A DNA stretch of 64,000 nucleotides from Macrostomum lignano. Its lineage: Eukaryota. Both the position numbers and the translations under genes were made by a program. Where the stretch lies: the NCBI GenBank assembly GCA_002269645.1, contig NIVC01001968.1, positions 55,800 through 119,799 of the forward strand, read 5' to 3'. Below the pieces are notes generated by a model, which saw nothing but the letters and a program-made list of their open reading frames with translations, did not search any database and was not told the DNA's origin. Positions 1-64,000 of the stretch are shown here, one piece after another (within the stretch, counting starts at the first letter, position 1; the number at the start of each line of letters is the position of its first letter).

Positions 1-697
1 CACTGTGATATCAGGATCCAGGATGTAGGGAAACTGTTCAGGCCGAGCCGTGGAGCTCCAGACACGGTGATATCAGGATCCAGGATGTAGGGAAACTGTT
101 CAGGCCGAGCCGTGGAGGCTCCAGACACTGTGATATCAGGATCCAGGATGTAGGGAAACTGTTCAGGCCGAGCCGTGGAGCTCCAGACACTGTGATATCA
201 GGATCCAGGATGTAGGGAAACTGTTCAGGCCGAGCCGTGGAGCTCCAGACACTGTGATATCAGGATCCAGGATGTAGGGAAACTGTTCAGGCCGAGCCGT
301 GGAGCTCCAGACACTGTGATGTCAGGGTCCAGGATGAGCCGTGGAGCTCCAGACACTGTGATATCAGGATCCAGGATGTAGGGAAACTGTTCAGGCCGAT
401 TCTTGGAGCTCCAGACACTGTGATATCAGGATCCAGGATCTAGGGAAACTGTTCAGGCCGATTCTTGGAGCTCCAGAGACGGTGATATCAGGATTCAGGA
501 TGTAGGGAAACTGTTCAGGCCGAGCCGTGGAGCTCCAACCTCCAGACACTGTGATATCAGGATCCAGGATGTAGGGAAACTGTTCAGGCCGATTCTTGAA
601 GCTCCAGAGACGGTGATATCAGGATCCAGGATGTAGGGAAACTGTTCAGGCCGATTCTTGGAGCTCCAGACACTGTGATATCAGGATCCAGGATGTA
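1..697. repeat. Minisatellite, ~62-bp unit (CACTGTGATATCAGGATCCAGGATGTAGGGAAACTGTTCAGGCCGAGCCGTGGAGCTCCAGA), truncated by window start
   Basis: Unit starts at 1, 63, 126, 188...; two sub-variants (GAGCCGTGG vs GATTCTTGG). Confidence 0.97.
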
Positions 698-1180
698 GGG
701 ATATCACGCTACATAATCTAACCGGCAGGCAGGTAAAATAAAGTTAGACCTGCCCAAGCTACCAGTTCCCAATCGAAACCGGGGTTGCAGGCCAACAATA
801 CCAGCGTAAAAGCAGCGGAACACGAAAGAAGCATGAGAGAAAGTTACGTAGATGATGCGCGGGTTGGGGATGCTGAATTCCTTTGATGCCAGGCCGGTGC
901 CTCCGGCTGCAGGCTGCTGCATGACCCGCTGCATCCGTTTCGCTACAAACTGTGGATTGGGCTGTTACAAGTGAAACACAGAATTTATATTTTCTCTCCC
1001 CGCTGCGCTGCCGTGTGCTGCCTGCCTTCGCTGCCTCTCCATCCGGGATATAGACACAATATCAAAATCATTATTTCATTTCCTTTTTTCATTTCGCTTT
1101 GCGCATACGACTGTGGACTCGGGCCCTCTCTCTCTCCTCTCCCTTCCGGGATCTGTTTGCTTTTGCCTTTGCTTGTTGAG

Positions 1181-1206
1181 CAGCCACCCCCCGCCGGGAT
1201 CTCCAG
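1181..1206 (+). CDS. Candidate Axin coding micro-exon (23 or 26 nt; (Q)PPPAGIS-R)
   Basis: Pyrimidine tract TCTGTTTGCTTTTGCCTTTGCTTGTT followed by tandem acceptor GAG/CAG (1178-1183), and strong donor CAG|GTGAGT at 1207. Phase-2 end matches the phase-2 acceptor at 6651. No homology support. Confidence 0.4.
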
Positions 1207-1994
1207 GTGAGTGACTTGCCCCGCCCACTCTGGCCTCGATATTCCGCCTCGCTCTCTCTCTCTCTAGTCTGGAGTGTTAGTCGCTCTCAAAAATATCCAC
1301 TTGAGCTGTGTTGAGCATGCAAAGCGGGGAGAAAGCAACCCTAGGGCGAGTCTCAAGTTTCTCTCTTGCCCTCTTGTCCCACCCGTGTCTTCCAAACCTT
1401 TCTCAGTCTGGGCTTGAACTAACTGAGCTCTCAACTCTTCTTCAGGGTGACCCGTTCTCCCTCCGCACCTTTCTCCAACCCCCCAGCCAGCTGTTTGCTC
1501 TCGGGCCTTCGCCTCTACAAATAAATGAATAGAAGATTGATAGATATTGGTTGCGATTATACACATTCCCCATCCCTAGCTGCCTTTGTTGACTCTCTAA
1601 TGGGGGCGACGGAGAATATTGGGCATCGTCACATCCCCAGCGTTCGGAATTTCTCTCCTATTCACCTTGTTTGCTGACAGCTCCGGAGAAAATTCGCTAA
1701 ATATCCTGTTGCTCCACCTCCCATCTGCCTGTCCTGTGTTCGATGTGTTATCATGCATATGCCTGTCCCAGCAGCTGCTTCCTGTTGAACAGCAATTCCC
1801 GACATCTGCCGCCTGGCGGGTTGCGTTTGCGGTTGATTACGTAATCTGAGATAGATTTGGCCCTGAATTTTCTATAGTTTTTGCGTGCATGTCGGTCTGC
1901 TTTTTGTGTCTCGTATTTCTGTCTGCTGACGGCTGTGGCAAACTTGTGAATTTGTGACGCCAGATGTGGATCATCATCTGATGCTCATGATGAT

Positions 1995-3484
1995 GGGATC
2001 TAGGATCTGGGATCTAGGATCTGGGATCTAGGATCTGGGATCTAGGATCTGGGATCTAGGATCTGGGATCTAGGATCTGGGATCTAGGATCTGGGATCTA
2101 GGATCTGGGATCTAGGATCTGGGATCTAGGATCTGGGATCTAGGATCTGGGATCTAGGATCTGGGATCTAGGATCTGGGATCTAGGATCTGGGATCTAGG
2201 ATCTGGGATCTAGGATCTGGGATCTAGGATCTGGGATCTAGGATCTGGGATCTAGGATCTGGGATCTAGGATCTGGGATCTAGGATCTGGGATCTAGGAT
2301 CTGGGATCTAGGATCTGGGATCTAGGATCTGGGATCTAGGATCTGGGATCTAGGATCTGGGATCTAGGATCTGGGATCTAGGATCTGGGATCTAGGATCT
2401 GGGATCTAGGATCTGGGATCTAGGATCTGGGATCTAGGATCTGGGATCTAGGATCTGGGATCTAGGATCTGGGATCTAGGATCTGGGATCTAGGATCTGG
2501 GATCTAGGATCTGGGATCTAGGATCTGGGATCTAGGATCTGGGATCTAGGATCTGGGATCTAGGATCTGGGATCTAGGATCTGGGATCTAGGATCTGGGA
2601 TCTAGGATCTGGGATCTAGGATCTGGGATCTAGGATCTGGGATCTAGGATCTGGGATCTAGGATCTGGGATCTAGGATCTGGGATCTAGGATCTGGGATC
2701 TAGGATCTGGGATCTAGGATCTGGGATCTAGGATCTGGGATCTAGGATCTGGGATCTAGGATCTGGGATCTAGGATCTGGGATCTAGGATCTGGGATCTA
2801 GGATCTGGGATCTAGGATCTGGGATCTAGGATCTGGGATCTAGGATCTGGGATCTAGGATCTGGGATCTAGGATCTGGGATCTAGGATCTGGGATCTAGG
2901 ATCTGGGATCTAGGATCTGGGATCTAGGATCTGGGATCTAGGATCTGGGATCTAGGATCTGGGATCTAGGATCTGGGATCTAGGATCTGGGATCTAGGAT
3001 CTGGGATCTAGGATCTGGGATCTAGGATCTGGGATCTAGGATCTGGGATCTAGGATCTGGGATCTAGGATCTGGGATCTAGGATCTGGGATCTAGGATCT
3101 GGGATCTAGGATCTGGGATCTAGGATCTGGGATCTAGGATCTGGGATCTGGGATCTAGGATCTGGGATCTAGGATCTGGGATCTAGGATCTGGGATCTAG
3201 GATCTGGGATCTAGGATCTGGGATCTAGGATCTGGGATCTAGGATCTGGGATCTAGGATCTGGGATCTAGGATCTGGGATCTAGGATCTGGGATCTAGGA
3301 TCTGGGATCAGGGATCTAGGATCTGGGATCTGGGATCTAGGATCTGGGATCAGGGATCTGGGATCTAGGATCTGGGATCTAGGATCTGGGATCTGGGATC
3401 TGGGATCTGGGATCTAGGATCTGGGATCTAGGATCTGGGATCTAGGATCTGGGATCTAGGATCTAGGATCTAGGATCTGGGATT
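1995..3484. repeat. Nearly perfect 14-bp tandem repeat (GGATCTAGGATCTG)n, built from two 7-mers
   Basis: Direct reading; variants only at the 3' end. Confidence 0.98.
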
Positions 3485-3810
3485 TACTATCTGTAAGCCT
3501 GAAGACTACCGATATTCAAAGCTTAGTACTTGAATAGTTTAGTTAAAAAACTTTTTTTTCTGATTAAAATTTCAAAAGATCTTGCGTGCTAGTAAAAAAC
3601 CGGAAGCATTCAAAGTCGTGCTGTGCTTGCTTTGAGGAGAGCTTCCAAGACTTGGACTTGTCGCTATCAGTTTGTTGGTTATAAATCTCTGCACTACCGC
3701 TTCTAATCCAGCCACTACCCCCTCCCTCTCCCCTCTCTTCTTTATCCTTTCTCCTCTCCATCACTGGGTCATAAAATCCCTCTCAGTGTGTTGGCAGTGC
3801 AGTCCAGCAC

Positions 3811-3855
<45 letters not shown>
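3811..3855. repeat. (GT)n microsatellite
   Basis: Direct reading. Confidence 0.97.
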
Positions 3856-3856
<1 letters not shown>

Positions 3857-4090
3857 GTTTCAGTTCGAGATTGCATAGCTGCATAGGGTATGAAAGGCTG
3901 GGGTTCCCTGTAGGCCTGTTGGCCAGTAAAATCTTCCTTAGGATGCATACTGCCTCCATGCGTAGCAGCCCCTCCAGTGCTGCTACTACTGCTGCTGTGT
4001 AAGCATAGCGTACAGTTGGCTCTTAATCTCCTGTTTGCGGAGATATTTTATGTTAGATTTTGTAACATGTCTTTACTATTGCATCTTAAA

Positions 4091-4988
4091 CATAGACTGC
4101 TCACTCCCTGATCCATAGACTGCTCACTCCCTGACCCATAGACTGCTCACTCCCTGACCCATAGACTGCTCACTCCCTGACCCATACACTGCTCACTCCC
4201 TGACCCATAGACTGCTCACTCCCTGACCCATAGACTGCTCACTCCCTGACCCATACACTGCTCACTCCCTGACCCATACACTGCTCACTCCCTGACCCAT
4301 AGACTGCTCACTCCCTGACCCATAGACTGCTCACTCCCTGATCCATAGACTGCTCACTCCCTGACCCATACACTGCTCACTCCCTGACCCATAGACTGCT
4401 CACTCCCTGACCCATAGACTGCTCACTCCCTGACCCATAGACTGCTCACTCCCTGACCCATAGACTGCTCACTCCCTGATCCATAGACTGCTCACTCCCT
4501 GACCCATAGACTGCTCACTCCCTGATCCATAGACTGCTCACTCCCTGATCCATAGACTGCTCACTCCCTGATCTATAGACTGCTCACTCCCTGATCTATA
4601 GACTGCTCACTCCCTGATCCATAGACTGCTCACTCCCTGATCCATAGACTGCTCACTCCCTGATCTATAGACTGCTCACTCCCTGATCTATAGACTGCTC
4701 ACTCCCTGATCTATAGACTGCTCACTCCCTGATCTATAGACTGCTCACTCCCTGATCCATAGACTGCTCACTCCCTGATCCATAGACTGCTCACTCCCTG
4801 ATCCATAGACTGCTCACTCCCTGATCTATAGACTGCTCACTCCCTGATCCATAGACTGCTCACTCCCTGATCCATAGACTGCTCACTCCCTGATCCATAG
4901 ACTGCTCACTCCCTGATCCATAGACTGCTCACTCCCTGATCCATAGACTGCTCACTCCCTGATCCATAGACTGCTCACTCCCTGACCT
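4091..4988. repeat. 23-bp minisatellite (CATAGACTGCTCACTCCCTGA[T/C]C)n
   Basis: Units start at 4091, 4114... Confidence 0.97.
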
Positions 4989-6651
4989 ATCTTCTCAATT
5001 GACCCATTTCACTGCTACCAAAGCATTCATACAGAACAGACTTATTCTAACTCTTTAGTCCCAAAAGCAGTTCTCCATCCCAAGACAGAACTCTGCTTTC
5101 CAGCCAAGAGTTGTAAATAAAAAAGTGGGGAAAAATTAAGCCAGAAGCTTCCTCTTCCCATTTTTTGCAAAATCCCTCAAAACTCGAGTCACGCACGGGA
5201 ACTTCGAAGGAGTTTCGAAGAACGGATTCTATTATGGCAATAAATTTAAAAGATTATTAATTCTCATTCTCCAAGCAGCCCAACGCGCAAGCATTAATAA
5301 TAATTTGAGCACCCGCTGTGCTCGAGTGGGACAAAAATGGGTGGAGCAGGAAGAGCTCAAGATTACGTAATCAATTGAAGCCAGCTCTCCAGCTGTGAGC
5401 CCGGCCTACCTCTAGCCAAAAAACACTGAGACTGGTTTTTGTAAGATTTAGAAATTCCTTCGTATTCAGTGTCTTTATTGCTATTATTATTTCTATTTCT
5501 CAATAATGAAATCGTGCCGTAAATCCGTGACTGTAGGTTCTCAATCTTTTTACGATACGAAACCCCCCCCCGAATTCCCATTTATCTCGGCATCACATCC
5601 GTATCGGGTCTGGGCATTGGGGATCAATCCTGCACCAGGGCTGGTCACATTTCACAGTTTGCCCCTGTCAGGCTGGGAAGCTGCGAGCTCCCCAGTAGGG
5701 AGGGAGGCTGGTTTACGATGAAATTGTGTAGGGTGGGAAGGGAGATTTTAGTGCAGGGAGGGCCGCACGTACTGGGAACTTACGGCTTAATTCCCCCCAC
5801 CACCCTTCTCTAAAATTCTTTTTACAACCGAATGAACCTCGGCAGCAGCTCAAAGTTTGAGCAGGGCGATAATAAATTTGTGAACTGCCCTGAGCTTACG
5901 AGCGCGTTCACCTTAAAAACCATAGGCAAAATAAAATTTGGGCAATAAGCTGCTCAGGGCTTGCTTTTATTTCATTAATGACGCCTATTACAGTTGTTTA
6001 TTGGGCTGCTAGCACCACCCGAGCTCAGCCTGTTGGTGAAACTATTATTATTGTTATTATTATTATATCCACCCCCAGCTCTGAAGGGGATTAATGCCCG
6101 CGCGTGTTGTGCTGCACAGTTTTATAATGCATCATTTTATAGGCTTGTTAATAGCTCAGGGGGGCAGGGCAGGGCTCCAGAGAGCGCGGTGAGCTCTCTC
6201 GCGACTACTGCGGCTTGCAATATTGGGCTTGGGGCACTCCTTTTATGAGCCGCATCCACCTCTCCCTACCCCTCTCTCCCCGGTGCGCTTGTAAGCCAAT
6301 TTTACAATGCTCATTTGGTCTTTTACTGCTCCTGCTGCTCTGCTGCTGCTGCTGCTGCTGCTGCTGCCACCACCAAGGGAAGACGGGGAGAGGTGGGGGC
6401 TATACTGCTGCTGACCAGTTCAATTCTCCCCTTGCTATAACCCTCCTCCTCCTCCTCTTCCACTGGCTGAGCCGCCGGCTTTTGTGTATATATACACACA
6501 CACACCAGATAGATAAGCATGGCTATGTAAGGCCAGTAGAGAACTTGTGGGGCTTACATATTCTGTAACTCTCTCTAGTGACAGTCTGACAGGCTGACAG
6601 GACAAGCCACTAAATTCATCATTTAGCTCTCCACCTTGTCCAACCTCGCAG

Positions 6652-8032
6652 GCCATCCTGCTGCACCAGCATGAGCCAGGCCCTGCCTTACTACACCTCC
6701 TATGCGCCTGGAAGCCGTCGCGACTCCGAGCTTCAGTCGTTGCAGTCCTCCGACGCCCTGACTGACGTCGACAATCTGTCCCTGACTGACACGGCCAGCA
6801 GTCTGGACGCGGCCAGCTACCGGCAGCATCATCATCATCACCAGGCTCCGGGCAGTCGCAAAGGCCTCCGCCGGGCGATGCGGTGCGCCGCCTCCGCCAA
6901 CCGGGACGACCTCGCCAGCAATGGCGGCGGCAGCGGCGCCAGCAGCAGTTGCCGGCAGCAGCTCCTGCTCAGGCACCAGCTGCAGCAGCACGCCGCCAGC
7001 TGCCAGTACGACCGCGACCTGCCAGTCACCAATCCGGACAAGTTCGCCCGCCTACTGGCCGACCGTCTGCAGTGCCACCAGCGCGAGCAGACCCTGACAT
7101 CCCGGCCGCCGAGCAGTCTGTCCTGCGGCAGCGGCGCCGAGCTGCTCAATTCGCCCTGGGCTCAGCGAATCCTTCGAGCCAGCATGAGCAGCCGCGACAG
7201 CAACCCGGAGGACATCCTCACCGACCACCTGGACCACCTGGATCGGGGCCACTCGTCTCATCCGCAGCCGCTGGCGCCCCCTCCGCCCCAGCAGCTTCCT
7301 TCCAGCCAGCCTCCTCCGCTTCAGCAACAGCTGCATCAAAAGCTTGAAGCATCGGAGCTGGACCAGGAGACTCACGTGCACCATTATCACTATTATCACC
7401 ACTTCCGCGCCAGCGGCAGCGGCGCAACCAACAGCTTGATCTGCGGCGGCGCCGGAGCGGCCTCCACAGCGGGTGACAGCGGCTTCGGCACCATCTCCTC
7501 CTCTAGTCGATACGGTGGCATTCTTCGCTCCTCGTCAGCCACAGCGGCCGCGGCTTCGGTGGCTTCCACTTCAACTGGCGGCTCTGTGCACCGTCAGCAG
7601 TTAACGCAGCACGTGTCCAATCAGCTGGCCGCTTCCGCCCGTTTTGACCAGCCCCGTCAGCCCTTCATGATCGACAGCAACATGCCCGTGATGGACAAGC
7701 CCAACCCCGACACCACCATTGTGGAGGCCCGACGTCGTTTAGAAGAGGTCAGCCTGCAGCAGCAGCCACCGCCGCAGCAGCAGCCGCTGACCATCGGCTA
7801 CTTCCTGTGCGGAGACTCTGTGCCGTACAGGCACGCGTGGCCGGGCCAGAGCATCACCCTCGGCCAATTCAAGCAGCTCATGGCCAAGAAGGGCAGCTAT
7901 CGGTATTTCTTCAAGCGGCGATGCGACGAGTTTGTGGTCGGCGGCGCCGTGCACGAGGAGGTGACGGACGACTCTGAGGTGCTGCCGCTGTGGGAGGGCA
8001 AAGTCATCGGCAGGGTGGAGCGAGTTGAGTAG
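6652..8032 (+). CDS. Axin: Axin, large 3' coding exon (GSK3-binding helix, beta-catenin-binding motif, DIX domain); RGS-domain exons not seen in window
   Basis: PYYTSYAPGSRRDSELQSLQSSD...LSLTD resembles Axin1 PYYV..[38 protein letters not shown] is the GSK3 site (EPQKFAEELIHRL). NPEDILTDHL is the beta-catenin site (NPESILDEHV). QPFMIDSNMP..PNPDTTIVEARRRLEE is conserved. C-terminal LTIGYFLCGDSVPY..ITLGQFKQLMAKKGSYRYFFK..EEV..D..VLPLWEGKVIGRVE is a DIX domain. Acceptor CTCGCAG| at 6651 with an open frame to ATG 6671. Confidence 0.95.
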
Positions 8033-8748
8033 CTCCCCAGTCTGATTGTGACCTCTTGGCAACTTTCCTACAAATTCGATTCTTGTGATCTCTTGTGATC
8101 TCTGTCAATCACCTGGCCGCAGCCCCCCCCCCGCACCTGTGCAATATTCGCCAACCCACCCGCTATTTTCGACGATAAATCTGGCTGGGCCGTTCGACCT
8201 CATTTCGAAATACAAACCCGGGCAAAGCTGGATTTCGCACTTCTACTTTTTACTCTGCCTCTGTTCTACATCTTAGTTTTAAACTTCCTATTGTAGCTCG
8301 GCCTGTATATGTTAATGCCTTTGAAATCTGCTGCTCCAAGCCTCTCTTCTTCCTGAGCAGAAGAAGAGAGGGCGCAAATTTAAAAGCGTTGCAAAGTTCT
8401 TAAATATCATTTTGAATAATACATTTTTCGACTCACTCTTGTGACCAATATATGATCGGAACTCTGCCGCCGATGCTATGCCCTCATTGAATGCCGCCGC
8501 CTGTATTTTTCCTTTTTATTTTTTAATTGTTTATTTTTCTCATTGGTGACATATCTCTCTTGAAAATATTATCCAATGCCCCCTTGCACTGACACCCTTT
8601 ATCAGCCCGCCTTTGCTCTTCCCAGCACAATGTTCGAATGTCTACAGAATTGCTCGATCGCTGTTTTATGAAATATATCCTAGCAATCAATATTCAATCT
8701 CTGTCGTGTTCACGCTTCCTGTGATGCCATTCCGCTGCGGAGAGTGCT

Positions 8749-10023
8749 GACTGTGAGACTAGACTGATAGCAGAGAGTCCAGGTGTGACTGTGAGACTAG
8801 ACTGATAGCAGAAAGTCCAGGTGTGACTGTGAGACTAGACTGATAGCAGAGAGTCCAGGTGTGACTGTGAGACTAGACTGATAGCGGAGAGTCCAGGTGT
8901 GATTGTGAGACTAGACTCTGATTGCAGAGAGTCCAGGTGTGACTGTGAGACTAGACTGATAGCAGAGAGTCCAGGTGTGACTGTGAGACTAGACTGATAG
9001 CAGAGAGTCCAGGTGTGACTGTGAGACTAGACTGATAGCAGAGAGTCCAGGTGTGACTGTGAGACTAGACTGATAGCGGAGAGTCCAGGTGTGACTGTGA
9101 GACTAGACTCTAATTGCAGAGAGTCTAGGTGTGACTGTGAGACTAGACTCTGATTGCAGAGAGTCCAGGTGTGACTGTGAGACTAGACTGATAGCGGAGA
9201 GTCCAGGTGTGATTGTGAGACTAGACTCTGATTGCAGAGAGTCCAGGTGTGACTGTGAGACTAGACTGATAGCAGAGAGTCCAGATGTGACTGTGAGACT
9301 AGACTCTGATTGCAGAGAGTCCAGGTGTGACTGTGAGACTAGACTGATAGCGGAGAGTCCAGGTGTGACTGTGAGACTAGACTCTAATTGCAGAGAGTCT
9401 AGGTGTGACTGTGAGACTAGACTCTGATTGCAGAGAGTCCAGGTGTGACTGTGAGACTAGACTGATAGCGGAGAGTCCAGGTGTGATTGTGAGACTAGAC
9501 TCTGATTGCAGAGAGTCCAGGTGTGACTGTGAGACTAGACTGATAGCGGAGAGTCCAGGTGTGACTGTGAGACTAGACTGATAGCAGAGAGTCCAGGTGT
9601 GACTGTGAGACTAGACTCTGATTGCAGAGAGTCCAGGTGTGACTGTGAGACTAGACTGATAGCGGAGAGTCCAGGTGTGACTGTGAGACTAGACTGATAG
9701 CGGAGAGTCCAGGTATGACTGTGAGACTAGACTGATAGCGGAGAGTCCAGGTATGACTGTGAGACTAGACTGATAGCGGAGAGTCCAGGTGTGACTGTGA
9801 GACTAGACTCTGATTGCAGAGAGTCCAGGTGTGACTGTGAGACTAGACTCTGATTGCAGAGAGTCCAGGTGTGACTGTGAGACTAGACTCTGATTGCAGA
9901 GAGTCCAGGTGTGACTGTGAGACTAGACTGATAGCAGAGAGTCCAGGTGTGACTGTGAGACTAGACTCTGATTGCAGAGAGTCCAGGTGTGACTGTGAGA
10001 CTAGACTGATAGCGGAGAGTCCA
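8749..10023. repeat. 38/41-bp minisatellite (GACTGTGAGACTAGACTGATAGCAGAGAGTCCAGGTGT and CTCTGATTGC variant)
   Basis: Units at 8749, 8787...; interspersed 41-bp variant. Confidence 0.97.
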
Positions 10024-10778
10024 GTATAAACTATACCTGACTTTGATTGAGACTATAGTGTCTGGAGAGATTATACCGGATAATATTGCAATACATTTCA
10101 TGCAATTTGGCACAAGGCCAACAATTAAAAAGTAATTAATCCAATATATGGCATAAATTTATTAGGCATTTACTGCCCGGAAATGTTTATCAGGAATTAT
10201 TGCCACAAACTGCTGCAAATAGAAAAAGCAATGAAGCTGTTTTACTGACCTAAACGGTGATAATATCAAAAATGTTTTTATTGCATTTATGCTTGCCTTG
10301 ATCTTGAGGTTTATACCAGCAATAGCCAAACAGAATTAATTGCCTGGCTTTCTGGGGTTTGGAATTGAAAAGTTAAAGTCCGCCCTCAGTATACGCCAAA
10401 GAGAAAAGCGGTTTCTTTTGTTTTAGCCAAGGCCTCTTCTTCCATTTACAAGCGCAATTGTTGCTGTCGCAAGATGCTAAAGGTTTTGAAAAGCAATTGC
10501 CACTGCTGCAAGATTTTAGGGCTAGCAATTTTTGCTTTCGCAGCAATTTCGAGTTTCTCTGTATTAGCCTTCACTCAGGTCTCGAGAGGACAGTGGGTTA
10601 GTGGTTGGGTGGCTGTAGGTCGGCCCCAACTTACATTAAGAATTCTACAATTTTTACTGCCAAATGGGATAATAAACTAAAGCTTTTTCATTTGGAAGGT
10701 TTTAAATGCTTCCAAACCTAAGATTTTAAGCTTTAAACGATGTATTTCATGCTTTAGTAACTAGCATTCAGTTCAAGT

Positions 10779-11690
10779 AAGCCCCCCATATCCTCTTCTA
10801 GTAGCCCCTATTCTCTTCTAGTAGCCCCTATCTTCTTCTAGTAGTCCCTATCCTCTTCTAGTAGCCCCTATCTTCTTCTAGTAGCCCCTATCCTCTTCTA
10901 GTAGCCCCTATCCGCTTCTAGTAGCCCCTATCTTCTTCTAGTAGCCCCTATCCTCTTCTAGTAGCCCCTATCTTCTTCTAGTAGCCCCTATCCTCTTCTA
11001 GTAGCCCCTATCTTCTTCTAGTAGCCCCTATCCTCTTCTAGTAGCCCCTGTCTTCTTCTAGTAGCCCCCATCTTCTTCCTAGTAGCCCCTGTCTTCTTCT
11101 GGTAGCCCCTATCCTCTTCTAGTAGCCCCTATCCTCTTCTAGTAGCCCTCTATCCTCTTCTGTTAGCCCCCTATCCTCTTCTGGGAGCCCCCTATCCTCT
11201 TCCGGTAGCCCCTATCCTCTTCTAGTAGCCCCTATCTTCTTCTAGTAGTCCCTATCCTCTTCCGGTAGCCCCTATCCTCTTTTAGTAGCCCCTATCTTCT
11301 TCTAGTAGTCCCTATCCTCTTCTAGTAGCCCCTTATTCGCTTCTGGTAGCCCCCTATCCTCTTCCGGTAGCCCCTATCTTCTTCTAGTAGCCCCTATCCT
11401 CTTCTAGTAGCCCCCTATCCTCTTCTGGTAGCCCCCTATCCTCTTCCGGTAGCCCGCTATCTTCTTCTAGTAGCCCCTATCCTCTTCTAGTAGCCCCTAT
11501 CCTCTTCTAGTAGCCCCTATCCTCTTCTAGTAGCCCCCTATCCTCTTCTGGTAGCCCCCTATCCTCTTCCGGTAGCCCGCTATCTTCTTCTAGTAGCCCC
11601 TATCCTCTTCTAGTAGCCCCTATCCTCTTCTAGTAGCCCCTATCCTCTTCTAGTAGCCCCTGTCTTCTTCTAGTGGCCCCTATCCTCTAT
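10779..11690. repeat. 20-bp minisatellite (CCTCTTCTAGTAGCCCCTAT)n
   Basis: Period 20 visible at 10801, 10821... Confidence 0.97.
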
Positions 11691-12289
11691 AGTAGCTTTT
11701 ATCGCCCTCTCGTAGCGTCCCCAGCAAGCAACCACTATAGTTTCGTTTCCCTTTATCAGTTTTGTCACCCTTAACCGCCTTTACCCAACGCCCCGAATCT
11801 CTTTGAAGTTGCCGCCGCGTTTGCTAAATTTATGCGCTGCATGGTGAACTATAGTGCAGTCTCCACCGTCCTTTGTCGCGCGCTCTGTCTCCTATCCAAT
11901 TCCTGTTAGATAGTGTTGCAATACAACCAATAATAAGCTGCTTAAAATGCATTCCTCGGTGAAGGCCTTGAATGACTTCGGCACCGATTCTAAATATGGC
12001 TCGTAAATCGAGCAAACTGAACCAAGTGTTACATGTACGTTGTTGCACTTGCTGCGAAAACTGCGCACACAGTCCCAATACCCAAGCTTGGTTGGTAACA
12101 AGGAAATCCGGCTTTACTCTTTCCATCAGTTTTTTCTGGCAGTCACGATATTTTGTGTCACAAGTACATGCTGTCCTGTTTTGGACTGCTTAGTAGACAG
12201 TGGGAAGAGGGAGATTGGGAGAGAAGCATGGAGATAAAGAAAGAAGTGAGGAGAGGATAGGAGAGAGAAAGAGAGAGGGAGAGAGGTCC

Positions 12290-12995
12290 AGAAGAGAAGG
12301 AGACAGTGAGAAAGCGTGGAGAGAGGGAGACAGTGAGCGATGTGGGGAGAGAGATGGAGAAGAGAGGGAGACAGTGAGAGAGGTGGAGAAGAGAGGGAGA
12401 CAGTGAGAGAGGTGGAGAAGAGAGGGAGACAGTGACAGAGGTGTAGAAGAGAGGGAGACAGTGAGAGAGGTGGAGAAGAGAGGGAGACAGTGACAGAGGT
12501 GGAGAAGAGAGGGAGACAATGACAGAGGTGGAGAAGAGAGGGAGACAGTGACAGAGGTGGAGAAGAGAGGGAGACAGTGACAGAGGTGGAGAAGAGAGGG
12601 AGACAGTGAGAGAGGTGGAGAAGAGAGGGAGACAGTGACAGAGGTGGAGAAGAGAGGGAGACAGTGAGAGAGGTGGAGAAGAGAGGGAGACAGTGACAGA
12701 GGTGTAGAAGAGAGGGGGACAGTGAGAGAGGTGGAGAAGAGAGGGAGACAGTGACAGAGGTGTAGAAGAGAGGGAGACAGTGAGAGAGGTGGAGAAGAGA
12801 GGGAGACAGTGACAGAGGTGGAGAAGAGAGGGAGACAGTGACAGAGGTGGAGAAGAGAGGGAGACAATGACAGAGGTGGAGAAGAGAGGGAGACAGTGAC
12901 AGAGGTGGAGAAGAGAGGGAGACAGTGACAGAGGTGGAGAAGAGAGGGAGACAGTGACAGAGGTGGAGAAGAGAGGGAGACAGTGAGAGATGTGG
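12290..12995. repeat. 29-bp purine-rich minisatellite (GAGAGGGAGACAGTGA[C/G]AGAGGTGGAGAA)n
   Basis: Period 29 (12371, 12400); explains spurious ORF 12190..12867. Confidence 0.95.
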
Positions 12996-13659
12996 GGAGA
13001 AAGGAATAGAAGCCTAGAAGAGACAGGGGGGGGGAGGAAAGAGCTGAGAAGTAACCAGCCTAGAAGAGACAGGGGGGGGGGGGAGGAAAGAGCTGAGAAG
13101 TAGCCAGCCTGGAAGCCAGGCGAGACTGAGGGGAGAGGGGTGAGCCGCGGAAGAATCCATGAATTCTGAGCCGTTCTGAGCCGGCCTTCTGAAGTGGGTA
13201 CCCAAGCCGAAGCCCCGCAATGCTAGAAGCAGATCGCTAATTATTCTGCATGCTTGCGGGCCCGCTTTGCTCTCATTTTCAGAGATAGCTCTTCGTAGAT
13301 CTATTTTCTTCCACTCGTTGGTTTCGGCCTCTCGAATCGGCTTCTCAAAAAAAGGAGCCGTTTTTTTCTCCGTCTCTAGTAGTCCGTCTAGCTTTCCCTA
13401 TGAAGTTTGCCGCCATGCACGGTATTATGATATAGGTAGACTGCTTTGATTAGTTAGTATATAGGTGTGTATTGTGGTTTTTTGACTAGCATTATAAAAT
13501 ATACCGCCTCTTCCTGAGCGCGTTCGGTGCGAACTTTTGCGACTGTGCTTGAGTTCTTGAGTGAGTTCTCGCTTCTTTTTATTGCTTGTCGTCTCGGTGT
13601 GTCATTGTGTTGGGGTTGTCAGGCGTGATGACGGGTGGACCTGGTAAAGAAAGGGGGAT

Positions 13660-14262
13660 AGGAGAGAAAGAGGGAGAGAAGGAGAGAAAGCGGGAGAGAA
13701 GGAGAGAAAGAGGGAGAGAAGGAGAGAAAGAGGGAGAGAAGGAGAGAAAGCGGGAGAGAAGGAGAGAAAGAGGGAGAGAAGGAGAGAAAGAGGGAGAGAA
13801 GGAGAGAAGGAGGGAAGGAGGGAGAGAAGGAGGGGAGGAGGGAGAGAAGGAGGGAAGGAGGGAGAGAAGGAGGGAAGGAGGGAGAGAAGGAGGGAAGGAG
13901 GGAGAGAAGGAGGGAAGGAGGGAGAGAAGGAGGGCCGGAAGGAGGGAGAGAAGGAGGGAAGGAGGGAGAGAAGGAGGGAAGGAGGGAGAGAAGGAGGGAA
14001 GGAGGGAGAGAAGGAGGGAAGGAGGGAGAGAAGGAGGGAAGGAGGGAGAGAAGGAGGGAAGGAGGGAGAGAAGGAGGGAAGGAGGGAGAGAAGGAGGGCC
14101 GGAAGGAGGGAGAGAAGGAGGGAAGGAGGGAGAGAAGGAGGGAAAGAGGGAGAGAAGGAGGGAAGGAGGGAGAGAAGGAGGGAAGGAGGGAGAGAAGGAG
14201 GGAAGGAGGGAGAGAAGGAGGGAAGAAGGGAGAGAAGGAGGGAAGGAGGGAGAGAAGGAGAG
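13660..14262. repeat. 20-bp polypurine repeat (GGAGAGAAGGAGGGAAGGAG)n
   Basis: Direct reading; source of four spurious overlapping ORFs. Confidence 0.96.
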
Positions 14263-14855
14263 AACGAAGGAAACGGTAGGACAGAGCAAGCAAGAACAAG
14301 CGAGAAAGCAATTGCCGCCAAATACCCCCAGTGCAGTATTGTTAACGCGCATCAGCGCAAGTGTGTATTTATAGATATGCTATCAAATCGAGAAGCATTC
14401 GAGCGAGGAGGTGGCTAGAGGGGTATAGAAAGAGAGAGAAGCAGGGATCCGCTGTTGTTTGATCCTTGCCGCCGCAATCCCCCCTCCCTCCGTATTATGC
14501 GGAGGTGTAGAGGCGGTTCAGGAAGGACTGTTTGTTGTAAGCCGCTTGTGTCCCGCTCTCTATCCAATCCGACCTGCCTGCCCCCCTGGTTGCGTCAGTG
14601 CATTCGATGAAGGCCGGCCCTTTAAAAGGAAGTGCCGCCCAAGCCACCTCATCCGCCCGGGGCGCAAATCACATCAAAGAGATTCACCGCCGCTGGCCTC
14701 GCTATATTTCTCTACATTGAACGGCCAGAACCCGGTTTTCAGACAACTGTAGTCTTGATAATAAGATAAAAGCGAGTTTGAATTCTCCGCGTTTGAGTAA
14801 AACTTCTGCACTTTCTTAGCTTGTCGTTGTGAAGTTTCAATTGAATACTCGTAAA

Positions 14856-15128
14856 AATTGATTACACCTGCCCAATTGGGCCAGATGTGCAACCGACAGC
14901 TCAGCCGCAGCTATTGCGCGGCGCATCTGAAGGCTGCGTACGGCTGTTCAGTCCAATGACTGAGGGGGGGGGGGTCGCCACACAGCCTCAATTACCCCAG
15001 CTAATGCTGGCACCCATTTTACAGCTGGGTGAACTGAAGCAATGCAGAGTTAAGTGTCTTGCTCAATGGGTCGAGAATCGAACCCACGACCTTTTAGTCG
15101 TGATTCCGACGCTCTAACCACTAGGCTA
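14856..15128 (-). mobile_element. tRNA-derived SINE, family A, copy 1
   Basis: Reverse complement has box A TAGCCTAGTGG and box B GGTTCGATTC, then TTGAGCAAGACACTTAACTCTGCATTGCTTCAGTTCACCCAGCTGTAAAATGGG; colinear with copies at 24.2 kb and 35.35 kb. Confidence 0.9.
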
Positions 15129-15575
15129 TAATTGCAAGCCTAGTATTACAATTTAAATAAATTACATGATGTGAAGTATGCTAACTCCAGATCCTGTTTT
15201 TGGGCTATCCTTGGGCCACTCTGCACTACTGCCTCATCCCTCAAAAGTTGTTACAGCATGGCATGGAAAATGAATTATGAATGCAAGTCGCCCTTAGGGC
15301 TATATACTCTCTGGTTTTATCTATTCAGATTACTTCGCACCCAAGCAAGGCCCAATTTGTGCAAGTGGGCGAACGGGCCCGTATATTATACTGTTATGCC
15401 TCCCCTGCAAGGTAAACAAAGACTCCGGCCAGTGACGTAACTAACACCTGTTATAGAGCATGCAGCAGGGTATGCATTGTGTAAATAACTGCACATGCGG
15501 CAATGTGACCCGGTTCGCATTGCGATTTTACAATCTACAAATGGATCAGGAGAAAATGTGTTTTCGAGTTTATGG

Positions 15576-16178
15576 ATGAGCATGGTAAAACAGGTATAAT
15601 TTATCAACAATTAAAATTATCTTCTGAATGACACTGTCCTTACTATTCTGCCAGACAGTAAGTATAGAATAGTATAGTATAGTATTGTATTGTTTAGTAT
15701 AGTATAGTATAGTATAGTATAGTATAGTGTATTGTATAGTATAGTATGGTATAGTATAGTATAGTATAGTATAGTATAGTATAGTATAGTATAGTATAGT
15801 ATAGTATAGTATAGTATAGTATAGTATAGTATAGTATAGTATAGTATATAGTATAGTATAGTATAGCATAGTTAGTATAGTATAGTTAGTATAGTATAGT
15901 ATAGTATAGTATAGTATAGTATATAGTATAGTATAGTATAGTTAGTATAGTATAGTATAGTATAGTATAGTATAGTATATAGTATAGTATAGTATAGTAT
16001 AGTATAGTATAGTATAGTATAGTATAGTATAGTATAGTATAGTATAGTATAGTATAGTATAGCATAGTTAGTATAGTATAGTATAGTATAGTATAGTATA
16101 GTATAGTATAGTAAGGACAGTGTCATTCAGAAGATAATTTTAATAGTTGATTAATTATCCCTGTTTCACCATGCTCAT
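15576..16178. mobile_element. MITE/foldback-like element: 70-bp inverted repeats enclosing a (TAGTA)n microsatellite
   Basis: 15576-15645 vs reverse complement of 16109-16178 match at 66/70 by hand alignment; core 15669-16112 is (TAGTA)n; no target-site duplication recognised. Confidence 0.75.
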
Positions 16179-16731
16179 AGTCACCATGTCCCCTTCTTCT
16201 TCCCTGTAATTTCTGCACCGCTTCTCTGCTTTCCGTTGGAACCGCCCACAAAATTTTTATTTGATCGATGAGTTTTCTTTTTTTCGAATTTTACGGACTA
16301 CTATAACCATACTACTGTGGCTAGTAGGGTTTAAAGGAAAATTAGACTGTAAAAAATAGACAAATTGGGAAAAAAGACCTTATACTGGATTTTTCTTCTA
16401 GATAGTCTGTAAAAAGTCTGCTAGTGCATTTAGTATGCTATCAAGAAATCGAGATTTTTCTTCTGACTCTATAGAGTTGACTCAAACAATTTAACAACAT
16501 TACCAAATTCTAGCAGTTTCTTTATCTCCTTTATTATATAATGAGTGATGAGTATAGTTCTCATGAATAAATTTATTCATGAGGGCTTGTTCAGACAGAG
16601 TAGTAAATTATACTGTAACTCGTAACAGCTATTAGCAAAAATTGGTCGGATTTTACAGAAGTTCAGTACATCCTGGTGTGGCGATCAGATTATGATTTAC
16701 TCTCTCTTCTCTTTTCCCCTAGTCTCCTCGA

Positions 16732-16850
16732 TCTCCTCTCCTCTCCTCTCCTCTCCTCTCCTCTCCTCTCCTCTCCTCTCTTTTCCTTTCCTTTCCTTTC
16801 CTCTCCTCTCTTCTCTCCTCTCCTATCTCCTATCTCCTATTTTGTTTCTG
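16732..16850. repeat. (CTCTC)n / (CCTTT)n pyrimidine microsatellite
   Basis: Direct reading. Confidence 0.9.
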
Positions 16851-18024
16851 TCCTATCTCCTTTCCTTTGGCCCCGCAGTCATGCTTTAGGTCCTCTCTCT
16901 AGTCTTTGAAGTAAAAAGGTTTGCCGGGTCCCGCACTAGGGTGTGCAGTGATTTTGTCTGCCATGCGATAATACCATGGACACGATATTTTATTGACTAA
17001 TTGATAAGGCCCACTCTCGACGTCTGTGACGATCGTGCACTGCCATCAGACGTGTGGCAATACATGTCCATTATATTAACATTTTGAGCGTCCCTAATCG
17101 AACCATAGACATCAATTCCATCAGAAACCTGTACTTCGAGTACAATGCATCGATGAAGAAATAACACAAGGTAACCTGGATTGCTCTTCGGCGAAATTTT
17201 TGTGGCCCTGACCCAGCCCGAATGAAGCTCCCGACGCGAGTGTTATGGACCGATGGCCGATGACCGATGGCAAGCGTATTATCGGTGGCTATACAGTCAG
17301 CCGTTTTGCGAGTAGTCAGGTACAGATTGAAGTACAACCGTACATGTATTATGTAAAAAGTCATTTTTACACACAAACATCAGTTTCTGGTAGCTGTATT
17401 ATAAATATCAGTTATTTATTGAATATATTGTTTGAAATCGACAGAGTCTGTAACGGAATCTGTAAAATATTTTACGTGTAATAAAAAATATCATAAAAGC
17501 GAAAAAATCACGGATAAACAGGAGCTCATAAAAGGCGAGCATTCGATACAAAATGTAGATGTAACCATGGAAAATATTTTCTTATAACACTGGTGACACG
17601 GAACGGGATATATACTGCACATAGTTTTTTTCAAATGTACGAGTTGTAATATTCTGTTTTTCTGTTAAAATATTATAAATCGCGTAGTGCACTGTAAACG
17701 CCGAAGTGAATCTACATGTAACTAAAAGCGACTACAGTGAATAAAATAAATTGTGCAGAATACACTTAAATAAGCATTGTTTGATTCGGAAGATGCAGTA
17801 GAAAATATAAGGACAAAAAATTAATGCGTTGAAAAAAAATAAATGTAGAGCTAAACATGTTTTTGTGCGTGCTATATTGCGATTCAACAGTGTTGGATAG
17901 AACGTTTTAATATAACAGTTTTAATAGAAGAGAAAAAGAAAAACTATGCAGAGAAGTAAAAAAATGATGGTGAAGATTCAGGAGATTGCTAGTCTACAAG
18001 GGCAAAAATATTTTGCTCTGCATT

Positions 18025-19053
18025 CTACTTGGCCAGCATCAGTGGCGAGCTGGGCCCGCTGGACTCCGCGCTGTTTCCAGTGCTGCTCGCAGTCGGCGTT
18101 GTGGTCGCCGCCGGACTCGGGATGGCCACTGACAGATCGTCGCAGCTCCAGATGCTGTTGTAGTCCGTTTTGAATTGCCACGACAGTTGCGGCTCCGGTT
18201 GCTGAAGCTGCTGTTGGTGCCGAGCACCCCAGGGCATTACCCAGTACATCATCTGATGCTGCAACTGCTGGTGCTGCTGCCTGAGCATCTGGTGATGCGA
18301 ATGTGGCCTGCTGTGCGATCTGGGTGGCTGACGGAGCTTCTTGCTGCCAAATTTGGTCTGGGCGAATGCGGCGGCCGTGTAGCATTCCTGCTGCTGCTGG
18401 CGCTGCTGGAACATCCACAGAGGGTCGGGCACGAGTGGCTGAATAGCGCACGGATGCTGCTGCTGCTGCTGCTGCTGTTCTTGTTGTTGCTGTTCGAGAG
18501 ACTCTGCCGAATCTGCTGCCGCCGTTTCCGACGAATAGAGCTGGGTCACTGATCCTGTTGGTTTGAGCAATACAGTGGAAAAGTTGACGTCTTATCAATA
18601 AAGTGCATCATTGACTGTCAAGATCTTTCTGTATCTACACACGTAGCCTGTCACTACCGATCCTATGAATTAATCAGGCGTTTTAGACTCTTAAATTACG
18701 TAATACTAAATATGAAGATAATATTACCGACCTTTCCCGCCAACCCTGCAGGACACTTCGCCAGGATCAATCCACAGAGTCAGATTCTGCGGCAGGTGCT
18801 TCATCAGCTCGCCGACGTCTAGCCCAGTCTCCTTGGCCGCCTCCAGTAAGATCGGATCAGACTGTTCGCCAGAAATTTTCAAACAACGAAAAGCGGTGCC
18901 CTTCAGCGGCTGGTCTGGGTACCAGTGACCCTGAAACTTGGCCGTCAGGTTGCAGTCTAGCTGCTCGCCGAACAAGTTCACCCGACGTCTCGGCAGCCGG
19001 TTGTACAGGAATGACAGGACGAAATTCACCGCGATCGACACTTCGGCGCGCAT
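18025..19053 (-). CDS. Tob: Tob (BTG/Tob antiproliferative family), 2 coding exons: 19053-18732 and 18554-18025, 283 aa
   Basis: MRAEVSIAVNFVLSFLYNRLPRRRVNLFGEQL..HWYPDQPLKGTAFRC (box A) and LPQNLTLWIDPGEVS (box B). The Tob-specific YTAAAFAQTKFGSKKLR lies in exon 2. Phase-1 intron AAAG|GTCGGT...CAACAG|GATCAGTG joins KG-SVTQLY. Confidence 0.95.
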
Positions 19054-19980
19054 GTTAAAACTTTGCTACCACCGGTCCGATGAGTTAAAACAGTTTTTTT
19101 GCCAAACTGCGTGGTCTGAATTGAGAGTTTCATTCAAAACTGTACCCCATCTTCGCTCCCATATATATATATATATATAGACTGGCCAGTGTTCGGGAAG
19201 GATTTTCACTCTCGCCAGGTTTGGGAGATGAGAATAATCTCTGGGCCAATGAGCATCCGGGGGTGAGAAATTCAGCATTCGGGTGAACGAACTCTTGGAG
19301 GGGACGGAATGAGGAGTAGGCGGGGAAAAGGTTGATGTTAGCCTATTTTTAGCCCGGCCAATGCACGGGACTTCCTGTTCCACTCCTCATCGCATTCAGT
19401 TGGGGATGCTAATTAGTCTGAAGAGGCGCGTGGGCAGCGGCGCACCACCGCCTGAATTGGATGCCGGATGTGCGACCGCCCGAAGCGGCTGCACTGGCAC
19501 TGAGGGGGTGAGGGGGCAGAGCTGAAAATAGTTGCTTGTTTTTTGTTATTTTTTTCATCCATTTCAAATTTGCAGACGATACAAAAATCGGCTTGCTTAG
19601 GGCTGAACCTGCTAGCAATACACATGCATGTACACAGTTAGTAAGCCAGTGGCACAACCCACCTTCAGTGCATCAGAGCCTACTGTTAATGGATTGAAGA
19701 CATATGATACACGAGTCTGTGTAAGAGACCCTATCATGCGTGTAATGCTGTAGGAGGAGAAGGTGGGAATCGGACTGATTGGCTGCCCTGAATTAAGGAA
19801 AATAAAAAAGGATTAAATTTCAGAGGGTATTCAGATCGCGGGGGAGGGAGAGAGGACAGAAAGACAGATACAGCCTCAGGGATTTTGAGAATGCGAGAAA
19901 TTGCAATCGGGGAAGTGTCAGGTGTTAAGAATGAAATAGAACCATACCGCTGAATAGTCAACAGTGGATGAGATCGATGG

Positions 19981-20455
19981 ATGAGAGATCAGAGGGAGAT
20001 TGAAGAGAGATCAGAAGGAGATTGAAGAGAGATCAAAGATGGAAGAGAGATTAGAGATGGAAGAGAGATCAGAGATGGAGGAAAGATTAAAGATGGAAGA
20101 GAGATCAGAGATTGAAGAGAGATCAAAGATGGAGGACAGATCGAGATGGAAGAGAGATCAGAGATGGAAGAGAGATTAGAGATGGAAGAGAGATCAGAGA
20201 TGGAAGAGAGATTAGAGATGGAAGAGAGATCAGAGATGGAAGAGAGACCAGAGATGGAAGAGAGATCAGAGATGGAAGAGAGACCAGAGATGGAAGAGAG
20301 ATCAGAGATGGAAGAGAGATCAGAGATGGAAGAGAGATCAGAGATGGAAGAGAGATCAGAGATGGAAGAGAGATCAGAGATGGAAGAGAGATCAGAGATG
20401 GAAGAGAGATCAGAGATGGAAGAGAGATCAGAGATGGAAGAGAGATTAGAGAGAT
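19981..20455. repeat. 18-bp minisatellite (GAGATCAGAGATGGAAGA)n
   Basis: Direct reading. Confidence 0.96.
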
Positions 20456-21412
20456 TCCGCAGTAATTTCTTAGCAGCCCAAGAAGTGCACGCTATTGAAG
20501 CGATCAAAATACCAAAAAAATGATAACTTTCTAAAAGCAAGTCAATAAACAAATGATACAAACAAAGTTGACTTGGGTTTGATAGTCACATAATACTGAC
20601 GCCAATATTGGAATGAAATTGAAGTACTTCTAGCATCTCTGAGAGGCTTCGGGCCGATGGAAAGAGTCCTGAAACTGGGTATTGGGAGAGGAAAAATCGA
20701 TCGAGCGGCAGTGCTGACGGAGACCGGGGGCTGTTTGAGAAGCAGTCTGAGCTGCCTGCGTCGGCAGTGAGTCTAAAAATATCCCAGTCTGTCCTGTTCC
20801 TCACGGCACTGCCTGCTCGCGATTTCATACCCCCCACCCGACCAACCCTTCCCACCCGCAGGCCACCAGGGAAGGAATCTGAGCAGGGAGTCGGCTGCCC
20901 GCCCACACACCAAGCCAGCCCGGGGGGGAAGAGAGGCGTGAGAACTCTCTACTCGCTCTCTCTCTGGGGGCGGGGGGTTCTGTGCGTAGGCTGCTGGAAG
21001 CTGGGACTAATCCAGACATCCTTATCCCTCTTTCATTTCAGCAATGTCGCCCGGCCTATTCTGGGTCCGAATCTATTTTTATCTCAAGTCTAAATTTAGA
21101 CAGTCGCTATTTATAATCTTGCCCTAGTTGTGCCCTTTTATTAGAGAGAGAATTGCTTGCAGACTGATTGATTGGGGTTTGGCAGGCCTTGCGGGACAGA
21201 AATAGCAGACCGGCCATGGGCCTGCACTGGGCCTGATAACGGAAAATGCAGTCTGCAGCCCAGACAATTCAATGTCATCCACTCGCCGACGTTAGTTACT
21301 TGTTTAGTGTGTAAATAAGAATTGACAATCTTGCCCCATCCGCGAATATATTTACCATTCAGCGAAGATAATTAATGGCTGGCTTAAACGGGATGTCTGG
21401 CTTAAACGGGGC

Positions 21413-22455
21413 GTTTTTTACTGATTCAAAAGGGTCGTTTCTTACTGATTCAAAAGGGACGTTTCTTACTGATTCAAAAGCGACGCTTCTTACTGATTCA
21501 AAAGCGACGTTTCTTACTGATTCAAAAGCGACGCTTCTTACTGATTCAAAAGGGACGTTTCTTACTGATTCAAAAGAGACGTTTCTTACTGATTCAAAAG
21601 GGACGTTTCTTACTGATTCAATAGGGACGTTTCTTACTGATTCAAAAGGGGCGTTTCTTACTGATTCAAAAGCGACTCTTCTTACTGATTCAAAAGCGAC
21701 GCTTCTTACTGATTCAAAAGGGGCGTTTCTTACTGATTCAAAAGCGACGCTTCTTACTGATTCAAGAGGGACGTTTCTTACTGATTCAAGAGGGACGTTT
21801 CTTACTGATTCAAAAGGGTCGTTTCTTACTGATTCAAAAGGGTCGTTTCTTACTGATTCAAAAGAGACGTTTCTTACTGATTCAAAAGGGTCGTTTCTTA
21901 CTGATTCAAAAGGGTCGTTTCTTACTGATTCAAAAAGGACGTTTCTTACTGATTCAAAAGGGTCGTTTCTTACTGATTCAAAAGGACGTTTCTTACTGAT
22001 TCAAAAAGGACGTTTCTTACTGATTCAAAAGCGACGCTTCTTACTGATTCAAAAGGGGCGTTTCTTACTGATTCAAAAGCGACGCTTCTTACTGATTCAA
22101 AAGGGACGTTTCTTACTGATTCAAAAAGGACGTTTCTTACTGATTCAAAAGGGTTGTTTCTTACTGATTCAAAAGAGACGCTTCTTACTGATTCAAAAGG
22201 GGCGTTTCTTACTGATTCAAAAGCGACGTTTCTTACTGATTCAAAAAGGACGTTTCTTACTGATGATTCTTAAAGGACGCTTCTTACTGATTCAAAAAGG
22301 ACGTTTCTTACTGATTCAAAAGCGACTCTTCTTACTGATTCAAAAGCGACGCTTCTTACTGATTCAAAAAGGACGTTTCTTACTGATTCAAAAGCGACTC
22401 TTCTTACTGATTCAAAAGGGAATTTTCTTACTGATTCAATAGGGACATGTCTTAC
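21413..22455. repeat. 24-bp (with 23-bp variant) minisatellite (TTCTTACTGATTCAAAAGGGACGT)n
   Basis: Direct reading; the 355-aa ORF shifts from FLTDSKGT to FLLIQKGR at a unit-length change. Confidence 0.96.
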
Positions 22456-23051
22456 TTAAATTTAAGTTTTAAATTAAAATTTTATTAATGACGGACAGAA
22501 TATTCAGATATCATGATATCAAGAATAGGTCAGCTCCGGCTTGAGGCTTAAATTCTACACTGCGGTTGTCGACTAAGCTTCTACAGCAATATATTTTTAT
22601 TCCCAACCCTGAGGGATTTGGGATCAAACAATAGTCGCTCTTCTTGTTTGCTGTGCTCTTGTTCGGCTTTACAGCCTACACTGAGTCAATAATCTTGCAC
22701 GTCGGACAAATCAATAAAAACAGATTTCCAAACCCTGTTTATGCTACTGAACACTAATATGCGAGTAGTGCAGCTGGGATCTAGGCGCCGCAATTTAATC
22801 ATCGGTGTTTACTATAGACCTCTCGTGATGTTGAACAATAGTGGATTGGGAAGAGAAACCGACCCTTGTAACTTCCGGGTCGCAAGTCTCCAAGCTGAGC
22901 AGGGCTGAGTAGGCTGAGCAGACTCAGGGCGGATGCTGAACTTCCGGCAACTAGAAAGCCAAGAAAGCCAGCTGAAAGCAAAGTCCGATTCCCGGATATC
23001 TTGCGCTGGCTTCCTCACAAGGCTTGTGCCTCTGTTCGGCGCCGCACGGCT

Positions 23052-23222
23052 ATTGGACCTATTGGTCCGTTCTCCAAGTATGCCTTGACAAGCGGACTGG
23101 CTTATTGACTGATCGCGGACCGAGGATATCTCTATATAGGGCACTGTTGGATTAGCTCAATGGTTTGGCTTTCATTACACGCGCGGGACAGAGCACTCAG
23201 GCTACTGTTGGGCATATTCAAG
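23052..23222 (+). promoter_or_regulatory. Putative Ddc promoter and non-coding first exon (two inverted CCAAT boxes, TATA-like TATATA, donor AG|GTAAGT at 23223)
   Basis: ATTGG at 23052 and 23061, TATATA at 23133-23138, perfect donor at 23223; candidate acceptor TTTGCAG| at 24659, 29 nt before the Ddc ATG. Confidence 0.55.
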
Positions 23223-23280
23223 GTAAGTTTGAGAATGTAAACTGCCGATTTTTTGTGTTCAGACAAACCAAAACTTTTTT

Positions 23281-23535
23281 ACTGTCACTGATTCCCTCTC
23301 TGATCATTCAGTGAGCTGTCACTGATTCCCTCTCTGATCATTCAGTGAACTGTCACTGATTCCCTCTCTGATCATTCAGTGAACTGTTACTGATTCCCTC
23401 TCTGATCATTCAGTGAGCTGTCACTGATTCCCTCTCTGATCATTCAGTGAACTGTCACTGATTCCCTCTCTGATCATTCAGTGAACTGTCACTGATTCCC
23501 TCTCTGATCATTCAGTGAACTGTCACTGATTCCTT
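23281..23535. repeat. 34-bp minisatellite (ACTGTCACTGATTCCCTCTCTGATCATTCAGTGA)n
   Basis: Period 34 (23282, 23316...). Confidence 0.96.
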
Positions 23536-24220
23536 CCCTGGTGCTGCAGTATATTAGATGAATCGCAAAGTACCAGTAATTAATATTTAGTCGATAAAGT
23601 TAAATGCGAGGGTCAGTTGACGCAAGTGAGTAGCGATGTACTGTAGCAGTGCAGGTAGCAAAGCTGGACTGGTCTAGGCCTGCACCGTGAAGATACTAGT
23701 GTGTACTGCAAGCAATTACTATAAGCTAATCAGTTGAAAGAGTGACATTCCGAAAGCCTGTTGGACCTCAATGAGAGACAATTTCTGTATCAGTCGGAAC
23801 AACTTCATGCTGGCTGTTGCAGCTGCGGTAGATAACTTATCACCTCTGCTTTTCTCTAACCCCTCTTTCTTGGCCTTTGCCGATCGTGTATGTCAGGCTT
23901 TATAGCCGCTTTGGAAACGTTAATGTACCGTAAATGCACGTCCATTCCCTGAACATGTGTCTGGATGTCAATTAAAGCAAGACTATAGCGAGAAAATCTC
24001 CGAAGCGTATATAAGAAAAGATTTTTCTGTAACTCTTTTGCTTTAACTAAAACTGCTTTTCTTCGCGGGTGACACTAAAGGTTCGTTCTGTTGATTTTCA
24101 ATCTTCTTTTTGCAAAGGTTATTTCAAGTCATTGTCCCATGTTGTTGCTGACTTGAGTCATTTAATTCTAAACAAATAAAGATATCTTTTTGAAAAGCAT
24201 AGAATGACTTAATAATAGTT

Positions 24221-24517
24221 ATAATAATTGATTACACCTGCCGAAGTGGGCAGATGTGCAACCGACGGCTCAGCCGCAGCTATTACGCTGCGCATCTGAA
24301 GTCTGCGGACGGCTGTTCAGTCCATGAACTGGGGGGTCGCCACACACTCTCTCAATTATCCCAGCCAATGCTGGAACCCATTTTACAGCTGGGTGAACTG
24401 AAGCACTGCAGAGTTAAGTGTCTTGCTCAAGGACGAAAATTGTTCCTAGTGAGTCAAGAATCGAACCCCGACCTTCAAGTCGTGAGTCCGACGCTCTGAC
24501 CACTAGGACACAACCCC
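24221..24517 (-). mobile_element. tRNA-derived SINE, family A, copy 2
   Basis: Reverse complement GGGTTGTGTCCTAGTGGTCAGAGCGTCGGACTCACGACTTGAAGGTCGGGGTTCGATTC head, shared core and AAT-rich tail. Confidence 0.9.
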
Positions 24518-24688
24518 TAGACTTTATGACTTTATGCGTGAATAATATTTTGTTACTGTTCTTAGTAGCATGGCTGATAAGTTGATATTTCTCTGAGACA
24601 AGACTCAAGCAAAGTCGACCAGAGAAAAATAGCCCCTGTAACTCGAAATGACTTTGCAGAGACTAAGGCTCAATCAAATCCAATCGAA

Positions 24689-27600
24689 ATGGACGGTGAA
24701 GAGTTTCGTCAGCGCGGGCGTCAGATGGTTGATCTCATCGTGGACTATGTCAACAGCTTTCGCGACCGTCCCGTAGTGCCCAACGTGCAGCCCGGCTACC
24801 TGAGGCCGCTGATTCCGCCTGAGGCACCGCAGGAGGGCGAAAGCTTCGATAAAATCCTGGCCGACATTGAGCCCGTGGTGCTGGCTGGGGTAAGCTTCAA
24901 AAACTAGACTCAAATTTCTTCATCATTACGTAAGAGTGACTGAAGGGGAAGAAGGGCCTTTAGCGAGCCAGTCTCTCGCACCACGACCCTTGGCTTGATT
25001 CAGCGCGCGGTCGCCTCCATTTTGAGTTTGTGCACGAAAATTGTCCATGGCGTTGTCGTGCGATTTACAGCCATGTGGGACGAACCCCCAAGGCACTGAG
25101 AGTGTACATGACTGACGATTAGAAAACCAGGGCAGCTGTACACCGCGTGTGAGCGTGTGTATGTCCCCAGGAGTCAGTGAAATGGGTAGAATTGCCGTCA
25201 ATGCTGGTTGTGGGACGATGGCGCCGAAGTTGTTACGTCAGGGGGGGGGGCAATAGCCCTGCTAAGATTAGTTAGTAATACTATTATTACAACGGATCAA
25301 TCTCGAGCAACAAGTTGACGCGGCGCACGCTGGCCTGCTGCGCGCCGCCTTCAAGATCGGCTAAGAGCGAGTGACCAACGCGGCTTTGTATCACCGCGCT
25401 GGACTGGTCGGTCCAAGCGACCTGTTGCGCCGTCGGCGACTCCAGCTGTCAGACCACATCATCCGCGCCGAGTCGTACTGCCCAGAGCCGGTGCAGGAGG
25501 TGCTGCTGCTAACGCTGCAGGCACCCTACCGGCGGGGACAGGCGCACACTCGGCGTTTCGTCGACTGCCTGCTGGCTGACGCCGGCGCCCCGGATTCGGC
25601 CGGCAGCGTGGCGTTCATTCGCGACCTGGCCTTGAGGCGCGCCTTGTTACGCTAACTGCGTATTCTGTTGTTGTTGTTGTTGTTGTTGGACAAATCTTCT
25701 TTAACGTCCTGCAGCTTTTTACTTTTAACTTTATGATAAAATATCGCAAAATCTCTCAAAATCTTCACGCGAACTTTGTCATTCTCAGGTAACAAACCGA
25801 AGAAACATACTGTAAGCTGTTGGCTTCAAACTTCTACCCTAAAACCACTTAGCTTTTAGGGTTCGCTTAGCTTTTAGGGTCAATTCAGTGTGTTTGCTTT
25901 GAGTCTTTTAGTCTTAGTTTGAGCTATATTGCTTAAGTCGGGGCTCAGTTGAGGCGCTCAACTTGACATTTGCCTTTCAAAAGCTTTCACAAAGAAAAGA
26001 AAGTGAGGACTTCGTTCCTTAGTGTTTGTTTTGTATATATAATTATAGTCTTAGGAGAGAGGGTCATTTTCATTGCAATATGCATCTTTGGTGGCCGCCA
26101 GTCGGCTATAGTCTAGATCGATTCAAACGGCTGTCAAGTTCTGAAGTTTATTTGAAAATGTTGAAGAACAAAAAAGCAAATAAAGAGCAAACTCTGGGAT
26201 CAGTTAAACAAACTATATCTATTTAAATCTACATATGATGAATGTGATTTGTTAATAAGGCTTCGTTAGTTTCTCAAGGAATCTGTGTCTTGATAGAGGT
26301 AGGTAAAATCCTCAGTCTCGTGACATAAGATACGGTTAAAGCTTCTACTAGCTTCTTAATATGCTACTCTTAGTAGGAAGATAGTAGGAAGAACTTTTTT
26401 CTTTGAAATTTTCATTTCATTCTGGGTTTAAACACCTCCCTGTGGCGGGCAAGTGCAAGCGCACCTGAAGACGGCCGTTTAGGTGCTCTCGCGCCCACCT
26501 GCTCATCACGCCGCGTCTATGCGCCACCCAACCCCGGAGATTAGGAGTGGGGGGGGGGGTTCGCCCACCCAGTCTGAGCTACGTGGGGGTTGGGGTTGAC
26601 TGACTAACTAGCGCGTTGGCCTACTTAACCTGATTGTGCGCACATGCTTGTAAGAACTTTTTGCTCTCCGCAAATACAATTTCAAGTCTGCACGCAGTAG
26701 CTACTGCCCGCTTCATCCCTCCTTAAATTCCTGCTCAAGGTGACCAACTGGCATCACCCGAATTTCCACGCCTATTACCCGACCGCCAGCTCGTACCCGG
26801 CCATCCTGGGCGACATGCTGAGCGACGCCATCGCTTGTATCGGATTCTCCTGGGTGAGCAGAGCAGATGAGGGAGAGGCTGAGTTGTCAACGTGAATATT
26901 TTTTAGATAGAGTTAATTCCCGGAATCGCGATCCGCTCAGATCGCCAGTCCCGCGTGCACAGAGCTGGAGACTGTCATGATGGACTGGTTGGCCAAGGCT
27001 CTGGGCCTGCCGGACCACTTTCTGTTCAGTTCTGGCGGCCGCGGCGGCGGCGTCATCCAGGGCACAGCTAGCGAGGCCTCGCTGATGGTCTTCCTGGGTG
27101 CAAGGAACGACGCCATCGCCAAGCTGCAGGCAGCTGAGCCTCAGGGCGAGCCCTGCGAACTGCTCGCCAGGCTGGTGGCTTACACCTCCGAAGAGGTGAG
27201 TGCGGCTTGTTGACACTTTCTAGGAGTTTCATTGGATCTAGATTGACTGCTAGGGGAGGGGGGTAGGATGGGTGGGCAGAGTGTATGTAATAACGCGATA
27301 ATAACCCCAAAAATACCTAAGTTTGTGCTCGGCTTTTCATGCGTGTACCTACCTATCTATACGTGAAGTATGAATGTTCATAACTACTTGCTGGATGCGG
27401 GGTCAACTGTTGCCTTGATTTCTGTCTGCCACCTGCGAAGTAAGTAAGTACATGTAAGATATTGAGTTGACTTTGCTTCCAGGCTCACAGCTCCGTGGAA
27501 CGCGCCGCCAAGCTGGCCTTCGTTCGCATTCGATCGCTTAAAACTGACGAGAAGCACTCGCTCCGTGGCGACGCTCTCAAACAGGCAATCGCTGAGGACA

Positions 27601-29501
27601 GAGCCAAAGGTCTCGTTCCGATACTGGTAGGTGTTTTCCAGCTAAACACTGGTTTCTGTGAGAATGAGCTCAACAGAATTCCAATGTCAATGTTGCCTCT
27701 CTCGTCCATAGTGCATCGCCACGTTGGGCACTACGAGTTCCTGCGCATTCGACAACGTTAGAGAACTGGGACAAATCTGTGAGACCTACTTCTCAGTTAA
27801 CTTGGTGGGAAGTGGCTTTTATACATGATCCAATTTTCACTTTTATAGGTAATCGGGAGGGACTATGGTGTCACGTTGACGCCGCATATGCTGGATCGGC
27901 CCTGCTGTGCCCTGAGCTGAGGAACTTTGCCGATGGAATCGAGGTAAACAATAACGCTCGGATATTGAAATTCCGTACACAGATTATCTTGTATCTTCGC
28001 AATGAACACATTTGACCCATTTGATTCACAGCTAGCAGATTCGTTCAACTTCAATCCGCACAAGTGGATGCTGGTCACATTCGACTGTTCGGCTCTGTTT
28101 CTGCGAGATGCCAGCAAAATTGTGGAAATTTTCTCTGCAGATCCAATCTACCTTAAGCACGAGTTCACTGGTCAGCCTGACTACAGGGTAAAGTGGTTTC
28201 TATACAATTTTGAGCAACAGAAATCTTTAATAAATCTGTACCTCATACATATTTTGGCCTAGGAATCATCCAAGTGCTTCATAGTCACCTCTATAGTGTC
28301 CACTAATGTAACACCATTGCACACTCATCTACAATGTCCACTAATGTATCGCCATTGCATAATTACCTTTACAACATCCGTCACCAGTACACAGTCACCT
28401 CTCCAATGTTCATCAGTGTATCGCGATAATATTACTTACCTGGCAAAAAACGGCCAACATATGAAACTTACGTGACGCGAGACAACAGGTAATAAAGTAA
28501 TCCAAATACGAGGGGTAATATTTTTTGTTGAAGGACGGTTTCAACGTAGGTCTCAAAAAATATATTCATTCGTCAGTGAAGCATAATTTTAATTAGCCAG
28601 ATGAATTTTCAAATTCATTTTTACCGGTCTGTACGACACCACTGAGCCACTTATGATGCAGGCTTCTTCGTTGATGATATGATGAAATCTCAATGAAACA
28701 ATGGATAAGCATGCATTTCATAAATCCCATTGTCGAGCCGAGCTTACGACATCAAATTCAATTCAATTGTTTGCTTTAACTTACTAATTCAGATTAATCG
28801 GAATTGCAGCAAAACCACCTGGGACTGTCAGTTTGCAAGTCGTGACAAAATTAAATACGAATTTTTTTTTATATTCAGCACTGGCAAATTCCGTTGGGGC
28901 GTCGATTCCGCTCCCTGAAGATCTGGTTCGTCATGAGGTGCTTCGGCATCAGCGGGCTTCAGGCCTACATAAGAAAGGTGAGTTTGAAGATCAACAGTCC
29001 GGCAAAACTGGTTCAAAAGTGTTAGAATTTCTAATATTCGCTAATTCCAGCACGTCTCTCTGGCCAAGGAGTTTGAAGCTCTGATTCTGGCCGATGGTCG
29101 CTTTGAAGTTGTCGAAGAGGTTACGCTTGGTCTCGTGTGCTTCCGGCTAAAGGTATGCACACTGTTTGCATACACGTTGGTATGCGTATTGTTAGAGTCC
29201 GATTGGATGAATAAAATTTAAATGAGATGGGTTCAGAGAGAGCTGTTTGACTTCTCTGAGTTCTGACACTGCATAAAAGCAAGTCAGCGTTATCACCAAA
29301 TCACAGGGCACCAACGAAGCCACGGAGGCGCTGTACCGAACTCTACGCGAGGACCAACGAATTCACCTGGTGGCGTCCAAGTTTCACTCCAGTGGCGTGT
29401 ACTTTCTTCGCTTTGTAGTGTGCTCCAGCCAGTGCGAGTCAAAGGACATCCGCTTTGCCCACAGCGTCATCATGGAGGCTGCCAATAAGCTGGGCAAATA
29501 G
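24689..29501 (+). CDS. Ddc: Aromatic-L-amino-acid (DOPA) decarboxylase, 10 coding exons, ~475 aa
   Basis: Exons 24689-24889, 26740-26853, 26941-27195, 27483-27626, 27712-27778, 27849-27943, 28032-28187, 28879-28977, 29051-29152, 29307-29501; all introns GT-AG and phase-compatible. Motifs [70 protein letters not shown]-lysine SFNFNPHKW and [17 protein letters not shown] (DDC-type, not HDC NPSKW/LSRR). Confidence 0.97.
24930..25215 (+). mobile_element. Diverged SINE related to family B (shared central domain) in Ddc intron
   Basis: CCCCAAGGCACTGAGAGTGTACATGACTGAC..GGGCAGCTGTACAC..GGAGTCAGTGAAATGGG aligns to the family B core; head is degenerate. Confidence 0.6.
25290..25688 (+). mobile_element. 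5'-truncated non-LTR retrotransposon (RTE/RTEX-like) 3' end with (TTG)n tail
   Basis: Frame [52 protein letters not shown] resembles the post-RT RTE segment (LD..YTRLLR...SW..VTN..LY....RRRL..GH..R); in-frame stop at 25362; (TTG)n tail 25666-25688. Confidence 0.7.
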
Positions 29502-31470
29502 ACGATCAGATCGGAGAGCTGATTGCAGATGTGAAAATTGACTGCAGAAGCGGAGGGTGACGTTTGATTCTGGGTGTGGAGGGTGATTGTAGATGCTGTC
29601 CTAAAGTCATCCGTCAATATTCGCTATTATATTTGCATATTTAATGATAGTTTATTAACAAAATTTATTACTATTTATTAACAAAACGAAGTTTAACGCC
29701 ATGTATATTATCATATTCTAGTAAACTGTGGCAAATAGTTTCATTCGCATAAATATTACTAGATTTCTGCATGTAAGTCTTGCGATGCGAGAAAACACGA
29801 ACATTGGATGCTTTTGTGTGGCAGAAAAGGGCAGGTGGCAGCAGATAGAAGTTCCCGATTTAGCCATCTGTTTGGACTAGAAATTATCTTGATTTTGAAT
29901 AGACGTTTTCTCCTCGGAAAATTTTCGTGATTAACTATTCTCTTATTCGTTTGTCGCCCCTCTCAAAGCAGAATAGTTAGGGTAATTAAACACATCGGAA
30001 AAACACAGAGGCAGTTTGGCTTGATTGTCTAGCTCTCAAACGACGGAGGCAGTTGTTGAAGTCTGCCTTTTTTGCCTATTTGGTTCTTTTTTCCTCGGTG
30101 ATTTGACGATGAAATCAAGGCTTCGGCGAAAAAGCGAACGGCAATTTAGGATTTGGAGGTGGAAAGATTTTGCATGATAATAAAGCAAAATTTACATCGG
30201 AGGCAGGTGCGACAAAGAAGCAAACGGTGAAGACAACATTACAGCATCTGTGTGCGCGCGCGGAAACTGCAGCACGTCAAAGGAACTGAACGATATCAAA
30301 ATCATCTCAGAAGGAGCAGTGCGCGCACGGGAGGTTGAGTTCAGTTGAAAACAGCTCACCGAATTTCACGTCTAGCTCGTGCGTTCTTCGAACTGATGTT
30401 ATTCGAACTTGTAAAACAGCTTAATCAATCAATTTGCCGTAATGAAACGACGATTTTAGAATTTTAGAACAACAGATTAAAGGTGCGCACCAACAGAAAA
30501 ATACATTGTGTAAATTTTTTGCAGTATCAGTCAATATATGCGTGGATTAGGGACAAATCGGTATCTAATGACGTCAGAGGCACTCCATTACGGCACGATT
30601 ATAACAAAGAAGCGCACAGCAAAGTAAAAATATTTCGTTATAAAACGGAAAAAAAATGCTCACAAAACAACTCCACTCATAGACACAACATGAAGACCAA
30701 AGAGGAAATTACGCAAACTTACAATGCGAACAACTGAGGGCGATATACTTTGTACGTTAGAAGTACGTACTAAAATATTGTAGAACAATTTTCGTCACAA
30801 AAATACGGTAATCTAGATGCCTAGATTCTGGTTGAACTCCCTTCTTCTAACTGTATCCCATCTGTAATACGCTAATTCACAGAGATTCGTCTGCTGGCTT
30901 CAGTTTTTGCTATTTGAAAGGTTTTGTGACGAAATTTGCTCCTGTGGAGTCCAATGAACAGCTGATGCAGAAGGACGCTGCATTCGAAAATCTCAAATTA
31001 ATCGAGCACGTGCTCCGTTCGGTCAGTGATGCTGCTAAATTTATATAGAGAAAATGTTTTTTTAAACAGATTTTGAGAAGATTTGCTTTTTTGCATGAGC
31101 GCTAAATGGGGCTTCCCGATGGGACAAATTAGAAATGAAAAAATCTGTATAGAAAAAAACACACTGAAAGAGACAGGAGCAGCTGAAACTTTGGTTGTTT
31201 GCCGGTCTCCGATGGCATTTCAGGAAGAAAAATACCTTGATAAAATTGTGAGGTTTTTGAGCGAGTTTTGAGTGCAGCGTCCTTGAACTTCAGTTGTCCA
31301 TGTAGCGTTTTTATACCAGAGCAAAAAGTAGGGAGGGGGGACTGTTTTGCAAAAAGATCACAATAAAAACGTGAGCCACTCAGGCGCAGGGCTCTCCAGC
31401 ATCCTGGTCGGAGGATGAAGCTGGCGACAGCTCAGACAGGCTGTAGTTGGCTACAGCCAACTAGCTGATT

Positions 31471-34400
31471 TTAGCGCGACGCTTTGGAGACCGCGGGACT
31501 GGCAGCAGCAGCTGCAGCCTCCCGGAACTGCCCACCATCATTGCTGATGTCGGGCCTGAGGTGCAACAGCTGGCTGCGTTGCTCGGTCAGGTTCTGCTTG
31601 CGCCACTTAATACGGCGATTCTGCGGGGATCAGGTAGAAGAGCTGATGACTCAAATTCCCGAAGTGTTCTGCCAAGTAGCTTAATCTCCTACTTGAAGAT
31701 TTTGAACAGGTTTTAAACTCGATGGAATTTGTGGAAATTTGAGTGCTCATCCCGCCGACCCCCCGCCGCCTGAGGACGCACAGGCTCTCACAATCGCAGA
31801 TCTATCTATCCCTAGATGGGCTCCGACCATAGACTGTAGCTTCTGCCGCTCTCAATAATCAGCAGCAGCTGTTGTCTATGGCCCAAACCCAGGGGGGCCG
31901 TAGCCCAGCGGTAGCGCAGCTGCTCTGGTGTGCCAGCGACCCAAGCTCGATTCCAAGTGCAGTCAAATTAATTTGGGGCTGAATTGGAATCTCGGCTTGG
32001 CTCTGCTCGTGCAATTAACGGCCTTGAGAGCCAACCCCCCAAGGCGCAGTGAAGTGTACATGCCTAACGATAATATAAAGTTAGGGCCGCTGTACACTCC
32101 TGTGTGAGTGTGTGCCTGCGTACGTATCCGCGCGCTTGTATGCCTGCTCAGGGGAGTCGGTGGAATGGGCAGTAATGCCTCTCGCCAGTTGTGTGCCAAT
32201 GTCGCTTAAAGTGCGCCAGGGTGCACACAACCCCCCTGCCTCTAATAAAAAAATGGCCCAAACCCCGTGGTTTTCGGGGCCTCGGAGCCAGCATCTGCCC
32301 CCAACATTCATTAATTAGCACTTACCTGGAACCACACCTTCACCTGGGCCTCGGTGAGATCTAGCTCCGCAGCCAGGTAGAACCGCTCCGAGCCAACCAT
32401 ATACTGCTGCCTCTCGAACTCAGCCTCGAGTCGTTCAAGCTGGTCAGGTGTAAAAATGGTGCGGATTCGCTTGCTTCTACCTGTAGGCTGGTGCTGCAGC
32501 TGCAAACCTGGTTGTTGATTGGAAAAGCAGGGGTAATGGCAATTCATGTTTTGACGAGCAGGTGTTGAATAAACAAACGACGATTATTATCTTAAAGAGA
32601 CCAATTTTTTTCTGCTCCTGTGCAATTGGAGCCACAGCTATTGTGTGCCTGAGCGATGGGCCACTGCAATTTCTGTTATTGAATGCAATGACCGAAAAAA
32701 ATTACAGAAATTATCTAAAAATATACCGCTCAGACACCTATCGTGCAATCATGTAGCTACTCGTATCTAGAGCTATCTAGAGCTGGCGTGCAATCATGTA
32801 GCTATCTAGAGAAATGCTAGAGCTGGCGCGACTTCAAGACTGCGGATGGTTTCCTTCGCTGGCACATGGCGATATCCGCGGACAACCAAAGTAGAAGTAG
32901 TGGTGTTTGGGGCGGCAATTTACATGCGATTTCCAAAGCCAAGAATTCTACATGTACATTCATTTTAAAGCCGCAGTCACTCATTTTAGCGCCGCAGGCA
33001 CTCCTTTTAGCGCCGCAGGCACTCATTTTAGCGCCACAGGCACTCATTTTAGCGCCACAGGCACTCAGTTTAGCGCCGCAGGCACTCATTTTAGCGCTGC
33101 AGTCACTCCTTTTAGCGCCGCAGGCACTCATTTTAGCGCCACAGGCACTCATTTTAGCGCCGCAGGCACTCAGTTTAGCGCCGCAGGCACTCATTTTAGC
33201 GCTGCAGTCACTCATTTTAGCGCCGCAGTCACTCATTTTAGCGCCGCAGGCACTCAATGTAGCGCCGCAGGCACTCAGTTTTAGCGCCGCAGTCACTCAT
33301 TTTAGCGCCGCAGGCATTCATTTTAGCGCCGCAGGCATTCATTTTAGCGCCGCAGGCATTCATTTTAGCGCCGCAGGCATTCATTTTAGCGCCGCAGGCA
33401 CTCATTTGCTAATAATGACACCCTACGGGAAATTTAAGAGTCGTAAATGCGATTGTTAGACTCCCCCCGTCACTGATTTCTGGACAAATAGTTAGCCTTC
33501 GGTAGTTTCTCTCCTTATCTCACATTGAATAAAAAGTAAATAAAAAATCATGCAGAGCTTTTGACGAGTGAAAATTTTTTGTCCATTCAAGTCATACCTC
33601 GGCAGGCAGACAAAAAATAGGCGGCAAATCAACGAATAAACACCTCAAACTTTATTCTGCTTTTCCCCTACATACAGCTTTCCCATTCACTGCGATACAC
33701 TCATACACATCATACACATCATGCACATCATACACATCATACACATCATACACATCATGCACATCATACACATCATACACATCATACACATCATACACAT
33801 CATGCACATCATACACATCATACACATCATACACATCATGCACATCATACACATCATACACATCATACACATCATACACATCATGCACATCATACACATC
33901 ATGCACATCATACACATCATACACATCATACACATCATACACATCATACACATCATGCACATCATACACATCATACACATCATGCACATCATACACATCA
34001 TGCACATCATACACATCATACACATCATACACATCATGCACATCATACACATCATACACATCATGCACATCATACACATCATGCACATCATACACATCAT
34101 ACACATCATACACATCATGCACATCATACACATCATGCACATCATACACATCATACACATCATACACATCATACACATCATACACATCATGCACATCATA
34201 CACATCAGGCACATCATACACATCATACACATCATACACATCATGCACATCATACACATCATGCACATCATGCACATCATACACATCATACACATCATGC
34301 ACATCATACACATCATACACATCATGCACATCATACACATCATGCACATCATACACATCATACACATCATACACATCATGCACATCATACACATCATACA

Positions 34401-37400
34401 CATCATGCACATCATACACATCATGCACATCATACACATCATACACATCATACACATCATACACATCATGCACATCATACACATCATACACATCATACAC
34501 ATCATACACATCATACACATCATACACATCATACACATCATACACATCATACACATCATACACATCAAACACATCATACACATCATACACATCATACACA
34601 TCATACACATCATACACATCATGCACATCATGCACATCATGCACATCATACACATCATACGCATCATACACATCATAAACATTATACACATCATACACAT
34701 CATACACATCATACACATCATACACATCATACACATCATACACATCATACACATCATACACATCATGCACATCATACACATCATACACATCATGCACATC
34801 ATACACATCATACACATCATGCACATCATACACATCATACACATCATGCACATCATACACATCATACACATCATACACATCATACACATCATACACATCA
34901 TGCACATCATACACATCATACACATCATGCACATCATACACATCATACACATCATGCACATCATACACATCATACACTCAGGAAGCCTGGGGAGAAAAAA
35001 TATTAATTAATTAAATACTTATTTAACCATGATTAAAGCATCCAGTTAAAACCATGTGGTACTATTTGCTATTTTATTTCTAAGCCGATGTAATATACAC
35101 CTTAAATATACACTGGTGGACACTGAAAATGATCCACCCTGATCTAGCGAGACATTTCTCTCCGATCGCAACAGCATCCCGCGCGGGGAACGGTGTTATT
35201 CACTGCCATTCAACAGTGCATTATTGCGAACTATTCCTATAGTTTACAATTGAATCAGAGAGAAATGGCTCACTAGATCAAGGTGGATCATTTTCAGTGT
35301 CTAGAAGTGTATCTGAAGGTCATAGTAAATTGTTAGCAATGTTCATGAAGGGTTGTGGCCTAGTGGTTAGAGCATCAGACTCACGACTTGAAGGTCGAGG
35401 GTTCGATTCTTTACCCTCTCGGAACAATTTGTGTCCTTGAGCAAGACACTGAACTCTGCATTGCTTCAGTTCACCCAGCTGTAAAATGGGTGCCAGCATT
35501 AGCTGGGGTAATTGAGGGTGTGTGGCAACCCCCCCTCCCCAGTCCTTGGACTGAACAGCCGTACGCAGCCTTCAGATGCGCCGCGCAATAGCTGCGGCTG
35601 AGCTGTCGGTTGCACATCTGCTCATTAGGGCAGGTGCAATCAATAATACGAATAATACGAGTATAATAGAGTCAAAACCGGCTTAAAACTAACTTTAAAG
35701 TGATAATCGTGAAAAATCCAGAAAACCCCGAAAAACCCGGTGGCCAAATCCGATTATAAGCATTCTCACACTAATCAATTCCTTTCATCTCTAACGTGCG
35801 AGGTATTCCGTGTACTGGATCGGCTCATTGTAACAAACTAATGTCTTCAACATCTTGTTGCTTTGGTTAACCCTACTGTACTCTACAGAGTTTCCTGAGA
35901 GGTCTGCCCCTGTTTGAGTGCTGGTTTCTATGATGCAAACCGTTAACAAAGCGCGAGACTATATCGAGATTTCTATAATAGTTTCAAATTACAATTCACC
36001 AGATGAACCTGCATCTCTTCAGCCCAGCATCCTGCAGCTTTAGCTAAAATTATTAAGTGTGTAAATTTGAATTCATATCAATTCAATTTTGTCTCTGTAT
36101 CTTGATATCCGCTATTGACTGGCTGGGTGCGTTTACTCAAACAACTGAGCTCCAGTTGTTAATTTGAGTTTAATTTGAGAAAAGCATTTTATGTCACACC
36201 GCCACTCAAGGAACAGTGTGTTGCCGTTTTTTAGCTGACTGTCAGGTGCGTCCCAAAATAACCACCGCTGAGCATCCAGTTCGACTCCAGTTTGGGTGTC
36301 AGGATTCATATTTGGGTGTTAGAGGTTTTAATTTAGGTATCAGGATTATTATTTGGGTGTCAAGATTCAAATTCTGGTGTCAGATATTCTAATTCTGGTG
36401 TCAGATATTCTAATTCTGGTGTCAGGATATTCTAATTCTGGTGTCAGATATTCTAATTCTGGTGTCAGGATATTCTAATTCTGGTGTCAGGATATTCTAA
36501 TTCTGGTGTCAGATATTCTAATTCTGGTGTCAGATATTCTAATTCTGGTGTCAGGATATTCTAATTCTGGTGTCAGATATTCTAATTCTGGTGTCAGGAT
36601 ATTCTAATTCTGGTGTCAGATATTCTAATTCTGGTGTCAGGATATTCTAATTCTGGTGTCAGGATATTCTAATTCTGGTGTCAGGATATTCTAATTCTGG
36701 TGTCAGATATTCTAATTCTGGTGTCAGATATTCTAATTCTGGTGTCAGGATATTCTAATTCTGGTGTCAGGATATTCTAATTCTGGTGTCAGATATTCTA
36801 ATTCTGGTGTCAGATATTCTAATTCTGGTGTCAGATATTCTAATTCTGGTGTCAGGATATTCTAATTCTGGTGTCAGATATTCTAATTCTGGTGTCAGAT
36901 ATTCTAATTCTGGTGTCAGATATTCTAATTCTGGTGTCAGATATTCTAATTCTGGTGTCAGAGATTCTAATTCTGGTGTCAGATATTCTAATTCTGGTGT
37001 CAGATATTCTAATTCTGGTGTCAGGATATTCTAATTCTGGTGTCAGATATTCTAATTTGGGCGTCAGGTCTCGTATTTGGGTGTCAGGGTTCTTATTTTG
37101 GTGTCAGAGATTCTAATTCTGGTGTCAGATATTCTAATTCTGGTGTCAGATATTCTAATTCTGGTGTCAGATATTCTAATTCTGGTGTCAGATATTCTAA
37201 TTCTGGTGTCAGATATTCTAATTCTGGTGTCAGATATTCTAATTCTGGTGTCAGATATTCTAATTCTGGTGTCAGGATATTCTAATTCTGGTGTCAGATA
37301 TTCTAATTTGGGCGTCAGGTCTCGTATTTGGGTGTCAGGGTTCTTATTTTGGTGTCAGAGTTTCTTATTTGGGTGTCAGAGGTTCTAATTTGGGTGTCAG

Positions 37401-38233
37401 GATTATTATTTGGGTGTCAAGATTCAAATTCTGGTGTCAGATATTCTAATTCTGGTGTCAGATATTCTAATTCTGGTGTCAGATATTCTAATTCTGGTGT
37501 CAGGATATTCTAATTCTGGTGTCAGATATTCTAATTCTGGTGTCAGATATTCTAATTCTGGTGTCAGGATATTCTAATTCTGGTGTCAGATATTCTAATT
37601 CTGGTGTCAGATATTCTAATTCTGGTGTCAGATATTCTAATTCTGGTGTCAGATATTCTAATTCTGGTGTCAGATATTCTAATTCTGGTGTCAGAGATTC
37701 TAATTCTGGTGTCAGAGATTCTAATTTTGGGCTCTCCTATTCTAATTCTGGTGTCAGATATTCTAATTCTGGTGTCAGAGATTCTAATTCTGGGGTCGGA
37801 AATTCTAATTTTGGGCTCTCCTATTCTAATTTTGGTGTTAGTGAAGGTGCCCATTATCGGGTGTCCATCAGGAGCAGCTACTCTAAGAACCGAAATGCTC
37901 TAACCTGAGCGATAACCTTCAGATGAAGTGTCTTCTGAGCTGAAAAAGCCCATAGACACTGCCAAGCTCACCTGCATCGCTTGCAGACGCGCCCGAACGC
38001 GTCACCTGCTCGGAATTCTTCCTATGCCCGAGAATTTCGTCGATGTTGAAGGTCGAGCAGCCGACACTCTGCTGCGGCTGCAGAGGCGGCGGCGGCGGGA
38101 GAGGCAGCGGTGGACACGGTATGGAATGATTGTTCAGCTGCTTCGAGTGTTGCTGCTGCTTCTGTTGCTGCTGCTGCTGCTGCTGCAGATATAACCAAGG
38201 AAAGTATCTGGCAGCCGCAATGAACTGCTCCAT
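31471..38233 (-). CDS. Not: Not-class (Noto/Not) homeobox gene, 3 exons: 38233-37972, 32507-32326, 31620-31471; ~197 aa
   Basis: Homeodomain [49 protein letters not shown]|NRRIKWRKQ carries Not-diagnostic QQYMVG and RRIKWRK. Exon 1 has the eh1 motif [10 protein letters not shown]. Phase-1 junction GCAG|GTGAGC...CAACCAG|GTTTG and phase-0 junction CAG|GTAAGT...CGCAG|AATCGC. Confidence 0.9.
31893..32235 (+). mobile_element. tRNA-derived SINE, family B, copy 1 (in Not intron 2)
   Basis: Box A TAGCCCAGCGG, box B GCTCGATTCC; colinear with the reverse complement of 63691-64000. Confidence 0.85.
32971..33407. repeat. 21-bp minisatellite (CACTCATTTTAGCGCCGCAGG)n
   Basis: Direct reading. Confidence 0.96.
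33703..34979. repeat. 9-bp repeat (CATCATACA/CATCATGCA)n
   Basis: Direct reading; gives three 430-440 aa low-complexity pseudo-ORFs. Confidence 0.98.
35119..35301. mobile_element. Small MITE-like element, 44-bp terminal inverted repeats
   Basis: 35119-35162 vs reverse complement of 35258-35301 match at 41/44; weaker similarity extends ~20 bp outward. Confidence 0.7.
35350..35668 (+). mobile_element. tRNA-derived SINE, family A, copy 3 (apparently full length)
   Basis: GGGTTGTGGCCTAGTGGTTAGAGC..GGTTCGATTC head; core TGTGTCCTTGAGCAAGACACTGAAC..CTGTAAAATGGG; tail AATAATACG repeats. Confidence 0.9.
36290..37835. repeat. 21/22-bp minisatellite (TATTCTAATTCTGGTGTCAG[G]A)n
   Basis: Direct reading, with duplicated degenerate blocks. 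Confidence 0.96.
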
Positions 38234-38311
38234 GTCAGGTAATGGTGATTAGTATAGAATCGGAGATGCTCGAAGGAGTTGTATGAGGCCTGGCAGGGCC
38301 AGGCAAAAGCA

Positions 38312-38345
38312 TTTATAGGCCTAATTGAAGGCAAACAGGCCAATG
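38312..38345 (-). promoter_or_regulatory. Putative Not core promoter (TATAAA, CCAAT)
   Basis: Minus-strand TATAAA at 38317-38312, ~80 nt upstream of ATG 38233; CCAAT at ~38340. Confidence 0.5.
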
Positions 38346-38937
38346 GGAGAGGGGCCCGGGTGGGTTGACAATAAAAAATTCGGGAAAACTGAGGCCTTGA
38401 GCAGGGAATTTCTGAGCAGCAAACAGAGCTGCAGATCCACCCCATTGGGTCACAGAGATGAATGAGCCAAGGAGGCGGGTGTGTGTGTGCTTAAGGAGCT
38501 CTGTGAGAACCTCCACACATTCGCGTCATCCTTCCTTCATCATCATCAATCCAGCCTCCCCTCCCGAGACGCCGCCGCGCGGATCTCTTCAATTGCTTTT
38601 AAAAATTGGTTCCGTGTCATAAAACTCGAACGAAACGTCAGGACTTGCGGCTGCGCAATGTTTCATCCGCTCCAACGCCTCCATTAGGGGGTCCCAGGAG
38701 TCTTCATCCCCCCGATTTCGCCAAGTTTGAGAGATGAATATTGCAGTGATGCAACTCGCTTTCACACCGTCTGCGGCATTGTTGGCCAATTTGAACCGCC
38801 TCAATTAAATTCGACCGTGCACGTCTAATTTGAGTTAGTCAGTCTAGATGGCCATTTAATGAGATAAGTTTTAAATTAATAGGTTTGCTGAAGTTGAAAA
38901 GCAATGTCCATCAATAACAGATTCTTTAGTACACTAA

Positions 38938-39300
38938 ATGACAGACTCACTGACAGACTCGCTGACAGACTCACTGACAGACTCGCTGACAGACTAGACT
39001 CACTGACAGACTCGCTGACAGACTGACTGACAGACTCACTGACAGTCTCCCTGACAGAACCACTGACAGACTCACTGACAGACTCGCTGACAGACTCACT
39101 GACAGACTCGCTGACAGACTCGCTGACAAACTCACTGACAGACTCCCTGACAGAACCACTGACAGACTCACTGACAGACTCGCTGACAGACTCACTGACA
39201 GACTCGCTGACAGACCAGACTCACTGACAGACTCGCTGACAGACTCGCTGACAGACTCACTGACAGACTCGCTGACAGACTCGCTGACAGACTCACTGAA
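38938..39300. repeat. 12-bp repeat (GACAGACTC[A/G]CT)n
   Basis: Direct reading. Confidence 0.93.
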
Positions 39301-39675
39301 AATTTGCTGACAGGCTGACAGAATATCTAATTTTTATACCTACTTACTTTGTTAAACTTCTCAAGAATTCAAATAAAAAATGTAAAAAGTGTTGGTGGAA
39401 CCTTCATTCGAACTGCAAATATTAAAATTATAGGATAATAAATATGCTCAGAAAAGGGAGGCACTACAAGTAGCATTTTTTAGTGTAAATATTCTAAATT
39501 CACCTAATTATTTTCATCGTAATTTTTCTGCAATTTTCTCATCTATTTTTACTTCTGTTATTCGTTTCAGATCTTCCTCTGCGCACCCATCTGGTCGCGT
39601 CGGCTCGGCTGAAGCAGTTGGCCATTTTTGCTTTTTCGACTCGCCTTTGCCAAATCCCAGCACAAATTGCCGTGG

Positions 39676-39688
39676 CCCTGCCTGCTTG

Positions 39689-39734
<46 letters not shown>

Positions 39735-41045
39735 TCAGTGTCTGTCTTAGTGTCTGTCTTAGTGTCTGTCTCAGTGTCTATCTCAGTGTCTGTCTCAGTG
39801 TCTGTCTCAGTGTCTGTCTCAGTGTCTGTCTCAGTGTCTGTCTCAGTGTCTGTCTCAGTGTCTGTCTCAGTGTCTGTCTCAGTGTCTGTCTCAGTGTCTG
39901 TCTCAGTGTCTGTCTCAGTGTCTGTCTCAGTGTCTGTCTCAGTGTCTGTCTCAGTGTGTGTCTCAATGTCTGTCTCAGTGTCTGTCTCAGTGTCTGTCTC
40001 AGTGTGTGTCTCAGTGTGTGTCTCAGTGTCTGTCTCAGTGTCTGTCTCAGTGTCTGTCTCAGTGTCTGTCTCAGTGTGTGTCTCAATGTCTGTCTCAGTG
40101 TCTGTCTCAGTGTCTGTCTCAGTGTGTGTCTCAATGTCTGTCTCAGTGTCTGTTTCAGTGTCTGTCTCAGTGTCTGTCTCAGTGTCTGTCTCAGTGTCTA
40201 TCTCAGTGTCTGTCTCAGTGTCTGTCTCAGTGTCTGTCTCAGTGTCTGTCTCAGTGTCTGTCTCAGTGTGTGTCTCAATGTCTGTCTCAGTGTCTGTTTC
40301 AGTGTCTGTCTCAGTGTCTGTCTCAGTGTCTGTCTCAGTGTCTATCTCAGTGTCTGTCTCAGTGTCTGTCTCAGTGTCTGTCTTAGTGTCTGTCTCAGTG
40401 TCTGTCTCAGTGTCTGTCTCAGTGTCTGTCTCAGTGTCTGTCTCAGTGTCTGTCTCAGTGTCTGTCTCAGTGTCTGTCTCAGTGTCTGTCTCAGTGTCTG
40501 TCTCAGTGTCTGTCTCAGTGTCTGTCTCAGTGTCTGTCTCAGTGTCTGTCTCAGTGTCTGTCTTAGTGTCTGTCTCAGTGTCTGTCTCAGTGTCTGTCTC
40601 AGTGTCTGTCTCAGTGTCTGTCTCAGTGTCTATCTCAGTGTCTGTCTCAGTGTCTGTCTCAGTGTCTGTCTTAGTGTCTGTCTCAGTGTCTGTCTCAGTG
40701 TCTGTCTCAGTGTCTGTCTCAGTGTCTGTCTCAGTGTCTGTCTTAGTGTCTGTCTCAGTGTCTGTCTCAGTGTCTGTCTCAGTGTCTGTCTCAGTGTCTG
40801 TCTCAGTGTCTATCTCAGTGTCTGTCTCAGTGTCTGTCTTAGTGTCTGTCTCAGTGTCTGTCTCAGTGTCTGTCTCAGTGTCTGTCTCAGTGTCTGTCTC
40901 AGTGTCTGTCTCAGTGTCTGTCTCAGTGTCTGTCTCAGTGTCTGTCTCAGTGTCTGTCTCAGTGTCTGTCTCAGTGTGTGTCTCAATGTCTGTCTCAGTG
41001 TCTGTCTCAGTGTCTGTCTCAGTGTCTGTCTCAGTGTCTGTCTCA
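39676..41045. repeat. (CCTG)n followed by 12-bp satellite (TGTCTCAGTGTC)n
   Basis: Direct reading; source of the poly-VS and VCLS pseudo-ORFs. Confidence 0.98.
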
Positions 41046-41534
41046 CCTCATGCCTGTTCCGCAGTCTTCAGTATTAAAGAATCGTTTATTTCTCACTCAG
41101 CCTCTGCAGCCGCTATTTGAACTCATCCGAGCAAACAGCCATTTGACAATTAAAACCTGTCTTATTTTTTTAATTCCAAGAAGACACACCTGGATTGGGG
41201 GACATAAGCCAGCTGTAAGAAATTAGCAGTGTTTTATCCCCTTTAAAATTGAAAGCAAATTTGAAGAAACTGCTTCTAGGGGTGGGGAATGAGGGCTTTG
41301 GCTTGTTGGCTCAGCGGCTCAAGCAAATGTTGGTTTAATGTGTGGCACCCGGACCTCCGAGCTCTAGTTGATGATGGGGAGAAGCTGGCAGACGAGAGGC
41401 CCTTGAACGCCATATTGCTGTCATTATTTCTGCTTTTTAAAAGTAATTTTTGCTCAGTTATTCAAGGCTAAAAATTTCTTCTAATTACAGGGTCTCAGTG
41501 GGTAGCCTCAGGTGGGACCCAGGTAGGGGAGAGT

Positions 41535-42160
41535 GACAAGAGGACAGAGTGACAAGAGGACAGAGTGACAAGGGGACAGAGAAGGTGAGAGGGAGAATGA
41601 GAGAGTGAGGAGAGTGAGAAGAGAGTGTGAAAAGAAAAGAGTGAGAAGGAGAGTGAGAAGGAGAGTGAGAAGGAGAGTGAAAAGGAGAGTGAGAAAGAGA
41701 GTGAGAAGGAGGGTGAGAAGGAGAGTGAGAAGGAGAGTGAGATGGAGAGTGAGAAGGAGGGTGAGAAAGAGAGTGAGAAAGAGAGTGAGAAGGAGAGTGA
41801 GAAGGAGAGTGAGAAGGAGAGTGAGATGGAGAGTGAGAAAGAGAGTGAGATAGAGAGTGAGAAAGAGAGTGAGAAGGAGAGTGAGAAAGAGAGTGAGAAA
41901 GAGAGTGAGAAAGAGAGTGAGAAGGAGGGTGAGAAAGAGAGTAAGATGGAGAGTGAGAAAGAGAGTGAGAAGGAGGGTGAGAAAGAGAGTGAGAAAGAGA
42001 GTGAGAAAGAGAGTGAGATGGAGAGTGAGAAAGAGAGTGAGAAGGAGAGTGAGATGGAGAGTGAGAAAGAGAGTGAGAAGGAGAGTGAGATGGAGAGTGA
42101 GAAAGAGAGTGAGAAGGAGAGTGAGATGGAGAGTGAGAAAGAGAGTGAGAAGGAGAGTGA
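41535..42160. repeat. 12-bp purine repeat (GAGAGTGAGAA[G/A])n
   Basis: Direct reading. Confidence 0.95.
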
Positions 42161-42671
42161 GTCTGTGAGGGTGGGTGTTTGGCAAAAAATTGCTGCAACC
42201 AGTGAAGAAAAGCCTGCAAAAGCAAAACTGGGAATTTTCCTGGCTCAAGTGGAGTTGGGGTTATTAATTTGCCTGGTGGGGGGGGGGCGTAAGGGCGGCC
42301 ACACCCGAGAAGGCCTAAGAAGGCAGGTTGATTGAAAGGGATCGAATATTCATCTTCTGCTCTATTGAGATTTAATGACCAGATTAAACGGGTCTGAGGG
42401 GAAGGCAAACACGTTGGCTCACACACGCCAGTCGCAAGGGTCTTTTGCCCCTTTCATTCTCGTCCCTCTGATGCATTCCCCCCCCCCTGTCTGAAGTCGC
42501 CCTGCTCACTTTCGATGGCTCGATTTAATATTGCCTTCCATCTCTCCATCTTTCGCGAGGAACATTGCTTAATTGCCTCCTCCCCATAGCATTCGACAGG
42601 ACCTTGGTTGTGCTGTAAACCGCCCGTGTGAAGCTCGTGTCTCTTCTTTGCCGCTCACTGGGCCTTAGATC

Positions 42672-43480
42672 CTCTATCCATCCTTATCTCTATCCATCCT
42701 TATCTCTATCCATCCTTATCTCTATTCATTCTTATCTCTATCCATTCTTATCTGTATCCATTCTTATCTCTATCCATTCATATCTCTATCCATCCTTATC
42801 TCTATCCATCCTTATCTCTATCCATCCTTATCTCTATCCATCCTTATCTCTATCCATCCTTATCTATATCCATTCTTTTCTCTATCCATCCTTATCTCTA
42901 TCCATCCTTATCTCTATCCATCCTTATCTCTATCCATCCTTATCTGTATCCATTCTTATCTCTATCCATTCTTATCTCTATCCATCCTTATCTCTATCCA
43001 TTCTTATCTCTATCCATCCTTATCTCTATCCATCCTTATCTGTATCCATTCTTATCTCTATCCATCCTTATCTCTATCCATCCTTATCTCTATCCATCCT
43101 TATCTCTATCCATCCTTATCTCTATCCATCCTTATCTCTATTCATCCTTATCTCTATCCATCCTTATCTCTATCCATTCTTATCTCTATCCATCCTTATC
43201 TCTATCCATCCTTATCTGTATCCATTCTTATCTCTATCCATTCTTATCTATATTCATCCTTATCTCTATCCATCCTTATCTCTATCCATTCTTATCTCTA
43301 TCCATCCTTATCTCTATCCATCCTTATCTGTATCCATTCTTATCTCTATCCATTCTTATCTATATTCATCCTTATCTCTATCCATCCTTATCTCTATCCA
43401 TTCTTATCTCTATTCATCCTTATCTCTATCCATCCTTATCTCTATCCATCCTTATCTCTGTCTATCCTTATCTCTATCTA
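42672..43480. repeat. 16-bp repeat (ATCCTTATCTCTATCC)n
   Basis: Period 16 (42781, 42797). Confidence 0.96.
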
Positions 43481-44489
43481 TCTTTTTTCTCTATCCATTT
43501 ACATTTGATTCTATTCATCTATCCTCATTATCCTCTATCCATTAATCTATGCAGCTTTAAAAACGCATTTTTTTAATTTCCTTTTTGCCTACTCATATAA
43601 GTAGTGCAGAAAGTAAATGATTTTTTATTTTTAAAGAACATACTCGTAGTTCCTTAAACAATAGTATCATTGAGACTTGGCTGGAAAATATGTTGTTTAT
43701 AAGCATGGGTTTATTGTTCCAATTTCTTGCTTGTTTGAAGATTGCTCCTTTGCAAAAGGATAAAGATCAATTCCGAACTCGATTGCATTGCTCAGCGAAA
43801 GCGGTCAGTCAGAGCACAACTGTACAAGCCCAAGGGTTAAACAACGAAAAGCAACACACCTGTTGCGATAGCGCAAATTTACAGAAAGAACATTTAGAAG
43901 TCACTGGTTTTACGTTGAGGACAAGCACAAAAAGTTAAGCATATTCTTGTCGAGGTAATCAGTGGTTTAAGCATTTTTAGCAATGCCATACACCATTGGG
44001 GGGTAGTGCGCTGAGGTACAAGAAGAAGGTGCAGGAACTTTGTACAGACTTTAACAGACGGGAGTCATAAAAATAAATATATAGATAAATAATTAGACAA
44101 TATTGTAGTTCCAACCAAGAGTGAAAACTTCGCTCCAGTTGGTTTGGAACAGTCGGATAACCAGTGCAGAAACTCGTGGAGATTAGCTGAACTCTTTAAA
44201 AAGTTATGACTTTGTTTGACAGCTAAATAGTGTTTGATTGACAAGTGCTGATTTGACAGAAAGTGGCGAGTGGGCGAGTGGTTTGCATTCGCGAGATTTA
44301 TAGCCGAATAATCATAAATACGCGAGTAGTTATCGGTTCGTCTTATCAAGCTGAGTTAGTGGACTCGCGAGTCAGGCCTCTATCAAGTGAATTGGTCAAA
44401 AATAATGTGCTAAATGATTTGGATGAAGAATTAAAATATTTTTATGCTCTTATAACCTCTAGGATCCGCATTAATAGACCACTGTCAGA

Positions 44490-44918
44490 GTGTCTGATGA
44501 ATCTGTCAGGCAGTTCTGTCAGGAGATGAATCTGTCAGACAGTTCTGTCAGGAGATGAATCTGTCAGACAGTTCTGTCAGAAGACGAATCTGTCAGACAG
44601 TTCTGTCAGAAGACGAATCTGTCAGACAGTTCTGTCAGAAGACGAATCTGTCAGACAGTTCTGTCAGAAGACGAATCTGTCAGACAGTTCTGTCAGAAGA
44701 CGAATCTGTCAGACAGTTCTGTCAGGAGACGAATCTGTCAGACAGTTCTGTCAGAAGATGAATCTGTCAGACAATTCTGTCAGAAGATGAATCTGTCAGA
44801 CATTTCTGTCAGGAGACGAATCTGTCAGACAGTTCTGTCAGGAGATGAATCTGTCAGGCAGTTCTGTCAGAAGATGAATCTGTCAGACAGTTCTGTCAGA
44901 AGACGAATCTGTCAGACA
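44490..44918. repeat. 29-bp minisatellite (GAATCTGTCAGACAGTTCTGTCAGAAGAC)n immediately after the stop codon of the ACK-tail gene
   Basis: Period 29 (44586, 44615); internal near-palindrome CTGTC-A-GACAG. Confidence 0.95.
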
Positions 44919-44925
44919 TGATCGG

Positions 44926-45825
44926 TCAGTGGCTCTCGGAGCGGCAGAGTCGCTGCCTGCTCAGCTGCTGCACCACCGAGTCCAGCTTCCAGCTGTGCAT
45001 CTCCAGCAGCCGGCTGCATCGCTGCCTGTCACAGACGCCCCATCTGAAGAGCTGCTCAACTTTGAGGTACCTGGCCGCGCGCTCCGTGTCCCAGTGGTGC
45101 AGGCTGAGCGCCAGGTAGCTCTCCTCGTCCGTGACGCCGAACACCTCGGCGGTCACCCGGTGCACCAGCTCGAGCGGGGTGCAGCCCGGACCGCAGAATG
45201 ACATCGGCTCGCAGCAGGAATGATCCGACGCGCTGGACGACGACAGCCGCTGCTCGTCCAGCTGCTGATGTTTCCGGCGCGGCGGCAGAACCCAGTAGAT
45301 GTCCTCTGACAGCTGGCGCCCGTTGCGAACGATTGGGAGAATTCGAGGGCGCTGCGTTGAGATCAGCGAGGACTGCTGCTGCTGCTGCTGCTGCTGGTCT
45401 CCGGTGCCGGTGGACAGCGACCTCCGGCAGGCGCATCTCGCCATAGCGGAGGTCGGCGCTCGCTGAAAATCGTTCGACTCGTCGTGGTGATGGTTGAGGA
45501 TGGAGCAGAGGTCGCTGCTGGCTGGCGAGTCGGGTAGCTGCAGAGACGTCCTCGGCGTCAGGTCGACTGAGTCGCCGCCGCCGGCTCTGCTGCCTCCACC
45601 GACGAGCGACAGTTGCAGCCTGGGCGGCAGCGGCACCGGGGTTGTCGGCCTGGACCAGTTGCTGGCCGTCGATGCTGACGACGGCTTCTTCTGGTGTCTC
45701 TGCAGCTGCTGCTTTCGGTGCAGCGCCTCGTAGCTCACGTAGCTGCTGTCGGTTGAAGAGTCCAGAAAGTCCGCGTCACTGGCCGAGCCGCAGGACATCT
45801 GAGACGAAGACTCCCTGTTGCCCAT
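44926..45825 (-). CDS. ACK/TNK2 C-terminal-module protein (Pro-rich, Mig6-homology EGFR-binding motif, UBA), 299 aa from MGNRES; no kinase exons seen
   Basis: PVPLPPRL (ACK1 SPLPPRL). [24 protein letters not shown] (ACK1/Mig6 [21 protein letters not shown]). [55 protein letters not shown] (ACK1 UBA [48 protein letters not shown]). In-frame TAA just upstream of 45882; candidate acceptors at 45841 and ~45891. Confidence 0.88.
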   Translation of the reverse strand: [299 protein letters not shown]

Positions 45826-46265
45826 AACCGAGTCTTCGTCCTGCGAGTTGAAATTTTGAGTCGAAGTGTTATTGCTGAGCACTTAGAGCTCTGTGTGTGC
45901 GTGTAACCTATATCGGAGAGAACGAGCTGCTATCTGCGGAAACACTGTCTCTGAATCAAGATAAGGCCGCCTTTGAGCAGTGAGAAGGTCTCATACCTAA
46001 GAACTTCAGCTTGCACGTGAGAATCTGGTCCAAATCTTGAATAAAAACTGCTCACGTTTCTAGTGGGAGTTGGAGTTGGAGATTTTCGTTCTGTTTTTTT
46101 ACACTGAGTTCACTTTGGCCATAGAGGTCAGTTTTACAGTAAGATTACAGTTTTACAATCATGAGCAGTTGCTCACTTCATTCGGGCGGCCTTATTGACA
46201 AATAAATTCTAATTAGGCAATAAACAACTTTATTAGCCTGTTGTCAAATATGGCTGAGCACTCAC

Positions 46266-46525
46266 CGGATTTGAAGACGCACAGAAAATGGCGCAAATGT
46301 TGAGTTGAGCTCTGTCTAGTTCTATTCAACAGAACTGTTTTTCTACTCTCTAGGCGAATCTGGCTCGAAATGAGTGTTATTATTGACCTATTGTGAGGCC
46401 TGCCTATGCACTATTGCTATGCTTGCCCTATCACCCAATGCGCCATTCATTGGCTTTATATGGGAGGCAGTGGAAAGCATGGCTTGACAATATCGCTAGA
46501 AGGAGAGAGTCTGGGCCAATGCGGG
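46266..46525 (-). promoter_or_regulatory. Putative promoter and non-coding first exon of the ACK-tail gene
   Basis: Minus-strand donor CCG|GTGAGT at 46265; no ATG in the exon; three CCAAT/ATTGG boxes at ~46435, ~46449 and ~46516. Confidence 0.5.
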
Positions 46526-46914
46526 CGCTACTCCACCTTGGGGTTGGTTGCTGCTCACGGGGCTCGGGGCTTCCAGTTCGGGCGAAAAGAAGGGCAAGCC
46601 GAGCGCAAAAGATAAACGACAGACTGCCAGTAAGGCTTGAATTTGAATTACCAAAGGCAGCAAGTAGAAGGACCAATTGTGTGCGACTCCACTCTTGGCG
46701 AGTGTGTGTGCGTTTTTCTTGTCATTTTCTTGCTTCTCTCCACGTCTTCTTTGCTTTCCTGTTCCTGTGTGTCTCATTCAGCCTTTCTTTCTATGCTAGG
46801 TGTAAGAGACTCCATTGTTACCGAACTGGTTCAGTGCTCAAGTCGCGTGATCTCAACTCAGTAAGAAGCTGAGCATGATTATCATTCTCTTGATTGCATT
46901 CACTACTTATTATA

Positions 46915-49690
46915 ATAACTGTCTGATCCCATATCTACTCATTCTAGTGTCTGATCTGATCTCTACTCATTCTAGTGACTGTCTGATCTGATCTCTACCC
47001 ATTCTAGTGACTGTCTGATCTCATCTCTACTCATTCTAGTGACTGTCTGATCTCATCTCTACTCATTCTAGTGACTGTCTGATCTCATCTCTACTCATTC
47101 TAGTGACTGTCTGATCTCATCTCTACTCATTCTAGTGACTGTCTGATCTGATCTCTACCCATTCTAGTGACTGTCTGATCTCATCTCTACTCATTCTAGT
47201 GACTGTCTGATCTGATCTCTACTCATTCTAGTGTCTGATCTGATCTCTACTCATTCTAGTGACTGTCTGATCTGATCTCTACCCATTCTAGTGACTGTCT
47301 GATCTCATCTCTACTCATTCTAGTGACTGTCTGATCTGATCTCTACTCATTCTAGTGACTGTCTGATCTCATCTCTACTCATTCTAGTGACTGTCTGATC
47401 TCATCTCTACTCATTCTAGTGACTGTCTGATCTCATCTCTACTCATTCTAGTGACTGTCTGATCTCATCTCTACTCATTCTAGTGACTGTCTGATCTCAT
47501 CTCTACTCATTCTAGTGACTGTCTGATCTCATCTCTACTCATTCTAGTGACTGTCTGATCTCATCTCTACCCATTCTAGTGACTGTCTGATCTCATCTCT
47601 ACCCATTCTAGTGACTGTCTGATCTCATCTCTACCCATTCTAGTGACTGTCTGATCTCATCTCTACCCATTCTAGTGACTGTCTGATCTCATCTCTACTC
47701 ATTCTAGTGACTGTCTGATCTGATCTCTACTCATTCTAGTGACTGTCTGATCTCATCTCTACTCATTCTAGTGACTGTCTGATCTGATCTCTACTCATTC
47801 TAGTGACTGTCTGATCTCATCTCTACCCATTCTAGTGACTGTCTGATCTCATCTCTACTCATTCTAGTGACTGTCTGATCTGATCTCTACCCATTCTAGT
47901 GACTGTCTGATCTGATCTCTACCCATTCTAGTGACTGTCTGATCTCATCTCTACTCATTCTAGTGACTGTCTGATCTCATCTCTACCCATTCTAGTGACT
48001 GTCTGATCTGATCTCTACTCATTCTAGTGACTGTCTGATCTCATCTCTACTCATTCTAGTGTCTGATCTGATCTCTACTCATTCTAGTGTCTGATCTGAT
48101 CTCTACTCATTCTAGTGTCTGATCTGATCTCTACTCATTCTAGTGTCTGATCTGATCTCTACTCATTCTAGTGTCTGATCTGATCTCTACTCATTCTAGT
48201 GTCTGATCTGATCTCATCTCTACTCATTCTAGTGACTGTCTGATCTGATCTCTACCCATTCTAGTGACTGTCTGATCTCATCTCTACTCATTCTAGTGAC
48301 TGTCTGATCTGATCTCTACTCATTCTAGTGTCTGATCTGATCTCATCTCTACTCATTCTAGTGACTGTCTGATCTGATCTCTACCCATTCTAGTGACTGT
48401 CTGATCTCATCTCTACTCATTCTAGTGACTGTCTGATCTGATCTCTACTCATTCTAGTGACTGTCTGATCTCATCTCTACCCATTCTAGTGACTGTCTGA
48501 TCTGATCTCTACTCATTCTAGTGACTGTCTGATCTGATCTCTACTCATTCTAGTGACTGTCTGATCTGATCTCTACTCATTCTAGTGACTGTCTGATCTC
48601 ATCTCTACTCATTCTAGTGTCTGATCTCATCTCTACTCATTCTAGTGTCTGATCTGATCTCTACTCATTCTAGTGTCTGATCTGATCTCTACTCATTCTA
48701 GTGTCTGATCTGATCTCTACTCATTCTAGTGACTGTCTGATCTCTACTCATTCTAGTGTCTGATCTGATCTCTACTCATTCTAGTGTCTGATCTCATCTC
48801 TACTCATTCTAGTGTCTGATCTGATCTCTACTCATTCTAGTGACTGTCTGATCTCATCTCTACTCATTCTAGTGACTGTCTGATCTCATCTCTACTCATT
48901 CTAGTGACTGTCTGATCTCATCTCTACTCATTCTAGTGACTGTCTGATCTCATCTCTACCCATTCTAGTGACTGTCTGATCTCATCTCTACTCATTCTAG
49001 TGTCTGATCTGATCTCTACTCATTCTAGTGACTGTCTGATCTCATCTCTACTCATTCTAGTGACTGTCTGATCTCATCTCTACTCATTCTAGTGACTGTC
49101 TGATCTCATCTCTACTCATTCTAGTGACTGTCTGATCTCATCTCTACCCATTCTAGTGACTGTCTGATCTGATCTCTACTCATTCTAGTGACTGTCTGAT
49201 CTGATCTCTACTCATTCTAGTGACTGTCTGATCTGATCTCTACTCATTCTAGTGACTGTCTAATCTCATCTCTACTCATTCTAGTGACTGTCTGATCTCA
49301 TCTCTACCCATTCTAGTGACTGTCTGATCTGATCTCTACTCATTCTAGTGACTGTCTGATCTGATCTCTACTCATTCTAGTGACTGTCTGATCTGATCTC
49401 TACTCATTCTAGTGACTGTCTGATCTCATTTCTACTCATTCTAGTGACTGTCTGATCTCATCTCTACTCATTCTAGTCACTGTCTGATCTCATCTCTACT
49501 CATTCTAGTGACTGATCTGATCTCATCTCTACTCATTCTAGTGACTGTCTGATCTCATCTCTACTCATTCTAGTGACTGTCTAATCTCATCTCTACTCAT
49601 TCTAGTGACTGTCTGATCTCATCTCTACTCATTCTAGTGACTGATCTCATCTCTACTCATTCTAGTTGTCTGATGTATTCTCTACTCATT
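46915..49690. repeat. 32-bp (28-bp variant) minisatellite (GACTGTCTGATCT[C/G]ATCTCTACTCATTCTAGT)n, largest array in the window
   Basis: Period 32 (47041, 47073). Confidence 0.98.
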
Positions 49691-50559
49691 CTAGTGTAGT
49701 CTTACTAATTTTGAGAACTTGAGCAGACAGAACTGCAGTGCAGATGCCCAGTCTCTCGCCATCACTTCTCTCCCAGACTCACTTTCATCACCCTGGTCTC
49801 TAATGGGCGCTCTAGCCCACCCACTGCATCATGAGTTTACCCGCCTTTCACTTTGCAAGCATGTTGTTTTGCTTGAATTCAAACATTCAAAACTCCAATG
49901 CCAACGCACTCAGTCCGAACCCTGTATTATTGCCCTTCTCCTATCTTCTGCTTTTTGTTCTCTGCTCAAATTTCCTGCTCAGCGGGGCAGCAGCAGCTCC
50001 TTTGCCTTGCAATCAGCTCTGCAAGCTCGACTAGTTATCTGTCTTTATCTCTCTCGCGCCCCCTGTGCCGTGTGCATAATTAAGCAAGAAAGAAAATTGA
50101 ATTTTCGGCTGGGCAAAAAAAGTGGCCATGCGAGTTGCTGCTCTGCGCTACTCTGCTCTGCTCTAGTCTCAGAGTAGATTTTGTCACGAACCTTGAGCTG
50201 TAAATTTGAGATGAACAGCTGGAGTGAGAGATCGGGTTGGCGGGTTTACCAGTAAACGAGTACGTGGGGCCACTGCAGTGAGCACAAGGGCTGCAGAGAC
50301 ACTTTTATGGCTGGCTTTTGCTTGGAGAATTGCCAATTCAATGGGTATAATAGCTCACAGGCAAAGGGAATGTAATTAGTTAAATATTGCAGGTCATTTC
50401 TTCACACTGTGCAAAGCTGTTTGTTGGGGGTAATTCCCTGTTTAATGTGAAATGGAACCTGTTAAAATGAAGATCACTATCTTGTTAAACAGGTCACTCT
50501 TTAGATTTGTGAATGCTCACTCCCTGTTTCACGTTACTTTCTTGGTTTGAAGGTCACTA

Positions 50560-51630
50560 TCGAAGTGTGAAGGTCACTATAGAAATGTGAAGGCCAATCT
50601 GTAAGTGTGAAAGTCACTATAGAAATGTGAAGGCCAATCTGTAAGTGTGAAAGTCACTATAGAAATGTGAAGGCCAATCTGTAAGTGTGAAAGTCACTAT
50701 AGAAATGTGAAGGCCAATCTGTAAGTGTGAAAGTCACTATAGAAATGTGAAGGCCAATCTGTAAGTGTGAAAGTCACTATAGAAATGTGAAGGCCACTCT
50801 GTAAGTGTGAAAGTCACTATAGAAATGTGAAAGTCAGTCTATAGTGTGAAGGTCAGTCTATAGTGTGAAGGTCAGTCTATAGTGTGAAGGTCAGTCTATA
50901 GTGTGAAGGTCAGTCTATAGTGTGAAGGTCAGTCTATAGTGTGAAGGTCAGTCTATAGTGTGAAGGTCAGTCTATAGTGTGAAGGTCAGTCTATAGTGTG
51001 AAGGTCAGTCTATAGTGTGAAGGTCAGTCTATAGTGTGAAGGTCAGTCTATAGTGTGAAGGTCAGTCTATAGTGTGAAGGTCAGTCTATAGTGTGAAGGT
51101 CAGTCTATAGTGTGAAGGTCAGTCTATAGTGTGAAGGTCAGTCTATAGTGTGAAGGTCAGTCTATAGTGTGAAGGTCAGTCTATAGTGTGAAGGTCAGTC
51201 TATAGTGTGAAGGTCAGTCTATAGCGTGAAGGTCAGTCTATAGTGTGAAGGTCAGTCTATAGTGTGAAGGTCAGTCTATAGTGTGAAGGTCAGTCTATAG
51301 TGTGAAGGTCAGTCTATAGTGTGAAGGTCAGTCTATAGTGTGAAGGTCAGTCTATAGTGTGAAGGTCAGTCTATAGTGTGAAGGTCAGTCTATAGTGTGA
51401 AGGTCAGTCTATAGTGTGAAGGTCAGTCTATAGTGTGAAGGTCAGTCTATAGTGTGAAGGTCAGTCTATAGTGTGAAGGTCAGTCTATAGCGTGAAGGTC
51501 AGTCTATAGTGTGAAAGTCAGTCTATAGTGTGAAGGTCAGTCTATAGTGTGAAGGTCAGTCTATAGTGTGAAGGTCAGTCTATAGTGTGAAGGCCACTCT
51601 GTAAGTGTGAAAGTCACTATAAAAGTGACT
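50560..51630. repeat. Compound array: 40-bp unit, then 19-bp unit (AGTGTGAAGGTCAGTCTAT)n, then 40-bp remnant
   Basis: Period 40 at 50581/50621; period 19 at 50881/50900; 40-mer remnant at ~51590. Confidence 0.96.
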
Positions 51631-52074
51631 ATCTATCTGGCAGCCCCTTATCAGTTATTACTGCTCAACTACTAAGAGTTCAGACCTTCAAAGCAACTAC
51701 GAGCTAAAAAACCAGGCACTTCTATCCAACTGGCAAATTTCCAGGAAGTCTCCCATCTTTTTGACTTTCTCAGCATCATCTGATGCTAAAAATATCTCAA
51801 GTGCCCCCGTACTCCAGCCCACGCGTTTCTAACGGAACTCTTCATTTGTTATCTGCAGCAAAAAACTCCCTCTGCTGGCATCCTTTCAGCAGCTGGGTTA
51901 TTCCTCCTCCTGTGAGTCTGTATTTACATCCCAAGCACTCCCGCCCACTCACAGCCCCGCGCTTCCTGACCCGGATGAAGGCGTCCGTACTGAGCCAAGG
52001 AGACCGATTAGATAAGGATCTGGACTTGATCCAGCTCTGGCCCAAACACTGATTCTCCATAGCTGTACTCACTC

Positions 52075-52920
52075 TTAGAGGGGGTGATTCTTAGAGGGGC
52101 GATTCTTAGAAATATAATTCTTAGAGGGACGATTCTTAGAAATACGATTCTTAGAGGGACGATTCTCAAAGGGGTGATTATTAAAGGAGCGATTCTGAGA
52201 GGGCGATTCTTAGAAAGGTAATTCTCAGAGGGGCGATTCTTAGAGGGGCGATTCTTAGTGGGGAGATTCTTAGAGGGCGATTCTCAGAGGGAGATTCTTA
52301 GAGGGGCGATTCTTGGAGGGAAGATTCTTAGAGGGGAGATTCTTAGAGGGGCGATTCTTAGGGGGCAATTCTTAGAGGGCGATTCTTAGAGGGGAGATTC
52401 TTAGAAGGGAGATTCTTAGAGGGGAGATTCTTAGAGGGGCGGTTCTGAGAGGGCGATTCTTAGAGGGGAGATTCTTAGAAGGGAGATTCTTAGAGGGGAG
52501 ATTCTTAGAGGGGCGATTCTTGGAGGGGCGATTCTTAGAGGGCGATTCTTAGAGGGGAGATTCTTAGAAGGGAGATTCTTAGAGGGGAGATTCTTAGAGG
52601 GGAGATTCTTAGAGGGGAGATTCTTAGAGGGGAGATTCTTAGAGGGGCAGTTCTGAGAGGGCGATTCTTAGAGGGGAGATTCTTAGAAGGGAGATTCTTA
52701 GAGGGGAGATTCTTAGAGGGGCGATTCTTGGAGGGGCGATTCTTAGAGGGCGATTCTTAGAGGGGCGGTTCTGAGAGGGACGATTCTTGGAGGGGCGATT
52801 CTTAGAGGGGCGATTCTGAGAGGGGCGATTCTTAGAGGGGCGATTCTTAGAGGGCGATTCTTAGAAAGAGGACGTTCCTTAGAAAGGCGATTAACAATAG
52901 GGCGATTCTCAGAGGGGTTT
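52075..52920 (+). repeat. 14/15-bp satellite (GATTCTTAGAGGGGC)n, array 1
   Basis: Direct reading. Confidence 0.95.
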
Positions 52921-53238
52921 AAGCTTCAAAACTTTTCAGTGGTGAAAATTTCAATGGCCCCAATCCAGCCATCCATAGCACTCCCTGGCCTCATTATAGC
53001 TGTTTTGATTGCAGTTGATTTCCCATATGGGAAACACAGGTTGTAAATATTTTCATCTGAAATGGCAACAACAGCTCTTGGATAAATGTGTCTCTGTTTG
53101 GGTGATTAGGGGGCTTGCACTTCATCATTTTACTTCCTGTGATAAGCTAAACAAGTTTTTTGCAAGACTGGAGAAGCGAAAAATTTGCGATACTGCATTA
53201 ATTCTGATGCAGCATTCCTTTAAAATTACAGTTTTCTA

Positions 53239-54085
53239 ACTGAGAATCGCCCCTCTAAGAATCATTTTTCTAAGAATTGACTCTCTAAGAATCGCCTTTG
53301 TAAGAATCGCCCCTCTCAGAATCGCCCCTCTCAGAATCGCTCCTCTAAGAATCTCCCCTTTAAGAATCTCCCCTCTAAGAATCTCCCCTCTAAGAATCTC
53401 TCCTCTAAGATTCTCCCCTCTAAGAATCGCCCCTCTAAGAATTGTCCCTCCCAATAATCGCCCCTCTGAGAATCGCACCTTTAAGAATCGCCGTCTAAGA
53501 ATCGCCCTTCCAAGAATCGCCCCTCTAAGAATCGCCCTCTAAGAATCGCTCCTCTAAGAATCGCCCTCTAAGAATCGCCCCCTAAGAATCGCCCTCTAAG
53601 AATCGCCCCTCTAAGAATCGCCCCCTAAGAATCGCCCTCTAAGAATCGCCCTCTAAGAATCGCCCTCTAAGAATCGCCCCTCTAAGAATCGCCCCCTAAG
53701 AATCGCCGTCTAAGAATCGCCCCTCTGAGAATCGCCCCTCTAAGAATCGTCCTTTAAGAATCGCCCCTCTAAGAATCGCCCCCTAAGAATCGCCCTCTAA
53801 AAATCGCACCCCTAAGAATCGCCGTCTAAGAATCGCCCCTCTAAGAATCGCCCTTTAAGAATCGCCCCTCTAAGAATCGCCCCCTTAGAATCGCCCTCTA
53901 AGAATCGCACCCCTAAGAATCGCCGTCTAAGAATCGCCCCTCTAAGAATCGCCCCTCTAAGAATCGCCCCCTAAGAATCGCCCTCTAAGAATCGCCCCCC
54001 TAAGAATCACCTCTCTAAGAATCACCCCTCTAAGAAACACCCTCTAAGAATCACCCTCTAAAAATCGCCCCTCTAAGATTCTCCC
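53239..54085 (-). repeat. Same 14/15-bp satellite inverted (GCCCCTCTAAGAATC)n, array 2
   Basis: Reverse complement of the array 1 unit. Confidence 0.95.
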
Positions 54086-54497
54086 TGACGAAAGCGCAAC
54101 CTGAATGGAAGCCAGTCCGAACACAAAAGTTCATAGATGCGAACACGAGGCAACTCGAAACTGGCACCCTGCAGAGTTGGCCTGCATTTCCTAAAAGCAG
54201 ATCGCAACTGATTTGCAAACAGCTGCACAGAATCTGCAGCACACAGAGACCCAGTTGTCAGCCATTTCCACAAGTCAGTGCAGGCATTTCCATACAGCAG
54301 TTCCCACGCTTTTGTGCTTAGCGAAGGTTGCAGAGAAATGCAGTGTAGTACAAAATTGGAGATTAGCAATTACATACTGAGCAAGTGGCTGTAGCAAATG
54401 TACTTTTAAATCTTGTTTAGATTATGCTTACAAGTCTTGTGAAGAAATAGTTCAATTTCAATGTTGAAACATGATTTTGATGTAGAGTCAAAGTAAG

Positions 54498-55392
54498 ACG
54501 GGCGATTCTTAGAGGTGTTTCGTTGAAGGGAGATTCTTAGAGGCGATTCTTAGAGGGCCATTCTCAGAGGGGCGATTCTTAGACGGCGATTCTTAGGGGT
54601 GCGATTCTTAGAGGGGCGATTCTTAGGGGTGCGATTCTTAGAGGGGTGATTCTTAGGGGGCGATTCTTAGAGGGGTGATTCTTAGGGGGCGATTCTTAGA
54701 GGGGAGATTCTTAAAGGGCAATATTTAAAGGGGCGATTCTTAGAGGGCGATATTTAATGGCCTTAGAGGGGCGATTCTTAGAGGGGTGATTCTTAGAGGG
54801 GCGATTCTTAGAGGGTGATTCTTAGAGGGCGATATTTAAAGAGGCGATTCTCAGAGGGGCGATTCCTAGAGTGGTGTTTCGTTGAAGAGAGATTCTTAGA
54901 GGGGCGATTCTTAGAGGGTGATTCTTAGGGGGCGATTCTTAGAGGGGAGATTCTTAAAGGGCAATATTTAAAGGGGCGATTCTTAGAGGAGCGACTCTCA
55001 GAGGGGCGATTCTTAGAGGGCGATATTTAATGGCCTTAGAGGGGCGATTCTTAGAGGGGTGATTCTTAGAGGGGCGATTCTTAGAGGGTGATTCTTAGAG
55101 GGCGATATTTAAAGAGGCGATTCTCAGAGGGGCGATTCCTAGAGTGGTGTTTCGTTGAAGAGAGATTCTTAGAGGGGCGATTCTTAGAGGGTGATTCTTA
55201 GAGGGGCGATTCTTAGAGGGGTGATTCTTAGTCGGGCGATATTTAAAGGGGCGATACTTAGAGGGGCGATTCTTAGAGGGCGATTCTCAGAGGGGCGATT
55301 TTTAGAGGGGCAATTCTTAAAGGGGCGATTCTTAGAGGGGCGATTCTTAGAGGGGCGATTCTTAGAGGGGCGATTCTCCGATGGGGATTCCA
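54498..55392 (+). repeat. Same 14/15-bp satellite, array 3, with ~250-270-bp higher-order duplication
   Basis: TTAAAGGGCAATATTTAAAGG at 54711 and 54954; GTGGTGTTTCGTTGAAG at ~54870 and ~55143. Confidence 0.93.
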
Positions 55393-55989
55393 AGAAATGA
55401 ATTTTGATTCATAAATAAATACTTAAATATTTTCCGAGATGAGAAAACATTGCGCAAGTGATTACATACTTATTACCAACCAGCCCATAGCTCGCACGCA
55501 GCTGATAGCATACTGTATCGAAGGCTTTCCCACGCTCTGATAGAAGAACCAAAATTATATTTTTTACTTATTTGTTGCCTTTGATGCCATGCAAGCTCAA
55601 TAATAGTTTGAAAAACATCCATGCAAGGAAAAAGTGCTTTTTCTATTTCGTCATTCGGTACTCTTATTTGCTGATTTTAGTATAATTTTATTGAAAATGT
55701 GCACTGCACTACTTATTTCAGTAGAGAATTATGAATGCAAAAGACAGGATATAAAAAACCGAGATTAAGCATGTTCCCTTTTTAAACGGATTCAAGCCTA
55801 CATTTTGAGGATGTTATATGCTTTAGATGCTACTCTTAGTGAAAGCAAGTACCCTAGAGTGATTTTTGCTCTTAAAATTACTTTAAAAATTATAAAAAAC
55901 TTGACACATTTTTTGTACTTGATTAGAAGAGAAGTAGACTGCGGTACACAGAAATATAAGAGAGGTAGACTGGATAGACAGCCAAATGG

Positions 55990-56930
55990 AGAGGTAGACA
56001 GGAACTGAGACAAAAATGTGGACAGGGACTGAGAAGTAGACAGGAACTGAGAAGTAGACAGGAACTGAGAAGTAGACAGGAACTGAGAAGTAGACAGGGA
56101 CTGAGAAGTAGACAGGAACTGAGAAGTAGACAGGGACTGAGAAGTAGACAGGAACTGAGAAGTAGACAGGAACTGAGAAGTAGACAGGGACTGAGAAGTT
56201 GACAGGGACTGAGAAGTAGACAGGAACTGAAAAGTAGACAGGAACTGAGAAGTAGACAGGGACTGAGAAGTAGACAAGGACTGAAAAGTAGACTGGAACT
56301 GAGAAGTAGACAGGGACTGGGAAGTAGACAGGGACTGAGAAGTAGACAGGAACTGAGAAGTAGACAGGGACTGAGAAGTAGGCAGGGACTGAGACAAAAA
56401 TGTGGACAGGGACTGAGAAGTAGACAGGGACTGAGAAGTAGACAGGAACAGAAAAGTAGACAGGAACAGAGAATTAGTCAGAGGCTGAGAAGTGGAAAGG
56501 GACTGAGAAGTAGACAGGGACTGAGAAGTAGACAGGGGCTGAAAAGTAGACAGGAACTGAGAAGTAGACAGGGACTGAGAAGTAGACAGGAACTGAGAAG
56601 TAGACAGGGACTGAGAAGTAGACAGGGACTGAGAAGTAGACAGGGACTGAGAAGTAGACAGGAACTGAGAAGTAGACAGGAACTGAGAAGTAGACAAGGA
56701 CTGAAAAGTAGACAGGAACTGAGAAGTAGACAGGAACTGAGAAGTAGACAGGGGCTGAGAAGTAGACAGAGACTGAGAAGTAGACAGGGACTGAGAAGTA
56801 GACAGGAACTGAGAAGTAGACAGGAACTGAGAAGTAGACAGGAACTGAGAAGTAGACAGGAACTGAGAAGTAGACAGGAACTGAGAAGTAGACAGGGACT
56901 GAGAAGTAGACAGAGACTGAAGAGTAGACA
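55990..56930. repeat. 18-bp minisatellite (G[A/G]ACTGAGAAGTAGACAG)n
   Basis: Direct reading; spurious STSQFL ORF. Confidence 0.96.
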
Positions 56931-57931
56931 AGAGAGAGAATGGCAAAGTGAGATTCAAGGCAGGTATTAAGCAGAATCGAGGCCCACACAGAATGAGCAG
57001 AGGGGCAGGGGGCAGATGAGCAGTCAGTGAACCGAATGGGACTCAGGCAGGATCTGAAGCTCTCGGAGCAATCTATCTGGATGGCTGGCAGTTGCAGCGG
57101 GGGGGGGTTTGGAACTCGTCAAAAATTGGCTAGTCATCAGGGAGGCAGTCAGCAGAGCCACCCCGCTCCCCAACCCCCCTCCTCCGCGGCAGGAGCAGCA
57201 AGCTGCTCATCAAAGATCGACTCAGATCGATGCCGAAGATAGTTCCCAGCCTCCGGGCCTTCATCCGTATCCTTACTTAGCTGGCCTTGAGTTCAACAAT
57301 GCATATGAAAAGAGTCTGATGGTTGCCGGGGGGAGGGGCTTGGAGCTGATGAGAAGTCAGCCAAGAGCTTCGAGTCGACAACTTGAAGGGAGATTAAGGT
57401 TTGAGAGAGACTTAGCTGCACCGAATAGTTTAATGATGCCCGGTTGCTAGGGGAGGGGGGGGTTCGGCCCTCAGACAGGTATTAACCTGGGATTTCTTTA
57501 ACTATCACTGGTCTGATTTGAAGACAGTCGGTCCCCTCTTACTCAAGCTCTCGAATCTACCCCACCAAGCCTGATATCGAAGTTCGAGTCCGTTGCAAAA
57601 CCCGATTAGCATTTTACAATGCTGCCACAAGGCAGACACCAAGGACTTGATTGCCTAAACACATTAATAATCTTTAGTGCACCGGAGAGCTTTCAGTTTT
57701 CGTTTGTTAATTTCGTGCGGTCTGGCTGGCTATCAATAAATCAAAGCACGCTTTTTTCTAGTACCTTTTCGCTGCATAAGGGCTGCAAAAGTGAAAATGC
57801 CAATAGAGCTGAGCCCCCGGGTGACCTGGATTCTATTTTAACAAAACAAACTGCAAAAGCAAACTACGCAGCAAAGCGAAACAAAAAAGCAGAAGAAGAA
57901 GCATGATGAAGATGCACAGGTAGGAACTCAC

Positions 57932-58050
57932 CTTGATGCGGTTGCAGCCTTGGCATGGTCAGGACTCCTTTGACTCGAGAAGCTCACCCGCTTCCACCGA
58001 GCCACTGCAGAGACTGGACGCTCGTTGAGCTCGCTGGCTTTATTTATATA
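57932..58050 (-). promoter_or_regulatory. Putative TATA promoter and first exon of an unidentified minus-strand gene (MPRLQPHQ-)
   Basis: TATATAAATA at 58050-58041; Inr-like CCAGTC at ~58015; first ATG at 57956; donor AAG|GTGAGT at 57931. Confidence 0.45.
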
Positions 58051-58674
58051 CGGTAGGTGGCGCCTCGGACTGCGGAGCCTCATATGAATTTGAAATGAGC
58101 GAAGGACACACACACACAGACACACGCTCGCACTGAGAGCTGAGCTGAGCGCATCAGGAGGGGCGCCAGCAGCTGAAGGCTTTTGAATATTCACCAATAT
58201 TCCCTGGGCCGTCATGAATATGGAAGAGGCATTAGAATAATAATGAGAGAGAAAGGAGAGCAGAGCGGACAGTGAGGGGTCTGCGAAAGTCCTCCTCTGC
58301 TGCAGAGCAGAGTGGCTCCAGCAGGCGAGTGGCGCATTGCGTGTCAGCCTGTCTTGTCTGCCGCTTCTGGTGGGTGGCCGTCGGGAAAGTTCTTTGCATG
58401 ACGGCAAATCTTCACGGCTATATGATGAGCTGGACTATTTGCATACAGACTAACGGGAGCTGCATGCTCACAGGGACTCCTCTAGCAGCATTGATCTCCC
58501 CAGTCTCTTGAGTTTGTTTGACTATGCCCTGTTGACTCTGCTAGCTAAGTCTTGTAGGAGCAACACAGAGGCCTGCAAATTGCTTCGATTCGAATTCTCA
58601 GCTGCCAAGTTATTGATTTCCTCGGATGTGAAGTTGTTAGGCCGGACATTGCTCAGCGCTATTGAGGGGGCAGT

Positions 58675-59510
58675 GTGACTCATCTGAGTTATTGGAATCT
58701 GACTTGGGGGTGGTGGCATCTGACTCAGGGGTGTTGGAATTTGACTCAGGGGTGTTGGAATCTGACTTAGGGGTGTTCGAATCTGACTCAGGGGTATTGG
58801 AATTTGACTCAGGGGTGTTGGAATTTGACTCAGGGGTGTTGGAATTTGACTCAGGGGTATTGGAATTTGACTCAGGGGTGTTGGAATTTGACTCAGGGGT
58901 ATTGGAATCTGACTCAGGGGTGTTGGAATCTGACTCAGGGGTGTTGGAATCTGACTCAGGGGTGTTGGAATCTGACTCAGGGGTAATGGAATCTGACTCA
59001 GGGGTGTTGGAATCTGACTCAGGGGTGGTGGAATCTGACTCAAGGGTGTTGTAATCTGACACAGGCGGATAACTGACACAGGCGGATAACTGACACAGGC
59101 GGATAACTGACACAGGTGGATAACTGACACAGGTGGATAACTGACACAGGCGGATAACTGACACAGGTGGATAACTGACACAGGCGGATAACTGACACAG
59201 GTGGATAACTGACACAGGCGGATAACTGACACAGGTGGATAACTGACACAGGCGGATAACTGACACAGGCGGATAACTGACACAGGTGGATAACTGACAC
59301 AGGTGGATAACTGACACAGGCGGATAACTGACACAGGTGGATAACTGACACAGGTGGATAACTGACACAGGTGGATAACTGACACAGGCGGATAACTGAC
59401 ACAGGTGGATAACTGACACAGGCGGATAACTGACACAGGTGGATAACTGACACAGGTGGATTACTGACACAGGTGGATAACTGACACAGGTAGATAGCTG
59501 ACACAGGTGA
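58675..59510. repeat. Two abutting minisatellites: 21-bp (GACTCAGGGGTGTTGGAAT[C/T]T)n then 17-bp (ACTGACACAGG[C/T]GGATA)n
   Basis: Direct reading; junction at ~59050. Confidence 0.96.
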
Positions 59511-59944
59511 AGAATTACTGCAGAAAAGCTTATTCACTCAACTCTCATTTCAAATCCCAACTTCAGCTTTCTCAGAAAGTCAACTCAAGAGGAAGCAGCG
59601 GCGGCTCAACAGTGGAGCGGAACGTGATAGAGCATTAATAATTGGGGAAGAGACTCCGGATCCTCCTGGGAGATTAGGGATTAGCGGAACAGGAAAGGCA
59701 AGAGCGGATTACGGGGACTGGAGCGGGCAGGAAGCAGATCCACCAGTCAAATTTGATAAGAAATCTTTGTACGGAAAGAGAACCGCGCCTTTTGAAAATG
59801 TTGAAGTCATTCAAAGCATGACAAGGGTCCGGTGTTTGCCCGAGACAATCAGCTGAGGATCAGACAAGACCTCAGGCATTCGTGCACTGTAGGGGTAAAA
59901 ATCTCATAATGGAATCTTCTTCGTGACATCTGTGTAGCCCAACT

Positions 59945-60612
59945 CGAAATCTGGAAAGTGGCACGCCATCATTGACACCCGAAAAGTGGCACGCCATTAT
60001 TGACACCCGAAAAGTGGCACGCCATTATTGACACCCGAAAAGTGGCATGCCATTATTGACACCCGAAAAGTGGCATGCCATTATTGACAACTGAAAAGTG
60101 GCTCGCCATTATTGACAACCGAAAAGTGGCACGACATTAATGACAACCGAAAAGTGGCACGACATTAATGACGCTCGAGAAGTGGCACGACATTAATGAC
60201 GCTCGAAAAGTGGCACGACATTAATGACGCTCGAAAAGTGGCACGACATTAATGACGCTCGAAAAGTGGCACGACATTAATGACACCCGAAAAGTGGCAC
60301 GACATTAATGACGCTCGAAAAGTGGCACGACATTAATGACGCTCGAAAAGTGGCACGACATTAATGACGCTCGAAAAGTGGCACGACATTAATGACACCC
60401 GAAAAGTGGCACGACATTAATGACGCTCGAAAAGTGGCACGACATTAATGACGCTCGAAAAGTGGCACGACATTAATGACAACCGAAAAGTGGCACGACA
60501 TTAATGACGCTCGAAAAGTGGCACGACATTAATGACAACCGAAAAGTGGCACGACATTAATGACACCCGAAAAGTGGCACGACATTATTGACACCCGGAT
60601 AGTGGCACGCAA
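59945..60612. repeat. 28-bp minisatellite (GACACCCGAAAAGTGGCACG[C/A]CATTA[T/A]T)n
   Basis: Direct reading. Confidence 0.96.
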
Positions 60613-61101
60613 TTTTTGACCTTGTTGCGACGCAGACTGTGACCACCACTTCTGTACACCAGCAGCAAGCAGTCAGCTAAAAACGATCCCCTGTCAGACC
60701 GTCAGCTTCAACCGACGTAGCATGCTTCACCATCGTACGGAAAAGAGTCCTTGGCGCCCCCCGCGAAAGACCACAGAGGATTGGACACTGCACCAAAAGG
60801 AGCCCAGGCGTCTGGGCCGACCCTTCGCTCCAGTCCCAGAAAGCTGTTGATATGCAAAGTTTATGCAAATTTTGATAATCCCTGGCTACCCGCGATCTGG
60901 GGCCGGTCTAAGAGCGTTCGGGGTTGCGGCCGCTGGCTGGGCGTGCATCTCCATAACTCCATCAAGCAGTGTTTAACATATAAATGAACGGGCCATAATT
61001 GAATAGTGACTCTCCGGCTGAGACTGCCGGCTGGGAAGCGAGGGGGGGGGTGGAGGAGGAGGAGGAGATGAGCGGCGAGGAGATTCCGGGAGGCGAACGG
61101 A

Positions 61102-61294
61102 TATAAAGAGACGCCGCGCTCCCGTCTTGATGTTGGCAACTCTCGTCGGTCTCTAGGCCGGGCTTCGCAACGCGTGTCCTGCCGCTTGCTTCTTGGCTGC
61201 TGGCTCCTGGAAGAAGAAGATTAAAAAAGAAAGAAGACTTAAAGAGACTGGCAACCATGCGGTTGCTCTGAGCTGCGACAGTGTCAGAGGGCAG
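61102..61294 (+). promoter_or_regulatory. Putative TATA promoter and non-coding first exon of an unidentified plus-strand gene
   Basis: TATAAA at 61102-61107 after a GC/purine-rich block; donor CAG|GTAAGA at 61295; 4-codon uORF ATG CGG TTG CTC TGA at 61257. Confidence 0.45.
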
Positions 61295-62334
61295 GTAAGA
61301 GAACGACTGTCATTGGCCATCCTAAAACTCCTTCCCCAACCCTTCTCGCACTACAAAGTGATCAACGGGTTTAATTAAAACAAACTGTAGCCGAAATTAA
61401 ATGCAAATTCCAGTTCCCCCGAAGACAACACGCGGCCGCTCACTGGACAGCGTCTTCCAGGGGGCAGTAAGGCTTTAGAAAATAAACTAACTCAACAGGG
61501 AATTAGTAGCGACTTTACTATACCAGCTATAGCCATTTTTACTGCTTTGAGTTGGTGTGAAAATCCAGGAGACAAAAAAACACTACAGAGATGGCTGACT
61601 GACTGACTGACTGATGAAGACTGATGAAGACTGAAGACCAATCAAGCGGTCCGCGCCTTGGCACTGAAAATTCGACTCATCCTTCCGAGCCTCAACACCT
61701 CGGACTTGTGCGAGTCTGGCGCTACTGTTTAATAAGCTCATTTGAGAGGGGGGACGGCTCTCGCTCGCCGCCTTCATTCATTTGGCTGTAGAAGCAGAAG
61801 AAAAATGAGCAGGCTGAGAGAGAGAGAAGTTTTCTAACGGGATTTATCCCACACTCCCACACCGAGCACGCGTCCCGACTCCAAGGGGCCGACGGACCGC
61901 GAGCTCTGATGAAACTCCGAGGTCCTAATTCCCAAATCAATCAGACGGACTTGGGACTCGGCCTGTCGGCGAACGCCGGCGGAGAAAATGAGAAAGAGAG
62001 AGAGAGAGGGAATAAGATCCCCTACTGTGGATCCGGAGAATCTTCTGGTGTCTCCGCGACTTCGCGCCCCCAACGGACTGGCAGAGAAACTGCAGGGGAG
62101 ACGAGGAGAGCACATGGGGATAGGAGGGAAAAAGTCCCCCAATCTATTCTGTCTGCCTGAGCTGCCCGCACCGACTCAAGCAGGGTGGGAATTCATCTTT
62201 TTAGAGGATTTGGAGGGATATTGGCGTGGGCTGGGGAGTTTTTGGGGCTCGACAGGCGATCCTGAGCGGCTGCCTGCTGGACACGAACTGCATGGGCTCT
62301 CGTAGCATAACTTGGGCACGCTTCGCTGAGATGA

Positions 62335-62790
62335 ACTGAGACAGACACTGAGACAGACACTGAGACAGACACTGAGACAGACACTGAGACAGACACTGAG
62401 ACAGACACTGAGACAGACACTGAGACAGACACTGAGACAGACACTGAGACAGACACTGAGACAGACACTGAGACAGACACTAAGACAGACACTAAGACAG
62501 ACACTGAGACAGACACTGAGACAGACACTGAGACAGACACTGAGACAGACACTGGGACAGACACTGAGACAGACACTGAGACAGACACTGAGACAGACAC
62601 TGAGACAGACACTGAGACAGACACTGAGACAGACACTGAGACAGACACTGAGACAGACACTGATACAGACACTGAGACACTGAGACAGAGACACTGAGAC
62701 AGAAACACTGAGACAGACACTGAGACAGACACTGAGACAGACACTAAGACAGACATTGAGACAAACACTGAGACAGACACCAAGACAGGC
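62335..62790 (-). repeat. 12-bp satellite (GAGACAGACACT)n, reverse complement of the 39.7-41.0 kb array
   Basis: Direct reading. Confidence 0.97.
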
Positions 62791-63690
62791 CAAATGTAAT
62801 TCGACAATACTGAATAGGCAAAGCGCCTGCCACAAAAAAGTGTCTCAATTTCCAGCTGGTTTAAGCCTCGGGCCCAATGTTGCACTTCCTGGCCTGGCCG
62901 GAGCCACACTTTCCCCGCTGTATCTTATTACGAAATTTTTAATTAAGGAAATTTAATAGCCATAACTTTGCTGTCGAAGCCCAGCAAAACACGCAGCAGG
63001 AGTAGCAGCAGCTCAAAACTCCGCCACATGTAGCGAAGGCCGAATTGCATTGAGGATTCTCACTTCGAACGCGTCCCAAGTCGTGTCTGATGAGGCCAAA
63101 TTGCCCGGAGTTTGGCTGGGCCTTCCGACTAGTCGCTACAAAAGAGGGGCAACAAAAAAACCAACACACACAGACACACACACTGGAATTCATCTCCCAA
63201 ATGCCTTGCAAAGTGAAAGATATTGTTGAAAAGACGAAATCGCATCCCTAATTCCCGGACACCAGCCAAAGGGCGGGGAAGTTTTCACCCCAGAGTCTGG
63301 ACTCAGAACTCTGGAGACACCATCGTGAGAGGAGCGAATGTGGGATAATTTTTAATTCCTTTCGCTGTCCAGTTTCCCCCAAACATTCCTGGTGGCTGTT
63401 TTTTGCTCGATTTTCTTCGGGCACGTTTCTCGGCTTTGCGCATGAGCGCACGTCGCTTCATGCAGAGGTGCGAAAGTTGAGCAGAGTTCAAGAACCAAAT
63501 AGTGGAAATTAATTAATTAACTTTCACCTCTTCGATTTTCTATAGGTCTGATTTGAAGAGTGAACTCAAGTGACAGCTTCTGAGACAGCGATTGCGCGGC
63601 AGGTGTCAGAAAGGGACAGAATAATCACCTTGAGAAGTGCTCACTATCGTAGGGCATGAGAACAGCTATACAAAATTTCAGGATCGCTAT

Positions 63691-64000
63691 GTGCACCCTG
63701 GTGCACTTTAAGCGACATTGTCACACAACTGGCGAGAGGCATTACTGGCCATTCCGCCGACTCCCCTGAGCAGGCACATATTTCCACAGGAGTGTACAGC
63801 TGCCCTAACTATATTGTTAGGCATGTACACTTCTTCACTGTACCTTGGGGGTTGCCCTCAAGGGTACTAATTGCACGAGCAGAGCCAAGCCGAGATTTCC
63901 AATTTAGCCTCAAATTAATGTGACTGCACTTGGAATCGAGCCTGGGCCACTGGTACATACTCTTAGGAGCAAAGCGCCGCGCCAGACCGCTAGTCTACGA
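63691..64000 (-). mobile_element. tRNA-derived SINE, family B, copy 2 (head at window edge)
   Basis: Reverse complement has TAGACTAGCGG (box A), GCTCGATTCCAAGTGCAGTCA and the same core and 3' end as 31893-32235. Confidence 0.85.

Follow-up and report, generated by a model that had tools for sequence, protein, structure and literature searches.

The question raised by this locus is whether the carboxy-terminal tail of an ACK-type tyrosine kinase exists, in the flatworm Macrostomum lignano, as a gene in its own right. The DNA that we analyzed, referred to here as the window, is a stretch of 64,000 nucleotides (assembly GCA_002269645.1, contig NIVC01001968.1, positions 55,800 to 119,799). A first-pass annotation had proposed that a reading frame on its minus strand may encode a kinase-less, ACK-derived protein with a myristoylation-type start, either from a gene of its own or from an internal promoter of an ACK gene. 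According to a recent domain review of Ack1, no protein other than this kinase is homologous to Mig6, and the members of the ACK family are the only tyrosine kinases that bear a UBA domain (PMC10047419). The features of the locus are collected in Table 1.

Table 1. Features of the kinase-less ACK-tail locus, in coordinates of the window.
Feature	Position	Strand	Basis and remarks
Candidate non-coding first exon "a"	46537..46620	-	tblastn with older model P0002; ATG-free
Candidate non-coding first exon "b"	46266..46430	-	pattern positions; exon of the first-pass annotation
3' splice acceptor AG (tcaactcgcag/GAC)	45841..45842	-	sequence; 15 nt before ATG, phase 0
Single coding exon	44926..45825	-	ORF list and translation; 299 aa + stop, MGNRESS...RSESH-stop
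N-myristoylation-type motif MGNRESS (Gly2, Asn3, Ser6)	45805..45825	-	sequence
Proline-rich motif, residues 60-69	45619..45648	-	alignment
ACK/Mig6 segment 2, residues 158-185	45271..45354	-	segment-2 HMM
ACK-family five-helix UBA, residues 215-291	44953..45183	-	phmmer vs PDB, AF2, Foldseek
Presumed 3'UTR	43624..44925	-	pattern search and TRF

The reading frame is an exact match to a hypothetical protein deposited for NIVC01001968.1 (locus cluster Mlig008990). Two near-identical copies of the gene have also been deposited (PAA82580.1 and PAA54161.1, 99% identity), and in GenBank the coding sequence is 298–299 aa long in all three copies. The Mlig_3_7 annotation was built from RNA-seq transcripts, with SL and poly(A) evidence as further guides (PMC5730564). 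For the window gene, the deposited protein lengths and names back the boundaries of the coding sequence indirectly. Downstream of the stop codon, the presumed 3'UTR contains a tandem array of 14.5 units of 29 bp (44499-44918, by TRF) and, by pattern search, candidate AATAAA signals at 43715 and 43629.

Comparisons with known proteins bore out the earlier observation of ACK/TNK2 carboxy-terminal motifs. In a phmmer search of PDB, residues 226-283 matched the UBA of human ACK1 (8THA/8FZ3) with E=3.7e-12 and the UBA of TNK1 was matched with E=7.5e-5; the window UBA is thus nearer to ACK1 than to TNK1 in sequence and, unlike that of TNK1, is not attached to a kinase. Pfam reported UBA_4 alone for the window ORF, as a borderline match of 21.7 bits against a cut-off of 21.8. 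The AF2 model of the UBA has five helices with pLDDT of 93-98 (residues 215-290), and the top 12 Foldseek matches to this predicted domain were all TNK1 UBA (rmsd 0.8-1.7 Å; TM 0.87 vs 7TCY_A), making the TNK1 domain (7TCY etc.) its best structural match, at about 1 Å over 65-75 residues. A segment-2 HMM built from 18 canonical ACK tails scored the window protein at 36.1 bits, whereas none of 3000 shuffles exceeded 7.1 bits. The same segment gave a profile match to the Mig6 chain 4ZJV_C (E=0.0024) and was modeled by AF2 as a beta-hairpin with pLDDT of about 90.

The order of these elements is also that of an ACK tail. In ACK1/TNK2 tails, such as that of the Argonauta hians ACK1-like protein GAB1600128.1, a PPLPPR-type motif is followed by segment 2 and then by a five-helix UBA, and the proline-rich motif of the window protein aligns with the PPPLPP(R/K)DY motif located ahead of segment 2 in the ACK tails of invertebrates. 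The pattern ILPIxxxGxQxSxxxY(F/W/Y)hhP in segment 2 and GVTxEE... in the UBA are common to ACK tails and the window protein. At the level of sequence, these comparisons show that segment 2 and the UBA are homologous to, and collinear with, ACK tails. Differences are also apparent. The window protein has no SAM, kinase, SH3, CRIB or clathrin box, its MGN start is new, and it has neither the TAxVKPF/YQN motifs nor the C-terminal E-S-x-V PDZ-type end of invertebrate ACKs. Where canonical ACKs have THY(F/Y/W) in segment 2, the window protein reads EDIYW.

The missing domains were sought in the surrounding DNA. Kinase motifs (HRDLAARN, DFG), SH3 and CRIB sequences were not found by regular expression in any of six frames across the whole 64 kb. 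A tblastn search of the window with an ACK1 kinase-SH3-CRIB probe, whose kinase-SH3 part was checked and is 100% identical to PDB 4HZS, gave a best E of only 1.4. The earlier statement that the 18 kb upstream hold no kinase, SH3 or CRIB coding sequence therefore stands, also under tblastn, which had been proposed as a check. Pfam likewise found no SAM, SH3 or GTPase_binding domain in the window ORF, whereas canonical ACKs (P0046 and P0060) show SAM_TNK, SH3 and GTPase_binding. The upstream DNA amounts to 18.2 kb because the end of the window is the end of the contig. At four related loci (L002, L003, L006 and L007), the ACK1 probe had no match within 10 kb upstream, and at L006 a different gene on the same strand ends 5.8 kb upstream. 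No Macrostomum sequence was present among the best 120 of 396 matches in a search for homologs of a mollusc ACK kinase region. Two compositionally suggestive full-length ACKs were rejected, as they came not from Mlig_3_7 but from GCA_006783055.1 and from one RNA-seq run.

These searches bear on an alternative explanation of the locus, in which the reading frame is the terminal exon of a conventional ACK gene and the methionine is internal; the exons for SAM, kinase, SH3 and CRIB would then be located past the contig end, over 18 kb upstream. Canonical ACK genes do carry the tail block on one terminal exon, as the window gene does; the last ACK exon encodes the segment-2 and UBA block in both vertebrates and molluscs, and ORF callers often report that exon as a short "protein". 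An upstream coding exon is also formally possible, since the acceptor at 45841 is in phase 0 and no stop codon lies between it and the ATG. The in-frame TAA at 45885-45883, which the first-pass annotation had correctly placed upstream of the start, does not on its own rule out upstream coding exons because the AG acceptor (45842-45841) sits between the TAA and the ATG. However, seven annotated loci in three families all encode proteins of about 300 aa that start with MGN, the likeness between the families begins exactly at the methionine, the four other loci have no kinase match upstream within the distance given above, and an older gene model joins the coding exon to an ATG-free, non-ACK exon just 0.7 kb upstream. 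We therefore regard the terminal-exon explanation as very unlikely.

The comparison between families argues for a stand-alone gene. Besides the window gene and its copies, M. lignano has two diverged paralog families, represented by P0037 (family B, 315 aa) and P0082 (family C, 296 aa), which share segment 2, the UBA and the MGN start with the window protein. These two, together with P0162 and P0163, are located on other contigs, and all four are single-exon and start with MGN. In the segment-2 HMM search the three families scored 36.1, 26.2 and 29.0 bits, with shuffles at or below 7.1 bits (n=9000). The start itself was kept as MGNRESS in the window protein, MGNRDSQ in B and MGNKLSS in C, and GNRESS, GNRDSQ and GNKLSS all match the PROSITE pattern G-{EDRKHPFYW}-x(2)-[STAGCN]-{P}, in agreement with the myristoylation-type start noted earlier. 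The start codon (45825-45823) has a good Kozak context, with a purine at -3 and G at +4. Upstream of the methionine, the DNA and its in-frame translation are unrelated between families, so that similarity starts exactly at this residue, which argues that it is the true N-terminus and that the gene is stand-alone. The same comparison among the three near-identical copies is uninformative because, over 1.1 kb upstream, identity among them is about 99%.

Overall, our data favor, with a probability of about 0.6, the reading of the locus as a stand-alone M. lignano gene with a single coding exon, in which three families of proteins of ~300 aa each keep only the ACK/TNK2 tail, made up of a proline-rich motif, segment 2 and the five-helix UBA, behind an MGN(R/K)xS start that would have been newly acquired relative to that tail; the probability applies to this reading as a whole. 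The proposal that this is a kinase-less, ACK-derived gene of its own with a real MG start is thus upheld by the annotated coding sequences, the paralogs, the lack of an upstream kinase at five loci and the mRNA-backed relatives described below. Since M. lignano has three gene families of this kind, the window gene looks real on the sequence data. Its most likely origin would be duplication of a terminal ACK exon that then gained its own promoter.

The 5' structure offers two candidate first exons. The GTGAGT donor, the ATG-free stretch and the CCAAT boxes that had been reported are all present; the exon end is 441 nt above the ATG, and of the boxes one is direct and three are inverted. Exon "b" ends at 46266 and its donor (46265-46260) fits the M. 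lignano consensus GT[G/A]AG (PMC8629364). Its 5' limit is a guess, set about 25-30 nt below a TATA box: TATAAA is found at 46460-46455 and CCAAT at 46453-46449, inverted ATTGG is found at 46677, 46520 and 46439, and a pattern search found no ATG between 46445 and 46266. Exon "a" is suggested by the older, independent model UniProt A0A1I8FCB4, which joins an exon ending at 46537 to 45840 (...NPK/DEDSVMGNRESS); tblastn places the 28 N-terminal residues of P0002, an older model, in this exon, in two frames and with E of about 6e-4 to 8e-4. The donor of exon "a" (CAAG/GTGGAG, G at 46536) does not fit GT[G/A]AG. The junction 46266^45840 put forward in the first-pass annotation accordingly has a consensus donor, but it is one of two candidates, the older model using 46537^45840. 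Splice motifs did not discriminate between the two donors, nor between cis- and trans-splicing. Under either cis model the AUG of MGN is the first in the mRNA because both candidate exons are ATG-free.

The TATA and CCAAT boxes and the ATG-free candidate exons just upstream would equally suit an internal promoter within a long ACK gene, such that a full kinase and a tail-only product came from the same locus, and there is room for long upstream exons beyond 18 kb. The evidence given above against a terminal exon applies to this possibility as well. In addition, all three families would need a long ACK gene upstream, and no kinase sequence was found in the DNA examined. We consider such an isoform very unlikely indeed.

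SL trans-splicing is common in M. lignano and was left out of the first-pass annotation. The acceptor at 45841-45842 could serve in cis or as an SL trans-splice acceptor, and this raises an alternative in which the gene is stand-alone but is trans-spliced at 45840. Translation would then start at the AUG of the SL with MDEDSVMGNRESS..., and the protein would not be myristoylated. In M. lignano, trans-splicing affects about 30% of genes, and the SL has ...TTGCATG as its 3' end (PMC8629364). The AUG supplied by the SL would share the frame of the window ORF (MDEDSV-MGN...), which would abolish myristoylation. Nevertheless, this alternative is quite unlikely in our view. The acceptor, TCGCAG, departs from the enriched trans-splice motif [T/C]TNCAG, and the older model has a cis-spliced upstream exon. 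Paralogs B and C have conserved the MGN start even though an SL AUG joined to their nearest candidate acceptors would be out of frame, which suggests that Gly2 is under selection as the N-terminus. No copy of the M. lignano SL sequence was present in any of the loci examined. The leader found at locus L019 resembles this SL but is 129 nt long and has no duplicated ATG, and it was set aside as SL evidence.

The possibility was also considered that the reading frame is a decaying partial duplicate of the 3' end of an ACK gene, or an annotation artefact, without function. Searches of the literature and supplements returned nothing for Mlig008990, Mlig010308, Mlig027856 or TNK2 in Macrostomum, and neither a function nor an expression pattern was found; the UBA_4 match is borderline, and a near-invariant leucine of the UBA has been replaced (W262). 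Against this, the ORF is intact at seven loci. The copies g1 and g3 differ by seven synonymous changes and one nonsynonymous change, and their sole indel is in frame, a pattern that, as far as substitutions can tell, shows purifying selection between copies. Deep divergence between the paralogs has likewise left segment 2, the UBA and the MGN start conserved, in contrast to the linkers, which drifted freely. A functionless sequence is barely credible on these grounds.

Kinase-less ACK-tail proteins were also found in public RNA-seq assemblies (P0043, 358 aa; P0068, 416 aa; P0093, 360 aa; P0004, 221 aa). Like the window protein, they have segment 2 and an ACK-type UBA, no kinase and a single coding exon with a short spliced leader or 5'UTR in front of it, and their start is backed at the mRNA level. 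For P0043, an in-frame TGA lies just upstream of the ATG in the same coding exon, and contigs with a spliced 5'UTR were present in >8 RNA-seq runs. For P0068, the genomic acceptor abuts the ATG and the leader of the mRNA contig has an in-frame stop. Unlike the window protein, none of the four has an MG start, and their UBA identity to it is only 32-49%. Three of them (P0043, P0068 and P0093) keep THYW and PPIPPRDY.

Mig6/ERRFI1 is a vertebrate EGFR feedback inhibitor that, as the window protein does, carries the ACK-shared segment 2 without a kinase. By analogy, each may be seen as an ACK-type regulatory peptide acting in trans. Mig6 has neither a UBA nor an MG start; unlike it, the window protein has both, and lacks segment 1 and a CRIB. 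Segment 1 (MPxTQSFAxDPKY...) anchors Mig6 on the C-lobe of EGFR. A segment-1 HMM reported nothing for the window protein, P0037 or P0082, nor did the tested ACK tails of invertebrates show segment 1. An apparent likeness to Mig6 segment 1, in a comparison with PKYVSSKALQRQ, was rejected, as the segment-1 HMM was empty there and neither the paralogs nor the tested invertebrate ACK tails have it. Of the Mig6/ACK homology region, then, the window protein has segment 2 only. Pfam Inhibitor_Mig-6 (PF11555) did not match the window ORF at E<=1 because this family covers segment 1 only; on human ACK1, too, it covers just the segment-1 stretch. The window gene is of independent flatworm origin and is not a Mig6 ortholog.

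What such a protein might do can be proposed from its parts. If the initiator methionine is removed and Gly2 is myristoylated, an otherwise disordered protein would be held at membranes; no second membrane signal adjoins Gly2 in the window protein. Its UBA would bind polyubiquitinated membrane cargo, as the UBAs of ACK1 and TNK1 do. For the TNK1 UBA, the Kd is nanomolar with polyubiquitin chains of many linkage types, and its L636 is needed for ubiquitin binding (PMC8429728). In the window protein the TNK1 F634 equivalent is kept as F260, the I625 equivalent is Ala, as in ACK1, and the L636 equivalent is W262; paralogs B and C have Leu at that position. A tyrosine kinase, either ACK itself or EGFR, may accept segment 2 (...EDIY177WVLPP) in its substrate site, whether as substrate or pseudosubstrate. 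Membrane anchoring, cargo binding and docking together would make the protein a non-catalytic factor acting in trans, which would modulate receptor and ACK signalling and sorting, or serve there as an adaptor, in the manner of Mig6. A role as a Mig6-like EGFR inhibitor, drawn from analogy, is weakened because segment 1 is absent, paralog B has Phe at the key tyrosine (Y177, the counterpart of Y394 in Mig6), and W262 occupies the TNK1 L636 position. It is unlikely, though conceivable by analogy with Mig6, that all three families are myristoylated, ubiquitin-binding regulators that dock on ACK or EGFR and act in sorting, having arisen independently in flatworms in parallel to Mig6. If they are, P0043, P0068, P0093 and P0004 would point to a wider, undescribed protein family.

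The result would be an ordinary one if the window gene proved to be a mere terminal exon. As a stand-alone gene, its kinase-less combination of segment 2 and an ACK UBA would be a third architecture in the small ACK/Mig6 family and would offer a natural experiment on the role of an ACK tail detached from its kinase. As this gene illustrates, recognizable signalling modules can be found among the short "UBA domain-containing" hypothetical proteins of flatworm annotations. M. lignano is amenable to RNAi. Since transgenesis has been established in it as well (PMC5730564), roles of these genes in EGFR and ACK signalling, endocytic sorting and regeneration would be directly testable in this animal.

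The product of the open reading frame at 45825..44926 (-), 299 aa long, had one exact match in the public protein collection, encoded on NIVC01001968.1 (Macrostomum lignano assembly GCA_002269645.1, Mlig_3_7; record positions are window positions plus 55,799). The Mlig_3_7 annotation rests on RNA-seq transcripts assembled with genome guidance, gene boundaries from spliced-leader (SL) and poly(A) reads and ORFs called by TransDecoder (PMC5730564). The ORF thus already has a database entry of its own, as a stand-alone hypothetical protein. Our literature search found no publication on it. Copies that are 99% identical were present on other contigs (PAA82580.1, BOX15_Mlig008990g3; PAA54161.1, g2). 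Copies g1 and g3 differ by seven synonymous third-position changes and one nonsynonymous change, and the three copies show a single indel, an in-frame Gln codon.

The first-pass annotation had reported ACK/TNK2 C-terminal motifs in this protein, and homology searches bore this out. The window protein alone matched the UBA of human ACK1, for which a structure is solved, at E=3.7e-12, and that of TNK1 at E=7.5e-5. Mig6 (4ZJV_C) was reached by the window protein alone at only E=0.35, and at E=0.0024, across the segment-2 stretch, once a small profile included two relatives. Segments 1 and 2 are parts of the Mig6-homology region (MHR) of ACK/TNK2 tails. An HMM of segment 2, built on the tails of 18 canonical ACKs from vertebrates and invertebrates, gave 36.1 bits at residues 158-185, compared with a maximum of 7.1 in 3000 shuffles. 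The Mig6-type motif that had been proposed therefore stands for segment 2 but not for segment 1, whose HMM (Mig6/ACK) matched neither the window protein nor the invertebrate ACKs tested. Pfam Inhibitor_Mig-6 was also silent on the ORF; this is because the model covers segment 1 only, the stretch that it spans on human ACK1. In a MAFFT alignment the window protein and the C-terminal 200-300 residues of invertebrate ACKs were collinear, with a proline-rich PPLPPR motif followed by segment 2 and the UBA, although the window protein lacks their TAxVKPF/YQN motifs and C-terminal E-S-x-V end.

A predicted structure was obtained by running AlphaFold2 on a 29-sequence alignment. The model has five helices at 217-298 (pLDDT 93-98) and a predicted beta-hairpin at 161-180 (pLDDT about 90), with a low-confidence remainder that would be compatible with disorder. 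The top 12 Foldseek matches of this model in the PDB were all TNK1 UBA structures (rmsd 0.8-1.7 Å; TM 0.87 to 7TCY_A).

Kinase, SH3 and CRIB coding sequence had been reported as absent, and a TBLASTN of the ACK kinase on the contig had been suggested. Run on the window and on two related loci (L002, L003), tblastn of an ACK1 kinase-SH3-CRIB probe, whose kinase-SH3 part (337 residues) is 100% identical to PDB 4HZS, gave no match with E below 1.4; in the upstream 10 kb of two further loci (L006, L007) it had no match at all. Kinase and CRIB motif patterns were not found in the six frames of the window, nor did Pfam identify anything in the few non-repetitive ORFs upstream of the gene. Window base 64000 is the contig end (119,799), so only 18.2 kb of upstream sequence, mostly minisatellite, is present on NIVC01001968.1.

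The ATG opening MGNRESS and the in-frame stop upstream of it were confirmed (see table). The stop alone does not close the reading frame, because a splice acceptor sits between it and the ATG. A sister copy has an older gene model (UniProt A0A1I8FCB4), which reads ...REQQTNPK/DEDSVMGNRESS; the first 28 residues of this model correspond to window 46619-46537, and in it the exon ending CAAG/GTGGAG (46537) is spliced to 45840. The ATG-free candidate exon and GTGAGT donor of the first-pass annotation were both found, and this donor is closer than CAAG/GTGGAG to the species consensus GT[G/A]AG. For the accompanying three CCAAT boxes, a pattern search located CCAAT once and its inverse, ATTGG, three times. 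As neither candidate first exon contains an ATG (pattern search), MGNRESS lies at the first AUG under either model. SL trans-splicing at 45840 would join the leader AUG in frame with the window ORF, adding MDEDSV and preventing myristoylation, but we consider this improbable, as the acceptor does not match the enriched trans-splice motif and the SL AUG would fall out of frame in the paralogs.

Features of the window gene and its neighbourhood
Feature	Position	Strand	Basis
ATG of window CDS	45825	-	sequence
In-frame TAA upstream of ATG	45885-45883	-	sequence
AG acceptor, phase 0, 15 nt 5' of ATG	45842-45841	-	sequence
GTGAGT donor (first G)	46265	-	pattern search
TATAAA	46460-46455	-	pattern search
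Minisatellite arrays (examples)	46903-49696, 44499-44918, 1994-3483, 39730-41045		TRF
472-aa open frame, Gln/Ser/Pro-rich, DIX domain at end	6614-8029	+	Pfam E=5e-27
BTG/Tob family exon	18727-19065	-	E=8e-38
Pyridoxal-dependent (aromatic amino-acid type) decarboxylase exons	24581-29000	+	
Homeodomain exon (E=1e-17) and possible eh1-like FNIDEILG exon 5.5 kb upstream	32314-32583, 37922-38248	-	

Minisatellite arrays fill the window (1-64000): TRF gave 66 rows, with units of 12-38 bp, and the arrays often extend over 0.5-2.8 kb. Directly 5' of the promoter region of the window gene is a 32-bp x 89 array, and a 29-bp x 14.5 array begins 8 nt past its stop codon, within the presumed 3'UTR. The DIX-containing frame may be a gene or exon of the Wnt pathway, of Axin, Dixdc1 or Dishevelled type.

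Scanning 1.84 billion representative proteins in full with HMMER recovered 137 relatives. The closest after the near-identical copies was P0037 (family B; 315 aa, E=1.4e-33; PAA65865.1, Mlig010308g1), and P0082 (family C; 296 aa; PAA88438.1, Mlig027856g1) ranked further down; both are from M. lignano, on other contigs, and further paralog copies were found (PAA54181.1, PAA49458.1). Every paralog is a single coding exon, and all carry segment 2 (RIHPILRGGRQISEDLFWVLPP; RICPILQNGRQVTKDFYWVLPE) and the UBA. Their N-termini read MGNRDSQ or MGNKLSS, the N-terminal halves beyond this start were unalignable, and the DNA and in-frame translation just 5' of the ATG were unrelated between families. Conservation sets in right at Met-Gly-Asn and includes Ser at position 6, as would be expected of a genuine NMT-type (N-myristoyltransferase) N-terminus. 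An internal Met of a terminal exon is disfavored, since that reading does not predict conservation starting at this point; similarity beginning at the Met thus supports the earlier proposal of a separate gene with a real MG start. At the family B locus, the 3' end of a different gene (3594-aa product; its 3' exons do not resemble ACK) lies 5.8 kb upstream, in the same orientation. This 3' end (L006 1-744 (+)) includes a putative TIR-like stretch, noted by eye (…VVLAFASNEYQRSANCMMEFRFA…).

Short database matches were mostly ORF-called terminal exons of canonical ACKs (e.g., vertebrate ‘MPTTQSF...’). Some were not mere terminal exons. P0043 (358 aa), present in >8 RNA-seq assemblies with a short spliced 5'UTR, has an in-frame TGA within the coding exon just 5' of the ATG, so its ORF is not extendable by any upstream exon. 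For P0068 (416 aa), the genomic acceptor abuts the ATG and the mRNA contig has an in-frame stop in its leader. M. lignano is therefore not alone in having kinase-less ACK tails, but those found elsewhere lack MG starts. Across RNA-seq assemblies (L008-L015) the P0043 coding exon is preceded, at the junction before ‘ATGCTGCAG’, by one of three upstream sequences: a 5'UTR exon that is spliced on, an intron left unspliced (acceptor ttgaacag) or, in L010, a third variant. This points to alternative first exons or to intron retention. The P0068 leader (L019 1-132, Logan SRR25454219) ends ...GTCTCTTGGTCTGAAACGAATTTATGC right before the ATG, resembling the M. lignano SL CGGTCTCTTACTGCGAAGACTCAATTTATTGCATG, and may represent a related flatworm SL, although its length is 129 nt and an SL that ends in ATG would not give this junction.

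Any function given to the window protein is inferred, and absence of segment 1 by HMM urges caution over a Mig6-like role. The segment-2 Tyr is kept in the window protein (Y177), family C, canonical ACKs and Mig6 (Y394). At this position P0037 (L006 10001-10948) has Phe (DLFW, around residue 176); if phosphorylation is how segment 2 works, this route is closed to family B. At codon 262 (45040-45042) the window copy, like both of the copies nearly identical to it, encodes Trp (LFRWG); Leu (LFRLG) occupies this position in >90% of ACK-type UBAs, families B and C among them. The position corresponds to TNK1 L636, mutation of which abolished ubiquitin binding (PMC8429728).

A review of Ack1 domains described Ack1 as the sole protein with Mig6 homology, and fly and worm ACKs as having neither MHR nor UBA (PMC10047419). 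The domains that define ACK kinases, catalytic as well as adaptor, were absent when tested for, and the window protein is therefore not one of these kinases. Nor is it a Mig6 ortholog, since, unlike Mig6, it lacks segment 1 and CRIB and has a UBA. It is best described as a putative lineage-specific, kinase-less ACK-tail derivative with a new, predicted lipid-anchor-type start, and the gene is directly testable, M. lignano being a tractable flatworm.
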